A stretch of DNA of 64,000 nt from Syntrophales bacterium (GCA_963668175.1 OY764159.1:3845652-3909651); one strand, 5' to 3'; positions 1-64,000 are shown, numbered from the stretch's first letter. The notes: generated by a model from the letters alone, not told the origin. Numbers and translations are program-made.

Positions 1-1049
1 ATCGTGATGGTCAGCATGGACGTCGAATCCATCAGGCAGCCGAGGATCAGGTACACGAAGGCCAAAATGGACAACAGGACGTAATTGTTCAGCTGGGCCT
101 CGACAATGGCCTGAACGACGGCGTCGCTGAGGCCCGTCACTACGAGATAGCGGGAGAAGACACAGGCACCGGCCATGGTGAGAAAGATCATCGCCGATGT
201 CGTCGCCGTCTCCTTGATCCCGTCGACGATATGGGGAATGCACGCCTTCTTCATCGTCACGATGAGGAGGATCAGGATGACCACCGTGGCCACCGCGGAG
301 GCCTCCGTGGGACTGAAAATACCGCCGAAGATGCCGCCGAAGATAACGACCGCGGTCACGATGACCGGCCAGAAGCTCGGGATGGTCGCGAGTTTCTGCT
401 TGAACGTATAGTCGGGCATTTCCTGGGGTGCGATCCGGTCCGGACGATAACGGGCCGTATAATAGACGTGGATGCACATGAGGGCCGTGAGCATAAGTCC
501 CGGTCCGATGCCGCCCAAAAGGAGCTTGCCGACGGAAAGGCCGGTCAGGATGCCGTAGATGACCGCCAGGATGCTCGGGGGGATGAGCATGCCGATCATG
601 CCCGCCGACGCCGTAATACCGTAGGCGATCTTCTTATCGTAGCCGTGTCGCCTCATCTCCGGCGAGCTGACCTTGGCGAAGACCGCCGCTGTGACGATGG
701 ACGACCCGCATACGGCGCCGAAAGCGGCACAGCCGAGAATCGTGGCGATGCCGAGGCTGCCGCGGATCTTCCCGGTCCAGACGAGCAAGCCGTCGTAGAG
801 CCGTTTGCTGATGCCGCCCGCCGCGCCCCAGAGCCCCATGAGGATGAAGAGGGGCAGCGTAACGAGGGCGTAGTTGGCGTTGTTGAAATACATGCTGCTC
901 GTGGCGAGGTTGAAGGCATTGTCCAATCCCATGAGCAGCGCCATGCCCCCTATCCCGACGATGCCCAGGGCGATGCCGACGTGCACGCCGACAGCAATTA
1001 AAATCAAGAGGACGAATATCCCCGTAATACCGATGGCCATTGGGTCCAT
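1..1049 (-). CDS. TRAP transporter large permease subunit (DctM family); 3' end cut by window edge
   Basis: Absent from the ORF track because it runs off the window. Reverse complement from ATG at 1047-1049 reads MDPMAIGITGIFVLLILIAVGVHVGIALGIVGIGGMALLMG... and stays open and hydrophobic (multi-TM) down to position 1. It lies directly downstream of the DctQ- and DctP-type genes. Confidence 0.85.
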   Translation of the reverse strand, partial: MDPMAIGITGIFVLLILIAVGVHVGIALGIVGIGGMALLMGLDNAFNLATSSMYFNNANYALVTLPLFILMGLWGAAGGISKRLYDGLLVWTGKIRGSLGIATILGCAAFGAVCGSSIVTAAVFAKVSSPEMRRHGYDKKIAYGITASAGMIGMLIPPSILAVIYGILTGLSVGKLLLGGIGPGLMLTALMCIHVYYTARYRPDRIAPQEMPDYTFKQKLATIPSFWPVIVTAVVIFGGIFGGIFSPTEASAVATVVILILLIVTMKKACIPHIVDGIKETATTSAMIFLTMAGACVFSRYLVVTGLSDAVVQAIVEAQLNNYVLLSILAFVYLILGCLMDSTSMLTIT

Positions 1050-1063
1050 ATTGAAGATCCTCC

Positions 1064-1594
1064 TTATAATGCACTAGAACGGCCGGATAGACTCAGGACC
1101 GTGTCTAAGAAATTGACGATGTACTGGAGCGTGAAAAACAGGAAGCCCAGCGGCATGGCGAATTTGCCCACATACCAGGGCAGCTTGATGACGGCGAGCA
1201 TCTCTTCGCGAATCTCTAACGAGTGCATGAAGAAATCCCAGGCGTAATAGGTCACCATCGCGCAGAAACCGGCCCCGAGGACGGCGGCGAACAAATCGAA
1301 GTAGGGTTTTGCACCCTTGGGAATGTATTCGAAAAGGACGGTGACGCGGATATGCAGCCCCAGCGAAAGGGTGTAGCCCAGGGTAAGAAATACGATGTAC
1401 GCCATGAGAAGTTCCGACACCTCGACGGTGGCCGGAAGCGGAGCGTTGAAGGCAAACCGGGAGAACACGTCGTAAACGATCATGAACGTCAGGATCACAA
1501 GGGCGATCCCCGTAAGCAGATTGAGGACGTTGTCGATGTATCCGAGAACTTTTTTAACAGGTTGTAAAAAGTTTGCAGTTTCGTTTTGAGTCAT
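1064..1594 (-). CDS. TRAP transporter small permease subunit (DctQ family)
   Basis: ORF 1064..1696. The likely start is the internal Met (MTQNETANFLQPVKK...) at 1594, preceded by GGAG. About 4 TM helices, placed between the DctP and DctM genes. Confidence 0.8.
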   Translation of the reverse strand: MTQNETANFLQPVKKVLGYIDNVLNLLTGIALVILTFMIVYDVFSRFAFNAPLPATVEVSELLMAYIVFLTLGYTLSLGLHIRVTVLFEYIPKGAKPYFDLFAAVLGAGFCAMVTYYAWDFFMHSLEIREEMLAVIKLPWYVGKFAMPLGFLFFTLQYIVNFLDTVLSLSGRSSAL

Positions 1595-1734
1595 CTTATT
1601 TACTCCTTCTCCAATGATGGGGGGAGACGGATAGCTGCGGCGCATACGGCTCAGAGTGCGGCGGTGTCGCAAAAGGCCCGCCGCCGCACCCGTCAACCAA
1701 CAATACGGAGAGCAACGAATCCCGATTCAGACTG

Positions 1735-2808
1735 TTATTTCTTGACCCCCCATTGCCGTATCCATTTGTGTCCCATGCCGGCGGTGATTTCCTGATACCG
1801 CTTCACGATTTCCCAGCCGGGATATCCCATGGCCGTCACTTCGGCGGCCCACTCGGCCGGTGTGTCCGGACAGGCCTGGGCCCACTTCTTGCGGTCCGCT
1901 TCCGACATCTTGACGAACGTATAATTGGGCGTCTTCTTCCAGTCCGCAAAGATCTTCTTTTCCCAAGCCGGGTTGATCTCCTTGGCGGCCATGATCTCCA
2001 GCTTCTTGCCCGACTCCAGCATGATCTTCTGCACATCGGGCGACATGCTCTTGAACTTGTTCAGGTTCATCCACGTGCCGACCCAGTTGGTCGTCAGCAG
2101 TTCGGGATGAAAAACATGCGGGGCCTGCTCGATGATCTTGAAGGCGTACAGCAGGTCGGCCGTGTCCATCGCCATGTCGATAACGCCCGTCTGCATCATC
2201 GTATAGACTTCCGATCCGGGAGCCGCGACGGGCCCCATTCCCAGCGGGGTCAGCCACTTGCCGAAATAACGGCCGATGACCTTGCAGCGTTTTCCTTTCA
2301 ACTGATCCAGGCTCGTGACTTTATCCTTCGTCAGGAAGACTTCCGTAATACCGGGGCTCTGGAACATCTTCACGATGTTGTTGCGCTCCATGTCCTTCCG
2401 GAACTGGGGGAACTCTTCATAAATCTGGCGCATCGCCTTGGTGAGAATGAGGGGATCGGTGGGGCCGAAGGGGAAGGCGTAATCGTAGTCTTCCAGAGGA
2501 AGATCCTTCGGCGTGTACCAGCCGTAACTGACCACGAGGTCGACAGCGCCGGTCTTCACGAGGGAAAGATGCTCGGCCGGCTTGCCGAGGGCGCCGCCGT
2601 AGTAATTCTTGAACGTTACCGCGCCGCCGGTCTGCTGTGTGACCATTTTTTCCCAGGCCACCAGATGGGCTGTCGCCAGAGAACTCTCAGGAGGCGGATA
2701 AGGAGTTGCGACTCTCAAGACGACGGACTTCGGGGCCGCCTGAACCGGAAGGGCGCATACGGCCATCATCAATACCGCACTGATAAACAGATAGATGCAT
2801 TTTTTCAT
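1735..2808 (-). CDS. TRAP transporter substrate-binding protein (DctP family)
   Basis: 357 aa ORF with an N-terminal signal peptide (MKKCIYLFISAVLMMAVCALPVQA). Length and operon position are typical of a TRAP periplasmic solute receptor. Confidence 0.85.
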   Translation of the reverse strand: MKKCIYLFISAVLMMAVCALPVQAAPKSVVLRVATPYPPPESSLATAHLVAWEKMVTQQTGGAVTFKNYYGGALGKPAEHLSLVKTGAVDLVVSYGWYTPKDLPLEDYDYAFPFGPTDPLILTKAMRQIYEEFPQFRKDMERNNIVKMFQSPGITEVFLTKDKVTSLDQLKGKRCKVIGRYFGKWLTPLGMGPVAAPGSEVYTMMQTGVIDMAMDTADLLYAFKIIEQAPHVFHPELLTTNWVGTWMNLNKFKSMSPDVQKIMLESGKKLEIMAAKEINPAWEKKIFADWKKTPNYTFVKMSEADRKKWAQACPDTPAEWAAEVTAMGYPGWEIVKRYQEITAGMGHKWIRQWGVKK

Positions 2809-2826
2809 GTCGATTTCCTTTCTCGA

Positions 2827-3759
2827 TCAGAAGGGTCTGTAGGTCCTGCTCCAGTACTCGCGATTCTTCACTTCACCCGTCTTGAACTTCTTGACGTCTT
2901 CAAGGAACTCCGCCATCAGCTTCGCCTTGGCGTACAGCATTCTCTTTCCCTTGTCCGCCGTTGCCACAAAGGGGTTGCCCGGACAGCCGATCAGGCCGTT
3001 GTCGCTGTATTCCTGATGTTCCATCGGAACCCAGGCCAGGTCCTTACCGTCCATCTTGATGTAAGGCGAGCCGTTGTTCTTCGTGTATTTCTTGCTCACG
3101 TCGGAGGCCCATTTCGGCGCGTGGGTGTAATCCTTCGTCGCCCGCTCGATATGAACGATCTTCTTGCCGTAAAGCTGCTCGAAATAGAGGCATTCGGAGG
3201 CCTCGATCTCGCTGCCGTGCCAGCCGGGACATTCCTCGGGGGGACACTCGTAAATACCCTGGTCTTTGAAGAGATCCGGAGCGGCTTCCGCATCGTTCCT
3301 GACGCAGCAGACGAACGCGTTGGTCTCGTAACGCAGGGCGCGCATGGCCGGGTCGATCGCCTTCATGTTCGAGGTATGACCGGTGGCATAAACGAGCTTG
3401 TTGAACCCGTTGTGGATCAGGCAGCGGCCGATCTCGTAAATAATGTTCTGATAGGTGCTGGAACTGAAGGTGATGGTGCCCGAACCGATACCGGCCGGAT
3501 GAAGATGCTGGGGGGAATAGCCGATCGGCATGGTCTGCACGTAGGGCACATTGGCCAGTTCGGCTGCAAGCTGGCAGGGAATTTCCGTGGCAATCGTGTC
3601 CGTACAGACCGGACAGTGCTTGCCGTGCTGCTCCGTACTACCGAGAGGGATGATAACGACATCCGTCTCTTTCAGCCATTCCCGAACCTCGACATATGTG
3701 CAACGAAACAAATTGTAAATCTTTTCAACTTTTACTTCTTTTTTTTCTTCCCATTCCAT
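2827..3759 (-). CDS. creatininase-family amidohydrolase
   Basis: 310 aa ORF with the family motif IIPLGSTEQHGKH near the N-terminus and further His/Glu metal-ligand positions. Confidence 0.7.
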   Translation of the reverse strand: MEWEEKKEVKVEKIYNLFRCTYVEVREWLKETDVVIIPLGSTEQHGKHCPVCTDTIATEIPCQLAAELANVPYVQTMPIGYSPQHLHPAGIGSGTITFSSSTYQNIIYEIGRCLIHNGFNKLVYATGHTSNMKAIDPAMRALRYETNAFVCCVRNDAEAAPDLFKDQGIYECPPEECPGWHGSEIEASECLYFEQLYGKKIVHIERATKDYTHAPKWASDVSKKYTKNNGSPYIKMDGKDLAWVPMEHQEYSDNGLIGCPGNPFVATADKGKRMLYAKAKLMAEFLEDVKKFKTGEVKNREYWSRTYRPF

Positions 3760-3859
3760 GACACAAAACCTCCAATCAAATTTTCATTGAACTGTTTTCT
3801 CTTGCTTCTTGGAGAACGATCATCTTCACATTCGGGGCAACCCGATTTATTCAATCTTG

Positions 3860-4330
3860 TCATGCTCCCGATTTTGAGAAGAACAGATTCATTCCCACGA
3901 TGACAAACAGAAGTCCCGTCAACCGCAACCCCGTGATGGGAATCTTGGACACTGCAAACCACCCCGTCGCGTCAAGGACGAGAGAGGCGGCAAACTGGCC
4001 GACGAGGATGGCCGAAAATGCCGCGGCGACCCCCATTTTGGGCGCCACGTAGATAACGCTGCCGACAAAGACGGCGGCAGCAACGCCGCCCAGATAGCTG
4101 TACCAGGGCGCACTGAACCATCCGCCTCCGGGGCTGGAATCTGAAAACCCGCTAACCACGGCCACAGCGACCAGGATGGTCAACAGTCCGACGGCAAAGG
4201 GGGCAATAACCGCCTTCAGGACGCCGACATGATGGCCCAGCAGAGAATTGAGGCTTCCTTCGACGGCTACGCATACGCCGCCTACAATACCTACGAGTAC
4301 ATACAGCATTGTTTGTGCGTCCATTTTCAT
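3860..4330 (-). CDS. DMT-superfamily small membrane transporter (DUF606/YdcZ-like)
   Basis: 156 aa, about 5 TM helices, Gly/Ala/Val-rich sequence resembling YdcZ-type proteins. Confidence 0.6.
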   Translation of the reverse strand: MKMDAQTMLYVLVGIVGGVCVAVEGSLNSLLGHHVGVLKAVIAPFAVGLLTILVAVAVVSGFSDSSPGGGWFSAPWYSYLGGVAAAVFVGSVIYVAPKMGVAAAFSAILVGQFAASLVLDATGWFAVSKIPITGLRLTGLLFVIVGMNLFFSKSGA

Positions 4331-4352
4331 CCCTTCGTCTCCCTGTTTTCCG

Positions 4353-5894
4353 CTATTTTAGTTTGGCCAGTACGGCAAAATCCTCTTTCACGTGTTCATA
4401 AATGCTCTTGTAGACGCCGAAGAGATCGGCGTACCTTCCCGCGTATTCCCGGCGGGGCTCGACGACGCGCTCGATCTTGATCACCTGCTTCGCCGCAGAG
4501 GCCATATCCTTGTGGATGCCGACGCCGAAACCCGCCAGGATGCTGTTGCCGATGGCCTCGCTCTCTTTGACCTTCACGACATTCATTCTCTTGCCTGAAA
4601 CGTCGGCATGGATCTGCTGCCAGATTCTGCTCTTGGCGCCGCCGCCGCTCAGGTTGACTTCTTCCATTTTCACGCCCAGCGCATTTTCGAACAGGTCGAT
4701 ATTATGAGCGAAGGCGAAGGCCACGCCTTCCAGGATCGCCCTGATGACGTCCGAGCGCTTGTGGCTTCCCGAAAGCCCGAAGAGAACGCCGCGCGCATAC
4801 GGGTCCCAGATGGGAGAACGCTCGCCGTTCAGGTACGGCAGATAGATGATCCCGTTGGCTCCCGGAGGAGAAAGTTCCGCCTGCTCGTCGAGGTAATCGA
4901 AGGCATTGGTCTTCGTGAGGGCGGAAAGGCTCACTTCCTGCTGCCCGAACAAATCCCGGAACCACTTGATGGACGATCCCGCGTTTTCCAGGACGCCCAG
5001 GGAGAACCAGCAACCGGGAACACCATGGCAGCAGTTGACCACCCGGGGATCGAAGACCGGTTTGTCGAGAACGACACAGGGACGCGCCGTCGTGCCGATA
5101 ACGTGGCAGGTGGCCCCCGGCATCACGGCGCCGGTTCCAATGCCCGCCGCAGGCGTATCCGCCATGCCGCCGACAACGGGCGTGCCTTTCGCCAGACCCG
5201 TGATGGCCGCCGCCTTGTCCGTGACCTCCCCGACAACCTGCCAGGACGGATAAAGCGTCGGCAGCTTCTCCATGGGGATGTCCATCTCGCTGCACAGCTC
5301 GGCAGACCATTGCTGCTTCCCACCCGTCTCGAACAGGCATGTCCAGCTCGCCCGCGACCATTCCATCGTGAAGTTTCCCGTCAGCTTGTGGACGACAAAT
5401 CCACCCGGCCACAGGAATTTGTGCGTCTTCGCGAATATCTCCGGTTCGTTTTCCTTGATCCATAAAATGATGGGGGCGCTGGTGCCGCTCGCCGCAGGCT
5501 GGTTGCCGGTGATCCTGATGACCTTCTCCCCGACCTTCGCCTTGATCCTGTCGACTTGAGCAATGGTCCGCTTGTCGAACTGCATAATGGCCGGCCGCAG
5601 AGGATTACCCTCTTTATCGACCGCCACCAGGGCATTCGTACAGCTGATGGAGACACCCTTGATCTCTTTGGCGTCGATGCCGCTCTGCGCCAACACTTCC
5701 CGCGTCGTATCGACCGTTGCCTGCCACCACCCCGTTTCGGCATCATGCTCCACCCATGAAATACGCGGGTAGATCAGCGGGTATTCCCGATAGGAACGGG
5801 CGACGGTATTGCCCTCGACATCAAGCAGTTCCGTCTTGCATCCCGTCGTCCCGACATCGATTCCCAACAAAAAAGGCGCACTGAATTGATTCAT
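4353..5894 (-). CDS. FGGY-family carbohydrate kinase (xylulokinase/glycerol-kinase-like)
   Basis: 513 aa. Has the N-terminal LLGIDVGTTGCK phosphate-1 motif and the C-terminal GGGAKS motif typical of FGGY kinases. Confidence 0.85.
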   Translation of the reverse strand: MNQFSAPFLLGIDVGTTGCKTELLDVEGNTVARSYREYPLIYPRISWVEHDAETGWWQATVDTTREVLAQSGIDAKEIKGVSISCTNALVAVDKEGNPLRPAIMQFDKRTIAQVDRIKAKVGEKVIRITGNQPAASGTSAPIILWIKENEPEIFAKTHKFLWPGGFVVHKLTGNFTMEWSRASWTCLFETGGKQQWSAELCSEMDIPMEKLPTLYPSWQVVGEVTDKAAAITGLAKGTPVVGGMADTPAAGIGTGAVMPGATCHVIGTTARPCVVLDKPVFDPRVVNCCHGVPGCWFSLGVLENAGSSIKWFRDLFGQQEVSLSALTKTNAFDYLDEQAELSPPGANGIIYLPYLNGERSPIWDPYARGVLFGLSGSHKRSDVIRAILEGVAFAFAHNIDLFENALGVKMEEVNLSGGGAKSRIWQQIHADVSGKRMNVVKVKESEAIGNSILAGFGVGIHKDMASAAKQVIKIERVVEPRREYAGRYADLFGVYKSIYEHVKEDFAVLAKLK

Positions 5895-5917
5895 AACTTC
5901 ATCTTCTCCTCGTTTGA

Positions 5918-6682
5918 TTAAGCAGCCAGCCAGCCCCCGTCGACATTGATGACATGACCCGTAATGTAATCGGATGCCGCTGAGGCCAGAAATACAACCG
6001 CGCCCTTCAAGTCTTCCGCATCACCGGTTCTGCCGATGGGGATCTTTCCGAGAACCCATTTGGCCCTTTCGGGATCCTTGAAGAGGGCCGCCGTCAGCTC
6101 CGTGATGAAATATCCCGGCGCAATGGCATTCACCTGGATGTTGCTCTTTGCCAATTCGATCGCAAACTGGCGCGTCATGGAGACGACACCGCCTTTGCTC
6201 GTTCCGTAGATGCTGATGTTGCTAAGCCCGATAAAGCTCGACAGGGATGCGATATTGATGATCTTTCCCTTCTTTTTTTCCACCATCGCTTTCGCCGCCG
6301 CCTGGCTCAAAAAATAGATGGATTTCAGATTCACGCTCATCAGGTAATCGTAATCTTCTTCCGTCATCTCAAAGATAGGCTTGCGAACCTGGGTCCCTGC
6401 GGCGTTCAGCAGGATATCGATCTGGCCGTAATGTCCGATGGTGTCTTTTATAACCCGCTGGGCCTCGCTGCTTATGGACAGATCGGCGGGCACAACCAGC
6501 GCTTTGGCTCCTGTCTTCTTAATCAACGATGCCGTCTCTTCCAATGCGGAGCCGGTCCTGGCCACCAGCGCCACATCCGCGCCGGCTTCGGCAAGAGCAA
6601 GGGCCATTCCCTGGCCCAAGCCCCGGCTTGCACCCGTTACCAGAGCCACACTTCCTTTTAAGTTAAATTTATCCAGAATCAT
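5918..6682 (-). CDS. SDR-family oxidoreductase (KduD/gluconate-5-dehydrogenase-like)
   Basis: ORF 5918..6733. The likely start is MILDKFNLKG at 6682, behind AAAGGAGG. Has the TGASRGLG cofactor motif and the YxxxK catalytic motif (YGTSKGG). Confidence 0.85.
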   Translation of the reverse strand: MILDKFNLKGSVALVTGASRGLGQGMALALAEAGADVALVARTGSALEETASLIKKTGAKALVVPADLSISSEAQRVIKDTIGHYGQIDILLNAAGTQVRKPIFEMTEEDYDYLMSVNLKSIYFLSQAAAKAMVEKKKGKIINIASLSSFIGLSNISIYGTSKGGVVSMTRQFAIELAKSNIQVNAIAPGYFITELTAALFKDPERAKWVLGKIPIGRTGDAEDLKGAVVFLASAASDYITGHVINVDGGWLAA

Positions 6683-6957
6683 TTTTTCCTCCTTTAAAGA
6701 CCGCCTACAGCCGTTGCTATTTATGTAGCGCATACGTGCCTTTAGCTGCCATGTCTAAAATGTTGCATACAATTTGGGTTGACAATATTGCTATGATTAA
6801 TTGTATTAATTGTCAAGGCCAAATTTACCCTTTCCGCCTCACTGCACCTTGCAAAAAAAGGCCCACTTGCACGCATAAACAGCAGATATCTCTAGTCTTT
6901 ATGATTGCATGACCGGGTTCGGATCGTTGATAGGACAAATCAGGGGAATATCGGTAC

Positions 6958-7875
6958 TTATTGTGGCTTGCTGTATCGAAATTCGGAAGGACACATCAGG
7001 CAGTGCTTCCGGAAGTAACGAGCAAAATAGGAGGGATCTTCAAAGTTCAGATAATAGGCTATTTCGGACACGGACATATCGGTGTATCGCAAGAGCCTTT
7101 TCGCCTCGATCAGGATGCGGTTCCGGATCACTTCACCCGCCGATCGATTGATAGTCTTACGAATGGATTCACAGAGATGTCCGGTCGTCACGTGCAGTTG
7201 TCTTGCATAATCGGATACAGACGAATTCTTCAGGAAGTCCGTCTCGACGAGACTCAAGAATCGGCGGGCCAGAGGAGCGCATTTATCATCCAGCGACATC
7301 AAGCGCAAATCGTTTGCTATCCGCAATGATTCAATCAGCCATAGCCTTAAATAAGCGCGCAGGGCCTCTTCTCTGCCCAGTCTTGATATCAAATATTCAC
7401 CCTCCATCATTCGGGCAATGGACTCGAACTTTTCGAACTGCTCCCATTGCAGATGTATGACCGGGCTGCCCCCGATGGTGATGAAGATATAGAGTTCTGG
7501 GGAATAGGTCGTGTTCATTTCGCCGGAAAGGAGGAACTCAGAGGAGAACCTTATCATCATTCCCGAACGATTCCTTGATTTTTCCCAGGAATGAACCCGG
7601 CCCGGGGCGAAGAACAGAAGTTGCGGCGTGGTCAAAGGGTAATCTTCATAATCGATGGAAATCGCTCCTTCGCCTCCGGAAAGAATAAAGGTCTCGTAAA
7701 AATCATGTCGGTGCGGACCGACAACGTTTTGTTTCGCCTTTTCGAACGCCGCTTCAAGAGACAATACCTCGAAGTAGGGGATTTTATCTCCTATGGCCAC
7801 ATCCGTAATGTTGTAGATAGGAATACTCTTCTGCTTCATACGCCATAAAATGAAACAACGGCCTATTTTTGTCAA
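6958..7875 (-). CDS. AraC-family transcriptional regulator (cupin sensor + HTH)
   Basis: 305 aa. Has an N-terminal cupin-like region and a C-terminal AraC double HTH (SVSDYARQLHVTTGHLCESIRK...SVSEIAYYLNFEDPSYFARYFRK). An alternative start is Met13 at 7839. Confidence 0.85.
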   Translation of the reverse strand: MTKIGRCFILWRMKQKSIPIYNITDVAIGDKIPYFEVLSLEAAFEKAKQNVVGPHRHDFYETFILSGGEGAISIDYEDYPLTTPQLLFFAPGRVHSWEKSRNRSGMMIRFSSEFLLSGEMNTTYSPELYIFITIGGSPVIHLQWEQFEKFESIARMMEGEYLISRLGREEALRAYLRLWLIESLRIANDLRLMSLDDKCAPLARRFLSLVETDFLKNSSVSDYARQLHVTTGHLCESIRKTINRSAGEVIRNRILIEAKRLLRYTDMSVSEIAYYLNFEDPSYFARYFRKHCLMCPSEFRYSKPQ

Positions 7876-8179
7876 CTTTTTTTGCAGTCCTGTTCATATT
7901 GTCAGGTATGCCGAAGCTATGCTGCGGAGCTATCTTATCCTTTTTCAGACGCGGTTGAAACGGAGTATCAGAATTTATTTTTTGATTCAACGGGTAGGGG
8001 AATATTCCGGCGCCTTCACTGCCGAAGAGAAAAAAAGGATACTGCCTGAAATGCATGAAGGCCTTCCCCCCCATCGGGGGATAAAGCCCTCATGCACATG
8101 AATATCTGCTTCAAACCGCGGATTCCTATCGGATGAGACGATAGAACACACCGGCGGCGGATGACTATCCGCTCATATA

Positions 8180-8737
8180 TCATACGTACTCGAGTACAAC
8201 GGCCATATGATCGGTCAGTTCCACGAGAATTTCGAGGTCATCCAAACAAAAAGCCGACGGCCTGTCGCTGTCGACAACAAGAACGCCTAAGACATTTCGT
8301 TCGCTTATGATCGGTACGGCCAGCTTCGATCTGATACCCGGGATGTATTCGATATAACGGGGCTCGTCATAAATATCGGCAATCAGTAGCGGTATTCCAT
8401 GAGCAGCAGCGCAACCGGCAATACCTTCACCTATCCTTATGCTGAACTTTTTAACGTCGATTTCCTCGCCGCGCCCGATATGAAGAACGATTCTTAAATG
8501 CTCCCGGGCCGCTATGAAGAGCGTACATACAGACGCGTCGGTCATCTTCATGACACTCTTCATGACGGCTTCAATGCGTTTATCCAGATTTAACTTGGAT
8601 ACCGTCTTTTGGGTATCTTTAGGAAACGTCAATATCCTGGCATGCTTCCTCTGATATCGTCTTTTATATTCTGTATTTTCAGAACTATCCGATAAACATT
8701 CCACTGCCGATGCATCGGAGATACTGTTGACATTCAT
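8180..8737 (-). CDS. stand-alone GAF-domain protein
   Basis: 185 aa. The C-terminal 130 aa match the GAF pattern (IAGCAAAHGIPLLIADIYDEPRYI...KLAVPIISERNVLGVLVVDS). No output domain is present. Confidence 0.6.
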   Translation of the reverse strand: MNVNSISDASAVECLSDSSENTEYKRRYQRKHARILTFPKDTQKTVSKLNLDKRIEAVMKSVMKMTDASVCTLFIAAREHLRIVLHIGRGEEIDVKKFSIRIGEGIAGCAAAHGIPLLIADIYDEPRYIEYIPGIRSKLAVPIISERNVLGVLVVDSDRPSAFCLDDLEILVELTDHMAVVLEYV

Positions 8738-8853
8738 TTTTTTCAGTCACGCCTTCCACACGACACAACCGTGATATCGCCTAAAGGCCCTTTTTTGCTA
8801 TAACCTGCCTCAGTTTCAAAATCATCTTTGAAACCATATAATTCACCAGATAA

Positions 8854-9633
8854 CTACTTCTTCGCCGCCCTGGCTGCCGCAAGCTTTGCCTGGAGGGCAT
8901 CGATGCGCTGGTGGTTGTCCTCGGAGCCGATATACGTCCTGAACAGCCATTCCTGGACCTTCATGGCGCCGTCAAGGTCTTCGTCCAGAATGTGGTTCGC
9001 AAGCTGCTTCGTCTCCTTCAGGCACATACGGTCGTAGGAGGCCATCTCCTTCGCGATCGCCATGACAGACGTCAGCAACTGCCCTTCCGGGAACACCTTC
9101 GTCACGTAGCCCATCTTCTCCGCCTCGTACGCATCGTAGATACGGCCCGTCAGCGCCACTTCCTTCGCACGGCCCAGACCGATGATACGCCACAGCGGGT
9201 CCATGATCGGCGTCAGCGACAGAACGATTTCCCGCTGACCGAACTTCGCCCGTTCGGACGCATACCGGATATCGCACATCAAGGTCAGGTCGAATCCGCC
9301 CGCGATGGCCGGCCCGCCAACGGCGCAGATCACCGGCTGCTCGCAGAACATGATCGCACGGTACGCTCGGTGGAACAGCGCCGTGTAGTCCTCGTTCGAG
9401 ACCTTCTCCAGCTTCCGGATGATCGTGAGATCGAAGCCCGCCGAGAAGTACTTCTCGCCGCCCGTGAACACGACCACGTTCACGTCCTGACGCTTCGCGA
9501 TCTCCGTAAAGATATATTCCACTTCCTGAAGAACCTCGGGCGCCAGCGCATTCCCCTTGTCCGGACGATGGATCGTCACCGTCGCCACCTTGTCTTCCAC
9601 ATTCAACAGCAGATACTTCATGTCCATAAGCAT
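8854..9633 (-). CDS. enoyl-CoA hydratase/isomerase (crotonase) family protein
   Basis: 259 aa with the crotonase fold signature (VVVFTGGEKYFSAGFDL ... AVGGPAIAGGFDLTLMCDIRYAS). Confidence 0.85.
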   Translation of the reverse strand: MLMDMKYLLLNVEDKVATVTIHRPDKGNALAPEVLQEVEYIFTEIAKRQDVNVVVFTGGEKYFSAGFDLTIIRKLEKVSNEDYTALFHRAYRAIMFCEQPVICAVGGPAIAGGFDLTLMCDIRYASERAKFGQREIVLSLTPIMDPLWRIIGLGRAKEVALTGRIYDAYEAEKMGYVTKVFPEGQLLTSVMAIAKEMASYDRMCLKETKQLANHILDEDLDGAMKVQEWLFRTYIGSEDNHQRIDALQAKLAAARAAKK

Positions 9634-9650
9634 ACTCCTCTATTCTATGA

Positions 9651-10790
9651 TTAGCGCAAATACTCCGCCGCAGCCATGATACGCTGGATCTCGTTTACGC
9701 CCTCGTAGATCTCCGCCAGCTTCATGTCGCGGAAGATCCGCTCCACGTTGAACTCCTTCGAATACGAAAACGCGCCCAACACCTGCATCGCATTGCTCGC
9801 CACACGATGGCACGCCTGCGACACAAACAGCCGCGTCCGCGCAGACTTGAACAGGATGTCCTGCTTCTGGGACTTGTGGTACGCCGTCGCATACGTATAG
9901 TAACGCGCCGCCTCCACATCCGAAGACATCTCGCCCAGAAGCCACTGGATCGTCTGGAAACTCGTGATCGGCTTGCCTCGCTGCACGCGCTCCTTCGCAT
10001 ACTTGATCGCCTCTTCGAACGCGCCCTGGGCCATGCCCACGCATTCCGCGGATATGCCCAGCTTGCCGATCGCGATCTCCGTCGTCAGGATCTTGAAGCC
10101 CTTGCCGCGGTTCGCCTCGCCGCCCGTCGTGTTCTCGATCGGCACCCGAACGTCTTCAAGGACCACATCGGCCACTTCCATCCCGTTCATGCCCATCTTC
10201 TCCACCAGCTTCGGCGTCGAATAACCCTTCGCATCCTTCGGAACGATAATGTTCGTCACCTTCCCGTCCTTCGCCACGTCCTTGCAGAATACAACGATGT
10301 AACCGGGAAGCGTCGAGTTCGTGATGAAGATCTTCTCGCCGTTGATCACCCATTCGTTGCCGTCCTGAACGCACGTCGTCTTGATGTTGTCCGGGTCCGA
10401 TCCCGTCGACGGCTCCGTGAAGGCAAAACTCCCCACAGCCTCTCCCGCCACGATCTGCGGCAGGTACTTCTTCTTCTGCTCCTCCGTCCCGAAGTCGTTG
10501 ATCGTCCCCGCACAGAGGCAGTTCACCGAGATGTGGCCGCCGATCGAACAATACACCCGAGACAGCTCCTCGATCACCATCACGTACTCCAGGTACGTGC
10601 TCCCCACCCCGCCGTACGCAGCAGGGTACTGTATCCCGTAAAAGCTCAGCTCCCGCATCTTCTTGATCAGCTCGCGGGGAGTACGCTTCTTCTCCTCCAT
10701 CTCCGGGATCAAAGGGCGAATCTCCGTCTCCGCGAACTTCCGCGCGGTATCCCTGAACATCACTTGTTCTTCCGTCAAACCAAATTCCAT
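9651..10790 (-). CDS. acyl-CoA dehydrogenase
   Basis: 379 aa with ACAD motifs (FAFTEPSTGSDP, QVLGAFSYSKEFNVERIFRDMKLAEIYEGVNEIQR). Confidence 0.9.
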   Translation of the reverse strand: MEFGLTEEQVMFRDTARKFAETEIRPLIPEMEEKKRTPRELIKKMRELSFYGIQYPAAYGGVGSTYLEYVMVIEELSRVYCSIGGHISVNCLCAGTINDFGTEEQKKKYLPQIVAGEAVGSFAFTEPSTGSDPDNIKTTCVQDGNEWVINGEKIFITNSTLPGYIVVFCKDVAKDGKVTNIIVPKDAKGYSTPKLVEKMGMNGMEVADVVLEDVRVPIENTTGGEANRGKGFKILTTEIAIGKLGISAECVGMAQGAFEEAIKYAKERVQRGKPITSFQTIQWLLGEMSSDVEAARYYTYATAYHKSQKQDILFKSARTRLFVSQACHRVASNAMQVLGAFSYSKEFNVERIFRDMKLAEIYEGVNEIQRIMAAAEYLR

Positions 10791-10835
10791 AGATTCCTCC
10801 AGTTATATGTTTAATCCAGATTCGATCCTTTTCTC

Positions 10836-12308
10836 TTAATACCAGGAACGCTTCGCACGGAAGATCCCCTTCGTCGATTCCTTCACCGGAATCCCCGCCA
10901 GCTTCTTCACCAGGTTCTTCGAATGCTCGATGTTGTGGTCGCGGTAGATAGCCACCTTCTCGATCACGGGCGAACCCCCGCCGTGCAGCGCGTCGATCAG
11001 CTTGTGGCCGCCCCACGTCGACGTCATCATGTCCTGGAACAGACGGAACGCACGGTGCTGATCCTCGCCCGATACATCCGGATTCCTCATGATGTATTTC
11101 TCCAGGAACGGACCGATCTTCTTGTCCGCAAAATCCTCCTCCGCAGGCAGCGTACAAGCCAAACCGCCAGCGATCGCCGCCAGGTGCTCGTACTCCTGGT
11201 AGATCGACTCGCCCGCCAGCATCCGGCCCGCGTTCACGTAGTTCGTATCCGGTACGTACGTCCCCGAATCCGCACGCGTCGAATGGATCGCCGACGCAAT
11301 CCCCGCCGCATAGATCAAATCCACGATCTGGATCATCTCCGCCAACGTATGACGAACATGGCCCGCATTGCCGATCCCGTTGTACTCCGCCGCCAGCGCC
11401 GTCGCTCCCAGAACAACCTCGGAAAGCGCCGCCTTGCAGCCCGTGTAGCTGTGTCGGTGGAACAACGCAAAATACAGCGCCGCCTTGCCCGCCTGCTCCG
11501 TCTCGCCGCACAAAAACACACGCTCCCACGGCACAAACACATGGTCCAATATCGTCAACGAATGCGAAAAACCGATGTTCGAATGCGGAGCCATCAGCTT
11601 TTGACGCTGAGGTGGATGGAACGGCGCATTCACCAGCGTCACGCCCTCCGCGTCCGCCGGAATCGCAAACGCCACCGCCCAGTCCGACTCGTCTTCCATC
11701 ATGTTCCGGTAAGGCAAAAAGATGATCTCGTCCGCATACACCGACGCCGAGTTGTGCGCCTTCGCCCCGTTCACGATGATGCCGTCCGGCCTCTTCTCCA
11801 CCACACGCACATACAAATCCGGGTCCTTCTGCTTCGCAGGACGCCACGCACGGTTACCCTTCGCGTCCGTCTGCGCACACACCAGACACAGGTCCTCTTT
11901 CTGCACCTTCTTCAGGTATTCCAGAAACCGCTTGTTGTACTCCGTCCCGTGCTTCTGGTCCGCATCGTACGTCGCAATCGACAGCGAGTTCAAGCCGTCC
12001 ACGCCCATGCAGCGCTGGATGCAACCGCCCACTTCCTGGCAGTACAGACGCGTCATCTTCTGCTTGTTCAAAAGGTCTTCCACGCTCTGATGGATATGCG
12101 TGTAGCGGTTGATCGTCTCGCCCGTCAGATGCGACTTCGTCACACCCACGCTCTCAAAATCCGGGTCCTTCACAAAATCGTACGTCGTCGTCATGACGTT
12201 GATGCCCCCGACGATCGACGGATCGAACCTGTCCACAAACTGCCCTCTCTGAAATACATTCCGCCGCATCTTTGCAATGCGCTCCCTGTATTGCTTTCCC
12301 GTTATCAT
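10836..12308 (-). CDS. 4-hydroxybutyryl-CoA dehydratase / vinylacetyl-CoA isomerase-type enzyme (HpaB-fold, Fe-S ligand pattern retained)
   Basis: 490 aa. Has CIQRC (Cys96/Cys100) and HRHSYTGC (His284/Cys291), matching the Cys-x3-Cys plus His-x6-Cys [4Fe-4S] ligand arrangement recalled for Clostridium aminobutyricum AbfD. Confidence 0.75.
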   Translation of the reverse strand: MITGKQYRERIAKMRRNVFQRGQFVDRFDPSIVGGINVMTTTYDFVKDPDFESVGVTKSHLTGETINRYTHIHQSVEDLLNKQKMTRLYCQEVGGCIQRCMGVDGLNSLSIATYDADQKHGTEYNKRFLEYLKKVQKEDLCLVCAQTDAKGNRAWRPAKQKDPDLYVRVVEKRPDGIIVNGAKAHNSASVYADEIIFLPYRNMMEDESDWAVAFAIPADAEGVTLVNAPFHPPQRQKLMAPHSNIGFSHSLTILDHVFVPWERVFLCGETEQAGKAALYFALFHRHSYTGCKAALSEVVLGATALAAEYNGIGNAGHVRHTLAEMIQIVDLIYAAGIASAIHSTRADSGTYVPDTNYVNAGRMLAGESIYQEYEHLAAIAGGLACTLPAEEDFADKKIGPFLEKYIMRNPDVSGEDQHRAFRLFQDMMTSTWGGHKLIDALHGGGSPVIEKVAIYRDHNIEHSKNLVKKLAGIPVKESTKGIFRAKRSWY

Positions 12309-12400
12309 GTTTCAAACTCCTTATTCGTTTTGATATTTTATTTGTTTAATGACGATATTTTTTTCTTCATCCGCTCTATGCCGATCCGCCGGCAACAACG

Positions 12401-12436
12401 TATTGTCTATAATATTGTCGACACTATTGTATGTAC
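12401..12436. promoter_or_regulatory. three tandem TATTGT repeats (12-bp period) containing the palindrome TGTCGACA; candidate GntR/FadR-type operator
   Basis: TATTGTCTATAA TATTGTCGACAC TATTGTATGTAC read directly. The palindrome TGTCGACA lies at 12416-12423. The 12-mer AATATTGTCGAC (12411-12422) matches AATATTGTATAC upstream of the GntR gene at 10 of 12 positions. Confidence 0.45.
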
Positions 12437-12458
12437 CTCTCCGGAGTACCATTGTCAA
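12430..12458 (-). promoter_or_regulatory. sigma-70-like promoter for the dehydratase/ACAD/crotonase operon
   Basis: The minus strand reads TTGACA (12453-12458), a 17-nt spacer, then TACATA (12430-12435). The operator-like repeats lie immediately downstream. Confidence 0.4.
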
Positions 12459-12774
12459 GTGTTTTTTAGCCGTTACGGAAGAAATGCGAATCAGGGGTGG
12501 ATTCGTGTAATACAATATAATAATTAGCGATTGACGGCATTCCGCTTAGGCATAGGCAGGGACTGCTTCAAAATACCGCCTTGTCTGGTCATCGTGAATT
12601 GGTGAAATGATATGGGGCCTGGTCCGGTTGGTATCCGGAAGGTGCTCTTCTTCTGAAAAGAGAAGATGATGTTCAAAATCCTTGCAGGAAATGACTTGGA
12701 AACTATAACCGACGAATTTTTCGACTGATTTATGTACCTTTACCTTAATTTTTGCGGAGGAACCCGTGAATCGT

Positions 12775-13446
12775 TTAGAGAAGCAAATTTCTGCCTATGG
12801 ACAGCGACTCGATGACAAAACGTTTCGTCGTCCGCACGTGAAGGATCATGCTCTGCTCGGCGGAGTCCGCCTCTTTCTTCTTACATGAATCCAAGATGGC
12901 CGCATGATGTTCTATGTACGTCTCGAATGCCCTCTCATAACTTACCGACATGTTTTGATAATGATAAGTCCTTCGTTTCAGCATGACGATCAACTGGCTG
13001 ATCGTTTCATTTCCCGCCTTCTCACGGAAATAGCCGTGAAACTGGGCATTGTTCTGCAGCCACAAAGGAATATCCTTGTCTTTGGCCGCTTTGATCAACT
13101 TCCTATGAATGTCGGATAGGTTTATGATATCCTTGTTATCCATCCTGTCGACGCTGATTCGGACTGCGTATCCCTCCAGCAACGCCCGCGATTCATAGAT
13201 GTCTTCAATCTGGTTTATGGACAGTTTCCTGACCTCGATCCCTTTGTTCCTTTCGAAACTGAGCAGTCCTTCGCTTTCCAACTGTCTCAATGCTTCTCGA
13301 ATCGGGCTCCGGCTGACGCCATAAATATCCGACAGTTTTTTTTCCGTCAGCCTTTCGCCGGGCATGAGGTTCCCGTAGGTTATATCATCTCTTATTCTCT
13401 CATAAATGTTCTGCCGTATCGATTTATCACTTTGTCCTTCGGCCAT
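12775..13446 (-). CDS. GntR-family transcriptional regulator (FadR/FCD subfamily)
   Basis: 223 aa. Has an N-terminal winged HTH (LTEKKLSDIYGVSRSPIREALRQLESEGLL) and a C-terminal all-helical FCD-like domain. Confidence 0.9.
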   Translation of the reverse strand: MAEGQSDKSIRQNIYERIRDDITYGNLMPGERLTEKKLSDIYGVSRSPIREALRQLESEGLLSFERNKGIEVRKLSINQIEDIYESRALLEGYAVRISVDRMDNKDIINLSDIHRKLIKAAKDKDIPLWLQNNAQFHGYFREKAGNETISQLIVMLKRRTYHYQNMSVSYERAFETYIEHHAAILDSCKKKEADSAEQSMILHVRTTKRFVIESLSIGRNLLL

Positions 13447-13530
13447 TTTCGTGCCTGTCCTATTCTTTTATTTTATTGAGTTGCCCACGGGTTCTGCGAT
13501 TGCCATAAAAATCTATATGTTACAACACGA

Positions 13531-13575
13531 AATATTGTATACGCTGCTATTAACATCACACCTATCCGCTGTCAA
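13531..13575 (-). promoter_or_regulatory. sigma-70-like promoter plus operator-like motif upstream of the GntR gene
   Basis: The minus strand reads TTGACA (13570-13575), a 17-nt spacer, TAATAG (13547-13552), then GTATACAATATT (13531-13542). The last element shares GT..ACAATATT with the 12411-12422 site. Confidence 0.4.
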
Positions 13576-13607
13576 GGTAATATGGAATTGATTTTTCTTC
13601 ATTCAAA

Positions 13608-14303
13608 TCATGCAATTACCGTCTCTCTAGCTATTTTCTGCAACTGTGTCGCCTGTGAAACGGATAGGTCGCTGAGTATTTCCCCTCTGTTTATCAACCT
13701 GCCGGATAACCCTTCCGGGGAGGCACCGTAGATAGAAGCATAAAAAACGCAGGCTGCCAGATATGCCCCTATCTGATTGGAATGCCGCCCATCTTCGTCG
13801 TATAGATCCAGATCGGGATACTGCATCAGAGCATTCTCCCAAGCCAGTCCTACCGGCACCAATTTTGCTCCGAGTCCCGAAGCCGTTCTCTCATAGGCTT
13901 CCGTAATGTCTTTCTGTGTCTCACGGCGATTCCGGTTTGCCCATGTCATGTACAGGGCCACTCTTCCTCTGTTTCTTAATATCTCATCGTTCAGTCTGCT
14001 CGCATTCAGAAGCATTTTATCCGGATCATCGAGAGGACCGGAACTCTTTTCCTGAAGGACGACATAGTCCCATATTCCCTGTGCAATGAACGACCGGCTT
14101 CGCTCATTCTGCCAATGCCATTCAAGACTCACACCGGCACCTGCATTGACTTCGACTTCCAGGTCTTTCCCTGAATCCGACGCCCTGACCAGAGAAACCA
14201 ACAGTCTCGGGACATCGTGTCTGTATGTGTGACTGTTACCCAAAAACAATATTCTGCTGCAACATGCAGGTCCATCCATACCGACCTTCTGTACCTTACT
14301 CAA
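13608..14303 (-). CDS. SGNH/GDSL-like hydrolase-fold protein (function unknown)
   Basis: 231 aa. Has an ILFLGNSHTY block-I-like motif and a late DGRHSN block resembling the SGNH catalytic D-x-x-H region. The assignment is tentative. Confidence 0.45.
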   Translation of the reverse strand: MSKVQKVGMDGPACCSRILFLGNSHTYRHDVPRLLVSLVRASDSGKDLEVEVNAGAGVSLEWHWQNERSRSFIAQGIWDYVVLQEKSSGPLDDPDKMLLNASRLNDEILRNRGRVALYMTWANRNRRETQKDITEAYERTASGLGAKLVPVGLAWENALMQYPDLDLYDEDGRHSNQIGAYLAACVFYASIYGASPEGLSGRLINRGEILSDLSVSQATQLQKIARETVIA

Positions 14304-14319
14304 ATATGTCCATGCGTCA

Positions 14320-15156
14320 CTAAGAACACTTTACCAAGGATTCGAGGTCCGCGGCGATGATATTCACCGGCGGATGCCAAGCCTCGGCTTCTTCCCGTGA
14401 CGAAACACCGCTCAGCACCAGAGCTACCGGACATCCGGCTTTCTGCCCCGCCGCAATATCCGTATCTAATCGATCGCCGACGACCAATACCCGCTCCCTC
14501 GGCAGCCCCAGGCGCCGACAAGCGAGGTCTATCAGCGCAGGAGAAGGTTTACCGGCATAAATGGGACATATTCCCGTTGCCGTAGATATTACGGATATCC
14601 AGGAACCGGCTCCCGGGATCTTGCCGCGCGGCGTCGGAAAAGTCCTGTCCGGGTTCGTGGCATAAAACGGAAGGCCGCTCTGCACCAATAAGGCGGCTTC
14701 GGAAAATTTCCTGACAGTAAGATGCCTATCCATTCCTATCGCGACGGCCTGCGCCTTTTCAGCCTCTTCAAGGGACAGAGTAACAAAATTCCTATCTTTC
14801 AAGGCTTCGATCAGACCCGACTCGCCAACCGCAAAAACGTTTCCCCCCTGAGGAAATCTTTCACCCAGCATATGAGCCAGAACAAGGGATGATGTAATGA
14901 TTTGCCTTTCCTCCACTTTCAGGCCGAATCCATCCATCCGCTTGACGTACTCGCGGGGAGTCCGGGTACCGTTGTTTGTAGCGAAGACCGTCTTAAGCCC
15001 GCGCGTTCTTATTGCGTTGAAGATGGCCGTCAAATCCCCGATGGGTGAATCCGATTTCCATAAAACGCCGTCCATGTCCAATATTAACGCGCGTATATCA
15101 TCCGGTATGGTACAAATCATAGAGAAACGATATCCCAAAACCGGATCGATTCGCAC
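14320..15156 (-). CDS. HAD-IIA family hydrolase (NagD-like sugar phosphatase)
   Basis: 278 aa with HAD motif I LILDMDGVLW, motif II FATNN and motif IV VGDRLDTDI. An alternative start is Met13 at 15120. Confidence 0.85.
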   Translation of the reverse strand: MRIDPVLGYRFSMICTIPDDIRALILDMDGVLWKSDSPIGDLTAIFNAIRTRGLKTVFATNNGTRTPREYVKRMDGFGLKVEERQIITSSLVLAHMLGERFPQGGNVFAVGESGLIEALKDRNFVTLSLEEAEKAQAVAIGMDRHLTVRKFSEAALLVQSGLPFYATNPDRTFPTPRGKIPGAGSWISVISTATGICPIYAGKPSPALIDLACRRLGLPRERVLVVGDRLDTDIAAGQKAGCPVALVLSGVSSREEAEAWHPPVNIIAADLESLVKCS

Positions 15157-15362
15157 GTACTACGCTCATTTTTGCCGTAAATCCCACCGGTAATAGTATT
15201 CACCATTCTAAGACAATATTTCATACAATTCTGTATCACTTATGCAGACGTTCAGCAAGTCTTTTTTGTATGACAAAACCGCTGAGACAGGAACTGGTAT
15301 AGAAGATTCGAGAAATATGTGGAGACTGTTGAAAAAGGGCTTCCCTCGGGAAGCCCTTGTAA

Positions 15363-15439
<77 letters not shown>

Positions 15440-15512
15440 ATGTCCAATGATATGTGTAAAGAAAGAGCGTCTTAACCCCTTTTGACCGCTTTTGTCAAGA
15501 TATCTTGTCGGT

Positions 15513-17246
15513 TCAGCGAACATAGCCCGCTATCCCGTCGAAGCGGTAGCCTTTCTGCCTCATTCCTTCACCAGAAGGATCTGTCGTGTAAAAGTGGTTC
15601 CCCCTGGAAGGATTGTACCACCGATACAGTTCCTTGGTTCCGGTCAAACGCGACGAACCGATATTGCCGATGACACCTTCATAAATATAACCGTTCAAGG
15701 ATTTCCCGCCGCCCTTAAGGTCATAGGAATAGAAACGGTCGCCTTTCTGTGGGTTGTACCATCGGTGAAAATTCGTGGTTCCTGGTGTGCCTGGTACAAA
15801 AAGCCGAAAGGCGATTCCCTGCTTCTGGTAGTTGCCGGCCTGTATGCTCTTCGCCTCTGCCTGGGGGTTGCTCGTAAGAAAATAGTCGTATCCGCGGACG
15901 AAACGGTACACGTCAAGGATCTTCGGCATATTTGACAACCCGACCTCGACGGAAACCTCGACCATTTTCCGACCGCCGTTGGAGGTGAAAAGAATATTTT
16001 CCGTATAAGACCCGGGACTCATGGACTGCGGGTTTACTGTGAGGGTAATGTAGTCGGTTTCCCGAACCGTCCTTCCACTGATCGGAAACGCCTTCAGCCA
16101 GCCGGGGGGTCCTTTCATGAATTCTTTACCCAAAATCCGAACGCCTTCGATGGCAACGTGCCCCTCTTTGCTCATCAGGGTCAGGGTATGTTGACCGTCC
16201 GGAAGGCCTTCGACGACGGCAAATTCCGCTTCTTCCTTTTGTTCGCTCAACGATTCGGCGCGGCTGACAAATTTATCATCGATATATGCCGACAGGTTGC
16301 CCCCGTCGGGACCTTTCCAAAACAGAACGGAAATTCCCGTCCCGCTGAATTGGTAGCGAAGCGTGCTATTCGGTGCCGCTGCTACGGGATAGCCGTTATC
16401 CTCCGACCATAAGCCGAACGTTTCCACGCTGTCTTTCAACGGTATCGGCAGGACGTAGGCCCGGCTTCCCCTGACGGCTTCGTTTATGAAGGAAACATAA
16501 CGCCCTTTCCTGGCCGGTCCCGCCTGGTCTCCGGCCTGTGTATTCGGCGCAACCTTCAGCGTCCACCGGAGAATATCCTTTCCTTTATTGGCCAATTCAA
16601 GTCTTTTGGTAACCGTGGCATTCCCGCTGATATTGCCGAAATCCACCCGGGACGGGAAGACTTCCAGAATGGGCTCCGTATCCACCGGCGTAATTTTAAA
16701 TTTCAGAAAAAGACTTCTCACAATGCCGCTGGAACTGATTTTGAGACTCTCCCGGTAGAATCCCGGCATCATCTCCTTCCGGCACGTCATGGTCATATTT
16801 TCTATCGTCAGGCTGAGAATCATGGTCCCGAAGTGATTTTTCGGCCGGGAACTATTCTCTTCGCCGTTGGCCTTTACATACTTAAGCATGATACGCATGG
16901 GGACGATTGAACTTTCCAGGTTGCCCTTCAGCATTTGATCGTCTGTACAGAACCAGCCTTCGGGCTTGCTTATCATCCAGTTCATGCTGCCGCTGCCAAG
17001 ATTCCGCAGGGAAATCGTGCTTGACGCCTCCGCGCCGGGTGAAATTGTACCGAGATCCACTTCTTTGGGCGATATCGACAGAATAGGGCGCATCACGTTA
17101 TACTGATCGTTGCCCCGGGCGGCGGAAAGGATCAATTTGCCGTCCCTGCCGTAAACGGTCCCGGATAGGGCCAGGCACAAGAGAAGGGCCGCCCAAACAT
17201 GTAATAGTTTCCTTGCCATGCCTGAAATGAACTCCTTTCGTGGCAT
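15513..17246 (-). CDS. secreted protein with N-terminal beta-sandwich-like region and C-terminal DUF5648-type repeats
   Basis: 577 aa with a signal peptide (LLHVWAALLLCLALSGTVYG). The C-terminal repeats are FHRWYNPQKGDRFYSYD and LYRWYNPSRGNHFYTTD. Confidence 0.7.
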   Translation of the reverse strand: MPRKEFISGMARKLLHVWAALLLCLALSGTVYGRDGKLILSAARGNDQYNVMRPILSISPKEVDLGTISPGAEASSTISLRNLGSGSMNWMISKPEGWFCTDDQMLKGNLESSIVPMRIMLKYVKANGEENSSRPKNHFGTMILSLTIENMTMTCRKEMMPGFYRESLKISSSGIVRSLFLKFKITPVDTEPILEVFPSRVDFGNISGNATVTKRLELANKGKDILRWTLKVAPNTQAGDQAGPARKGRYVSFINEAVRGSRAYVLPIPLKDSVETFGLWSEDNGYPVAAAPNSTLRYQFSGTGISVLFWKGPDGGNLSAYIDDKFVSRAESLSEQKEEAEFAVVEGLPDGQHTLTLMSKEGHVAIEGVRILGKEFMKGPPGWLKAFPISGRTVRETDYITLTVNPQSMSPGSYTENILFTSNGGRKMVEVSVEVGLSNMPKILDVYRFVRGYDYFLTSNPQAEAKSIQAGNYQKQGIAFRLFVPGTPGTTNFHRWYNPQKGDRFYSYDLKGGGKSLNGYIYEGVIGNIGSSRLTGTKELYRWYNPSRGNHFYTTDPSGEGMRQKGYRFDGIAGYVR

Positions 17247-17374
17247 TACCTAGCGTATACCCGTGAAGAAAGCAAAGGTTTTTCGCAAAACTGAAAATAC
17301 TTGACACCCCATAAAAATCCGATATATCGTCGCGCGGTTTTTCATTGACATACATTTATGTGATACTATCGAAT

Positions 17375-18520
17375 ATGACCGATAGCGAAGACAAATACTG
17401 GCTTGCCCTGAAATCGATCGACGGGGTGGGCAATGTCGGCATGAAAAAACTGGTGGATGCCTGCGGATCGGCCCGCCGGGTTTTTTCCGCGCCTGTCGGA
17501 AATTTGAAAACAATAGGAGGAATTGGCTCCACAATCATTGCACGGATCAAGGCCTTTGACGACTGGGATAAGGTGGATGGCGAACTCGAAAAAGTGGCCA
17601 AGCTTCAGGCTTATATCCTTAATTATCAGGATCCTATTTATCCGGCCGCCCTCCTCAATATATACGATTTTCCGCCTTTTCTTTACGTAAAGGGAAGATT
17701 GGACCCTGACGACGTTTACATAGCCGTCGTCGGTTCGAGAATGGCCAGCAGTTACGGTCGATATACGACGGAGAGACTGTGCAGAGAAATGGGGATGAAA
17801 GGCATTACCATCGTGAGCGGCATGGCCAGGGGTATCGATTCAGCGGCGCACCGCGGAGCCCTGACGGGGAAAGGAAGAACGGTTGCCGTTCTGGGTTGCG
17901 GACTGGATATCGTCTATCCGCCTGAAAATGCAAGTCTCATGGAAGAAATAGCCTCACACGGCGCCGTCATCACGGAATTTCCCTTGGGAACGCAACCCAA
18001 CGGACCCAATTTTCCCGCCCGTAACCGGATCATCAGCGGCATGTCTCTCGGTGTGGTCGTCGTCGAAGCAACGGACAAAAGCGGTTCTCTCATCACGGCA
18101 AGAATGGCCCTGGAACAGGGCCGGGAAGTTTTCGCCGTTCCCGGCAGCATCGACGCCAGCGGATCGAAAGGCACAAACCGTCTGATCAAAGACGGGGCAA
18201 AACTTGTAGAAAGTGTCGATGACATTCTGGAAGAGCTTCTGCCCCAGATCGCGGGAAGACGGGAACAAGAACCTCTTAAGGAAACGGGTACGAAAAAGAC
18301 GGAAAGGGCAAGCACGAAGGCCTCCGCCCCTGATGACGGTCTGATGGAGGAAAACGAGAGAATTCTATATAGGATGATCTCGACCGATCCGGTCGATGCC
18401 GACAGCCTGATAGCCTCTTCGGGTCTCGGGACGGGCATTGTGTTGACGACCCTCATGAACATGGAGTTGAAGGGCCGCATCCGGCAATTGCCGGGCAAAA
18501 CATTCATACGCAAGGAATAA
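17375..18520 (+). CDS. dprA: DNA-processing protein DprA (Smf)
   Basis: ORF 17345..18520. The likely start is MTDSEDKYWLAL at 17375. Has the Rossmann-like DprA core (IVSGMARGIDSAAHRGAL ... VFAVPGSIDASGSKGTNRLIKDGA). Confidence 0.9.
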   Translation: MTDSEDKYWLALKSIDGVGNVGMKKLVDACGSARRVFSAPVGNLKTIGGIGSTIIARIKAFDDWDKVDGELEKVAKLQAYILNYQDPIYPAALLNIYDFPPFLYVKGRLDPDDVYIAVVGSRMASSYGRYTTERLCREMGMKGITIVSGMARGIDSAAHRGALTGKGRTVAVLGCGLDIVYPPENASLMEEIASHGAVITEFPLGTQPNGPNFPARNRIISGMSLGVVVVEATDKSGSLITARMALEQGREVFAVPGSIDASGSKGTNRLIKDGAKLVESVDDILEELLPQIAGRREQEPLKETGTKKTERASTKASAPDDGLMEENERILYRMISTDPVDADSLIASSGLGTGIVLTTLMNMELKGRIRQLPGKTFIRKE

Positions 18521-18522
18521 AC

Positions 18523-20931
18523 ATGTCAACATCTCTTATCATTGTGGAATCGCCGACCAAGGTCAAGACGATCAAGAAATATCTGCCCGCCAGTTTCGAG
18601 GTCGTCGCATCGGTGGGACACATCAAGGATTTACCCAAGAGCAAGCTCGGGATCGACGTGGAAAACAATTTCGAGCCGACCTATCTGGTTCTGGAAAGCA
18701 AGAAGAAGGTCATCAGCGATCTCAAGAAGGCAGCCAAGCAAGCCGATCATATCTACCTGGCGCCGGACCCGGACCGGGAGGGCGAAGCCATCGCCTGGCA
18801 TATCGCCGAAGAGGTCAAAGCCAAGGGCAAGACGATTGAACGTGTTCTCTTCAACGATCTCACGAAAAACACGATTCTCGAATCGCTCCGGCACCCCCTG
18901 CAGCTCAACTTCAACAAATACGAGGCCCAGCAGACGCGCCGCATCCTGGACCGCCTGGTCGGCTATACGATCAGTCCCATCCTCTGGGAAAAAGTGAAAC
19001 GGGGGCTTAGCGCCGGGCGCGTCCAGTCGGTCGCCGTCCGGCTGATTTGCGACCGGGAAGCGGAGATCAGAAAATTCGTGGCCGTCGAGTACTGGAATAT
19101 CAACGTCCTTCTGGAAGGTTCGGTACCGCCGACGTTCGAGGCCCGGCTTCTCAAGATAGACGGAAAAAAGGCCAAAGTCGAAAACGAGGCCCAGTCCCAA
19201 AATATCGTAGAGACCCTGGAAAAATCGACCTTCATCGTCCGAAAGCTGGAGAAGAAGGAGGTCAGGAAGGCACCGCCGCCGCCGTTTACGACGAGCAAGC
19301 TCCAGCAGGAAGCGTCCAGGTGGCACCGGTTTTCCGCCAAGAAGACGATGAGCGTGGCCCAGAAACTGTACGAAGGCATCGAATTAGGCAAGGAAGGCCC
19401 GGTAGGGCTCATTACCTATATGAGAACGGACTCGGTTCGTATTGCCGAAGACGCCCTGAAGGAGGTAAGGGAGTATATCGTCGCGACCTACGACAAGAGC
19501 TATCTGCCGGACAAGCCCCGCCTGTTCAAGAACGCCGCGGAGGCCCAGGACGCCCACGAAGCCATCAGGCCGTCGTCCCTGGCCTACAAGCCCCAGGATA
19601 TCAAACAATACCTGACTCCGGATCAATTCAAACTGTATCAGCTCATCTGGAACAGATTCGTCGCGAGCCAAATGAATCCAGCCGTATTCGATCAGACGAC
19701 GATCGACATCGGCGCCGGGATATACCTGTTCCGTGCACAGGGACTCGTCATGAAATTCCCGGGTTTCACCGCCCTCTATACCGAAGGCAAAGAGGACAAC
19801 GGGAACGGCGGCGATCCGGAGACGGGCAAGATACTTCCGGCCGTTGCGGAAGGGGAGATCCTCAAGCTTCTCTCCATTACGCCCGAACAGAAATTCACCC
19901 AACCGCCCCCCCGGTTTTCCGAGGCATCCCTTGTCCGGGAACTGGAAGAGAAGGGGATCGGCAGACCGAGCACCTATGCCGCGATTCTCAGTACGATCCA
20001 GGACCGGGAGTATGTGCGTCTCGACAAGAGCAAATTCTTCCCCACCGAACTGGGAGAACTGGTCAACGAACTTCTCGTAAACAATTTCCCGAAAATCCTC
20101 GACGTGGCCTTTACGGCGTCGCTGGAGACGCAACTGGATATGATCGAGGAAGGCAAAACGGGCAGGCAGGAAACCCTGAAGGGTTTTTACCAGCCCTTCG
20201 AAGAGGAACTGAAAACCGCCAAGACTCAGATGAGAAAGGTGAAGGGGGAAGAGACGCCGACCGATCTGACTTGCGACAAGTGCGGCAGCCCCATGGTGAT
20301 CAAATGGGGAAAGAACGGAAAATTCCTGGCCTGCTCCAACTATCCGGCCTGCAAGAATACCATGAACTTTACCCAGGACGAAAACGGCAAGATCGTCCAC
20401 GAAGAAACGCCAAAGACGGAGACCGTCTGCAACAAATGCGGTAAGCCCATGGTCGTCAAGAGAGGCCGGTTCGGTCAGTTTCTGGCCTGTTCGGGCTACC
20501 CGGATTGCAAAAACACAATGAACATCGCCGGCGGCACGGCCGAAACACAACCGGTTGCCGAAGAAGTCACCGATATCAAATGCCCCAAATGCGGCCAGCC
20601 CATGGCCGTAAAAAAAGGCCGGTTCGGAAAATTCCTCGGCTGCACGGGTTATCCCGCCTGCCGGAACATTATGCCGATAAGCACCAACATCCCCTGCCCG
20701 GAAGAAGGCTGTACAGGCTTCCTGACGGAGAAAAGATCCAAGACAGGCCGGTCGTTCTACAGCTGCTCCCGATATCCCCAGTGTAAATACGCGATCTGGA
20801 ACAAACCGCTGCCCGAACCCTGCCCCAAATGCGGCGCCCCGTTCATCGTAGAGAAATATTCGGCCAAAACGGGAAACACCAAGGAATGTATTAAAAAAGG
20901 GTGCGGGTACAAGGAACCCATAGCGCCGTGA
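18523..20931 (+). CDS. topA: DNA topoisomerase I
   Basis: 802 aa. Has the Toprim N-terminus ([17 protein letters not shown]), the catalytic region ITYMRTDS, and four C-terminal Cys4 zinc-ribbon repeats (CxxCG...C..YP.CKN). Confidence 0.97.
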
Positions 20932-22247
20932 CCACAGGTCGCCCCATCAGTGTGATCGGCGGCGGGCTTGCCGGAACGGAAGCGGCCTGGCAGCTTCTCA
21001 AGCGCGGTCACGCGGTGGACCTCTTCGAAATGAGGCCCGCTAAAAGTTCACCGGCCCACAAAACCGCCCTGCTCGCCGAACTCGTGTGCAGCAACTCCCT
21101 GCGCGCGAGCAGCCGAGAAAACGCCGTCGGCCTTCTTAAAGAGGAGATGCGCCTCCTAGGGTCCATCATGATCGATTCCGCCGCCAAGGCGGCCGTCCCG
21201 GCCGGTCGGGCCCTGGCCGTCGACCGCCGGCTTTTCTCCCTTTTCACGGAAAACCAGCTCCTGTCCCGGGAACGATTCCGCCTCATCCGCCGGGAATGTA
21301 CAGAAATACCGGATACTGCGCCCGCCATTATCGCCACGGGCCCGCTGACTTCCGACAGTCTCGCCGCCAACATCGCTTCACTCACCGGCAACCGCGACCT
21401 CTATTTCTACGACGCCATTTCGCCGATTATTGAAACGGATTCCATCGATTTCGATCAGGTCTTCCCGGCCTCACGATATGACGACGAGGACGGCGGGGAT
21501 TATCTGAACTGCCCTCTGGAAAAGGAAGCGTATGAGCTTTTCTGGAACGCCCTCGTGGCGGCTGAAGAAGTACCTCTCCGGGATTTCGAAGACGCGAAGT
21601 TCTTCGAGGGCTGCCTGCCCGTCGAAGTTATCGCCAAAAGAGGAATAGAAACGCTTGTTTTCGGGCCGATGAAACCCGTCGGCCTCAGGGACCCGAGAAC
21701 CGGCAAACAGCCCTATGCCGTCGTCCAACTCCGGCGGGAAAACCGTGAAGCCACCCTTTACAACATGGTCGGCTTCCAGACCAAGTTGACCTGGCCGGAA
21801 CAGAGACGAATCTTCAGGATGATTCCGGGACTTAAGGAGGCGGAATTCGCCCGGCTCGGGTCCATTCACCGCAACACCTACATCAACTCGCCCGTCCTCC
21901 TCGATCAATCCCTCCAATTGCGCACCAGACCCGGTATATTCTTTGCCGGACAGATTACCGGCGTGGAAGGCTATGTCGAATCGGCGGCCATGGGACTGCT
22001 CGCCGGTTTGAGCGCCGCCCGTCTTGCGGAAGGAAGGCCTTTTTTGCCGCCCCCTCCGACAACGGCCCTGGGCGCCCTCCTGCGTTACATCACATCGGCG
22101 GAAAGCCGGACATTCCAGCCGATGAACGTCAACTTCGGTATCTTTCCGCCCATCACCGAGAGAATTCGCCGCAGGGAGAGAGGTGCATATCGGGCCGAAC
22201 GGTCCCTGGCCGATCTCGGTCAATGGAAGGAAGCCTGCGGATACTGA
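20928..22247 (+). CDS. trmFO: methylenetetrahydrofolate--tRNA-(uracil-5-)-methyltransferase TrmFO
   Basis: ORF 20901..22247. Has the FAD motif [14 protein letters not shown] and the conserved [17 protein letters not shown]. The likely GTG start at 20928 overlaps the topA stop (GTGA). GTG at 20901 is an alternative. Confidence 0.92.
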
Positions 22248-22347
22248 TGCCTCCCCTGTCACCGGCATACATTCATGCCATTGCTGTGCAGACCGACAGG
22301 AAAAACAACGAATGCAATCGAGGGATTTTGACTAGATTCAGCCGGCG

Positions 22348-23124
22348 TCAGGCCTTGGCATCCCGGTACAGCTGGGTGATCCGCGAAATATACGTGCGGG
22401 TCTCCGCCGGAAGCTTTTGCGGATATTTCTCGACGTTGCCCATGCCCCAGTTATAGGCGGCGAGGGCAAGAGAGACATTGCCGTTGTATCGTTTCAGGAG
22501 TCCCTTCAGATATCGCGTCCCGGCCATGATGTTCTCCTCGGGATCGCAGGCATTCTTAACCCCCAATTCCCGGGCCGTATCGGGCATCAACTGCATCAAT
22601 CCCATGGCCCCCTTGGGAGAAACGGCATTTGTATTGAAATTGCTTTCCGCTTTGATGACGCTCCGGATCAGATCGGCATCGATCTGGTAGGTGTCGGCGG
22701 CGCGCTCGATGATCGGCTCCAACTCTTTTTTGGAAAACGGAACGGCAGTTTTTTGATGAGACCGTCGGGATTTTGACGATACCGAAAGATTTTCGGAGGA
22801 AAGGTTTTCCGACAGGGCCAAGAGAGACGAAAGAAACGAATTCGAAGGCGTTTCGTCTTCCTTGTCGCTGACAACGGACAGCCAGAGACGTGCGCTCATC
22901 TCCATCTGCATCCTGTTGAGCAGGTTTTCGATTTCCGTCTTGGTTGGGGGAGATGACGGGCTATTGGAATCCTGCCCGCTTTTCCCTGCAACAAGGACCT
23001 CTTTCAGCAGGGCATCGAACCCATTCTCTCTTTTCGCCGTACCGGCACGCACATCAGACTTAAAACTCGCCTGCTTTTCAAGAGTTATCCAATGTTGGAT
23101 TCCCCTACCTGATGGTATGGACAT
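22348..23124 (-). CDS. lytic transglycosylase (SLT domain) with low-complexity N-terminal region
   Basis: 258 aa. The C-terminal SLT motifs are IKAESNFNTNAVSPKGAMGLMQLMP and AYNWG. Confidence 0.85.
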   Translation of the reverse strand: MSIPSGRGIQHWITLEKQASFKSDVRAGTAKRENGFDALLKEVLVAGKSGQDSNSPSSPPTKTEIENLLNRMQMEMSARLWLSVVSDKEDETPSNSFLSSLLALSENLSSENLSVSSKSRRSHQKTAVPFSKKELEPIIERAADTYQIDADLIRSVIKAESNFNTNAVSPKGAMGLMQLMPDTARELGVKNACDPEENIMAGTRYLKGLLKRYNGNVSLALAAYNWGMGNVEKYPQKLPAETRTYISRITQLYRDAKA

Positions 23125-23243
23125 GCATCACCTCGACGCGGAGATGATAAATATAAATCAAATTCCATGCCATCGTTTAAAAATCGTATGCGATGATTGA
23201 ATCGGAGGGCTTGGACCGGTACGGTCGATCGGACAGGCAGACC

Positions 23244-23453
23244 TTACGATTTTTTCGGAATGAGGTCTTCCCAGGTATAGGCATTTTTTACCGGTGTCTC
23301 GTCATGGATGTCGGTTTTTACGGATATCGTCACAACGTCCACAAACTTCTCCTTCGTGCCGCTTTCAGATACGACAGGGGTTCTGAGGCGCACTTTGTTT
23401 TGTTTGCTGTAGGCCTCAACACCGGTATTTATGGGATAGGTCGATATGGTCAT
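23244..23453 (-). CDS. small hypothetical protein (69 aa)
   Basis: ORF only, with an AGGGAAG Shine-Dalgarno-like element upstream, lying upstream of the SLT gene on the same strand. No recognisable motif. Confidence 0.3.
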   Translation of the reverse strand: MTISTYPINTGVEAYSKQNKVRLRTPVVSESGTKEKFVDVVTISVKTDIHDETPVKNAYTWEDLIPKKS

Positions 23454-23715
23454 AAGAATTCTTCCCTATACTATAACTTGCATATACGCCTGTTGAAACC
23501 CTTTTGCCATCCTTTTTTTATTCCGGCCGGCCATGCCACTTTTATATATTATCCTCATATCATTTTTATAATTGAGCGAAATATTCCCTTATGAACCATT
23601 TTTTCCCTAACGATGGACTCTTTTTTGCTAAGGATTCAGAAAGCTACCGGAAGATACGGAGTATCGCGCTTCTTATGCCGGCTTGAAAGATTTCCCGGCC
23701 CGGAAGAGAAAAATT

Positions 23716-23742
23716 TAACATTTTCTTTAAAAATGCCGATAA
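23716..23742 (+). promoter_or_regulatory. sigma-28 (FliA)-type promoter candidate
   Basis: Reads TAACATTT, an 11-nt spacer, then GCCGATAA. The consensus is TAAAGTTT-N11-GCCGATAA, so the -10 matches 8/8 and the -35 matches 6/8. It lies about 100 nt upstream of the TPR gene ATG. Confidence 0.5.
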
Positions 23743-23841
23743 ACATACTATATCATACGAGACCGTCGATCTGTAACGTATCATAACGATCCGGTCGGGT
23801 ATCGCGATACGGCGTGCGGGAAAGGGGATGTACTTATCGGT

Positions 23842-25053
23842 ATGGCTTCATTATCTGATATTCTGGCACTGAACAGCAGCGACGGCATAGCGTCGGCGCT
23901 TCTAAGCCAGCAGACCACAAGAACGCAGCTTGCGAACAACGCCCTCAGTACCGGCATCTCGCTGTATCAGGACGGGAAGACAGAGAAGGCCGTTGAGGCG
24001 TTCAAGACGGCAGCGGCCTACAACCCGTCGCTCTCCACGGCCTATAAATACATGGGCATGGCCTATTCCAAACTGGGGGATTTCGAATCGGCCATCGAAG
24101 CCTACAAAAAGCCCGTTCGGCTCGATCCCGCCTCGACCGAAGCGCGGACCGACCTTGCCAATGCGTATATCGACAACAAACAGTATGACGAGGCAGAGGC
24201 CCAGTTCAAAGAGGAGATCAGGCTCAATCCCAGATCCGACACGGCCTATTACTCGCTCGGCCAGCTTGACCTGCAGAACGGCAAATACGACGACGCCGTA
24301 GATGCCTTCAAAAAGGTCACCAGTCTGAAGCCGGATCAGTACAACGGTTATTACGGATTGGGGCTTGCGTACAACAAACAGAAAAACTACGCCGCCGCCG
24401 TAGACCAATTCCAGAAGTCTATTACCCTGAAGAAAGACTTCGCCTATGCCTACAACGACCTCGGATACGCCTATGCCGGTTTGGGGGAGACAGACAAGGC
24501 CAACGAGCAGGTGAACACCCTCTACAACATGAACACGGCGCAGAGCTACTCACTTGCCGCCGAACTCGAGCTTTCCCTCTATACACCCAAGATCGCCGGT
24601 ATCGATATGTCGTCGTCCAACAACACCTTCACCACGGGTTTCGGCCCCGACACGAGTGTCGCTTTTCTCGATCCGTCGCTGTGGACTCCCGGTGCGTCGC
24701 ATACCTTTTCCGTCGTTATTCAGTTCAACCAGGCCATGGACATATCATCCGTTCAAAACACGCTCAACTGGTCGATCAGCCAGGCCCAGGGCGGAAAGGG
24801 CGGTTGGTACAACAACGGCATCACCATGCATGCCGACAAGGAAATATCCATTCCTCCCATGCCCCTCTACGTCGCCTACGATCCTTCAACCTATCAGGCA
24901 ACCGTATTCTTTAAGATCAATCAGAACGCCACCGGGGATGGGGTTACCGATCCGTCCCATTGGGTCTTCAAGTTCACCGGCACGGATATCAGCGGCAATG
25001 CCATGGATAAAACCGGAGATGAATACGACAGATTCGCCAATGAGTCCTTCTGA
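23842..25053 (+). CDS. TPR-repeat protein with C-terminal Ig-like/beta-rich domain
   Basis: 403 aa. Residues ~40-230 form about 6 TPR units (AxxxYxxALxLxP patterns, e.g. AIEAYKKPVRLDPASTEARTDLANAYI). No Sec signal peptide is visible. Confidence 0.75.
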   Translation: MASLSDILALNSSDGIASALLSQQTTRTQLANNALSTGISLYQDGKTEKAVEAFKTAAAYNPSLSTAYKYMGMAYSKLGDFESAIEAYKKPVRLDPASTEARTDLANAYIDNKQYDEAEAQFKEEIRLNPRSDTAYYSLGQLDLQNGKYDDAVDAFKKVTSLKPDQYNGYYGLGLAYNKQKNYAAAVDQFQKSITLKKDFAYAYNDLGYAYAGLGETDKANEQVNTLYNMNTAQSYSLAAELELSLYTPKIAGIDMSSSNNTFTTGFGPDTSVAFLDPSLWTPGASHTFSVVIQFNQAMDISSVQNTLNWSISQAQGGKGGWYNNGITMHADKEISIPPMPLYVAYDPSTYQATVFFKINQNATGDGVTDPSHWVFKFTGTDISGNAMDKTGDEYDRFANESF

Positions 25054-25136
25054 TGCCGTCCATTCGGAAGTTTGCTGTGAGAAAACGAAACGTCGACGAA
25101 CCTCATCGTCAGGTATCCCTTCCCCTGCCCCGCCAT

Positions 25137-26084
25137 TCAGATGACAAGTGAACCTTTGCCGTCGATCATCAGCAGACTTTTAATACGCCTTCCCCAGCGC
25201 CGCCACAAGGACAGCGCATCGTCAATATGAACCACGGCCTGGCGGGTTGCACGTTCGCCCTCACGGACGAGCTCTTCAAGGTGCGAAAAATCCGTCCAGT
25301 GCCATCCGCCGACATGAGGACGGATGACCACATCGGCGTCCTTCAGTTCGTATCTCTCCAATTTGTCGGCCGTAATCTCACCGGCCCGGTAATAGATATC
25401 CTTGGCGGTCTTGTTTTCGTCCCAGACAAGGATATCCCGGTCCACAACGACGGCAACGACGACATCCGCCCCCTGTTCCCGCAGGACATGCACGGGGACC
25501 AGGCTGACAATCCCGCCGTCCGCCAACAGCCGGTGACCCTCCCTGATCGGCTCAACCGCCCCGGGAACCGCGCAGCTGGCCAAAACGGCCTTCCGCAGGG
25601 ACCCTTTGGAAAAAGTGACCCGTTCTCCCGTCATAAGATCCGTTGCCACGGCATAAAAAGGAATCTTCAAATCCTCGATGCGGATGTCGGGAATAAAATA
25701 GTCGATCATCATCTGGAAATCCGCCGCGGGAAGGATACCGGGCCTGTACATCGTCCGCGCCATATAGAAACGTCCTTTGAAAAACCGGGCGATTTTCTTT
25801 GACAGCTTTTCTTCTGCCGGCTCCGGCAATTCGGATATGGCACGCACGGGAGAATTCTGGAACGACGGGCTATTAATGAATTCAGTCACTTTCCGCTGCA
25901 ATTCCGAAGATTTCATTCCCCCGGCATAGGCTGCCCCCATGACGGCCCCCATGCTCGTCCCGGCGATCATATCGATTTTCACATTCTCAGCTTCCAGGGC
26001 ATGGAAGACCCCGATGTGGGCGAACCCCCGGGCGCCGCCACCCCCCAAAGCAAGACCTACCTTCTTATCCGTCCACTTAGACAT
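25137..26084 (-). CDS. patatin-like phospholipase
   Basis: ORF 25137..26156. The likely start is MSKWTDKK at 26084 behind GGAG. Has the GGGGARG oxyanion motif, the GTSMG nucleophile elbow and the DGG catalytic Asp motif. Confidence 0.88.
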   Translation of the reverse strand: MSKWTDKKVGLALGGGGARGFAHIGVFHALEAENVKIDMIAGTSMGAVMGAAYAGGMKSSELQRKVTEFINSPSFQNSPVRAISELPEPAEEKLSKKIARFFKGRFYMARTMYRPGILPAADFQMMIDYFIPDIRIEDLKIPFYAVATDLMTGERVTFSKGSLRKAVLASCAVPGAVEPIREGHRLLADGGIVSLVPVHVLREQGADVVVAVVVDRDILVWDENKTAKDIYYRAGEITADKLERYELKDADVVIRPHVGGWHWTDFSHLEELVREGERATRQAVVHIDDALSLWRRWGRRIKSLLMIDGKGSLVI

Positions 26085-26228
26085 GATTTTTGCTCCAACC
26101 GCTATCCGGCGCAATCGCCCGGATCGTACCTTAACGACAAAAAGCCCGGCAGACACTCATCCGGTGTTCTGCCGGGCTCCTTCGAACGTCATGATAATCC
26201 GCCATTAGGATCTGCGCATGAGAAAATA

Positions 26229-26522
26229 TTACGACTGGGGTGATCCGGCCTTTTCCTCTTTGAAAGCCTCAACACCCGCCTCGATGGCTCTTCTCAGCCG
26301 TTCCTTCTTTTCGGCGTAGGCTTCCTTGCCGTGGCTGCCCAAATCTTCCATTTTCACTTTGGCTTGTTCGTACTGCTCTTTGGCCTTTACAAGCAGTTCT
26401 TCCGTGGATTTGAAAATGTCCTCTCGGGTCTCTCTGCCGCTTTTCGGTGCATAGAGAATCCCCAGTACGGCACCGACCAATCCTCCTACGATAAATCCCT
26501 TGACCCAATCGTTGGCTGCCAT
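26229..26522 (-). CDS. YtxH-domain protein
   Basis: ORF 26229..26567. The likely start is MAANDWVKGFIVGGLVGAVLGILYAPKSGRETRED at 26522 behind AAAGGAGG. Has the typical YtxH N-terminal TM/Gly-zipper followed by a charged helix. Confidence 0.8.
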   Translation of the reverse strand: MAANDWVKGFIVGGLVGAVLGILYAPKSGRETREDIFKSTEELLVKAKEQYEQAKVKMEDLGSHGKEAYAEKKERLRRAIEAGVEAFKEEKAGSPQS

Positions 26523-26740
26523 GATGTAATCCTCCTTTGTCGTATCGGTTTCGGTCAAATCATTCATTTTATACTATCACATCGCTGGCGAAGAGACAAC
26601 CGGCAGAGCGAATTCGAAAACGATCAGGACTTTGCGCAGGCTTCGTCGCAAGCAATCCCCGCTGTCCCGATTGAGGGGCGTACAAGTTTTGATTGAAAAA
26701 ACAGCCACAATCGCATAGATTTCTTGCCCAGGGTTCCAAT

Positions 26741-27379
26741 ATGAAGCGATACAACGCCATGGCAACTCTGCTTACCGTCCTCTTTACGACTTTCGTCTTT
26801 TCGTACGGCATAGTGATGGCACAGGAAAAATCCGAAGACGTAATCATAGACAGCGCCATGACTTTTGACGAAGCGGTGGCGGGAACAAATGCCCCAAAAA
26901 GCGCGCTCGCTTCCCTTTGCATCGTCAATGTTCGCTATTACGCCTTCGACGGCCGTCTCCATCAGGGCCAGTTGGTCGTTCACCGGGCGGTCCGCAACGA
27001 CACCCTGGAGATATTCCGACTGATCGAACGGCTACGTTTTCCGATAGAAAAAGCCGTGCCCGTCAGCAAGTACGGGTGGTCCGACGAGGCATCGATGGCC
27101 GACAACAACAGTTCGGCCTTCAACTACCGCGTCATCGAAGGCACCCGACGTCTTTCCCGGCACGCCGCGGGGAAAGCCATCGACATCAATCCCCGCCTCA
27201 ATCCGGTATTTTACAGAAATGGCGCCGTTCAGCCCGAAGGGGCCGTATACGACCGGCAGCGGCCGGGAACGCTTCACGGACGGCACACAATCGTGAAGAT
27301 GTTTCGGAGGCTCGGATGGGACTGGGGCGGCAGGTTCAAATCCGTGAAAGACTACCACCATTTCGAAAAGCCCGATTAA
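26741..27379 (+). CDS. peptidase M15-family protein (D-Ala-D-Ala dipeptidase/carboxypeptidase-like), secreted
   Basis: ORF 26693..27379. The ATG at 26741 gives a signal peptide (MKRYNAMATLLTVLFTTFVFSYGIVMA). Has the zinc motif SRHAAGKAIDINP and the late motif DWGG...DYHHFE. Confidence 0.75.
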   Translation: MKRYNAMATLLTVLFTTFVFSYGIVMAQEKSEDVIIDSAMTFDEAVAGTNAPKSALASLCIVNVRYYAFDGRLHQGQLVVHRAVRNDTLEIFRLIERLRFPIEKAVPVSKYGWSDEASMADNNSSAFNYRVIEGTRRLSRHAAGKAIDINPRLNPVFYRNGAVQPEGAVYDRQRPGTLHGRHTIVKMFRRLGWDWGGRFKSVKDYHHFEKPD

Positions 27380-27975
27380 CCGTCCTAATTCTCTTCTTGC
27401 GCGATCCGACCGTCTCATCTTACCGTTCCGGCATAGCTCTTCGTTGTCTGCCTGCAACATCCGGCGCACGGAAAAACCATGTCGTCCTCCGGTTACGATC
27501 ATGAATTCTGATTTCTCAGATCATCTTGAGAACCGGGTTTTCATTTCTCATGGCGTTATCCTGCAAATTCATCCTTGACGGCCGGACGGCGACTCATTAA
27601 GCTTTTCTTTAGGGGTCCTGTCAGTATCCGGAGTTCGCGAAATGCCGACGAAGGGATATCCATGTTCACCATGCAATCGCGGATTCGAATGAATCGAACC
27701 GCCAGCGATCCTCCCGTTGCGGGATATCCCGTATGCCGTAGAAAGGCGGAGAGGTTGATCAGCAGCAACGGATTCATTGTAAAAGACCGGCGGGATGATC
27801 TGCTCCCGGAAGAAGGAAAAACGACTGTGGCACCCTGCCCGGACGATGCAGGGAGGCACCGGCGCCGGGTCTGCGGGATGAACTTTAAAGCGCGGCGAGC
27901 CGACAGATAACAGGAAACAGCCATCTGACGGCGGATTCATATCGTTAACGAGCCACCTTGAAAGGAGGGCGCATC

Positions 27976-28521
27976 ATGAAACCCATTGGACCCCTCATGT
28001 GGGAACACAGGTTGATCGAGCGGCTGCTGAAATCATTCGAGGACGAAGTCAACCACATCAAAGAACAGCATAAACTGGACACCGTCTTCATCGATACGGC
28101 CGTCGACTTCATTCGCATGTATGCAGACAGGACGCATCATGGCAAGGAGGAAGACATCCTTTTCAGAGACCTGGGAAAAAAGCCGCTTGTCGCCGAACAT
28201 GCCCGGATAATGGCCGAACTTGTGGAGGAGCATATCTATGCCCGGAGCCGGGTCTCCGCCCTGGTCGATGCCAAGGAGAGATATTTAAGCGGCGAGGATA
28301 CCGTCACGGAGGCCGTCGCCATCCTGCTGGAGCTTGCCGAATTTTACCCCCGGCATATCGAGAAGGAAGACAAGCATTTTTTTTATCCCTGCCTGGAATA
28401 TTTCACGGCGGAAGAGCAGGACCGGATGCTTCGCGAATTCTTCACATTCGACAGGAATCTGATTCACGAAAAATACAGGAAGGTCGTGGATCAGATCGAG
28501 GACCGCAAGAAGCGGTGGTGA
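27976..28521 (+). CDS. hemerythrin-like (HHE cation-binding) domain protein
   Basis: ORF 27958..28521. The ATG at 27976 lies 7 nt after AAAGGAGGG. Has His/Glu-rich four-helix pattern elements (WEHRLIE, HHGKEEDILF, HIEKEDKHFF). Confidence 0.75.
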   Translation: MKPIGPLMWEHRLIERLLKSFEDEVNHIKEQHKLDTVFIDTAVDFIRMYADRTHHGKEEDILFRDLGKKPLVAEHARIMAELVEEHIYARSRVSALVDAKERYLSGEDTVTEAVAILLELAEFYPRHIEKEDKHFFYPCLEYFTAEEQDRMLREFFTFDRNLIHEKYRKVVDQIEDRKKRW

Positions 28522-28567
28522 TAACCGTTCTTCTTGCGGACAGCCGCCTCAACCGAAAACAGTGCTT

Positions 28568-29296
28568 TCATTCGTGGTCGAAGATATAGCCGATCGAGCG
28601 CAGGCTGCGGAAGAACACGGGATTTTGCGGGTCGTCTTCAAAATACTTCCGCAGGCGCACGATGAAATTGTCTACGGTGCGCGTTGTCGTTACGCCGGAA
28701 TATCCCCAGCACACCTCCAGCAGGGTCTTTCTTGATAATGGCTTGCGGCGGTTCAGAATAAAGGTCCGCAAAAGCCGCACCTCCTGATCCGTCAACTGGA
28801 TGATCCCCTGCCGGCAATAAGCGGTCATCGTCTTGAAGTCGATGGTGTTTCCCCCGAACGTGTACGGCTGGCTCCCGTCCAGGTCAAGAAGATCTTCGGC
28901 CTTGACCTGTCCGCCCCAGGATGCCCGCATCAGCAGACGTTCGACCCTGAGAAGGAACTCTTCCAGGTTGAAGGGCTTGGCGAGATAGTCGTCCACTCCG
29001 TAAGAGAACCCTTTGATTTTGTCTTCCGAACCGCTCTTGGCGGACAGAATCAGGACGGGCAACTTCTCGTCCTCCAATCGGATATGGCGCAGCACGGACA
29101 AGCCGTCCATTCCGGGGAGCATGATATCGAGCACGATAAGATCCGGATTTTCGAGCTTCCACATCTGGAGTCCCTGGGTGCCGTTTCCCGACACGGATAC
29201 CTCATACCCTTGAAGAGTCAGATTTAATTTTAATCCTTCCGCTATATGGCCGTCATCCTCGATGATGAGGATGCGTTTTGCATGGACCTGCTTCAT
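28568..29296 (-). CDS. OmpR/PhoB-family response regulator
   Basis: 242 aa with a receiver domain (ILIIEDD...LIVLDIMLPGMDG) and a winged-helix output (RTVDNFIVRLRKYFE). Confidence 0.93.
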   Translation of the reverse strand: MKQVHAKRILIIEDDGHIAEGLKLNLTLQGYEVSVSGNGTQGLQMWKLENPDLIVLDIMLPGMDGLSVLRHIRLEDEKLPVLILSAKSGSEDKIKGFSYGVDDYLAKPFNLEEFLLRVERLLMRASWGGQVKAEDLLDLDGSQPYTFGGNTIDFKTMTAYCRQGIIQLTDQEVRLLRTFILNRRKPLSRKTLLEVCWGYSGVTTTRTVDNFIVRLRKYFEDDPQNPVFFRSLRSIGYIFDHE

Positions 29297-30264
29297 CCCT
29301 CATCTCCTTCTTTCTTACTGTAAGACAATGCCAAAGTGAACAGAGATCCTTTTCCTTCCCCTTCGCTGTCGGCGGTGATCTTTCCCCTGTGAAGGCGGGC
29401 GATTTGCTGGACAAGGTACAGGCCGATGCCGCTTCCTCCCGACGTTGTATTGTCGGGCCTGTGACCTTGATAAAACTTCTTGAATATACTTTTCTTTTCT
29501 ACCTTGGTGAGGCCGATGCCGTTGTCCCGGAAGCGGATAAACAGGGCATCCCTGCCCTCTTCAAAGGAGATGACCATCCGGGGCTTACCCGATGCGTTGT
29601 ATTTGATGGCATTGGTCAGGATATTCATTAAAAGCATCTCGAAGAGGGATACGATGATCGGATGGAAAATCGCCTGCCCCACAGGGGCATCCACCTGTAT
29701 TTCTGAATCCCTGAAAATATGGCGGTTGGCGGCCAGAAAACGCCTGACCGTATCAATCACATCGACCAGAACGAATTCTTTTTCATAAACCCGGCTTTCT
29801 ATCCGGGCGAGATTCAGCATGCTGTTGATGTTGACGGAAAGACGCTCGACGTCCTGAAGCATAAAGCCGATATATTTGAGCAACTCCTCCCGGGGAAGCT
29901 CATGGCGGTTAAACGTTTCAAGGTAAAGTTTCAACGAAGTCACCGGCGTTTTAAGCTCATGGGTGAAATTATTGATGAACGTGTTCTGCAGGCGATAGAG
30001 TTGAAGCGTCTTTAGATTATAGATCAGGATGATCAAGATGCCCACAAGAATGACACTGACGAGGAGAGACATGACGAGGATGACAACCCAGGTCTTGGCC
30101 TCGAAAAACTGGTTCGGATCGAGGTTATAATGACTGACAACCGATTTGAGGCCGGCACTGATTCCTATATACCAGTAAATATAAAGGAATAGTGAAATAG
30201 CCAGACAGACCGTCGAGAGCACGAAAACGAAAATGGGATGAAAAAACCATCTTGCTTGTTTCAT
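29293..30264 (-). CDS. sensor histidine kinase, intramembrane-sensing type (two TM helices, ~20-aa external loop, no HAMP/PAS)
   Basis: 323 aa with H-box FTHELKTPVTSL, an N box, and G boxes DNGIGL and GSGIGL. Its stop overlaps the regulator start (ATGA). Confidence 0.9.
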   Translation of the reverse strand: MKQARWFFHPIFVFVLSTVCLAISLFLYIYWYIGISAGLKSVVSHYNLDPNQFFEAKTWVVILVMSLLVSVILVGILIILIYNLKTLQLYRLQNTFINNFTHELKTPVTSLKLYLETFNRHELPREELLKYIGFMLQDVERLSVNINSMLNLARIESRVYEKEFVLVDVIDTVRRFLAANRHIFRDSEIQVDAPVGQAIFHPIIVSLFEMLLMNILTNAIKYNASGKPRMVISFEEGRDALFIRFRDNGIGLTKVEKKSIFKKFYQGHRPDNTTSGGSGIGLYLVQQIARLHRGKITADSEGEGKGSLFTLALSYSKKEGDEG

Positions 30265-30331
30265 ACGTGCAGTAACTATCCGACCCTACGTCCCATGTCA
30301 ACTTCCCATTTTCAGAACCTGCGACATGCCC

Positions 30332-30349
30332 TGTAAAAATAATGTAAAA
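30332..30349. repeat. direct repeat TGTAAAA-N4-TGTAAAA (11-bp period); possible OmpR-family binding site
   Basis: Read directly as CTGTAAAAATAATGTAAAACG. It lies 68-85 nt upstream of the kinase start and resembles the tandem GTAAA half-sites of CpxR-type boxes, but with a 6-nt rather than a 5-nt spacer. Confidence 0.3.
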
Positions 30350-30877
30350 CGAGACGGGATAACGTCAAAAATGGGCTTCTTTTTTATAACTTGCAATACC
30401 TTTTGACATCGGATAAAGATTTAGTAATTCTAACAGCGAGTCAGACGATGATCCGGCATTATGGAGACATTATTCCCGGAAGGATACAGTTGTTCCTATC
30501 CTTTCTCATCTTGGCGATTTTCACGGGCGCCGCATATTTTGAGGACGGCGGCCTTCGCCTGACTGCGGACATTGCCGCGATCAGCAGCAATACGGACGAC
30601 CCTGGAACGGACCGTTGCGCAGTAAAATTGAAACAGACGATTTCATTCTGGTCTGCTCGCTCATTGCAGGGTATATTTCCGGAAATAACCCGATTGACTT
30701 CATTTCAAGACTACAGGATTCCGAAAAACCACATCGTCTCTCCATCTCTGGGGAACAGAGCACCGCCGACAGCCTTCTCATAATCATCCGTTTATTGTCG
30801 ATCTTTCTTGAGGTCATTGTACAGACCGCGCAACGCCAAGAATACAGCGGCTGACGCGTATCGGGAGGGAGAAAACC

Positions 30878-31330
30878 ATGAAAAAAAAGATTGGTCTTGC
30901 AGCAGGATGCATGTTATTCATGATATTCATCTCGTCGGCCTCGACGTATGGCGCGTCGAGAGAAGGCAACATCCTGACCGTTCGCTGGTGGGAGCAGCCG
31001 CAATATGTCGAGATGTTGGGGTTAACCGATCAACAAATCGACAGCATTAAAGAGAAATATCTGAGGGAATCCGGCAAGCTAAACAAGATGCGAATAGACA
31101 TCAAGCGTCAGCGCAGCGCCCTTGCCAAGATGCTGCTTGAAGGTAAACGGGATGAAGTGAACACAGACATCCTGGTGGATAAACTGGCCGCCTCGATGTC
31201 GGAAGAAACCAGGACGGAGCTCTCGCTCAGGATATTGCTGATCAAGGAATTAACGGACGAACAACGGACGAAATTCAAGGAAGCCGATAAAAGAAAATAT
31301 TCTGATCGTTATAAACCTAAGAGCGATTGA
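30878..31330 (+). CDS. periplasmic Spy/CpxP-family (LTxxQ motif) protein
   Basis: 150 aa with a signal peptide (MKKKIGLAAGCMLFMIFISSASTYGA). Has two LTxxQ motifs (LTDQQIDSIKEKY, LTDEQRTKFKE) and a helical charged sequence. Confidence 0.75.
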   Translation: MKKKIGLAAGCMLFMIFISSASTYGASREGNILTVRWWEQPQYVEMLGLTDQQIDSIKEKYLRESGKLNKMRIDIKRQRSALAKMLLEGKRDEVNTDILVDKLAASMSEETRTELSLRILLIKELTDEQRTKFKEADKRKYSDRYKPKSD

Positions 31331-31389
31331 GAGGAAGAAAAATAAGTTTGGAACATGAGAAATGAATCTCTTAAAGGAGGAATAAACCT

Positions 31390-31590
31390 ATGTTTGGTAG
31401 TATAGGTATGCCCGAAATGATCATCATCCTGGTGATCGCCCTCGTTGTATTTGGCCCGGGAAAGTTGCCGGAAATCGGCGGTGCCATCGGCAAGGGCATC
31501 AAGGATTTCAAGCGGGCGATGACCGAACCCGAGAAAAAGGCTGACGACCAGTCGGACGCGAAACGCATCAAAGACGGGCAGAATACATAA
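31390..31590 (+). CDS. tatA: twin-arginine translocase subunit TatA/E
   Basis: 66 aa beginning MFGSIGMPEMIIILVIALVVFGPGKLPEIGGAIGKGIKDFKRAM. Has a strong RBS AAAGGAGG. Confidence 0.92.
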   Translation: MFGSIGMPEMIIILVIALVVFGPGKLPEIGGAIGKGIKDFKRAMTEPEKKADDQSDAKRIKDGQNT

Positions 31591-31757
31591 TCCGGAACCG
31601 GATTATAGCGTCAAACGGTTCATTCGGCGGCACGATTTGCAGGCATGGCCGTCTCTAATCTGGCACAGAAGGGTTACGGCCGATGCGATAGCCGTATCGT
31701 AAGATATCACTGCGCAATCCGCAACCTACAGAAACTTTTCAGCGAAAGCGTACAAGC

Positions 31758-33020
31758 ATGCTGACGGAGACGACACCGCAGGTTTTTCTCTTCTTGAGCC
31801 ATATCCTGCGAAAGAAGATTCTGACTCCCGACGGAACGGCGATCGGCAGGATCGACGATCTTGTGATCAATATCGCCGAGCAATACCCTGTTGTCACCGA
31901 TGTCGTTGTGTCTCCGAAGGGAAAGAAGACAAAGGGCATTGTCCCATGGCATAAGTTCAGCCCCGGCGACGGTACGCTCGTTTTTAAAGAAACGTCGGTG
32001 GATACCTTTCCCGATCGGCATTTGTCGGATACGGAACTCCTGCTCAACCAGTCCATGATGGACCAGCAGATCGTGGATACAGACGGCGCGAAAGTTAGGC
32101 GTGTCAACGACTTGCAGTTCCTGAGGGCAAGGGACAATCTGTACCTCGTTCACGTGGACGTCGGGTTTCGGGGACTGATGCGGCGGGTGGGGCTTGAAAA
32201 ACCCGTCGTTTCCATTTTGCGTTCCCTGTTCGATTACGACCTTCCCGACCAGTTCATCTCCTGGAAATTCGTTCAGCCCGTTGCGCACCCCGACCTGCTG
32301 CGGTTGAACATCACCCAGAACCGTCTGGCGCAACTGCACCCGGCCGATTTGGCCGATATTATTGAAGATTTGGACATTTACCAGAGAACGGCCGTCTTTC
32401 AATCTCTCGACGTGGAGACGGCGGCGGAAACCCTGGAAGAAACGGACCCGAAAATCCAGGTGAGCTTGATCGAGGATATGGAAGCGTCCGAAGCCTCCGA
32501 TATCATCGAAGAGATGTCCCTGAGCGAGGCGGCGGACCTCTTGGGAGATCTCCCCAAGCACAAGGCGGAAGGCATCCTCAAGGAGATGGAGCATGAAGTG
32601 GCCGAAGATGTGAAAGAACTGCTTGCCCATCCCGACGAAAAGGCCGGAGGACTCATGACGACGGCCTTTCCCCATTTCCATCCGGACCTGACCGCCGCCG
32701 AAGCATTGGAGACCCTGCGGCGGGAGGCCGAAGACATGGACATCATCTATTACGTCTATGTCATCGATCATGACGAGCATCTCCTCGGCGTCGTCAGTCT
32801 TCGGGAACTGCTTACCGCGCGGCCGGACGTCATACTCTCCGAGCTTATGGACACCAGGATCGTTTCCGTAGGTATCGACGAAGATGAGAAGAACATCGCC
32901 GATATCTTCGCCAAGTACGGCGTTATGGCCGTTCCGGTTACGGACGAGGAAAACCGCATTCAGGGAGTGATCGACTTCAAGAACCTCCTGGAGATCGTGG
33001 CGCCCCAGTTGGGAAAATAA
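31758..33020 (+). CDS. soluble MgtE-like cytoplasmic sensor protein (two PRC-barrel-like segments + MgtE_N domain + CBS pair; no membrane domain)
   Basis: 420 aa. Has the acidic MgtE_N-type helical region (LHPADLADIIEDLDIYQRTAVFQSLDVETAAETLEE...) followed by a CBS pair (IIYYVYVIDHDEHLLGVVSLRELL ... GVMAVPVTDEENRIQGVID). No hydrophobic TM segments are present. Confidence 0.8.
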   Translation: MLTETTPQVFLFLSHILRKKILTPDGTAIGRIDDLVINIAEQYPVVTDVVVSPKGKKTKGIVPWHKFSPGDGTLVFKETSVDTFPDRHLSDTELLLNQSMMDQQIVDTDGAKVRRVNDLQFLRARDNLYLVHVDVGFRGLMRRVGLEKPVVSILRSLFDYDLPDQFISWKFVQPVAHPDLLRLNITQNRLAQLHPADLADIIEDLDIYQRTAVFQSLDVETAAETLEETDPKIQVSLIEDMEASEASDIIEEMSLSEAADLLGDLPKHKAEGILKEMEHEVAEDVKELLAHPDEKAGGLMTTAFPHFHPDLTAAEALETLRREAEDMDIIYYVYVIDHDEHLLGVVSLRELLTARPDVILSELMDTRIVSVGIDEDEKNIADIFAKYGVMAVPVTDEENRIQGVIDFKNLLEIVAPQLGK

Positions 33021-33182
33021 ATCTTGACGATCCGACAAAAAAAGTCCATAGGCACATCGGACGATTATCGGGATTGAACGGCGGTATCGGCCGAAGCAGG
33101 ATCAAGGTTTAGCAATTCAATACACACTGTCATCATACTATTCGAGGTCTATAGCTGTTATGGATGAAGGCGGGGGCTGTCG

Positions 33183-34463
33183 ATGCCTGACCAGGTCGCG
33201 GAGAAAACAAGCACGGGCTTCGTCCGTCGCCTTTCTGAGGGGCGTTCATGGCGGTCGTTCGTCCTTTTCTTCGCCCTCATCGGTCCCGGAATCATCACCT
33301 CGAATGTCGATAACGATGCCGGCGGCATAACCACCTATTCTCTCGCCGGAGCCAATTACGGCCTCGGCCTTCTGTGGATACTCATCCCCATCACCCTTGC
33401 CCTGATCATCATTCAGGAAATGAATGCCCGTATGGGCGTCGTTTCCGGCAAAGGTCTTTCGGACCTCATCCGCGAACGTTTCGGCGCCAAGGTGACATTC
33501 TACCTGATGGTCACGATGTTTATCGCCAATCTCGGCAATACCGTATCCGAGTTCGCCGGCGTGGCGGCCAGCCTGGAAATCTTCGGCATCAGCCGCTACG
33601 TGTCCGTGCCTCTGGCCGCAATCTTTGTCTGGTGGCTCATCGTCAAAGGAAATTATAAATCTGTCGAGAAGGCCTTTCTTTTCGCCTGCGTCTTTTACGT
33701 CGCCTATATTATCTCCGGTTTCATGGGGAGACCGAACTGGTCCGTCGTCGGGAACGCGCTTATAACACCGACGATCAAAGCAGATCCCGCTTTTCTGACG
33801 ATGGCCGTGGGCGTTATCGGGACGACCATCGCCCCCTGGATGCAGTTTTTCCTACAGTCGTCGATCGTCGACAAAGGACTGAAGGCCGAGGATTATAAAT
33901 ATTCCAGGATGGATGTTATCTTCGGTTCGTTGACCGTCAATGTCGTCGCCTTTTTTATCATTATGATTTGCGCTGTGACGCTTTTCGAGCACGGCATCAA
34001 GATCGAGACGGCCAAGGATGCGGCCCTGGCCCTGAAGCCCCTGGCCGGCGAATATTGTTCCTGGCTTTTCGCTTTCGGACTCCTCAACGCCTCGCTTTTT
34101 GCGGCATCGATCCTGCCGCTATCCACCGCATACACCATCTGCGAGGCCTTCGGCTGGGAATCCGGCCTCAATCACCGCTTCATCGACGCGCCTCAATTCT
34201 ACGGTATGTACACATTGATGATCCTTCTCGGAGCGGGGCTCATCCTCCTGCCGAACGCTCCCTTGATCTCCATCATGTTCTACTCGCAGGTCATCAACGG
34301 CCTTCTCCTGCCCTTCATACTGGTCTTTATGCTTCTGCTCATCAACGATCGGCGGATCATGGGGGAATACGTCAACGGTCTGACCGTGAATATCCTGGCC
34401 TGGACGACGGTCATCGTCCTTATCGTACTTTCCTTAGCGATTGTAGTTACTTCCTTCTTGTGA
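33183..34463 (+). CDS. NRAMP/SLC11-family transporter with NRMT-type (magnesium-type) binding-site substitutions
   Basis: 426 aa, about 11 TM helices. TM1 reads D45-A-G-G in place of the canonical DPGN. TM6 reads G-T-T-I-A-P-W in place of G-A-T-V-M-P-H, giving Ala to Thr and Met to Ala substitutions. Confidence 0.8.
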   Translation: MPDQVAEKTSTGFVRRLSEGRSWRSFVLFFALIGPGIITSNVDNDAGGITTYSLAGANYGLGLLWILIPITLALIIIQEMNARMGVVSGKGLSDLIRERFGAKVTFYLMVTMFIANLGNTVSEFAGVAASLEIFGISRYVSVPLAAIFVWWLIVKGNYKSVEKAFLFACVFYVAYIISGFMGRPNWSVVGNALITPTIKADPAFLTMAVGVIGTTIAPWMQFFLQSSIVDKGLKAEDYKYSRMDVIFGSLTVNVVAFFIIMICAVTLFEHGIKIETAKDAALALKPLAGEYCSWLFAFGLLNASLFAASILPLSTAYTICEAFGWESGLNHRFIDAPQFYGMYTLMILLGAGLILLPNAPLISIMFYSQVINGLLLPFILVFMLLLINDRRIMGEYVNGLTVNILAWTTVIVLIVLSLAIVVTSFL

Positions 34464-34641
34464 CGCAACGGTCCGTACAACACCTGCACCGGGTAAACCA
34501 TAAAACCGGGGCTCCCGTCACCTGCGGCACGCGTGCGCAAGATAACCCGGTGAATTGGCTATTGACTACCGGGACGTTTTTCAATATGCTCCTTCATCGG
34601 ATTTTAACATTCCCCTATACCCCTAACGAATCGGAGCCGAC

Positions 34642-35358
34642 ATGTCCATTCTCAGCTGGAAAAAAGAAGATTCCGTCGCCGTCGTCACCATGACCAATGG
34701 TGAAAACAGGAACAATCCCGTTTTTGTGGCGGAGGTATTGAACGCCCTCGATGAAATAGAAAAGGATGAATCGATTTCTTCAGTTATTTTAACATCTTCT
34801 GACGAAAAGAACTGGTCCCAGGGCATCGACATCCAATGGATCATGACGGCATACGGCAACAAGGATTTTCAGGCCATCAAGGACTTCATGTACGGTTTGA
34901 ATAAAATTTATACAAGAATCCTCCTCTATCCGATGCCGGTGATCGCGGCACTGAACGGACACGCGTTCGGCGCCGGCGCCATCCTCGCCTGCACCTGTGA
35001 CTTCCGCTTCATGCGAAAGGACCGGGGCTTTTTCTGCTTCCCGGAAATCGACATCAATATTCCGTTCCTGCCGGGGATGCAGGCCATTATCAAGAAGGCT
35101 TTCCCTTACTACAAGCTCGAAGAAGCGGCCCTCACGGGGAAGCGTTACGGGGCGGCAGAACTGGAAGAGCATCACGTCATCACGAAAGCGAGCGACAATC
35201 TGGAGGCGCTGATAAACGACGCCCTGGCCTTTGCCAGGACATTCAACAAGAAGAGACCCATCTTCGGGGAGATGAAGCGGCGGTTCAACAAGGGGTCCAT
35301 CGAAGCCATCGAAAAGGACGACCCCTACTATATAGACTCATTAAAGCTTTTCATGTAA
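34642..35358 (+). CDS. enoyl-CoA hydratase/isomerase family protein
   Basis: 238 aa with a crotonase pattern (VILTSSDEKNWSQGIDI ... ALNGHAFGAGAILACTCDFRFM). Confidence 0.8.
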   Translation: MSILSWKKEDSVAVVTMTNGENRNNPVFVAEVLNALDEIEKDESISSVILTSSDEKNWSQGIDIQWIMTAYGNKDFQAIKDFMYGLNKIYTRILLYPMPVIAALNGHAFGAGAILACTCDFRFMRKDRGFFCFPEIDINIPFLPGMQAIIKKAFPYYKLEEAALTGKRYGAAELEEHHVITKASDNLEALINDALAFARTFNKKRPIFGEMKRRFNKGSIEAIEKDDPYYIDSLKLFM

Positions 35359-35470
35359 TGTCCATGTAAGGCCTGTCGTACATGCGGCGAGCCGCCGGGG
35401 CGGTTTCGGATCGACTCCGTTTTGCCGCGACGCCGCTTTTTTAGCGTTTCCCGTCCGGACAACTTCCTTT

Positions 35471-36697
35471 ATGCTCAAGCGATTGACCATCAATAAGTAT
35501 ATACTGAAAGAAATCGCCATTCCCTGCATGATGATTCTCTTTGTGCTGACGTTTGTTCTGCTCATGGGCAAGATCGTCCAGCTTATGGATCTGATGGTCA
35601 ATAAGGGCGTCAGTTTCCTGGACATATCCAAACTCATCATCTTCCTGATGCCGTCGTTTCTGATTTTCACGGTGCCCATCTCCTTGCTCATCTCCATCCT
35701 CATCGGACTGGGAAGGCTTTCCGGCGACAACGAAATCACGGTCCTCAAGGTTTCCGGCGTCAGCCTTTACCAGCTCGCACAGCCGATCGTTTTCGCGTCG
35801 TTTGTCGCCTTCCTGATCACGGCCGTCGTCAGTTTCTTTCTTGTTCCGCAAGGCAATTACGCCACCAAGCGTCTGCTCTTCGATATCGTGAGACAAAAGG
35901 CGACGGTGGGCATCAAGGAAAAGGTCTTCAACGACGACTTCAAAGGGATTCTGATCTATGCGGACAGGATCCCCGTCAGCGCGGAATACATGGAAGGCAT
36001 CATTATCAACGACAACCGGATGATCAAGGAGCCGAGCACGATCTTCGCGCAGAAGGCCTACCTCATCTCCGATCCCAAGACCATGACCATCACGTTAAGG
36101 CTGGAAAAGGGGAGTTCCCACGTCGTCGATACCAACATGAAGTATTACCGGAAAATGGATTTCGCCGTCTACGACGTCAATCTCGACCTGGAATCCTCCG
36201 TATCGGACGAAGCCAAGGCTAAATCGAAATCGAGCACGGAGATGACCGTTGCCGAGCTGGTCTCCCAGATACGGAAGAAGGGGCTGGCGGAGACCGACAT
36301 CCGCGAACTGGCCATCGAACTCAACAAAAAGATGACGATCCCCTTTTCCTGCATATTCTTCGGCATTCTCAGCATCCCTTTAGGCATAACAGCCCAAAGA
36401 TCCGTCAAATCAAGGGGGTTCACTATCGGTTTTGCCGTTGTCCTGGCCTACTACCTCCTGCAGATCGGCGGTGAAGCCCTGGCGGAAATGGGCAGGATAT
36501 CCCCCGCTGTCGGGGCATGGACGCCTAATGTGATTTTCGGGACTCTTGGCGCTTACCTATTCATCATGGCGGCCCGGGAAAGGCCTTTGCCCCTTCACGC
36601 TCTTTTTGACCGCTGGATGGGGAAGATCAGAGAGAAACGTGCGGCGGCAAAGCATGAAGAGGTTCGCCATCCGGGCCGGAACGGCGATCAGAAATGA
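35471..36697 (+). CDS. LptF/LptG-family LPS export permease
   Basis: 408 aa with the YjgP/YjgQ architecture: 3 N-terminal TM helices, a periplasmic beta-jellyroll region and 3 C-terminal TM helices. The N-terminus reads MLKRLTINKYILKEIAIP. Confidence 0.85.
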   Translation: MLKRLTINKYILKEIAIPCMMILFVLTFVLLMGKIVQLMDLMVNKGVSFLDISKLIIFLMPSFLIFTVPISLLISILIGLGRLSGDNEITVLKVSGVSLYQLAQPIVFASFVAFLITAVVSFFLVPQGNYATKRLLFDIVRQKATVGIKEKVFNDDFKGILIYADRIPVSAEYMEGIIINDNRMIKEPSTIFAQKAYLISDPKTMTITLRLEKGSSHVVDTNMKYYRKMDFAVYDVNLDLESSVSDEAKAKSKSSTEMTVAELVSQIRKKGLAETDIRELAIELNKKMTIPFSCIFFGILSIPLGITAQRSVKSRGFTIGFAVVLAYYLLQIGGEALAEMGRISPAVGAWTPNVIFGTLGAYLFIMAARERPLPLHALFDRWMGKIREKRAAAKHEEVRHPGRNGDQK

Positions 36698-36701
36698 CGA
36701 C

Positions 36702-36747
36702 AAAAAAACGGGATAGGCTTTTCTGTTTCCGCCTACCCCGTTTTTTA
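36702..36747. terminator. bidirectional rho-independent terminator between convergent lptF/G-type gene and ahcY
   Basis: A7 run, then stem ACGGGATAGGC / GCCTACCCCGT (10 of 11 bp) with a 12-nt loop, then a T6 run. Confidence 0.7.
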
Positions 36748-36772
36748 TTTCTTCTTTATTGGCCCGATCACG

Positions 36773-38197
36773 CTAGTAGCGGTAGTGGTCCGCCTTGAAG
36801 GGCCCTTCGACGGGCACCCCGAGATAATCCGCCTGCTTCTTGGTCAGCTTGGTCAGCTTCACACCCAAGCGGCCGAGATGGAGACGCGCCACTTCTTCAT
36901 CGAGCTTTTTCGGCAGCGTGTAAACGCCGGGCTTGAATTTCTTCGCTGCCAGTTCTATCTGTGCCAGGCACTGGTTGGTGAAACTGTTGCTCATAACGAA
37001 GCTGGGATGCCCCGTAGCGCAACCCAGGTTGACCAGCCGGCCTTCGGCAAGGACGATAATGGAACGACCCGACTTCAAGGTCCATTTATCGACCTGGGGC
37101 TTGATATTCTCCTTCTTGCAGCCTTTCGTCGTCTCCAGGTAATGCATATCGATTTCGCTGTCGAAGTGGCCGATATTGCAGACAATGGCTTCGTTCTTCA
37201 TCTGTTCCATGTGCTTGCCGGTAATGACGTTGCAGCAGCCGGTCGCGGTAACGAAGATATCGCCTTCCGGAAGGGCGTCTTCCAGGGTCGTAACTTCATA
37301 ACCTTCCATGGCGGCCTGAAGGGCGCAGATAGGATCGATCTCCGTGATCAGAACCCTGGCGCCGAACCCTCTCATGGATTGCGCCGATCCTTTGCCCACA
37401 TCGCCGTAGCCGCAAACGACCACGACTTTGCCCGCCACCATGATGTCCGTGGCCCGCTTGATCCCGTCGGCAAGGGATTCCCGGCAACCGTACAGGTTGT
37501 CGAATTTCGATTTCGTGACCGAATCGTTGACGTTGATCGCGGGAAAGAGGAGCTCACCGGCTCCCGCCATCTGGTACAGGCGGTGCACACCCGTTGTCGT
37601 CTCTTCCGACACGCCGCGTATCTTGGCCGCCATCTTCTGCCAGCGGCCGGGGTTCACCTTCAAGCGATGTTTGAGCCGGTCGACGATAACCTGCATTTCC
37701 TTGTTGTCGGACGGCTTGTTCAGAACAGAGGGATTCTTTTCCGCCTTGACCCCCTGATGGACAAGAAGAGTGGCGTCACCGCCGTCGTCGACGATCAGAT
37801 CGGGACCGGCCCCGTCCGGCCAGGTCAACGCCTGCTCCGTGCACCACCAGTATTCCTCCAGGGTCTCTCCCTTCCAGGCAAAGACCGCGGCGATGCCAGA
37901 CTTCGCAACGGCCGCAGCGGCATGATCCTGGGTCGAAAAGATATTGCAGGAAGCCCAGCGGATATCCGCTCCCAGGAGACGCAACGTCTCGATCAGCATG
38001 GCCGTCTGAATGGTCATGTGCAGACTGCCCATGATCCTGAGGCCGGCAAGGGGCTTCTTGGAACCGTATTTCTTACGGACAGCCATGAGACCCGGCATTT
38101 CGTTTTCGGAAAGCTTCATTTCCTTCCTCCCCCACTCGGCGAGGGAGAGGTCGGCCACCTTGTATTTCAATTTCGGATCAATTTCCAAGAAAGCCAT
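36773..38197 (-). CDS. ahcY: adenosylhomocysteinase
   Basis: ORF 36773..38218. The likely start is [27 protein letters not shown] at 38197 behind AAGGGA. Has the NAD domain motif [14 protein letters not shown] and the C-terminal PFKADHYRY. Confidence 0.95.
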
Positions 38198-38210
38198 AAA
38201 TTCCCTTTCT

Positions 38211-39383
38211 CTAGGCAAGTGCTTTTTTCAATGCGTCTGCCTTGTCGGTCTTTTCCCAGGGATAATCGTCCAGGAAGAGTGTTCTGCAGATTTTCCTGTA
38301 GATATCTCCCCGCAACATGCCGAAACCTTCGATCATTCCCCGGGGGGTCAAATCGAAAATATCCCTGACGGCGTCGGCGATACGTTCATCGGAAACGGCG
38401 CCCGTGCCGAACGTATTCACATAAATAGAGATCGGCTTCGCCATGCCGATGGCGTAGGCCAATTGTACGGAACATTTCTTGGCGAGACCCGCCGCAACGA
38501 TGTTTTTCGCCACATACCGCACACCGAAGGCCGCCGTGCAATCGACCTTCTCGGGCGACTTGTTGACGACCGAACCGCCACCCAACTGGGCACCGGGATA
38601 ACCGCCGTAAAGCTGGACCACCAACTTCCGTCCTGTAACACCGGAATCGGCCGCGCTGCAGGAGTTGACGGCCTGCCATTCCCCTGTCGGATTGAAGAGA
38701 AATTCCGTATTCTTGTCGATCCATCCGTTCAGGCAATCCAGGGCAATCTGCCGGGCCTGCTGTTCGACACTGTTTTTGAAGCTGTCCGGCACCTGGCGAT
38801 AATCTATGGCATTGGACATCAGGACCGTGGAGACCCTTTTCGGAACACCGTCGACATATTCCACGGTCACCTGCCCTTTACCGTCCGGGGCAAACACCGG
38901 ATTCCCGCAATGCTCAAAGGCCTTCATCATCCGGCTCACAAGGACATAGGGAAGCGGCAGCAGTTCCGGCGTTTCATCGCAGGCGAATCCATACATAATC
39001 CCCTGGTCGCCGGCCCCTATTTCTTTATATTTGCCGAGGTCGGCCCTTGTTCCAATATTGATGTCCGGAGATTGGGGGATGATGGCGTTCAAAACACCGA
39101 TCGAATAACCGTTCAGACCCAAGGCCGTTTCTTTGTAACCCAATGAGACAACGGTGTCCCGTACGCTCTTTTCGATATCGACATAAACCCTCGTGGAAAC
39201 CTCTCCGCCGACTATACAGAGCCCTTTGCCGAGAAAAACCTCAAGCCCGCAATGAGGCATCGTATCGATGGTCATGCCTTTCTTCAGTTCGCGGTCGATG
39301 ATCTCGGCAATAATGTTGGACGCTATGCAATCGGCTACGATATCCGGATGGCCTACTTTGACACCTTCTGACGTAATGCGCAT
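38211..39383 (-). CDS. metK: S-adenosylmethionine synthetase (divergent bacterial-type MetK)
   Basis: 390 aa with [43 protein letters not shown] and [13 protein letters not shown]. The core motifs are present but several canonical positions are substituted. Confidence 0.85.
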
Positions 39384-39418
39384 ATGTTATCTCCTTTTTT
39401 TATTCATTCTCTTTATCA

Positions 39419-39447
39419 TATTTAACCACGATGGGAATTTCCTGCAA
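39419..39447 (-). promoter_or_regulatory. sigma-70-like promoter upstream of metK
   Basis: The minus strand reads TTGCAG (39442-39447), a 17-nt spacer, then TAAATA (39419-39424). This leaves a leader of only about 28 nt before the RBS AAAGGAG. Confidence 0.4.
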
Positions 39448-39455
39448 ATCTATCA

Positions 39456-40139
39456 TTAATCCGCTCCACCAGGACTCAAAGCGGGAAGTACGATGCCGCA
39501 GGACATAACAAGCGTAAAGGCTTCCTCCACGGACATTTCCGAAGGAATCACGTCACTTTCGGGAACGATCAAGAAATACCCGTTGGTGGGCATGGGTGTC
39601 GTCGGTACAAAAACGCATAGATTCCCGCTTCCCGAAGATTTCTGTAACGCCCCCTCGACGTGGCCTGTAACAAAGCCGACTGTATACATCCCTTTTCTTG
39701 GAAACTCAAGAAGTACGACTTTCTTAAAGCTACGTCCCCTGTCGGCAAACATACCGTCCACGACTTGTTTTGTCGCTCTGTAAATACTGCCTACTACAGG
39801 TATTCTGTTCACAAGGTTTTCGCCGGTTGTAACGGCCCTCTTGCCTATATAACTCTTGGTAATGAGACCGCATATCAGGATCAGAATGACCATGACTATC
39901 ACCCCCAGCCCCGGTATGTGAAACCCTAGGAAATTATCAGGATGATAAGCTTTCGGAATTAAAAGAAATAAACCGTCCATCAGGGTAATCAAAAAGAACA
40001 GGATATAGATCGTCACCCCTACGGGAATGGTTACGACCAACCCTGTCAAAAATATCTGTTTGATTTTTTTCTTCAATTCCCAAAAACCCGATTCTCGGGG
40101 AGTCGAGGATTTACTAGCAAAAAGAATTCCAATTATCAA
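39456..40139 (-). CDS. DUF502-family membrane protein
   Basis: 227 aa with two N-terminal TM helices and a conserved soluble C-terminal region (LLEFPRKGMYTVGFVTG ... VPTTPMPTNGYFLIVP). Confidence 0.7.
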   Translation of the reverse strand: MIIGILFASKSSTPRESGFWELKKKIKQIFLTGLVVTIPVGVTIYILFFLITLMDGLFLLIPKAYHPDNFLGFHIPGLGVIVMVILILICGLITKSYIGKRAVTTGENLVNRIPVVGSIYRATKQVVDGMFADRGRSFKKVVLLEFPRKGMYTVGFVTGHVEGALQKSSGSGNLCVFVPTTPMPTNGYFLIVPESDVIPSEMSVEEAFTLVMSCGIVLPALSPGGAD

Positions 40140-40181
40140 CCATAATTATAAATAATTCCGTCCTCTACCCGTCAAGCCTTC

Positions 40182-41012
40182 CTAAAGCACGCGCCGCTTC
40201 AGTTTGTTCTCATGGATGATGGTTGCGGCGATCTCCTCGACGGACATGGTCGTAATATTGATATAAGGTATATCTTCCGAGATAAACAGCGATTCCGCCA
40301 TGGCAATCTCCCGCTGGCATTGAAACAGGGATGCGTAACGCGAGTCCGGGCGCCTCTCCGACCGTATCTTCTGCAGGCGGTCCGGATTGATGGTCAATCC
40401 GAACAGTTTGTTTCTGAAAGGCGCCAGGATTGAGCGAATTTTCTTATCCGTGCTGAAGAAATCCTCTTCGGTCAGGGGGTAGTTGGCGGCATAGATGCCG
40501 AATTGCAGCCCGAGATAGATGCAGGTCGGCGTTTTTCCCGCCCGGGAGACGCCGATCAGGATAACATCGGCATGGTCATAGTTTTTTATCATGATCCCGT
40601 CGTCATGTCCCAGGGCATAATTGACGGCATCGATACGGACATTATAGGTGCTGTCGTTCACCATCCCGTGGAAACGGCCGACGGTATGGGACGACTGCAT
40701 GCTGAGAACATTTTCCAGACGGGTGATAAAGGTATCGATAAAGTCGAACACGACCCCAGAGCTGTTCATGATTTTCTGGCGTATCTCCGGTTCCACGAGC
40801 GTGCTGAAGACGATGGGACTGATCCCGGATTCCACGGCGCTGTTGTTGATCCTGTGAACGGCATTATCAGCCTTGGCTACACTGTCGATGAAGGGAAGGA
40901 TCACTTGATCGAACTGAATATGGTCGAACTGCGTCAGCAGGCTTTGGCCCAAGGTTTGAACTGTAATGGCCGTGCTGTCCGAGATGAAAAATATTGTTCG
41001 CTTAGGATTCAT
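40182..41012 (-). CDS. pyruvate,phosphate/water dikinase regulatory protein (PpsR/PDRP, DUF299 kinase-pyrophosphorylase)
   Basis: 276 aa with the N-terminus IFFISDSTAITVQTLGQSLLTQF and the P-loop GVSRAGKTPTCIYLG. Confidence 0.85.
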   Translation of the reverse strand: MNPKRTIFFISDSTAITVQTLGQSLLTQFDHIQFDQVILPFIDSVAKADNAVHRINNSAVESGISPIVFSTLVEPEIRQKIMNSSGVVFDFIDTFITRLENVLSMQSSHTVGRFHGMVNDSTYNVRIDAVNYALGHDDGIMIKNYDHADVILIGVSRAGKTPTCIYLGLQFGIYAANYPLTEEDFFSTDKKIRSILAPFRNKLFGLTINPDRLQKIRSERRPDSRYASLFQCQREIAMAESLFISEDIPYINITTMSVEEIAATIIHENKLKRRVL

Positions 41013-41247
41013 GAATAATATACCTCTCGTATGGATTTACTATAATCAAATTTAGGAAGCAATTTCTTTTGAGCTTGTCCGCCGAGAAAAAGCCTTTCCG
41101 ATCGATGCGGTCCGCCGTGCCATCGCTTATGTCTTTGGCAAATTTGTGACGTCAGGGTGGCACCATTGCTTCCCGCCTTCCATCTCTGCAGTTCATGTTG
41201 AATAGAGATTGGGTATATGCTAGACAATTGGGTTTTAAGGAATACGC

Positions 41248-44200
41248 ATGCGAAAAATCATCACCAGACAACAGACGGATTTTGACCGGGCCTTCAGCGA
41301 ACTTGTCGGCGCCATCGATGCCGGCGAAACAGGTATCAGGATCGCCGGATTGCAGGGGGCGGCATGGACCTTTCTTATCGCCGTCCTTTTTACACGCATA
41401 CAGAAGACACTGGTCCTGGTCACGGCGAACGAACAGGAAGCCGTCCGTTTCCATAATGACCTGACATTCTTCCTGGACGAACGGGACGTCCTGCTCTATC
41501 CCCCCTGGGATATCCTGTCGGTCGATCTCTTCTCCGTCCGCAGGGAAGTGGAGATTCCCCGCATCGAAGTCCTCTGCCGGATGTTGTCCGGGCACCCTTC
41601 GATCATTGTCGTTCCTTATCTCGCGATGCTGCAAAAAACCATGCCCAGGACCGTTCTGGAGGAATACCGGCAGAACATTTCCATCGGCGACAATCTTGAC
41701 AGAGAGTTGTTGGCCGCAAAAATGATCGCGGGCGGGTATCACCGGACAACCCTTGTGGAAGAGCCGGGAGCATTCAGTATCCGTGGCCACATGGTGGACG
41801 TTTTTCCTCCCACGGAGGCAGAGCCGCTGCGTATCGAGATGTTCGGAGACGAGATAGAATCCATTCGCTATTTCGACCCGGTGTCGCAAAGATCGATCAG
41901 GGAAATTACGGATTTCTTTCTCACGCCCGCCCGAGAGGAGATTATCACAGACGATGACCGGCCCCTCGTAATCGCCAACGTCAAGAAGCGGATCCAGGAG
42001 CTTGACCTTTCCAAAAGCGTCAGGAACAGACTCATCGAGACCATCGACGGCCAATGGACGTCTTCCTTCAACCCCCTTTTCCTTCCCCTGTTCTACGACT
42101 ATGACAACGCGGGCGCTGACGACCGCGAAAGTTCTCATGGGAACCCTGTCGCCCGGACATCCGGCGTATTCCTGGACTTTGTCCCGGAGGACGGCATTGT
42201 CGTCTTTGACGACTTAAGGGAGCTGGAAAGGGGCGGCGACAGGGTCGCAACGGATATCGACCGGTTGCTTGCCAAAGCGGCCTCTGAGGAAAAATTCTAT
42301 CTTCCCAGGGAAAGATCTTTTGCCGACGCGGAGGACGTCTTCGAGGATGCCGGAAAATTCCAGCGGATCGACAGAGGGGGACTCCTTGCCGAAATCGAAG
42401 AGACCGATTTCGCCCATACCATCAGGATCTCTTCGGAACAAGTGGAGGGAATCAAGGGCGTCGCCAGGGAACCGGGAGGTGACGGCGGTCTTTTAGACCC
42501 CTTGATCGATCACATACGAACCTGGGCGTCCAGAGGTTTCCTCATGGCCATCGTCTGTACCGGTCAGGAGGACCTGCAGAGAATGGCCCACCTGCTGGAT
42601 CAATACGACCTCATACCCGCGCGGATGGACCCCCGGCAGTTGACCGATATCGATCATTACGACGTCCGCAGCAGCCTTGTCCTCTCGGAAGGCAGGATTT
42701 CCAACAGTTTCAGCATTCCAGGACTGAAACTTGCCATCATCAACGCCAACGACATCTTCGGCAGGAAAGCAGCCAGACGGCGCCAGCGTTCCGCCAGGGA
42801 GGGATTCTTCCTCAAATCCTTCAGCGAGCTTTCGGAAGGAGACTTTGTCGTCCACACCGAACACGGCATCGGCATCTACAGGGGACTGCAGAAGCTTACC
42901 GTGGGGAACATCGGCAACGATTTTCTCGTCGTGGAATATCTTGACAATGACAAGCTCTACCTGCCCGTGGACCGCCTGGAGCATATCCAGCGATATCTGG
43001 GCCCGGAGGAGCATATACCTAAAATGGACAAGCTGGGAGGCACATCCTGGGAGGCTGTCAAGGAACGGGTCAAAAAGTCCGTCCGCGAAGTGGCCGAAGA
43101 GCTTGTCTCCATTTACGCCGCCCGGGAAATCATGGAACGGGATGCCTTTACGCCGCCCGACAGGCTCTATCAGGAATTTGCCTCCTGCTTCCCCTTCGAG
43201 GAAACTCCCGACCAGATCAGGGCGATCGACGATATTCACCAGGATCTGAGCGATTCGAAACCGATGGACCGGCTGATATGCGGCGATGCGGGATTCGGAA
43301 AAACGGAAGTCGCCATCAGGGCGTCGTTTCGGGCCGTCATGGACGGCAAGCAGGTTGCTGTCCTCGTTCCCACGACCATCCTGGCCGAGCAGCATTATCA
43401 TACGTTCTGCGACCGTCTGAAGGAGTATCCGATTCAGGTCGCCGTGATGAACCGCCTGAAGACCAAAGTTCAGCAGCAGGAAATATTAAAAGGCATCCAG
43501 GATGGAAGCGTCGATATCCTCGTGGGCACGCATCGCATCCTGCAGAAAGACGTCCAATTCAAGAACCTGGGTCTCGTCATCGTCGACGAGGAACAGCGCT
43601 TCGGGGTCGCACACAAGGAAAAACTGAAGAAAATGAGGACCCTTGTCGACGTCCTGACGCTGTCGGCAACCCCGATTCCCAGGACGCTCCACCTCTCGCT
43701 TGTCGGCATCCGCGATCTTTCCATCATCAACACGCCGCCCGAGGATCGCATGCCCATAAAAACATATGTTCTCGAATTTAATGAAGATGTTATAAAAGAG
43801 GCCGTCGAGAAAGAACTGGCGCGGAAGGGACAGGTCTTTTTCGTTCACGATCGAATCCAATCGATCTATGCCATGGCGAGACTGGTATCGAAGCTGGTTC
43901 CCGAAGCCAAAATCGGTATCGTCCACGGCCGCATGAAAAGCAAAGACATCGAAGATACGATGGTAAAATTCGTGAAAAAAGACTATGATGTTTTGGTTTG
44001 CACGACCATTGTCGCCTCAGGCGTCGACATCCCTGCGGCCAATACCATCGTCATCAACCGGGCCGACCGGTTCGGACTTTCACAGTTGTACCAGATAAGA
44101 GGCAGAGTGGGCCGCTCCAGGGAAGAGGCGTATGCATATCTGCTGGTTCCAAAAGGGGCCATGCTTTCGAGAGACGCCCAAAAACGTCTTCAGGTCATCA

Positions 44201-44835
44201 TGGATTTATCCGAACCCGGCTCCGGTTTCCGTATCGCCTCCAACGACCTGGAGATTCGGGGAGCGGGAAATCTCCTCGGGATATCCCAATCGGGGCATGT
44301 TTCCGCCGTGGGATACGAGCTGTACACGGAGTTGATGGAGAAGACCATCAGGGAACTGAAAGGGGAGGCCATACCGGAAGAGGAGACGAAACCCGAGATC
44401 CAACTGGGAATCCCGGCCTTCATCCCCGAAGATTACATGACCGACAAACATACGAGACTGCTAACCTATAAGAAATTGTCCATCGCGGCGGCGGACGAAG
44501 AATTGGATGAAATCAGGGAAGGACTGGTCGACAATTACGGCTATATCCCCGATGAACTCACCAATCTTTTCCAGGTGATCCGGATCAAAAACTGCTTGAA
44601 GAAGATCAAAGGAAAGCGCATGCTTTACGATGGAAGTGTTCTTTCGATCATGTTCGACCGGAACAGCCCGCTGGACCCGTTGCGGCTCGTAAAACTATCC
44701 AAGCGGGAGTTGAAGGGTATGCGGTTTACCCCCGATTTCAAATTGAGCATACCTCTCACAAGCCCTTCCGCGCAAGACCTCGCCGGAAAGATTATGTACA
44801 TTCTTCATGACCTGAAGGAAGACCGCCATGCGTAA
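41248..44835 (+). CDS. mfd: transcription-repair coupling factor Mfd
   Basis: 1195 aa with a UvrB-homology N-terminus, an RNAP-interaction domain (DFVVHTEHGIGIY), SF2 helicase motifs (GDAGFGKTEVA, DEEQRFG) and a TRG/C-terminal domain. Confidence 0.97.
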   Translation: MRKIITRQQTDFDRAFSELVGAIDAGETGIRIAGLQGAAWTFLIAVLFTRIQKTLVLVTANEQEAVRFHNDLTFFLDERDVLLYPPWDILSVDLFSVRREVEIPRIEVLCRMLSGHPSIIVVPYLAMLQKTMPRTVLEEYRQNISIGDNLDRELLAAKMIAGGYHRTTLVEEPGAFSIRGHMVDVFPPTEAEPLRIEMFGDEIESIRYFDPVSQRSIREITDFFLTPAREEIITDDDRPLVIANVKKRIQELDLSKSVRNRLIETIDGQWTSSFNPLFLPLFYDYDNAGADDRESSHGNPVARTSGVFLDFVPEDGIVVFDDLRELERGGDRVATDIDRLLAKAASEEKFYLPRERSFADAEDVFEDAGKFQRIDRGGLLAEIEETDFAHTIRISSEQVEGIKGVAREPGGDGGLLDPLIDHIRTWASRGFLMAIVCTGQEDLQRMAHLLDQYDLIPARMDPRQLTDIDHYDVRSSLVLSEGRISNSFSIPGLKLAIINANDIFGRKAARRRQRSAREGFFLKSFSELSEGDFVVHTEHGIGIYRGLQKLTVGNIGNDFLVVEYLDNDKLYLPVDRLEHIQRYLGPEEHIPKMDKLGGTSWEAVKERVKKSVREVAEELVSIYAAREIMERDAFTPPDRLYQEFASCFPFEETPDQIRAIDDIHQDLSDSKPMDRLICGDAGFGKTEVAIRASFRAVMDGKQVAVLVPTTILAEQHYHTFCDRLKEYPIQVAVMNRLKTKVQQQEILKGIQDGSVDILVGTHRILQKDVQFKNLGLVIVDEEQRFGVAHKEKLKKMRTLVDVLTLSATPIPRTLHLSLVGIRDLSIINTPPEDRMPIKTYVLEFNEDVIKEAVEKELARKGQVFFVHDRIQSIYAMARLVSKLVPEAKIGIVHGRMKSKDIEDTMVKFVKKDYDVLVCTTIVASGVDIPAANTIVINRADRFGLSQLYQIRGRVGRSREEAYAYLLVPKGAMLSRDAQKRLQVIMDLSEPGSGFRIASNDLEIRGAGNLLGISQSGHVSAVGYELYTELMEKTIRELKGEAIPEEETKPEIQLGIPAFIPEDYMTDKHTRLLTYKKLSIAAADEELDEIREGLVDNYGYIPDELTNLFQVIRIKNCLKKIKGKRMLYDGSVLSIMFDRNSPLDPLRLVKLSKRELKGMRFTPDFKLSIPLTSPSAQDLAGKIMYILHDLKEDRHA

Positions 44836-45793
44836 CGGGCTGATATGGATAACATGTGCGCTGATCGCCCTCGTTATCGTATCGGGCTGCCAGAAACAGG
44901 ATGCTGTTTATGTGGCCTCGATCAACGCCGATAAAATCACCCTTACTGAATATCGGGACCGGATTTTCAAACAATTGAATCCCTCCGGCCCAAAGGCTCC
45001 CGTCACGGTTCCCGATGAGGAGAAGCTCAAGGACGAAGTCCTGAACATCATGATTATGGAAAGGCTGATGCTGCAAAGGGCGCGTGAGCTTTCCCTGAGC
45101 GTGAGCGATGCCGAGTTGGAAAAGGTTGTCCAGGAGATCAAGAAAGATTATAGTGAAGAGCGTTTTCAACAGAACTTTTCGCAGGACAAGGCAAGCTTCG
45201 ATCTCTGGAAAGGGGAACTCAGAAACCGCATCCTGATGGAAAAACTGGTCCAGGTCGAGGTCAACTCGAAAATTACGGTCGCAGACACTGAAGCAGCGGC
45301 CTTTTACAAGACCCACATGGGTAATTTCAAATCGGCTCCAAGGGTTCATGTCGCCCAAATCGTCGTGAGGGATCAGGCCAAAGCAGAGGCGATTTTGCAG
45401 AAATTGAATTCGGGGGCTTCTTTCGAAACGATTGCGAAAGAAGAATCGATTGCCCCGGAAGCAGAGAGGGGCGGCGACCTCGGTTTTTTTTCCCGCGGAA
45501 TCCTGCCGGAGGAAATCGATTCCGTCGTCTTTGTCCTGCCCGTGGGAAAGATAAGCCGGATTGTCAAGAGCGTTTATGGATATCATATTTTTAAAGTAAT
45601 CAAAAAGGAACAGGGCGGCCAGAAGTCTTTCGCTGATGTCAAAGAGCAGATCCTGGCCGACCTAAAAAAACAGAAGGAAGAACAGGCTTATGTCCAATGG
45701 CTTCAGGCCCTGCGTTCCAAGGCCACGATCCGAATCCATGCGGACGTCGTGAAAAAGCTGGATATCAAATCCAAATCGGACCGGCAGAAATAG
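44828..45793 (+). CDS. parvulin-type peptidyl-prolyl isomerase lipoprotein (SurA_N-like + PpiC domain)
   Basis: 321 aa with a lipobox (LVIVSGC) and a PpiC domain (VHVAQIVV...GGDLGFFSRG...YGYHIFKV). Its start overlaps the mfd stop by 8 nt. Confidence 0.85.
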   Translation: MRNGLIWITCALIALVIVSGCQKQDAVYVASINADKITLTEYRDRIFKQLNPSGPKAPVTVPDEEKLKDEVLNIMIMERLMLQRARELSLSVSDAELEKVVQEIKKDYSEERFQQNFSQDKASFDLWKGELRNRILMEKLVQVEVNSKITVADTEAAAFYKTHMGNFKSAPRVHVAQIVVRDQAKAEAILQKLNSGASFETIAKEESIAPEAERGGDLGFFSRGILPEEIDSVVFVLPVGKISRIVKSVYGYHIFKVIKKEQGGQKSFADVKEQILADLKKQKEEQAYVQWLQALRSKATIRIHADVVKKLDIKSKSDRQK

Positions 45794-45862
45794 CGGCCCC
45801 CTCGGATGATAGGCCGCGATAAGCCGGGGAAATTGGTTCATCAAGCACACGGGGAGGTTCAA

Positions 45863-46831
45863 TTGAAGAAAATTTTTCTGCTCTTCGCCATGATGGCATG
45901 GCTTGTTTCGGGTTTAGAAGCATCCGGGGCCGTCGTCACCGAGAGGGTTATCGCCGTTGTAAACGGGGATGCCATTACGCTTTACGATTTAGATATGGCC
46001 ATGGAACCCGTATTGAAGAGAATCCATGAATTTTATAAAGGGTCCAATAAGGATAAGGTTATCGCCGATGCACGTCAATCCGTCCTTAACCGCTTGATCG
46101 TCGATCGTCTAATCGACCAGGAAGCCAAGAAGTACGGTACAACCATGAAAGACGACGACGTCATGACGGCGATCCGCGGCATGCTGGCCGGCCAGAATCT
46201 TTCCATGGAGGAATTCCAGGCGAGACTGGCCAAGTCGGGCATGACGCTCGATCAGTACAAGGAAAAGACAAAGGAACAGATGTTAAAATCGAGGATCCTC
46301 AAATTTGAAGTCAACTACAAGGTCAGTGTCTCCGACCAGGAAATAGGGGAATATTACGGCAAGCACCGGGACGAATACGAAGGAAAAGACGCGGTAAGGA
46401 TCAAACAAATACTGCTTCCGTTCCCGAAAGGTGCCGACGGACGCCGCAAAGAAATGCTTTGGACAGAGGCGGAAAAGATACATCGGAGCCTTATGGCCGG
46501 CGAGCCTTTCGATGCCGTAGCCGCCAGATATGCCCAAAATCAGCAAGTAGTGGCCATGGGCGACATGGGCTTTTTGGAGAAGGGAACCATGGTTTCCGAG
46601 GTCGACCAGATAGCCTTCCGCCTGCAAGTGAAAGAGATCAGCCCCGTCATCGAATCGTCCATCGGCTACCATATTATCCAGGTCACGGACAAGCGCGGCG
46701 AAGGGTTGAAATCCATCGAATCGGTCCGCAACGAAATCAAGTTAAAAATCGAAGAAGAAAAGATGGAAAAGAAATTCGATGAATGGGTCGACGGCCTGAA
46801 AAAGAAATCCTTAATCGAGATCAAGTCTTAA
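45863..46831 (+). CDS. SurA-like periplasmic chaperone/peptidyl-prolyl isomerase
   Basis: ORF 45806..46831. The likely TTG start at 45863 lies 5 nt after GGGGAGG and gives a signal peptide (KKIFLLFAMMAWLVSGLEASGA). Has a SurA_N region and a PpiC domain (VRIKQILL...IGYHIIQV). Confidence 0.8.
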   Translation: MKKIFLLFAMMAWLVSGLEASGAVVTERVIAVVNGDAITLYDLDMAMEPVLKRIHEFYKGSNKDKVIADARQSVLNRLIVDRLIDQEAKKYGTTMKDDDVMTAIRGMLAGQNLSMEEFQARLAKSGMTLDQYKEKTKEQMLKSRILKFEVNYKVSVSDQEIGEYYGKHRDEYEGKDAVRIKQILLPFPKGADGRRKEMLWTEAEKIHRSLMAGEPFDAVAARYAQNQQVVAMGDMGFLEKGTMVSEVDQIAFRLQVKEISPVIESSIGYHIIQVTDKRGEGLKSIESVRNEIKLKIEEEKMEKKFDEWVDGLKKKSLIEIKS

Positions 46832-46916
46832 CGGTGCAATGGACCGATACCCGATATATCCGTCGAACATGTCGGTCTCATACGGAATGCCCATAGGACT
46901 TATAACCTAATCCTAT

Positions 46917-49766
46917 ATGAATGCCATAAGAGTCAAAGGCGCGGCGCAGCATAATCTGAAACACGTCAGTATCGACATCCCCCGAGATCAACTTGTCGTT
47001 ATCACCGGTGTGAGCGGTTCAGGTAAGTCCTCTCTTGCTTTCGACACGATCTATGCGGAAGGACAGAGGCGGTACGTGGAATCGCTTTCGTCCTACGCAC
47101 GGCAGTTCATCGGTCAGATGGACAAGCCCGACGTGGAATCGATAGAAGGGCTCTCGCCGGCCATCGCCATCGAACAGAGAACGGCCAGCCAGAATCCGCG
47201 ATCCACCGTGGGAACGATTACCGAAATCTATGACTATCTGCGCCTTCTATTCGCCCGTATCGGGACACCCCATTGCTACCAGTGCGGCAGGGAAATAAAA
47301 TCGCAGACTATAGACATGATGCTGGAGGCCGTGCTCGCCTATCCGGAAAGGACGAAGATCACGCTCCTGGCGCCGGTCGTGCGCGGCAAAAAGGGTGAGT
47401 TTCAGAAAGAATTCAAAAAATTGCTGAAAGAAGGTTATCTGAGGGTCCGCATCGACGGAGAAACCCGGGAACTCACCGACGAGATCACACTGGATAAAAA
47501 CAAACGGCACGATATCGATGTCGTCGTGGACCGCATCATGATGAAAGACGGTATCCGCAAGCGCCTCCGGGATTCACTCGAACTGGCTTCCGGACTATCC
47601 GACGGCCTGGTCCGGATCATAACCGCCGATGGAGAAGAAACGCTTTTCAGCGAAAAATACGCCTGTCCGGATTGCGGTATTGGCATTTCCGAACTGGCGC
47701 CGCGGATGTTCTCCTTCAACAGTCCTTACGGGGCCTGTCCCGAATGCGGGGGACTGGGCACCAAGATGTACTTCGATGAGGAACTGGTTGTGCCAGACAG
47801 GTCCGTCTCCATCAGGGAAGGAGCCATTCTCCCCTGGGCCGGCCGTCATTCCGTTTATTTTCATCAGATTCTCGATGCCATCGCCCAACATTATCGTTTC
47901 GACATCAATACCCCTTTCAACCAGTTGCCGGAAGACGTCCAGAATGTCCTCCTTTACGGCTCCGGAACGGAGAAAATCAAATTTTACATGGATCGCAGCG
48001 GACGGCGATATTTCTATTCGCGCCCGTTCGAAGGCATCCTGAACCAATTGGACCGGCGTTACCGGGAAACGACATCCAATGCCGTCCGGATGGATCTCTC
48101 CCGCTATATCAACCAGCGGGAATGTCCCACTTGCCTGGGGGCAAGGCTGAAGAAAGAAAGCCTTTCCGTGACCGTTGCCGGCAAGAATATCTATGAGGTC
48201 TGCTGCCTCTCCATCCGCGAATGTTGCAATTTCTTTCAATCTCTGCCCCTGACCCACCAGGAAGCGGTCATCTCCGAAAGGATTCTCAAAGAAATCAGGG
48301 AACGGCTCAGATTCCTCCTGGATGTCGGCATGGATTACCTGAGTCTGGAACGCTCATCAGGCACCCTGTCCGGAGGCGAAGGCCAGAGGATCAGGCTGGC
48401 TACCCAGATAGGATCGGGCCTGGTCGGCGTCCTCTACGTCCTGGACGAGCCTACTGTCGGCCTGCACCAGCGGGACAACGAACGCCTGATTAAAACCCTG
48501 AAGCGCCTGAAGGACATGGGGAATACCGTACTCGTCGTCGAGCACGATGCGGACATGATTCTGGCCTCCGACCAGGTCATCGATATAGGCCCCGGCGCGG
48601 GCCAGGACGGCGGCGAAGTCGTCTTCCAGGGAACGCCGGAAGAAATTTACCGGAGCGAGCGCTCCCTGACGGGCCTTTATCTGTCCGGCAAGAGATCCAT
48701 CCCGGTCCCAGAAAAGAGGCGTCCCCTGCCGAAACGCCACATCGTCATCGAAGGCGCCCATGAACACAATCTCAAGCATATCGATATCCGCATCCCCGTC
48801 GGTGTTTTCACCGCGGTGACCGGCGTCTCCGGGTCGGGCAAGAGTACGATGATTATCGAAACCCTTTTCAAAGCCCTCTCCAAGAAAATCTATCATTTAA
48901 AAGGAGGATTCGGGAAGATCAAAAGGATCGCCGACACGGGCGATATCGAACGGATCATCATGATCAACCAGCAACCGATCGGCCGCACGCCCCGGTCAAA
49001 TCCCGTCACCTACACGGGGGCCTTTTCCCATATCCGCGACCTTTTTACGGGGCTCCCCGAGTCCCGGCTCCGGGGATACAAGCCCGGACGATTCAGTTTC
49101 AACGTCAAAGGCGGACGTTGCGAAGCATGCCAGGGAAACGGCCTGATCAAGATCGAGATGCATTTCCTTCCCGATGTCTATGTGACCTGCGACGTCTGCC
49201 GGGGGAAACGGTTCAACCACGACACCCTCGACATCCGCTACAAGGACAAGAATATCGCCGAGGTGCTCGATATGACGGTAGACCAGGCCCTCTCCTTTTT
49301 TGAAAACATCCCGGCCATCCGTTCCAAACTGAAGCTCCTCACGGACGTGGGACTCGGGTATATCAGGCTGGGACAATCCGCCACTACCCTGTCCGGAGGA
49401 GAGGCCCAGCGCATCAAGCTGTCCCGCGAACTGGGCAAGCGTACCAACAGCAACACGCTCTACATCCTTGACGAACCCACCATCGGACTCCATTTCGCCG
49501 ATATCCAGAAGCTCTTGGAAGTCCTCATGAGGCTGGTCGACATGGGGAATACCATGGTGGTCATCGAACACAACCTCGATATCATAAAATCCGCCGATTT
49601 CATTATTGATTTGGGTCCGGAAGGGGGACCGGGGGGCGGAGAAATCGTCACATCCGGAACACCCGAGGAGGTTGCCGATTCGGAAATATCCCTGACCGGG
49701 AGCTTCTTAAAAAAAATCCTCGAGGATTCCAGACCTGCGGCCGTCACGAAGCAAGCTCATTCCTGA
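46917..49766 (+). CDS. uvrA: excinuclease ABC subunit A
   Basis: 949 aa with two ABC ATPase modules (GVSGSGKSSLAF, GVSGSGKSTMI; LSGGE signatures) and zinc-finger Cys clusters. Confidence 0.97.
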   Translation: MNAIRVKGAAQHNLKHVSIDIPRDQLVVITGVSGSGKSSLAFDTIYAEGQRRYVESLSSYARQFIGQMDKPDVESIEGLSPAIAIEQRTASQNPRSTVGTITEIYDYLRLLFARIGTPHCYQCGREIKSQTIDMMLEAVLAYPERTKITLLAPVVRGKKGEFQKEFKKLLKEGYLRVRIDGETRELTDEITLDKNKRHDIDVVVDRIMMKDGIRKRLRDSLELASGLSDGLVRIITADGEETLFSEKYACPDCGIGISELAPRMFSFNSPYGACPECGGLGTKMYFDEELVVPDRSVSIREGAILPWAGRHSVYFHQILDAIAQHYRFDINTPFNQLPEDVQNVLLYGSGTEKIKFYMDRSGRRYFYSRPFEGILNQLDRRYRETTSNAVRMDLSRYINQRECPTCLGARLKKESLSVTVAGKNIYEVCCLSIRECCNFFQSLPLTHQEAVISERILKEIRERLRFLLDVGMDYLSLERSSGTLSGGEGQRIRLATQIGSGLVGVLYVLDEPTVGLHQRDNERLIKTLKRLKDMGNTVLVVEHDADMILASDQVIDIGPGAGQDGGEVVFQGTPEEIYRSERSLTGLYLSGKRSIPVPEKRRPLPKRHIVIEGAHEHNLKHIDIRIPVGVFTAVTGVSGSGKSTMIIETLFKALSKKIYHLKGGFGKIKRIADTGDIERIIMINQQPIGRTPRSNPVTYTGAFSHIRDLFTGLPESRLRGYKPGRFSFNVKGGRCEACQGNGLIKIEMHFLPDVYVTCDVCRGKRFNHDTLDIRYKDKNIAEVLDMTVDQALSFFENIPAIRSKLKLLTDVGLGYIRLGQSATTLSGGEAQRIKLSRELGKRTNSNTLYILDEPTIGLHFADIQKLLEVLMRLVDMGNTMVVIEHNLDIIKSADFIIDLGPEGGPGGGEIVTSGTPEEVADSEISLTGSFLKKILEDSRPAAVTKQAHS

Positions 49767-50209
49767 TGCCTCTGGTAAATCCTTCCGCAATCGCGGACGA
49801 TTTTACCCCGTCAAGTCACAGCACCCCGACACGGTCATTCACGGCATGACGGTGGCCCGCCAGGATCTGACCCGCCCTGCCCTGTAATGGTCAACTTCCG
49901 TATCACGCTGCTTCGGCCATCGCCAAAATTATGACGCTTTTTGGAACACATGGTTCTCGGAACCCATATGCATATTCTGGCGGCGTTATGACTTTATTTA
50001 AGCGCCGACTATAGACTTTATCTAATAAAAATGCGATACTCCCACGTAATGATCGTTATAATGGTGCATGATTCGACTCAGACGGCGCGTTCACGCCGCC
50101 ACCCAAGGACTGGCGGAGACGAGCGGTGCCTTTAACCGAATTTTTTATTCATTATTTTAGGATATCCTGCCGATAGAAAGGGTAAGGTCACGCGACAGGC
50201 CGAGGGATA

Positions 50210-50243
50210 TTCGATAAAAGAAACGACGTCTTCTGTTTTCGAA
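50210..50243. repeat. imperfect inverted repeat TTCGATAAAAGAA-N8-TTCTGTTTTCGAA
   Basis: Read directly. The arms pair at 11 of 13 positions, and the repeat lies 15 nt upstream of the sigma-54-like element. Confidence 0.35.
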
Positions 50244-50257
50244 GATACGATGAATAA

Positions 50258-50273
50258 TGGCATGTCTCGTGCA
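50258..50273 (+). promoter_or_regulatory. sigma-54 (-24/-12)-type promoter candidate upstream of the sugar operon
   Basis: Reads TGGCATGTCTCGTGCA against the consensus TGGCACG-N4-TTGCW. GG and GC are at the correct spacing with two other mismatches. It lies about 190 nt upstream of the first operon gene. Confidence 0.4.
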
Positions 50274-50464
50274 TTATTCACGATCGTTTCATGCAATATT
50301 TTGATTTTTCAGAAGAGTACACAAGACTGCATGGAAGGTCGTCATCTCCAGGGGCCATGATGGGTAAACGACGGGGCGGAGCTGTGCCCGGAACCGGATA
50401 TCCATCCGGTTACGAGGATAGATGATGCGAACAAGGATATAATGGACACTTCAGGTTTCCCGAT

Positions 50465-51475
50465 ATGAACGCACTTATTACGGGCATCACAGGCATGGTC
50501 GGTTCTCATCTTGCCGATTTCCTTCTGGAAAATACGGACTGGACTATCTACGGCATGTGCCGCTGGCGAAGTCCGTTGGACAACGTCGAGCACCTCACCG
50601 ACCGGGCCAACCGCAAGGAGCGGATATTCTTCATCTTCGGTGATTTGTGCGATTATGTCTCCCTGGAAAACGCCGTCGAGGAATCGCGTCCCGACTATGT
50701 CTTTCACCTGGCCGCTCAGAGTTACCCCAAAACCAGCTTCACGTCACCCCTGCAAACCCTCGATACGAATATCCTGGGGACGGAGCGTCTTCTTGAATCA
50801 TTGAGAAGATGTCCCGGCATCGATCCGCTCATCCACGTCTGTTCGTCCTCGGAAGTCTTCGGCCGGGTCCCCCGCGAAAACCTGCCGATTGCGGAAGAAT
50901 GCGCTTTTCATCCTGCGTCCCCCTATGCCATCTCCAAAGCGGGCACCGACCTCCTGGGCAGATTCCACGCTGAAGCATACGGTCAGAAGGTCCTGGTCAC
51001 GCGCATGTTCACCCATACGGGGCCGCGTCGGGGCGACGTCTTCGCCGAATCCACCTTTGCCAAACAGATTGCCATGATTGAAAAAGGATTGATTCCACCT
51101 GTCGTCAAAACAGGCAATCTCAATTCCCTGCGCACCTGGTCCGACGTGCGGGATGCTGTTAGGGCTTACTACATGCTGCTGACCGTCGACCCCGTTCCGG
51201 GGTCTTATTTTAATATCGGAGGGACGTTCTCCTGCACAGTAGGCGACATGCTCGACCATCTCGTTTCCATATCCGCCTGTAAGGACAAAATCAAGGTGGA
51301 GACGGAAGACGCGAGGCTGCGACCCCTCGATGCCGACCTGCAGGTGCCGGATACCGCCAAATTTCAGACGCACACCGGCTGGAAACCGGAAATCCCTTTT
51401 GAAAAGACCATGCAGGATCTCCTCGACTACTGGAGAGACCGTGTCTCCAAAGGAAAGGGTTTCCTGACCAGGTAG
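50465..51475 (+). CDS. GDP-sugar 4,6-dehydratase/reductase-family SDR (Gmd/Rmd-like)
   Basis: 336 aa with the cofactor motif ITGITGMVGSHL and the catalytic SSSEVFG plus YAISK (Ser/Thr-Glu ... Tyr-x3-Lys). Extended SDR fold. Confidence 0.8.
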   Translation: MNALITGITGMVGSHLADFLLENTDWTIYGMCRWRSPLDNVEHLTDRANRKERIFFIFGDLCDYVSLENAVEESRPDYVFHLAAQSYPKTSFTSPLQTLDTNILGTERLLESLRRCPGIDPLIHVCSSSEVFGRVPRENLPIAEECAFHPASPYAISKAGTDLLGRFHAEAYGQKVLVTRMFTHTGPRRGDVFAESTFAKQIAMIEKGLIPPVVKTGNLNSLRTWSDVRDAVRAYYMLLTVDPVPGSYFNIGGTFSCTVGDMLDHLVSISACKDKIKVETEDARLRPLDADLQVPDTAKFQTHTGWKPEIPFEKTMQDLLDYWRDRVSKGKGFLTR

Positions 51476-51498
51476 ACTCTCCGGCGGCTTCGATATCC

Positions 51499-52446
51499 AT
51501 GAATAAAGATGCAAAAATCTTCGTAGCCGGACACAGGGGCCTGGTCGGCTCGGCCGTAACAAGGGAGTTGATCCGGGAGGGATATAACCATCTGTGCCTT
51601 CGAGCCCATGAAGAACTCGATCTGACCAGTCAGCAGGCGGTGGACGATTTCTTTACCGCCGAAAGGCCCGAATACGTTTTCCTATGCGCGGCCAAGGTGG
51701 GCGGGATCCTGGCCAACAGCACCTATCCGGCCCAGTTCATTTACGAAAATATCATGATCGGCGCGAACATCATCCATGCAAGCCATAAAAGCGGCGTCAA
51801 GAAACTCCTCAACCTGGGATCGTCCTGCATCTATCCCAAAGACGCCGCCCAGCCCCTCAAGGAAGACGATTTGCTGACCGGCAAGCTGGAGCCAACCAAC
51901 GAGCCTTACGCCGTCGCCAAGATCGCCGCCATCATCCTCTGCCGTTCCTATAACAGACAGTACGGCACCAATTTTGTATCAGCCATGCCGGCGAATCTCT
52001 ATGGCCCGCATGACAATTTCAACCTGGAAACGGCGCACGTTTTGCCCTCCCTGCTGCGGAAGTTCCACGAAGCCAAGGTTGCGGCAAGCTCCTCTGTTGA
52101 AATATGGGGATCGGGCAGCCCCGTCCGCGAATTCCTTTACGTTGAAGACCTGGCACGGGCTCTGTTGCATATCATGCGGCACCACGATGCGGATGACATC
52201 GGCGATTTCATCAATATAGGCACGGGGCGCGGCATCACGATCAAGGCGTTGGGTGAGATGATAGCCGGTATTGTCGGCTTTGCGGGCGATATCCGTTTCA
52301 ACACCGGCAAGCCGGACGGTATGGCCGAAAAGATTCTCGACACGGGGCGGATGAGCGAGCTGGGCTGGAAAGCATCGACAAGCCTGGAAGAAGGGATCAG
52401 GATGACCTACCGGTGGTATCTTGACGAACGTCCCCGCATAATCTGA
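51499..52446 (+). CDS. fcl: GDP-L-fucose synthase (GDP-4-keto-6-deoxy-D-mannose 3,5-epimerase/4-reductase)
   Basis: 315 aa, near-collinear with E. coli Fcl motifs recalled from memory: IFVAGHRGLVGSA, AAKVGGI.AN.TYPA.FIYEN, LGSSCIYPK, EPTNEPYA.AKIA, YNRQYG, MP.NLYGPHDNF. Confidence 0.92.
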   Translation: MNKDAKIFVAGHRGLVGSAVTRELIREGYNHLCLRAHEELDLTSQQAVDDFFTAERPEYVFLCAAKVGGILANSTYPAQFIYENIMIGANIIHASHKSGVKKLLNLGSSCIYPKDAAQPLKEDDLLTGKLEPTNEPYAVAKIAAIILCRSYNRQYGTNFVSAMPANLYGPHDNFNLETAHVLPSLLRKFHEAKVAASSSVEIWGSGSPVREFLYVEDLARALLHIMRHHDADDIGDFINIGTGRGITIKALGEMIAGIVGFAGDIRFNTGKPDGMAEKILDTGRMSELGWKASTSLEEGIRMTYRWYLDERPRII

Positions 52447-52455
52447 ATATCTATC

Positions 52456-53229
52456 TTGCAAAAAACAGCGAGCGAGACGATAGCGAACGCATCAGATAAC
52501 AACAGCCTCGCCGGGACCACATCCATCATTCTGGCGGGAGGGAAAGGGACACGACTCAGCGGTACCGTGAATGATCGCCCCAAGGTGCTGGCGGCGGTTA
52601 ACGGAAGGCCATTCCTGGTGTATCTCCTCGACCAGTTGAAAGCCGCCGACGTCCGGTGTGTCGTTTTGTGCACGGGTTACATGGGTGACATGGTCCGCGA
52701 ATCCTTCGGCAGAGATTATGACGGGATGGCGCTTGCCTATTCCCACGAGACCGTCCCTCTGGGGACGGGCGGAGCCCTCCGTCTGGCGTTGCCATTGCTT
52801 AACTCGGACCCTGTCCTCGTCATGAACGGCGATTCTTACTGTCAGCTCGATCTGGAGACATTCTTCGTCTGGCGTCGCGAACAGCATATGCCGAACGCTA
52901 TGGTATTGACGTTTCTTGACGATGTCGCCCGTTTCGGCAGCGTCGAAATGGACGGCCGGAATCGAATCACCCGTTTTCGTGAAAAGACGCAAAAAAGGTC
53001 CCCCGGATTCATCAATGCGGGCGTCTATCTGCTTACCAGAGAATCAATCGCGCGTATTCCGTCGGACCGGCCGGTTTCCCTGGAACGAGATATCTTTCCA
53101 ACCCTAATCGAGGAAGGTATCACCGGCTTTCAAAGCCGGGGCCGGTTTATCGACATCGGGACCCCCGATTCCTATCGGGAAGCGGAAACATTCTTTGCCG
53201 ATCCGGGCGTTGGGCGGAATCGCCATTGA
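52456..53229 (+). CDS. sugar-1-phosphate nucleotidyltransferase (HddC/ManC-like)
   Basis: 257 aa with the motif IILAGGKGTRL...DRPKVLAAVNGRPFL. The start is uncertain, because TTG at 52456 is the only in-frame start candidate after the fcl stop. Confidence 0.8.
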   Translation: MQKTASETIANASDNNSLAGTTSIILAGGKGTRLSGTVNDRPKVLAAVNGRPFLVYLLDQLKAADVRCVVLCTGYMGDMVRESFGRDYDGMALAYSHETVPLGTGGALRLALPLLNSDPVLVMNGDSYCQLDLETFFVWRREQHMPNAMVLTFLDDVARFGSVEMDGRNRITRFREKTQKRSPGFINAGVYLLTRESIARIPSDRPVSLERDIFPTLIEEGITGFQSRGRFIDIGTPDSYREAETFFADPGVGRNRH

Positions 53230-53283
53230 TCGTGCGTCAAGTGGAATGAACGGATATCATCCCTTTTCGAGGAGAAAAACCCC

Positions 53284-54279
53284 ATGGTCATAAGCAAGAC
53301 ACCCTACCGGATCTCCTTTTTCGGCGGCGGAACCGACTATCCGCAGTGGTACTCGAAGCACGGCGGGACAGTCCTTTCCACGACCATCGATAAATACTGC
53401 TATATCACGTGCCGCGTGTTGCCGCCTTTTTTCGCCCACCGCTACCTGATCGTATGGTCACACATCGAAGCCGTATCCACGTTATCCGAGATACTCCACC
53501 CGGCCGTGCGGGAAGGGCTGAAATATCTTGGCGTAAACGGCGAATCGGGACTGGAGATCCATCACCAGGGCGATCTTCCGGCCAGGGCAGGCATGGGTTC
53601 CAGTTCGTCCTTTTCCGTCGGATTGATCAAGGCCGTCATGGCCCACCAGGGCAAGATGATCGGCAGACACGATCTGGCGTTGAAGGCGATCGATCTGGAG
53701 CAGAACATCCTGAAGGAGAATGTCGGATCTCAAGACCAGGTGGCGGCGGCCTACGGCGGTTTTAACCATATCTCCTTTTTCCCAAACGGCGAGATCCGTG
53801 TCGAGCCCGTCATCATGGATTCCGAACGTCTCGCGGCTTTAGAATCGAGTATGATGCTCATCTACACGGGTACCAGCCGCCTTTCCTCCGAAGTGGCCGG
53901 CGCCGTGATCGCCAATCTTGATAAAAAACAGGATGAGATGAAGCAGATGAGCCGCATGGTCGATCAGGGCCTCGCCATCTTGAACGGCCAGGGCAGCCTG
54001 GATGACTTTGGGTATCTGATGCACGAAAACTGGCTCTTGAAGCAATCGGTCAACGAAAACACCTCCAACGACGTCGTCAACAGGATCTACGATAGTGCCC
54101 TTAAACACGGAGCCCTTGGCGGCAAACTTCTCGGCGCGGGCGCCTCGGGTTTCATGGTCTTCTATGTTCCCCCCGAAAAGCAGACGGCCGTGCGCGCGGC
54201 ATTGGGCGGATATCTCCATGTCCCCTTCAAGTTCGAGCACGAAGGCAGCTCGATTGTCTATTATACGACGCGAATCTGA
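53284..54279 (+). CDS. GHMP-family sugar kinase (heptose-7-P/fucose kinase-like)
   Basis: 331 aa with the N-terminus KTPYRISFFGGGTDYPQWY, GHMP motif II PARAGMGSSSSF and motif III GGKLLGAGASGF. Confidence 0.85.
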   Translation: MVISKTPYRISFFGGGTDYPQWYSKHGGTVLSTTIDKYCYITCRVLPPFFAHRYLIVWSHIEAVSTLSEILHPAVREGLKYLGVNGESGLEIHHQGDLPARAGMGSSSSFSVGLIKAVMAHQGKMIGRHDLALKAIDLEQNILKENVGSQDQVAAAYGGFNHISFFPNGEIRVEPVIMDSERLAALESSMMLIYTGTSRLSSEVAGAVIANLDKKQDEMKQMSRMVDQGLAILNGQGSLDDFGYLMHENWLLKQSVNENTSNDVVNRIYDSALKHGALGGKLLGAGASGFMVFYVPPEKQTAVRAALGGYLHVPFKFEHEGSSIVYYTTRI

Positions 54280-54293
54280 AGGCGGAGAATTTT

Positions 54294-55739
54294 ATGATGC
54301 ATGACATCAATCCCATAAAACAAGATTTGACCGGTCTGGATATGCTGTTGATCAATCCCAGTACCGACTTTGAAGCTGAAATATTGCAGAAAAGAACGAT
54401 GCGGATCGAGAAGGACGTCCCGAATCAGGAAACACCGCCGTCCAATATCGGCTATCTTATGGCTGCCGCAAAAAAAGAAGGTTTGAAAGTAAAATTCGTA
54501 GATATGGTTGTGGATAGCGTCAGCGTAGATGAGCTATTGCGTTTCGTCGCCGATCTCAAGCCGTCATTGGTCGGGTTCAGTGCCTTTACCAAACAGATTT
54601 GCGCGGCAGGACAGATCGCTGCCCAAATAAAGCAGGCGGCTCCCTCGGTCATGACGTGTGTCGGTGGCTGCCACGCCATCGCCATGCCGAAAGCGACCCT
54701 CGAGGAGTTTCCCGGCATCGATTTTGTCTTTGCCGGAGAGGCGGAAACGCAGTTGCCCCACATTTTCAACTGCCTTCAGAAGCCCCGCGAGTTGGTCAAA
54801 CTGCACGGTGTCGTAACCAGGGACACAGCGGATTTTTCACCTTTGTACATCGACGATTTGGATAACCTGCCTTTTCCCGCCTGGGAGGATTTCGATCTAA
54901 CCAGGTACCCCGGGAATTTGCCTCATCGGACAAACCGGGAACTACCCATGATTACAACCAGAGGCTGCCCCTATAAGTGCTCCTTTTGCTGTCGCTCCAA
55001 CGGGGATAGAATCCGCTATCGAAGCGTTAACTCGGTGATTTCCGAGATCAAGAGGAATATCGAGGATTTCGGGTGCGAAGCCATCGTCTTCAACGACGAA
55101 AATTTCATTCTCGATAAGAAGCGGACGGACTATCTCTTCTCCGAATTCAAGAGGCAGGGCATCAACCGGAAGATTAAATGGGGATGCAGCATGCGTGTCG
55201 ATAACGCAACCCCGGCGTTGATGCAGAAGATGAAGGAGGCCGGCTGCTTTTACGTCTTCTTCGGCTTTGAAAGCGCCAACGACGATACGCTTATACGCAT
55301 TCAGAAGAGAACGGCCGTCGCTCAGATGCTCCAGGCGGTGAATGCGGCCAAACGCGCCGGAATTGTTCCGGTCGGATCTTTCATCATCGGCCTCCCCGGC
55401 GACACAAAGGAAGATATCTACAAGGCCATAGCATTGGGCAAGGAATTGGACCTCTACTCGATCACTTTCCCGATCGCCGTTCCCTATCCCGGGACAGCCT
55501 TGCGGGAACAAGCCTTGAAGCACATGTACGGCATGAGAGTTCTATCCAACAACTGGGAATACTACGGAAGAAAAGCGGTTAATTCCAAGGAAGATTTTGA
55601 AATTCTGGAAAGCGACGACATGCCCGCCAAGATGCGAAAGGAGTTGCAGGATCTCGCCTACGCCACGCATCCGAAGAAGATATTTGATGAATACGTGAAG
55701 CGATTGAACGAATGGCGGTCAAGCCAAGGCCTGCCGTAA
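54294..55739 (+). CDS. cobalamin (B12)-binding-domain radical SAM enzyme, copy 1
   Basis: 481 aa with an N-terminal Rossmann-like B12-binding region (LLINPS...VGFSAFT...GGCHA) and the radical SAM cluster motif GCPYKCSFC. Confidence 0.85.
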   Translation: MMHDINPIKQDLTGLDMLLINPSTDFEAEILQKRTMRIEKDVPNQETPPSNIGYLMAAAKKEGLKVKFVDMVVDSVSVDELLRFVADLKPSLVGFSAFTKQICAAGQIAAQIKQAAPSVMTCVGGCHAIAMPKATLEEFPGIDFVFAGEAETQLPHIFNCLQKPRELVKLHGVVTRDTADFSPLYIDDLDNLPFPAWEDFDLTRYPGNLPHRTNRELPMITTRGCPYKCSFCCRSNGDRIRYRSVNSVISEIKRNIEDFGCEAIVFNDENFILDKKRTDYLFSEFKRQGINRKIKWGCSMRVDNATPALMQKMKEAGCFYVFFGFESANDDTLIRIQKRTAVAQMLQAVNAAKRAGIVPVGSFIIGLPGDTKEDIYKAIALGKELDLYSITFPIAVPYPGTALREQALKHMYGMRVLSNNWEYYGRKAVNSKEDFEILESDDMPAKMRKELQDLAYATHPKKIFDEYVKRLNEWRSSQGLP

Positions 55740-55862
55740 AGGCAACGTTGTGGCTTTGCGTGCGGCGTTTTCCGACGCAAATCGCAACGAACGATACCGG
55801 CCTCCCGTAAGAACGACGGCCGAATCACACCTCTTGAATCTTTTTTCGAAGGAGCGCGTAAC

Positions 55863-56384
55863 ATGCAGAAGCGTGCCGTTATCATAACCGCCCAGGGTTT
55901 TCAGGATGAGGAATTCGTCTATCCCTACTATCGCCTCCTGGAGGCAGGCTTCACGGTGGACGTGGCTACCAAAGACAAGGCGGCCGTGACAGGCAAGTTC
56001 GGCGTGCCGGCCCGGCCGACGATCGGCACGGATGATATTAAAAGTGAGAATTACGATCTCGTTCTTCTTCCCGGCGGCTTCGAGGCGCCTGATCGGCTGC
56101 GCATCCTGCCGGAAGTTCTTGCCTTTATCAGAGATATGGATAAGCAAAAAAAGCTGGTCGCTGCCATCTGCCACGGCCCGTGGGTATTGATTTCGGCGGG
56201 GATCACCAGGGGCCGCAAGATGACCGGCTACTGGAGCATAGAGGCCGATCTTCGCAATTCCGGGGCGGATTACCGACACAAAGCGCCGGTGGTCGTCGAC
56301 GGCAATCTGATCACCTCGCCTCACTACAACAATAATGGCGATTTCATGAAGGCCGTGATCGCCTATTTCGAACAGAGTAAATAA
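55863..56384 (+). CDS. DJ-1/PfpI-family protein
   Basis: 173 aa with the nucleophile elbow AAICHGPWVL and LLPGG. Confidence 0.85.
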   Translation: MQKRAVIITAQGFQDEEFVYPYYRLLEAGFTVDVATKDKAAVTGKFGVPARPTIGTDDIKSENYDLVLLPGGFEAPDRLRILPEVLAFIRDMDKQKKLVAAICHGPWVLISAGITRGRKMTGYWSIEADLRNSGADYRHKAPVVVDGNLITSPHYNNNGDFMKAVIAYFEQSK

Positions 56385-56390
56385 CTGTCC

Positions 56391-57266
56391 ATGAGATCTC
56401 TCGACTTCGGCCTGCGCGAAGACGCCGCAAAGAACATGAGTCCGGAAATATCGCTGGAGATGTACAGAAACATCTGCCGGTGCCGGTTCTTCGACGAGGC
56501 AGTCATCAAGGCCGTCCGGGACGGCCGCATAACCTATCAGGTATACCTCTCGCGAGGACAGGAGGCGGTCGCCGCAGGCCTCGCTTCCGCCGTTGCCGGC
56601 TCCATGCTGTTCACACAGCACCGCTGCCATGCCTACTATCTTGCGTTCGGCGGACGGCCGGAGAGGCTCCGCGACGAACTGCTGGGGCGACCCGGCGGGA
56701 CAAGCAGCGGCCGGGCCGGCTCGAACTGCATTCAGTGCCACGATGAAAACCTTGTCATGTTCGGTCATCACGGTCTGATCGGTGAAAACGTCCCGCAGGC
56801 GGTCGGAGCGGCCCTCGGCAGCGGCAGAAATACGCTTTGCATTGTCGGCGACGGTGCAGCGGAAGAGGACTACGTCTACCCTTCTCTCGGTTTCGCCGTC
56901 ACCCATCGCCTGCCGGTTCTTTTTATCTGCGACGACAACGACCTGTCGATCCTGACGCCGATCAGCGTACGGCGATCATGGAAGATTACCGATGTCGCCA
57001 GGGGCCTCGGCATGCCTGCCGTCGATATCGCCGACGATCCCTGGACGGTCCGGTCCGTCGCCCGAGAGTTGAGCACGTCCCTTCCGGCCCTGATGAACAT
57101 CTATACCTGCCGCATGAACTGGCATGTCGGTGTCGGAATCGACGGCCCTCCCGAATGGGACCGCCTTTCCCTCGTTACGCAAAAACTGGCGGACTTGGGG
57201 CTTTCGGCCCCGGCAGAATGCATTCGCAAGGAAGAGCAAACCGCCATGGAGAAGCTATGGGCCTGA
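56391..57266 (+). CDS. thiamine-diphosphate-dependent dehydrogenase E1 alpha-like subunit
   Basis: 291 aa with the ThDP-binding motif GDGAAEED...LPVLFICDDND. Confidence 0.8.
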   Translation: MRSLDFGLREDAAKNMSPEISLEMYRNICRCRFFDEAVIKAVRDGRITYQVYLSRGQEAVAAGLASAVAGSMLFTQHRCHAYYLAFGGRPERLRDELLGRPGGTSSGRAGSNCIQCHDENLVMFGHHGLIGENVPQAVGAALGSGRNTLCIVGDGAAEEDYVYPSLGFAVTHRLPVLFICDDNDLSILTPISVRRSWKITDVARGLGMPAVDIADDPWTVRSVARELSTSLPALMNIYTCRMNWHVGVGIDGPPEWDRLSLVTQKLADLGLSAPAECIRKEEQTAMEKLWA

Positions 57267-58156
57267 CCGTAGCGGATACGATCCGGGAAATCAGCAGGCG
57301 GCATCTCGAAGAGAACAACGGCCTTCTGCTCGGCCAAGCGATTACGGCCGTCGGCTGGATCAACAACACGGTCCCCGATTGCCGGAACATCGTCGAACTG
57401 CCCATGACCGACGTCGCTGGCGCCGGCATCGCCGTCGGTGCAGCCATGGTCGGCAGGCGGCCCATATTTGTCATCAGGTTCCAGGATTTTCTCATACTGA
57501 ACGGCAGCCCGCTTATCTTTTACGCCGCCAAATCGAAGGAACTCCACGGGAGAAGCACCCCCATTTTCGTCCGGGCGATTGCAACCGACGGGATCGGGCC
57601 CGTTCATTCGGGCGTCTTGCACAGCGTCTTCATGCATTTTCCGGGTTTCCGGATCTGTTCGCCCATGACGCCCGGCGAATATCGAACTATCTGGGACGAC
57701 TTTATGGCCCATGACGATCCCATGATCGTGAGCGAACATCGAGCGAGTTTTGCCAATACCCGCGAACTCGCCGACATTGTCCACGACGATGCCGTCGTGA
57801 CCCTTTACCCCATCTCGGCGACCCGATTCGCAGCGGAGGAAGCGGCAGCGCAGCTTTTATCCGTGGGAATCAAATGCAACGTCCTGCACATCCTGTGGCT
57901 GAAACCCTTTACTGCTGACCGGAGACTGATCGAGCCCCTGCGCTCGTCCCGCCGCGGCATCGTGATCGACGCGGGACATGAAATCGCCGGCGCTTCCCGG
58001 TCTATCGCCTACGAACTGACACAGGCGACGGGAATTCCCGTTGCGGCCCTGGGACTTGAGGACAAAACGAAATGCCTGTGTCCGCCCCTGAAAAACGAAA
58101 CCCCCACGGCAGAGCGGATCGTGACGGCCGTGCGGACACTCCTCAGGACGGCTTAG
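57257..58156 (+). CDS. E1 beta / transketolase pyrimidine-binding + C-terminal domain subunit
   Basis: The real start is MGLTVADTIREI at 57257, inside the longer track ORF 56837..58156. It overlaps the alpha-subunit stop by 10 nt. The sequence pattern ELPMTDVAGAGIAVGAAMVGRRP is typical of the beta subunit. Confidence 0.8.
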   Translation: MGLTVADTIREISRRHLEENNGLLLGQAITAVGWINNTVPDCRNIVELPMTDVAGAGIAVGAAMVGRRPIFVIRFQDFLILNGSPLIFYAAKSKELHGRSTPIFVRAIATDGIGPVHSGVLHSVFMHFPGFRICSPMTPGEYRTIWDDFMAHDDPMIVSEHRASFANTRELADIVHDDAVVTLYPISATRFAAEEAAAQLLSVGIKCNVLHILWLKPFTADRRLIEPLRSSRRGIVIDAGHEIAGASRSIAYELTQATGIPVAALGLEDKTKCLCPPLKNETPTAERIVTAVRTLLRTA

Positions 58157-58162
58157 AATATT

Positions 58163-58846
58163 ATGCCGGAATACGATAAGGGCATCGTCAGCAAGCCTTG
58201 GGGTTACGAATATCTCATGTACCAGAGCGACCGGATCGGCATCTGGTTCCTGCACATCGCGGCAGGGCGGAAGACCTCTCTTCATTGTCATCCCGCCAAG
58301 AAGACGGGCTATATCCTCCTGTCGGGAGAAGCAGAAGTATCGTTTTTGAATGACGCCACCCGCCTCAAGGCGATCAGCAAACTGATGATCCGGGAGGGTT
58401 TGTTTCACTCGACGAAGGCCCTGTCTCCGGAAGGCGTGTCCGTCATCGAGGTGGAAAGCCCGCCGGACAAGACCAATCTCGTGCGGCTGGACGACGCCTA
58501 TGGACGCAAGGAAGAACCCTACGAGGGCCTCGATTCGGTCGTACCCATGACAGATGAATGCATCATGTTTACGGCACCAGAACTTGACCGGCCGCTCGTC
58601 TATCAAATTGCAGGCGTTACCATGGTCATCGAACGCCGCAATGATCTTGCGGCATTGCGGACGCGCCCTTCGGGGGAAGTCATCCTGGTCCTTGACGGCG
58701 GCCTGGTGAGCAAGAACAATGATCCTATTCTGAGTTCGGGTGACGTGGTCACGATCAGCACATTTTCCTATCTGGCCGACACATTCGCTTCGCCGCAAGG
58801 TATGTCGTTCATATCGTTCCGCCGGGAGCAGAATCAAGATGCGTAG
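58163..58846 (+). CDS. cupin-domain protein (phosphomannose-isomerase-type/sugar ketoisomerase-like barrel)
   Basis: 227 aa with KPWGYEYLM...SLHCHPAKKTGYILLSGEAEV, a His-containing cupin motif. Confidence 0.7.
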   Translation: MPEYDKGIVSKPWGYEYLMYQSDRIGIWFLHIAAGRKTSLHCHPAKKTGYILLSGEAEVSFLNDATRLKAISKLMIREGLFHSTKALSPEGVSVIEVESPPDKTNLVRLDDAYGRKEEPYEGLDSVVPMTDECIMFTAPELDRPLVYQIAGVTMVIERRNDLAALRTRPSGEVILVLDGGLVSKNNDPILSSGDVVTISTFSYLADTFASPQGMSFISFRREQNQDA

Positions 58847-60806
58847 TGTGCCGGCGTCCGGTTCTCCATGGCGCGTAGGACTTGTCCAGATCAACAACAG
58901 TTTTGCCGGCGCCTGTTATCTGCCGTATGCCGTAAGTCTTCTGCAGGCCCACTTTCAGCTTCATTCGGGGAAAGCCGGCGCCTTCTCATTCCTCTTGCCG
59001 ATTTATCGACGAATACCCGTGGATGACGCGATCCGGCACCTGGCCGGGGCCGACATCGTCGCCATCAGCGTTTCGTCCTGGAACTTCAGGGCGTCGCTGG
59101 AAATCGCCAGGCGCCATAAGGAAATTCATCCCCAGGCGTTGATCATGCTGGGCGGCCCGCACATCCCCGGCAACGCGGAACCGTTGCTCAGGGCCCATCC
59201 GTGGGTCGATCTTGTCTGTCACGGCGAAGGAGAGATCCCGTTTCTCAGGATATTGGATGCCTGGCCGGAACGCCAATGGGACGACATCCCTTCCATCAGT
59301 TATCTCGAAGGGGAGCGATTCGTCAGCCGGCCGGACGAGTCCCGCATCGCCGAACTGGATTCCGTGCCGTCGCCGTACCTCGCGGGCACATTCGAGCCGT
59401 TGCTGAGGGAAGATCGAGGGCACCAGTGGCTGGCCCTTTGGGAGACCAATCGCGGCTGTCCCTTCTCCTGCTCTTACTGCGATTGGGGGGCCGCGACGCG
59501 ATCGAAGTTGTATTGTTTCGGTCTGGAGCGGCTCAAGAAGGAAATCGGCTGGTTCGCCGAGCACCGGATCGAGTTTATCTTCTGTTGCGACGCCAATTTC
59601 GGCATCCTGCCGCGGGACCTCGACATTGTCAAAGCCGTGGCCGACGCGAAGAAGACGTCCGGATTTCCCCAGGCCCTGTCGGTGCAGAACACCAAAGACT
59701 CGGACCGTTCGTTCGAAATTCAGAAAGCCCTGGCCGAAGCGGGACTCAGCAAGGGGGTCAACCTGGCCATGCAGTCGATGCATCCGGAAACACTGGCCCT
59801 GATCGGCCGCCGCAACATCTCCCCGGACGTCTTTCAGGACCTGCAACAGCGGTACAACCGGGACCGGATCGAGACGTTCACGGACATCATCATCGGGCTG
59901 CCCGGGGAAACCTACACTTCCTTCACCTCGGGGGTCGAAAAGATCATCGGCAACGGCCAGCACAACAGGATCCAGTTCATCAATCTTTCCATTCTGCCCA
60001 ATGCCCCCATGGCCGACCCGGCGTACCGGCAGATGCATGGCCTCATCTCGGCGGTATCGAAGATCATCAACATTCACGGAGCCCCTGCCGACTACGGCGA
60101 CGGCATTTCCGAGACGCAGGAACTGGTGGTGGGAAGCAACGCCATGCCGAAGGAGGATTGGCGGCGGGCCAGGGTCTTCGCCTGGATGACATCCCTTCTC
60201 TACTTCGATAAAATCCTCCAGATTCCGATGATGCTCCTGAAGGCCGAGACGGGTATCGATTGCGCCAGACAGATTGAAGCGTTCATGGATCTGCCCGCAG
60301 GAAAATTTCCCCTGCTGGAGGAACTGGCCCGGTTCTTCCGGGACGAGGCGGCGGCCATACAGGAGGGCGCGCCCGAGTTCTTCCATGCCCCCGACCGCTT
60401 GGGCATATACTGGCCTCACGACGAATATGCCTATATCCGTCTGAGCACCGAAGGTAAACTGGAGGCCTTCTACAGAGAGGCCCGCCAGCGGATGGCGGAA
60501 CTGGCCGTGAGCGAAGGACACCCATGCCCGCCCTGGCTTCCTGATGCCATCCGCCTTAACGGTATGTTGCTCAAACAGCCCTTTCACAGAGACGATATCA
60601 CATTCCGATCCCAGTACGATCTCCTAGGCACCTGCGACACAATCCGCCGCACGGGCGGAGGCCGTCTTATACCGGGACCGGCTTCCTACGTGGTGAACCG
60701 TTCCTCCGAGCGATGGCAGGGATGGGAGGAATGGTCGCGCGAAGTCGTCTGGTACGGCAACAAGCGGGGGGCCTACCTCTATCATTTTTCCCGAGGGGAG
60801 CAATAG
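58839..60806 (+). CDS. cobalamin-binding-domain radical SAM enzyme, copy 2 (long form, 655 aa)
   Basis: The real start is MRSVPASGSPWRVGLVQINN at 58839, inside track ORF 58740..60806, with an 8-nt overlap on the cupin stop. Has a B12-binding-like N-terminus (IVAISVSSWN...LGGPH), the cluster motif GCPFSCSYC, and about 160 aa of extra C-terminal sequence relative to copies 1 and 3. Confidence 0.8.
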   Translation: MRSVPASGSPWRVGLVQINNSFAGACYLPYAVSLLQAHFQLHSGKAGAFSFLLPIYRRIPVDDAIRHLAGADIVAISVSSWNFRASLEIARRHKEIHPQALIMLGGPHIPGNAEPLLRAHPWVDLVCHGEGEIPFLRILDAWPERQWDDIPSISYLEGERFVSRPDESRIAELDSVPSPYLAGTFEPLLREDRGHQWLALWETNRGCPFSCSYCDWGAATRSKLYCFGLERLKKEIGWFAEHRIEFIFCCDANFGILPRDLDIVKAVADAKKTSGFPQALSVQNTKDSDRSFEIQKALAEAGLSKGVNLAMQSMHPETLALIGRRNISPDVFQDLQQRYNRDRIETFTDIIIGLPGETYTSFTSGVEKIIGNGQHNRIQFINLSILPNAPMADPAYRQMHGLISAVSKIINIHGAPADYGDGISETQELVVGSNAMPKEDWRRARVFAWMTSLLYFDKILQIPMMLLKAETGIDCARQIEAFMDLPAGKFPLLEELARFFRDEAAAIQEGAPEFFHAPDRLGIYWPHDEYAYIRLSTEGKLEAFYREARQRMAELAVSEGHPCPPWLPDAIRLNGMLLKQPFHRDDITFRSQYDLLGTCDTIRRTGGGRLIPGPASYVVNRSSERWQGWEEWSREVVWYGNKRGAYLYHFSRGEQ

Positions 60807-60810
60807 ACGC

Positions 60811-61773
60811 ATGCGCTGTCGCCCGCTGGGCAGAACGGGTATCCAAGTCTCGGAGATAGGTTTCGGTTCCTGGGGCATCGGAGGGATCGTGCAGGATGCT
60901 ACCGCCTACGGCCTTACCGACGACCGCATCTCGAAGCGGGCATTGGAGGCGGCCTTCGCTGCAGGCGTGACGTTTTACGACACGGCGGCCCTGTATGGCT
61001 ACGGACACAGCGAGGAACTGATCGGCGAAACGCTCCATAAAGTGCGGGACCGTATCGTGATTTCCACCAAAGCGGGTTACGTCAATTTCGGCGGGGCTCA
61101 GGATTTCTCGCCCAAGTATCTGCGTAAATCGCTGGAAGGAAGCCTGAGACGCCTGCAGACCGATTATGTCGACGTCTTCCAGCTCCACGACCCGCCGATC
61201 GATCTTCTGGAGCGGGACGGTTCCATCATGGATGCCATGGAAACTTTGCGCTACGAAAACAAGATCCGCGTCATCGGCATCTCCACACGATCCCCGGCGG
61301 ACAGCCTGGTCGCTGTAAACCGCCTGGGATTCCAATCCATCCAGGTCAATTTCAACCTGGTGGACCAACGGGCGTTAGAGATAGGCCTGTATCCCGCCTG
61401 CCGGGAGCAAGGCGCGGGCATCATCGTCAGGACCCCTTTGTGCTTCGGCTTCCTGACAGGAAAGTATAGCGCCGGGGACAACTATGACGAAGGGGATCAT
61501 CGCAGCCGCTGGAAGCCCGAGCAGATCAGTCTATGGGCCGAGGCCAACAAACTTTTTCAAACGGCATTGACTGATCGGGAGGGACAGAACAACGTGCACG
61601 TCGCGCTTCGTTACGTTCTGTCCTTCGAGGACGTTTCCACGACGATACCCGGCATGCTGACGGAAGAGCATGTCGCCGAAAACACAATGGCAAGCGATAT
61701 GGGCCCACTGCCCCCCTCCGTCCTTGCCGCATTTGCGGACATTTACCGTAATCACAGTTTCTTTTGCCGATGA
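60811..61773 (+). CDS. aldo/keto reductase
   Basis: 320 aa with the typical N-terminus MRCRPLGRTGIQVSEIGFGSWG, FYDTAALYGYGHSE and YVDVFQLH. Confidence 0.9.
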   Translation: MRCRPLGRTGIQVSEIGFGSWGIGGIVQDATAYGLTDDRISKRALEAAFAAGVTFYDTAALYGYGHSEELIGETLHKVRDRIVISTKAGYVNFGGAQDFSPKYLRKSLEGSLRRLQTDYVDVFQLHDPPIDLLERDGSIMDAMETLRYENKIRVIGISTRSPADSLVAVNRLGFQSIQVNFNLVDQRALEIGLYPACREQGAGIIVRTPLCFGFLTGKYSAGDNYDEGDHRSRWKPEQISLWAEANKLFQTALTDREGQNNVHVALRYVLSFEDVSTTIPGMLTEEHVAENTMASDMGPLPPSVLAAFADIYRNHSFFCR

Positions 61774-61836
61774 CGGACACAGGCAGGGACATCACCCGGG
61801 AAGGCCAAAAGAAATCGAATCAAAGGGAGAAAGTCC

Positions 61837-63327
61837 ATGAAATCTCTTTTACTGATTAACCCGCCCAATTCCGACCAGATACGCTCCCCCGGCTACTATT
61901 TGCTGCCCCTCGCTCTCCTGTATCTGGCCGGCTCTGCGAGGGAAGTGGCAGATGTTACGATCCTGGACCTGAATGTTGCAAAAAGTAAATTCTTCCGTTC
62001 GAAGAAGGAAGGGACATTTTCCTATACGGGCGCAGTGGAGGAGGAAATAGTCAGGCTCAGACCCGATTTCGTCGGCATAACCTGCCTTTTTTCGGCCCAG
62101 TTCGATATGATGATGCAAATCGCCGACGCCGTCAAGAGGGCCAACCCATCCTCGACCGTCATCCTCGGGGGCATGCATCCGACAATTTTCCCGCATGAAA
62201 TCCTGTCCAACTGTCCCAGCGTCGATGCCGTCGTCATCGGCGAAGGGGAAATCACTCTGAAGCAAATGCTCTCGCTCGACGGGGATCACTGGAATCGGAT
62301 CGGCGGGCTTGCCTTCAGAAACAGCAAGAATGAAATCATCATCAACGAAAAAAAAGATTTCATCGAGGACCTCGACGCACTGGCGCCGGCAGCATACGAC
62401 CTGTTCAACTTCGAGGACTACATGCTCGATTCCAGCGGATGGTACAACCCCAAGAAACTGTCCATCGGAACGTCTGCACCGATTCTGACGAGCAGGAGCT
62501 GCCCCTTCAAATGCAGTTTCTGCGGGATGAACCTGGTCATGGGAACCCGTTTCCGGTCGCGAAGCGCCGAGGAAGTCTTCAAGGAAATCGAATATCTCTA
62601 TTCCGTCCACAACGTCCGATACTTCAACATTATGGACGACAATTTTACCCTCGATAAGAAGAGGATCAAGAAAATCTGCCGGTACATCATCGACAACAAG
62701 CTCGATATCTCCTTCGATATGCCGAACGGCATCATGACGGCGACCCTTGACGACGACGTTATCGATGCCCTGGCCGAGGCCGGTTTTGCCTATTGCTTCC
62801 TTGCCATTGAGAGCGGTTCTGATTACATAAGAAACACCGTCATGCATAAACAGCTTTCAAAGGAAACGATCTTCCGCGTCGTCAATTCTTTCCGGAGACA
62901 TCCCGAAGTCCACCTGGCCGCCTTTTTCCTTATGGGCATGCCGGAGGAAACAAAAGAAACGCTGGACGAAACCTACGACCTGATAGAAGCCCTGGATATC
63001 GATTCATTCAAAATGTCCGTGGCGACACCGTTTCCCGGAACCAAGCTTTTCAATCAGTGTCTGAAGGACGACCTGTTTCTCATAGACAAGAAAAAACTCG
63101 GTTCCCTCTGGCGGGACATCAACTGGTACCAGCGAATTCTCAACGTCGACCCGCCTTTTTTCTTCAAGCCCTATGCCGTGGATATTCCGACCCTGGAAGA
63201 ATATGTCCATAAATTTGAAGCTATCAGGCATCAGAAGCATCTGATCACCGTAAGCAAAGGAAGGCAGACCCTGAGCGTAACCCAGGCCGTGGCCGACTAC
63301 CGGCGGAGCAACCCCGGCGCCCCATGA
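61837..63327 (+). CDS. cobalamin-binding-domain radical SAM enzyme, copy 3
   Basis: 496 aa with LLLINPP...VGITCLF...LGGMHPT (B12-binding-like) and the cluster motif SCPFKCSFC. RBS AAGGGAGA. Confidence 0.85.
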   Translation: MKSLLLINPPNSDQIRSPGYYLLPLALLYLAGSAREVADVTILDLNVAKSKFFRSKKEGTFSYTGAVEEEIVRLRPDFVGITCLFSAQFDMMMQIADAVKRANPSSTVILGGMHPTIFPHEILSNCPSVDAVVIGEGEITLKQMLSLDGDHWNRIGGLAFRNSKNEIIINEKKDFIEDLDALAPAAYDLFNFEDYMLDSSGWYNPKKLSIGTSAPILTSRSCPFKCSFCGMNLVMGTRFRSRSAEEVFKEIEYLYSVHNVRYFNIMDDNFTLDKKRIKKICRYIIDNKLDISFDMPNGIMTATLDDDVIDALAEAGFAYCFLAIESGSDYIRNTVMHKQLSKETIFRVVNSFRRHPEVHLAAFFLMGMPEETKETLDETYDLIEALDIDSFKMSVATPFPGTKLFNQCLKDDLFLIDKKKLGSLWRDINWYQRILNVDPPFFFKPYAVDIPTLEEYVHKFEAIRHQKHLITVSKGRQTLSVTQAVADYRRSNPGAP

Positions 63328-64000
63328 CGATGGAAAAGCAAGACCGAATTCAGAACGGCCTAGACCTTTCCTTTCTTCAGGGTAAGCACGTCCTGGTAAC
63401 CGGCGGTACGGGATTCATCGGACGCGGTTTTGTAGAGGCGCTGCTGAATTCCGGGGCCAAAATCAGGATCACGGTCCACGAACAACTCTCTCCGTTCGAC
63501 AGGGACCGCATTGAAACTGTCTACGCCGATCTCACGGAGCAGGAGGATTGTATCGCTGCATGCAGCGGCATGGATGTCGTCATTCATGCCGCGGGCGGTG
63601 TAGGGAACGCCGGTAACATCCGGTCCAATCTGGTTGCGTCCCTGGCGGATAACCTCGTCATGACCGTGAGGATGCTGGAGGCCGCGTCGGAACGCTGCGA
63701 AAAAATTCTTATCTTCTCAAGCGGTACGACCGGATACCCTCCTTACGATTACCCCGTTCGCGAAGAGGACATGTGGACGGGTCCGCCGGCACCGGTGTAC
63801 TTCGGATACGGCTGGATGCGGCGCTATTTCGAACTTTTCGGCGAATATGTCGGTTCCGTTTCCCCTCTTGAAGTCATGGTTTGCAGACCTACGGCTGTGT
63901 ACGGCCGCCACGACCGTTCCGGCCACATCGTCCCGGCACTTGTCCATCGCGCTTTGTCCGGCGAAAACCCGCTGACGGTCTGGGGAAGCGGCAAGGAAGA
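63324..64000 (+). CDS. NAD-dependent epimerase/dehydratase-family SDR; 3' end beyond window
   Basis: Absent from the track because it is open at the window end. ATG at 63324 overlaps the previous stop (ATGA). Translation reads MTMEKQDRIQNGLDLSFLQGKHVLVTGGTGFIGRGFVEALL..., carrying a GxxGxxG Rossmann motif. Confidence 0.8.
   Translation, partial: MTMEKQDRIQNGLDLSFLQGKHVLVTGGTGFIGRGFVEALLNSGAKIRITVHEQLSPFDRDRIETVYADLTEQEDCIAACSGMDVVIHAAGGVGNAGNIRSNLVASLADNLVMTVRMLEAASERCEKILIFSSGTTGYPPYDYPVREEDMWTGPPAPVYFGYGWMRRYFELFGEYVGSVSPLEVMVCRPTAVYGRHDRSGHIVPALVHRALSGENPLTVWGSGKE

Follow-up and report, generated by a model that had tools for sequence, protein, structure and literature searches.

Why should an E1 alpha/beta gene pair of the 2-oxoacid dehydrogenase superfamily stand in a sugar operon, with no E2 or E3 gene beside it? 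The question is raised by one locus of a Syntrophales bacterium, within the 64-kb stretch of DNA analysed here (the window; Table 1). The first-pass annotation had described a stand-alone ThDP pair embedded in a nucleotide-sugar pathway, with a short alpha subunit of 291 aa carrying a GDGAAEED...CDDND motif, a beta subunit of 300 aa overlapping it by 10 nt, and neither acyltransferase nor dihydrolipoamide dehydrogenase nearby. Nearly all of this was borne out by the data below; only the length of beta needs correction, since the gene is present as described but the protein has 299 aa and the stop codon had been counted in the 300. Our results suggest that the family to which this pair belongs most likely extends a keto-sugar by a short carbon branch, for use in a cell-surface glycan.

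Table 1. Genes of the sugar operon in the window, with coordinates counted from the first base of the window.
Feature	Coordinates	Strand	Evidence
NDP-sugar 4,6-dehydratase, Gmd-like SDR	50465..51475	+	Pfam GDP_Man_Dehyd 4e-71
Fcl-like SDR (GDP-L-fucose-synthase-like 3,5-epimerase/4-reductase)	51499..52446	+	NCBIfam GDPFucSynFcl 459 bits vs cut-off 500
Sugar-1-phosphate nucleotidyl(guanylyl)transferase, ManC/HddC-like	52456..53229	+	Pfam NTP_transferase 2e-28
GHMP sugar kinase, HddA-like	53284..54279	+	GHMP_kinases_N + GHMP_kinases_C
B12-binding radical SAM enzyme 1, variable accessory gene	54294..55739	+	B12-binding + Radical_SAM domains
DJ-1/PfpI-family protein, Cys-His nucleophile conserved	55863..56384	+	Pfam DJ-1_PfpI 4e-49
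E1alpha-like ThDP (PP-domain) subunit, short form	56391..57266	+	291 aa; Pfam E1_dh 4e-24
E1beta-like subunit (PYR + C-terminal domains)	57257..58156	+	Pfam Transket_pyr + Transketolase_C
Cupin, His-x-His...His motif, PMI-like	58163..58846	+	weak Cupin_2 and MannoseP_isomer matches
B12-radical SAM enzyme 2, KedN5-like C-methyltransferase family	58839..60806	+	NCBIfam B12_rSAM_KedN5 274 bits, below cut-off
Aldo-keto reductase (AKR)	60811..61773	+	Pfam Aldo_ket_red 2e-53
B12-radical SAM enzyme 3	61837..63327	+	B12-binding + radical SAM families
Further SDR gene, 5' part, cut by window end	63330..64000	+	72% identical to 16986-17957 of related locus L007

The alpha sequence reads GDGAAEED...FICDDND at the ThDP motif, and its length compares with 360-400 residues in solved E1alpha chains; it is ~70-100 residues shorter than alpha of the heterotetrameric PDH, BCKDH and acetoin E1 enzymes. 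The beta gene starts with the ATG at 57257 and shares bases 57257-57266 with the alpha gene; nearly all related loci show the same overlapping alpha-beta arrangement, and overlapping reading frames are also found in heterotetrameric E1. The Pfam matches of both subunits exceed the gathering scores. An AF2 model of alpha (pLDDT 87.5) gave BCKDH and PDH E1alpha as its best Foldseek matches, with a TM of 0.83 when normalised to the query but only ~0.65 when normalised to the target, and a model of beta (pLDDT 84.4) best matched 1w85_B. Query-normalised TM values of both models against BCKDH/PDH E1alpha and E1beta were 0.82-0.86, and the fold is shared with heterotetrameric E1 overall (query-normalised TM ~0.83) at ~20% identity. 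By domains and fold, the pair is a member of the heterotetrameric alpha2beta2 2-oxoacid dehydrogenase E1 superfamily. Three antisense ORFs over the pair (55719-56906, 57101-57784 and 57857-58897, all on the - strand) were rejected as shadow ORFs of a GC-rich coding strand; their recurrence in other loci mirrors the conservation of the sense genes only.

Profile scores place the pair outside the acetoin, PDH and BCKDH equivalog families. NCBIfam TIGR03182, TIGR03181 and NF006667 gave 113.6, 79.2 and 73.3 against cut-offs of 393.85, 411.35 and 321, respectively, all of them far too low. Moreover, when E. coli AceF (for E2) and Lpd (for E3) were used as tblastn queries, no match at E<=1e-3 was obtained, either in the whole window or in 85 related loci taken with flanks of +-10 kb; lipoyl, 2-oxoacid_dh and Pyr_redox_2 proteins were absent from the precomputed Pfam tables of seven loci. 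In lacking neighbouring E2/E3 genes, the pair differs from heterotetrameric E1, although such genes may lie elsewhere in the genome.

The catalytic machinery is retained in part and altered in part. The ThDP-Mg motif GDG-X(24-27)-N of heterotetrameric E1 is intact in alpha, where G153, D154, G155 and N183 line up with the motif of human E1alpha and do not vary among 29 family members. The two catalytic His residues, too, are shared with heterotetrameric E1: alpha H245 is invariant in the family alignment and beta H117 is invariant, and the two form the His pair for reductive acylation of lipoamide. Their retention is not discriminating, and they could act as acid/base in carboligation. Glu is the near-universal activating residue of ThDP sites and is kept in control E1beta proteins. 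At this position, in unambiguous register with the 'PISE' of human E1beta, the window protein has Asp52 instead, and Asp is found in 76 of 78 family members and likewise in alpha-beta fusion proteins. This exchange is unusual and might signal altered chemistry. In addition, alpha has Tyr for His63 (human numbering) of heterotetrameric E1 together with further signature changes, and Y52, H126, D160, D182, LS[IV]LT and W244 make up the alpha signature of the family. As judged from these alignments, the family has an active-site signature of its own.

The surroundings of the pair correspond to the sugar operon that had been proposed, with the Gmd-like, Fcl-like, nucleotidyltransferase, GHMP kinase, DJ-1/PfpI, cupin and AKR genes and three B12-radical-SAM genes all on the + strand and intergenic gaps of -10 to 123 nt. 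The Gmd-like SDR is predicted to form a 4-keto-6-deoxy intermediate, and its nucleotide and sugar specificity is uncertain because its gmd score (159 bits) is below the cut-off of 415. The best NCBIfam matches of the nucleotidyltransferase were mannose-1-P guanylyltransferase and HddC, neither reaching its cut-off, and that of the kinase was HddA (139 bits against 600). The gene for B12-radical SAM enzyme 1 is missing from a 95%-identical relative contig. The 'CHG' of the DJ-1/PfpI protein is shared by at least 90% of its family (51 members). The cupin has invariant H41, H43, H82, E96 and E98, and a profile search of the PDB returned generic cupins only, with a best E-value of 4e-4. B12-radical SAM enzyme 2, for which the start codon at 58839 was deduced from the ORF and a 655-aa homologue, is accompanied by the AKR wherever it occurs in related loci; the AKR is a candidate side-chain ketoreductase by analogy with Pau7. 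In locus L007, the homologue of the truncated SDR is followed by a ColD-like gene (17959-19167), and synteny predicts such a 3-dehydratase just past the window end.

Relatives of the pair form a discrete family of short E1alpha/beta proteins with 50-77% identity across phyla, in which alpha never occurs without beta. It had been thought that such a pair would be unusual outside actinomycete antibiotic clusters, an expectation overturned by relatives in 123 representative genomes/species of bacteria and archaea. Carriers include Desulfuromonadales, Nitrospira, anammox bacteria, Elusimicrobia, Omnitrophota, CPR bacteria and DPANN archaea. Neighbourhoods were counted in 43 loci with full flanks, whereas the E2/E3 screen covered 85 loci. 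B12-radical-SAM genes are present in 39 of the 43, ColD/E1-type 3-dehydratases in 32, a GHMP kinase or nucleotidyltransferase also in 32, and DJ-1 adjoins the E1 pair in 28. An AKR lies beside the pair in only 8/43, and Gmd-like genes recognisably like that of the window occur in only 13/43, other SDRs being present. In 43 of 43 DegT-family proteins from these neighbourhoods, His takes the place of the PLP-Lys, which is a hallmark of ColD/E1 3-dehydratases (PMC8987622), and the pathway should therefore yield an NDP-4-keto-3,6-dideoxy sugar. The cupin is fused, depending on the lineage, to E1beta, to E1alpha, to DJ-1 (in L042, L047 and L054) or to the Fcl-like SDR. Fusions of one protein to E1 subunits and to an Fcl-like SDR indicate that the E1 subunits are functionally linked to a GDP-sugar enzyme.

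We propose that the pair is a stand-alone alpha2beta2 ThDP decarboxylating carboligase acting on a GDP-linked keto-sugar, a reading to which we give about even weight. Its observed basis is the gene content, the family membership, the active-site motifs, the conserved neighbourhood, the fusions and the absence of E2/E3. The branch-adding function of this candidate carboligase appears well supported by genomic context, since the neighbourhood should make an NDP-4-keto-3,6-dideoxy sugar, which is the acceptor type of YerE (PMC9306805). According to our model, the GHMP kinase and nucleotidyltransferase would convert a hexose or heptose into a GDP-sugar, from which the Gmd-like SDR would form the 4-keto-6-deoxy sugar, and the ColD-type PMP enzyme, present in most relatives and expected here past the window end, would take off the 3-OH. 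The E1 pair would decarboxylate a 2-oxo acid, here most simply pyruvate, to a ThDP-bound acyl-anion equivalent, and addition of the latter to the C-4 carbonyl would give a 4-C-acetyl tertiary alcohol. The side-chain ketone would then be reduced to 1-hydroxyethyl by the AKR or an SDR, the cupin and Fcl-like SDR would set the stereochemistry, and the B12-radical-SAM enzymes would C-methylate the product.

Inferred parts of this model are the identity of donor and acceptor, the regiochemistry, the sequence in which the steps follow one another, and what the DJ-1 protein, the cupin and the radical-SAM enzymes do. The Gmd product itself had earlier been suggested as the acceptor; the NDP-4-keto-sugar context agrees with this, but the acceptor is more likely to be what the predicted ColD-like enzyme would make, a 3,6-dideoxy-4-keto sugar. 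A heptose may serve as the acceptor sugar, and 2-oxo acids other than pyruvate may in some cases be the donor. If branching uses up C-4, the Fcl-like 4-reductase becomes hard to place. Moreover, the conserved DJ-1, cupin, GD_AH and several radical-SAM partners have no counterpart in known branching pathways, and hence the true reaction may exceed a simple acetyl transfer.

Other reactions were weighed against this carboligation. The donor might be a longer or functionalised 2-oxo acid made locally, in which case the sugar would carry, in place of a two-carbon branch, a long acyl or polyhydroxyalkyl chain like that of erwiniose or caryophyllose; we consider this unlikely. YerE-type enzymes do use C4-C8 functionalised 2-oxo acids from clustered aldolases or transamination (PMC9306805). 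A galactarate/altronate-dehydratase-like GD_AH lies next to DJ-1 and E1alpha in 16/43 full-flank loci, and in Nitrospira loci a class I/II aminotransferase is found directly upstream of E1alpha. The window operon, however, contains neither, and so no dedicated donor supply is visible in it; E1 identity is moreover 50-77% with or without GD_AH, arguing for one common donor. GD_AH also enters a reading that we find improbable, in which the pair acts ahead of nucleotide activation and does no more than decarboxylate a 2-oxo acid. The chemistry of the GD_AH family would give a 2-keto-3-deoxy sugar acid, and the pair would turn it into a deoxy-aldose one carbon shorter, to be taken over by the kinase and nucleotidyltransferase. 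The recurrent order nucleotidyltransferase, GHMP kinase, HAD, GD_AH, DJ-1, E1alpha and E1beta is in line with this, and a kinase together with a nucleotidyltransferase implies the entry of a free sugar or sugar phosphate; yet only a minority of loci have GD_AH and the window has none, fusions with the cupin connect the E1 subunits to the Fcl-like enzyme of GDP-sugars, and deoxygenation is already covered by the ColD-like and 4,6-dehydratase partners.

About as doubtful is a transketolase/DXS-like reaction, in which the C2 unit would go onto an aldehyde, either that of a sugar phosphate or one at C-6, and thus build a higher-carbon backbone instead of a branch. Split transketolase and DXS have the same fold, the PMI-like cupin could act as an isomerase on a ketose phosphate, and the HddA/HddC-like kinase and transferase with HAD phosphatases resemble a heptose-phosphate route, but the closest neighbours of the pair in structure and sequence are E1 dehydrogenases, not transketolase or DXS, and the cupin occurs fused with an NDP-sugar SDR. 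Furthermore, some of the 85 loci encode GmhA (only 3-4 loci) and GmhB (only 6), which suggests that heptose comes there from the standard route; neither gene is in the 64-kb window. Acetoin dehydrogenase E1 splits an acyloin, and a ThDP-dependent C-C cleavage of this retro-acyloin kind could trim the side chain of a heptose or octose derivative. GDP-heptose genes near the pair in some loci and the detection of GDP-heptose in Kuenenia, which carries the cassette (bioRxiv 10.64898/2026.04.20.719630), speak for such a reaction; we nevertheless regard it as very improbable, because no acceptor system (E2 or CoA) is encoded for the cleaved acyl unit, sugar pathways offer no known precedent, and the context of deoxygenation and methylation suggests building rather than trimming. 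A phosphonate pathway, considered because of P-methyltransferase-like radical-SAM matches, was rejected when all-against-all clustering yielded no PEP-mutase-like conserved neighbour. Finally, homologues are auto-annotated as 'acetoin:DCPIP oxidoreductase' or 'pyruvate dehydrogenase E1', and with the reductive-acylation residues alpha H245 and beta H117 in place, the pair could be a conventional acetoin, pyruvate or branched-chain 2-oxoacid dehydrogenase E1 that stands in a sugar operon by coincidence and uses E2/E3 encoded elsewhere. This explanation is highly improbable in view of 85 loci free of E2/E3, a sugar-gene synteny that holds without exception from phylum to phylum, CPR bacteria and DPANN archaea included, subunits fused to a sugar-pathway cupin, equivalog scores between one quarter and one third of the cut-offs and altered active-site residues, and it was rejected on context, scores and active-site differences.

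The carboligase reading can be widened, tentatively and with less than even confidence, to a module: the E1 pair, cupin, DJ-1 protein and B12-radical-SAM enzymes may together be a widely transferred unit for a GDP-carried, C-branched and C-methylated dideoxy sugar, built around an Asp-activated ThDP site. If this is true, a previously unrecognised module takes part in the surface glycans of anammox bacteria, Nitrospira, Geobacter relatives, Omnitrophota, CPR and DPANN. These lineages are environmentally dominant yet little studied. The S-layer O-glycan of Kuenenia stuttgartiensis reportedly contains a residue of 174.09 Da (C8H14O4) that has been guessed to be a dimethyl-deoxyhexose. This residue could instead be a product of the E1 cassette, and candidates could be a 3,6-dideoxy-4-C-(1-hydroxyethyl)hexose or a C-methyl-3,6-dideoxyheptose, the elemental formula being identical; if so, a pathway may be assigned to an unexplained sugar of the anammox S-layer glycan. 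To our knowledge, the evidence for E1-type sugar-branching enzymes is only genetic and comes from a few antibiotic clusters of actinomycetes; their mechanism has been described as unknown. A compact and highly conserved family in >100 species offers many orthologues for biochemical reconstitution, as well as a ThDP activation site in which nature has exchanged Glu for Asp. In addition, the family may serve as a genomic marker to predict C-branched sugars in the glycans of unculturable organisms, and the biocatalysis toolbox would gain carboligases that take ketone sugar acceptors.

Among known systems, the pathways of GDP-colitose and of Campylobacter jejuni GDP-3,6-dideoxyheptose run through a Gmd/DdahA-type dehydratase, a ColD-type C3-dehydratase, an epimerase and an Fcl/ColC-type reductase. 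HddA/HddC-like activation, 4,6-dehydratase, His-type PLP/PMP 3-dehydratase, cupin and Fcl-like SDR are common to these pathways and the neighbourhoods of the present family (PMC8987622, PMC10440746). They have, however, no ThDP enzyme, B12-radical-SAM enzymes or DJ-1 protein, and the window cassette has all three.

The two-carbon sugar branches of avilamycin and paulomycin genetically require E1alpha/beta pairs without E2 (PMC4425429, PMC4802897, PMC4753412). AviB1/AviB2 and Pau11/Pau12 (= Plm8/Plm9) are likewise two-gene E1alpha/E1beta systems without E2/E3 among 4-keto deoxysugar genes, and their alpha is shorter than classical E1, as here (Pau11 has 325 aa). An E1 pair without E2 inside a deoxysugar cluster is also what the window operon contains. 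An AKR is found both there and in the paulomycin cluster, where it is Pau7, which reduces the C-4' acetyl branch (PMC4753412). The AviB and Pau pairs are, however, actinomycete antibiotic enzymes for dTDP-type or already glycosylated sugars, whereas the window pair belongs to a GDP-type surface-glycan operon. Compared by description, the window family also has shorter subunits (291 and 299 aa) and an Asp in place of the activating Glu; conserved partners such as its DJ-1, cupin and B12-radical-SAM proteins have not been described in the actinomycete systems. An E1alpha/beta pair of Streptomyces pSGRIFU1, found by tblastn of plasmids, was rejected as a proxy for AviB, as it adjoins condensation-domain and ACP genes and not sugar genes.

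The logic predicted here is that of YerE, ErwE, MMAR_2332 and MyGE, the ThDP carboligases for yersiniose, erwiniose, caryophyllose and gastriose: a 2-oxo acid is joined to an NDP-4-keto-3,6-dideoxy sugar, and reduction by NAD(P)H follows (PMC9306805). As predicted for our system, the substrate of these enzymes comes from a 4,6-dehydratase and a His-type 3-dehydratase (PMC9306805); in the window, the latter is predicted beyond the end. No IlvI-like gene is present in the window, and an ALS-like ThDP gene was found in one related locus only (L056). The setting is shared as well, being the glycans of Gram-negative and of environmental bacteria (PMC9306805). However, YerE-type enzymes are single-chain and acetolactate-synthase-like (TPP_enzyme_N/M/C), whereas the window pair is of the split E1/transketolase type. 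With such different architectures, any function common to the two would be convergent.

The short E1-type proteins encoded by this gene pair belong to a distinct, widespread and uncharacterised family, which has Asp at the activating position of its ThDP site and is encoded, next to unusual partner genes, in glycan clusters of the GDP-sugar type. The pair lies in a tight operon with all genes on the + strand (see table), upstream of which are the housekeeping genes mfd, uvrA and two surA-like genes. The first-pass annotation had described a stand-alone pair embedded in a sugar operon, and this was borne out by the + strand sugar genes around the pair and by tblastn searches with E. coli AceF and Lpd, which gave no E2 or E3 homologue in the whole 64-kb window. 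The frame of E1alpha and its ThDP motif (GDGAAEED...FICDDND) were confirmed, and this subunit is indeed short, with structural target chains 70–100 residues longer. The 10-nt gene overlap also held, and the 300 aa claimed for E1beta are 299 aa and a stop codon.

Genes of the operon containing the E1alpha/E1beta pair (window coordinates)
Product	Start	End	Strand	Remarks
Gmd-like 4,6-dehydratase	50465		+	
Fcl-like SDR	51499		+	459 bits vs GDP-fucose synthase model (cut-off 500)
ManC/HddC-like nucleotidyltransferase	52456		+	
HddA-like GHMP kinase	53284		+	
B12-radical SAM enzyme	54294	55739	+	
DJ-1/PfpI protein	55863		+	
E1alpha	56391	57266	+	291 aa; Pfam E1_dh 4e-24
E1beta	57257	58156	+	ATG at 57257; Transket_pyr and Transketolase_C
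Cupin	58163	58846	+	227 aa
KedN5-like B12-radical SAM enzyme	58839		+	
Aldo-keto reductase (AKR)	60811	61773	+	
B12-radical SAM enzyme	61837		+	
SDR	about 63330		+	cut by window end

Long ORFs antisense to the E1 genes (55719-56906, 57101-57784 and 57857-58897, all on the − strand) were rejected as shadow ORFs of a GC-rich coding strand, as was an upstream-extended ORF over the E1 genes (56837-58156, +, TTG start); none has independent support. A relative contig of 95% identity lacks the operon's first B12-radical SAM gene; the GHMP kinase gene is separated there from the DJ-1 gene by just an 89-aa ORF. The gene was gained or lost recently, or the ORF is what remains of it.

The best PDB similarities of E1alpha were to human PDH E1alpha (3e-17) and BCKDH E1alpha, and those of E1beta to PDH E1beta proteins (about 1e-11). 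AlphaFold models (pLDDT 87.5 for E1alpha and 84.4 for E1beta) matched E1alpha and E1beta chains with a query-normalised TM of about 0.83 at about 20% identity. The ThDP-Mg motif in E1alpha is intact, and alpha H245 and beta H117, the two His of reductive acylation in canonical E1, are kept. The ThDP-activating glutamate is near-universal among ThDP enzymes (human E1beta 'PISE'). At this position E1beta has Asp52, in an unambiguous alignment register ('AGIAVGAAM'), and Asp is shared by 76 of the 78 E1beta family members and by two alpha-beta fusion proteins; in the controls, a second canonical-like E1beta of the same Elusimicrobia locus and a Streptomyces plasmid E1beta, Glu is retained. Moreover, the pair reaches only one-quarter to one-third of the cut-offs of NCBIfam equivalog/subfamily models for PDH E1. 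On three counts, namely partner subunits, equivalog scores and activating Glu, it does not qualify for the functional families of PDH, BCKDH or acetoin E1.

A word-indexed search found >1100 relatives of each subunit. Among the matches listed, E1alpha relatives are mostly 292-301 aa (58-95% identity) and E1beta relatives mostly about 300 aa (69-95% identity); their annotations go no further than 'thiamine pyrophosphate-dependent enzyme' or an automatic label of acetoin or pyruvate dehydrogenase E1. From 1.84 billion representatives, a profile search recovered 169 clusters (50% identity) at E<=1e-30, of which the full-length ones were aligned. About 35 clusters (257-316 aa) carry Y52, H77-R78-x-H80, H126, EED160, D182-N183, L-S-[IV]-L-T, R194-R195-x-W197 and W244-H245, and the next-best proteins, E1_dh-typical and 300-340 aa long, differ by His52, Ser/Thr126, Gly160 and Asn182 and share none of the remaining signature. 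In this alignment the boundary between the short-E1alpha family and other E1_dh proteins is clean. The pair had been called unusual outside actinomycetes, which holds for the literature but not for genomes: scanning one genome per species, relatives were found in 123 species, the closest in Desulfuromonadales/Geobacteraceae (76% identity). Carriers include Nitrospira, Brocadia, Elusimicrobia, Ignavibacteria, KSB1, Verrucomicrobia, Omnitrophota, Bdellovibrionales, Magnetococcus, Magnetovibrio, Colwellia, Firmicutes, Chloroflexi and Parcubacteria, as well as the archaeal Methanosarcinales and DPANN. Going by the best hits, the window would probably derive from a Desulfuromonadales-like bacterium.

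In all 85 related loci (L-numbers, each with its own coordinates) the alpha gene is followed by the beta gene, the two frames overlapping in nearly every case, and none of these loci encodes E2 or E3 homologues. Among the 43 non-redundant loci with full ±10 kb flanks, B12-radical SAM genes occur in 39, a DegT-family gene in 32, a GHMP kinase and/or nucleotidyltransferase in 32, DJ-1 (with a conserved Cys-His nucleophile) in 28, a cupin in at least 28, galactarate/altronate-dehydratase-like GD_AH in 16 and AKR in 8. The recurrent order is [nucleotidyltransferase, GHMP kinase] [HAD, GD_AH] DJ-1 (cupin) E1alpha E1beta (cupin) radical SAM ... SDR, DegT. The PLP-lysine position is His in 43/43 DegT-family neighbours (S-x-Y-x-A-H...EGG or SFYYSHH..T.EGG), and this Lys-to-His replacement is what sets the ColD/E1/SpnQ sugar 3-dehydratases apart; they turn NDP-4-keto-6-deoxy sugars into NDP-4-keto-3,6-dideoxy sugars (PMC8987622). 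No such ColD-like gene lies within the window; it is expected just past base 64000, because the cut SDR is 72% identical to a gene of the syntenic locus L007 whose direct 3′ neighbour is ColD-like.

Several loci have features of their own. The KedN5-like radical SAM gene and AKR always form an adjacent pair (about 13/85) and may thus be a sub-module of two enzymes. In L002/L017 (7981-9952), L054, L062 and L082 the short pair has as its immediate neighbour another E1alpha/beta pair of more canonical type, with 242 and 248 bits against PDH E1 models, Glu kept and again no E2/E3, and a Desulfuromonadales MAG (L056, 2504-4018) has an acetolactate-synthase-like gene of YerE architecture (TPP_enzyme_N/M/C) in the cluster. 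The cassette adjoins flagellar genes (FliK-like, FlhB-like, YcgR/PilZ) in L003/L007 (1300-4327) and L066 (2041-2763), a hint that flagellin may be glycosylated in these organisms; in Geomonas, GT2/TPR and GT61 genes lie upstream of it. A complete GmhA/HddA-like/GmhB/HddC-like set adjoins the pair in a few loci (L022, L027, L046), suggesting a GDP-heptose substrate at least there. Another orphan pair, on Streptomyces griseofuscus pSGRIFU1 (L090, 9004-14534), neighbours a condensation-domain protein, an ACP and a PPTase, and shows E1 pairs in yet another secondary-metabolic role that is not that of a dehydrogenase.

The metal-type cupin, with H41, H43, H82, E96 and E98 invariant, occurs as a C-terminal extension of E1beta in L003/L007 (526 aa; L003 10867-12450) and in Woesearchaeota L076, as an N-terminal extension of E1alpha (P0391/P0244; Omnitrophota L065, 5894-7528, and five more loci), and as a C-terminal extension both of DJ-1 in Verrucomicrobia L042 (7224-8447), L047 and L054 and of the Fcl-like SDR (L002 13057-14796; about 576 aa, 426 bits vs the GDP-fucose synthase model). 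These fusions, spread over different lineages, bind the two E1 subunits and DJ-1 into one process with an enzyme of GDP-sugar epimerase/reductase type, which argues that the pair acts at the nucleotide-sugar level; the rival of a plain decarboxylase would instead work prior to nucleotide activation.

YerE and its relatives use pyruvate or longer 2-oxo acids as donors: the acyl anion, bound to ThDP, is added to the C-4 carbonyl of CDP-4-keto-3,6-dideoxyglucose, and a reductase acts next (PMC9306805). For actinomycetes, this branch has been ascribed to the E1alpha/beta pairs AviB1/B2 and Pau11/12 (= Plm8/9); paulomycin production was lost on inactivation of pau11, and the acetyl branch is the substrate of a reducing AKR, Pau7 (PMC4425429, PMC4802897, PMC4753412). 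By analogy, we see about an even chance that the present pair is a stand-alone alpha2beta2 ThDP carboligase of this kind, as first proposed. It would decarboxylate pyruvate to hydroxyethylidene-ThDP, which would add to a GDP-4-keto-(3,)6-deoxy hexose or heptose; ketoreduction by AKR or SDR, epimerisation or reduction by the cupin and Fcl-like SDR, and C-methylation by B12-radical SAM enzymes may follow. Donor, acceptor, regiochemistry and step order are all inferred. A longer 2-oxo acid could replace pyruvate: GD_AH could yield 2-keto-3-deoxy acids, and the class I/II aminotransferase immediately upstream of E1alpha in Nitrospira loci (L050, L052, L053, L058, L059, L061, L066; about 8760-9965), which are without DJ-1 and cupin, could supply a 2-oxo acid. 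Transketolase- or DXS-kind chain extension and acyloin cleavage are also rivals, and a conventional E1 with E2 and E3 encoded elsewhere is the least likely reading. The branch-adding carboligase is favoured because the neighbourhood supplies a YerE-type acceptor and, in the window's operon, also an AKR.

Kuenenia stuttgartiensis (L091/L092, 3716-17452) has the full cassette: nucleotidyltransferase, GHMP kinase, a ColD-like gene ('STFFSHHISTMEGG'), SDRs, E1alpha, E1beta, NUDIX, DJ-1, an Fcl-cupin fusion, GD_AH, HAD and B12-radical SAM. One residue of its S-layer O-glycan, of 174.09 Da, has never been assigned beyond a tentative dimethyl-deoxyhexose, 'or even something else' (PMC5088730), and GDP-heptose was detected in this organism (bioRxiv 10.64898/2026.04.20.719630). 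By computation, the residue's formula, C8H14O4 (174.0892), is that of a 3,6-dideoxy-4-C-(1-hydroxyethyl)hexose residue and also of a C-methyl-3,6-dideoxyheptose residue. The match with these candidate cassette products is a mass coincidence, not evidence of identity; it makes the branch-adding hypothesis directly testable. Among known systems, the pair would be closest in way of working to AviB1/AviB2-type enzymes, and YerE has a reaction logic like that proposed here.
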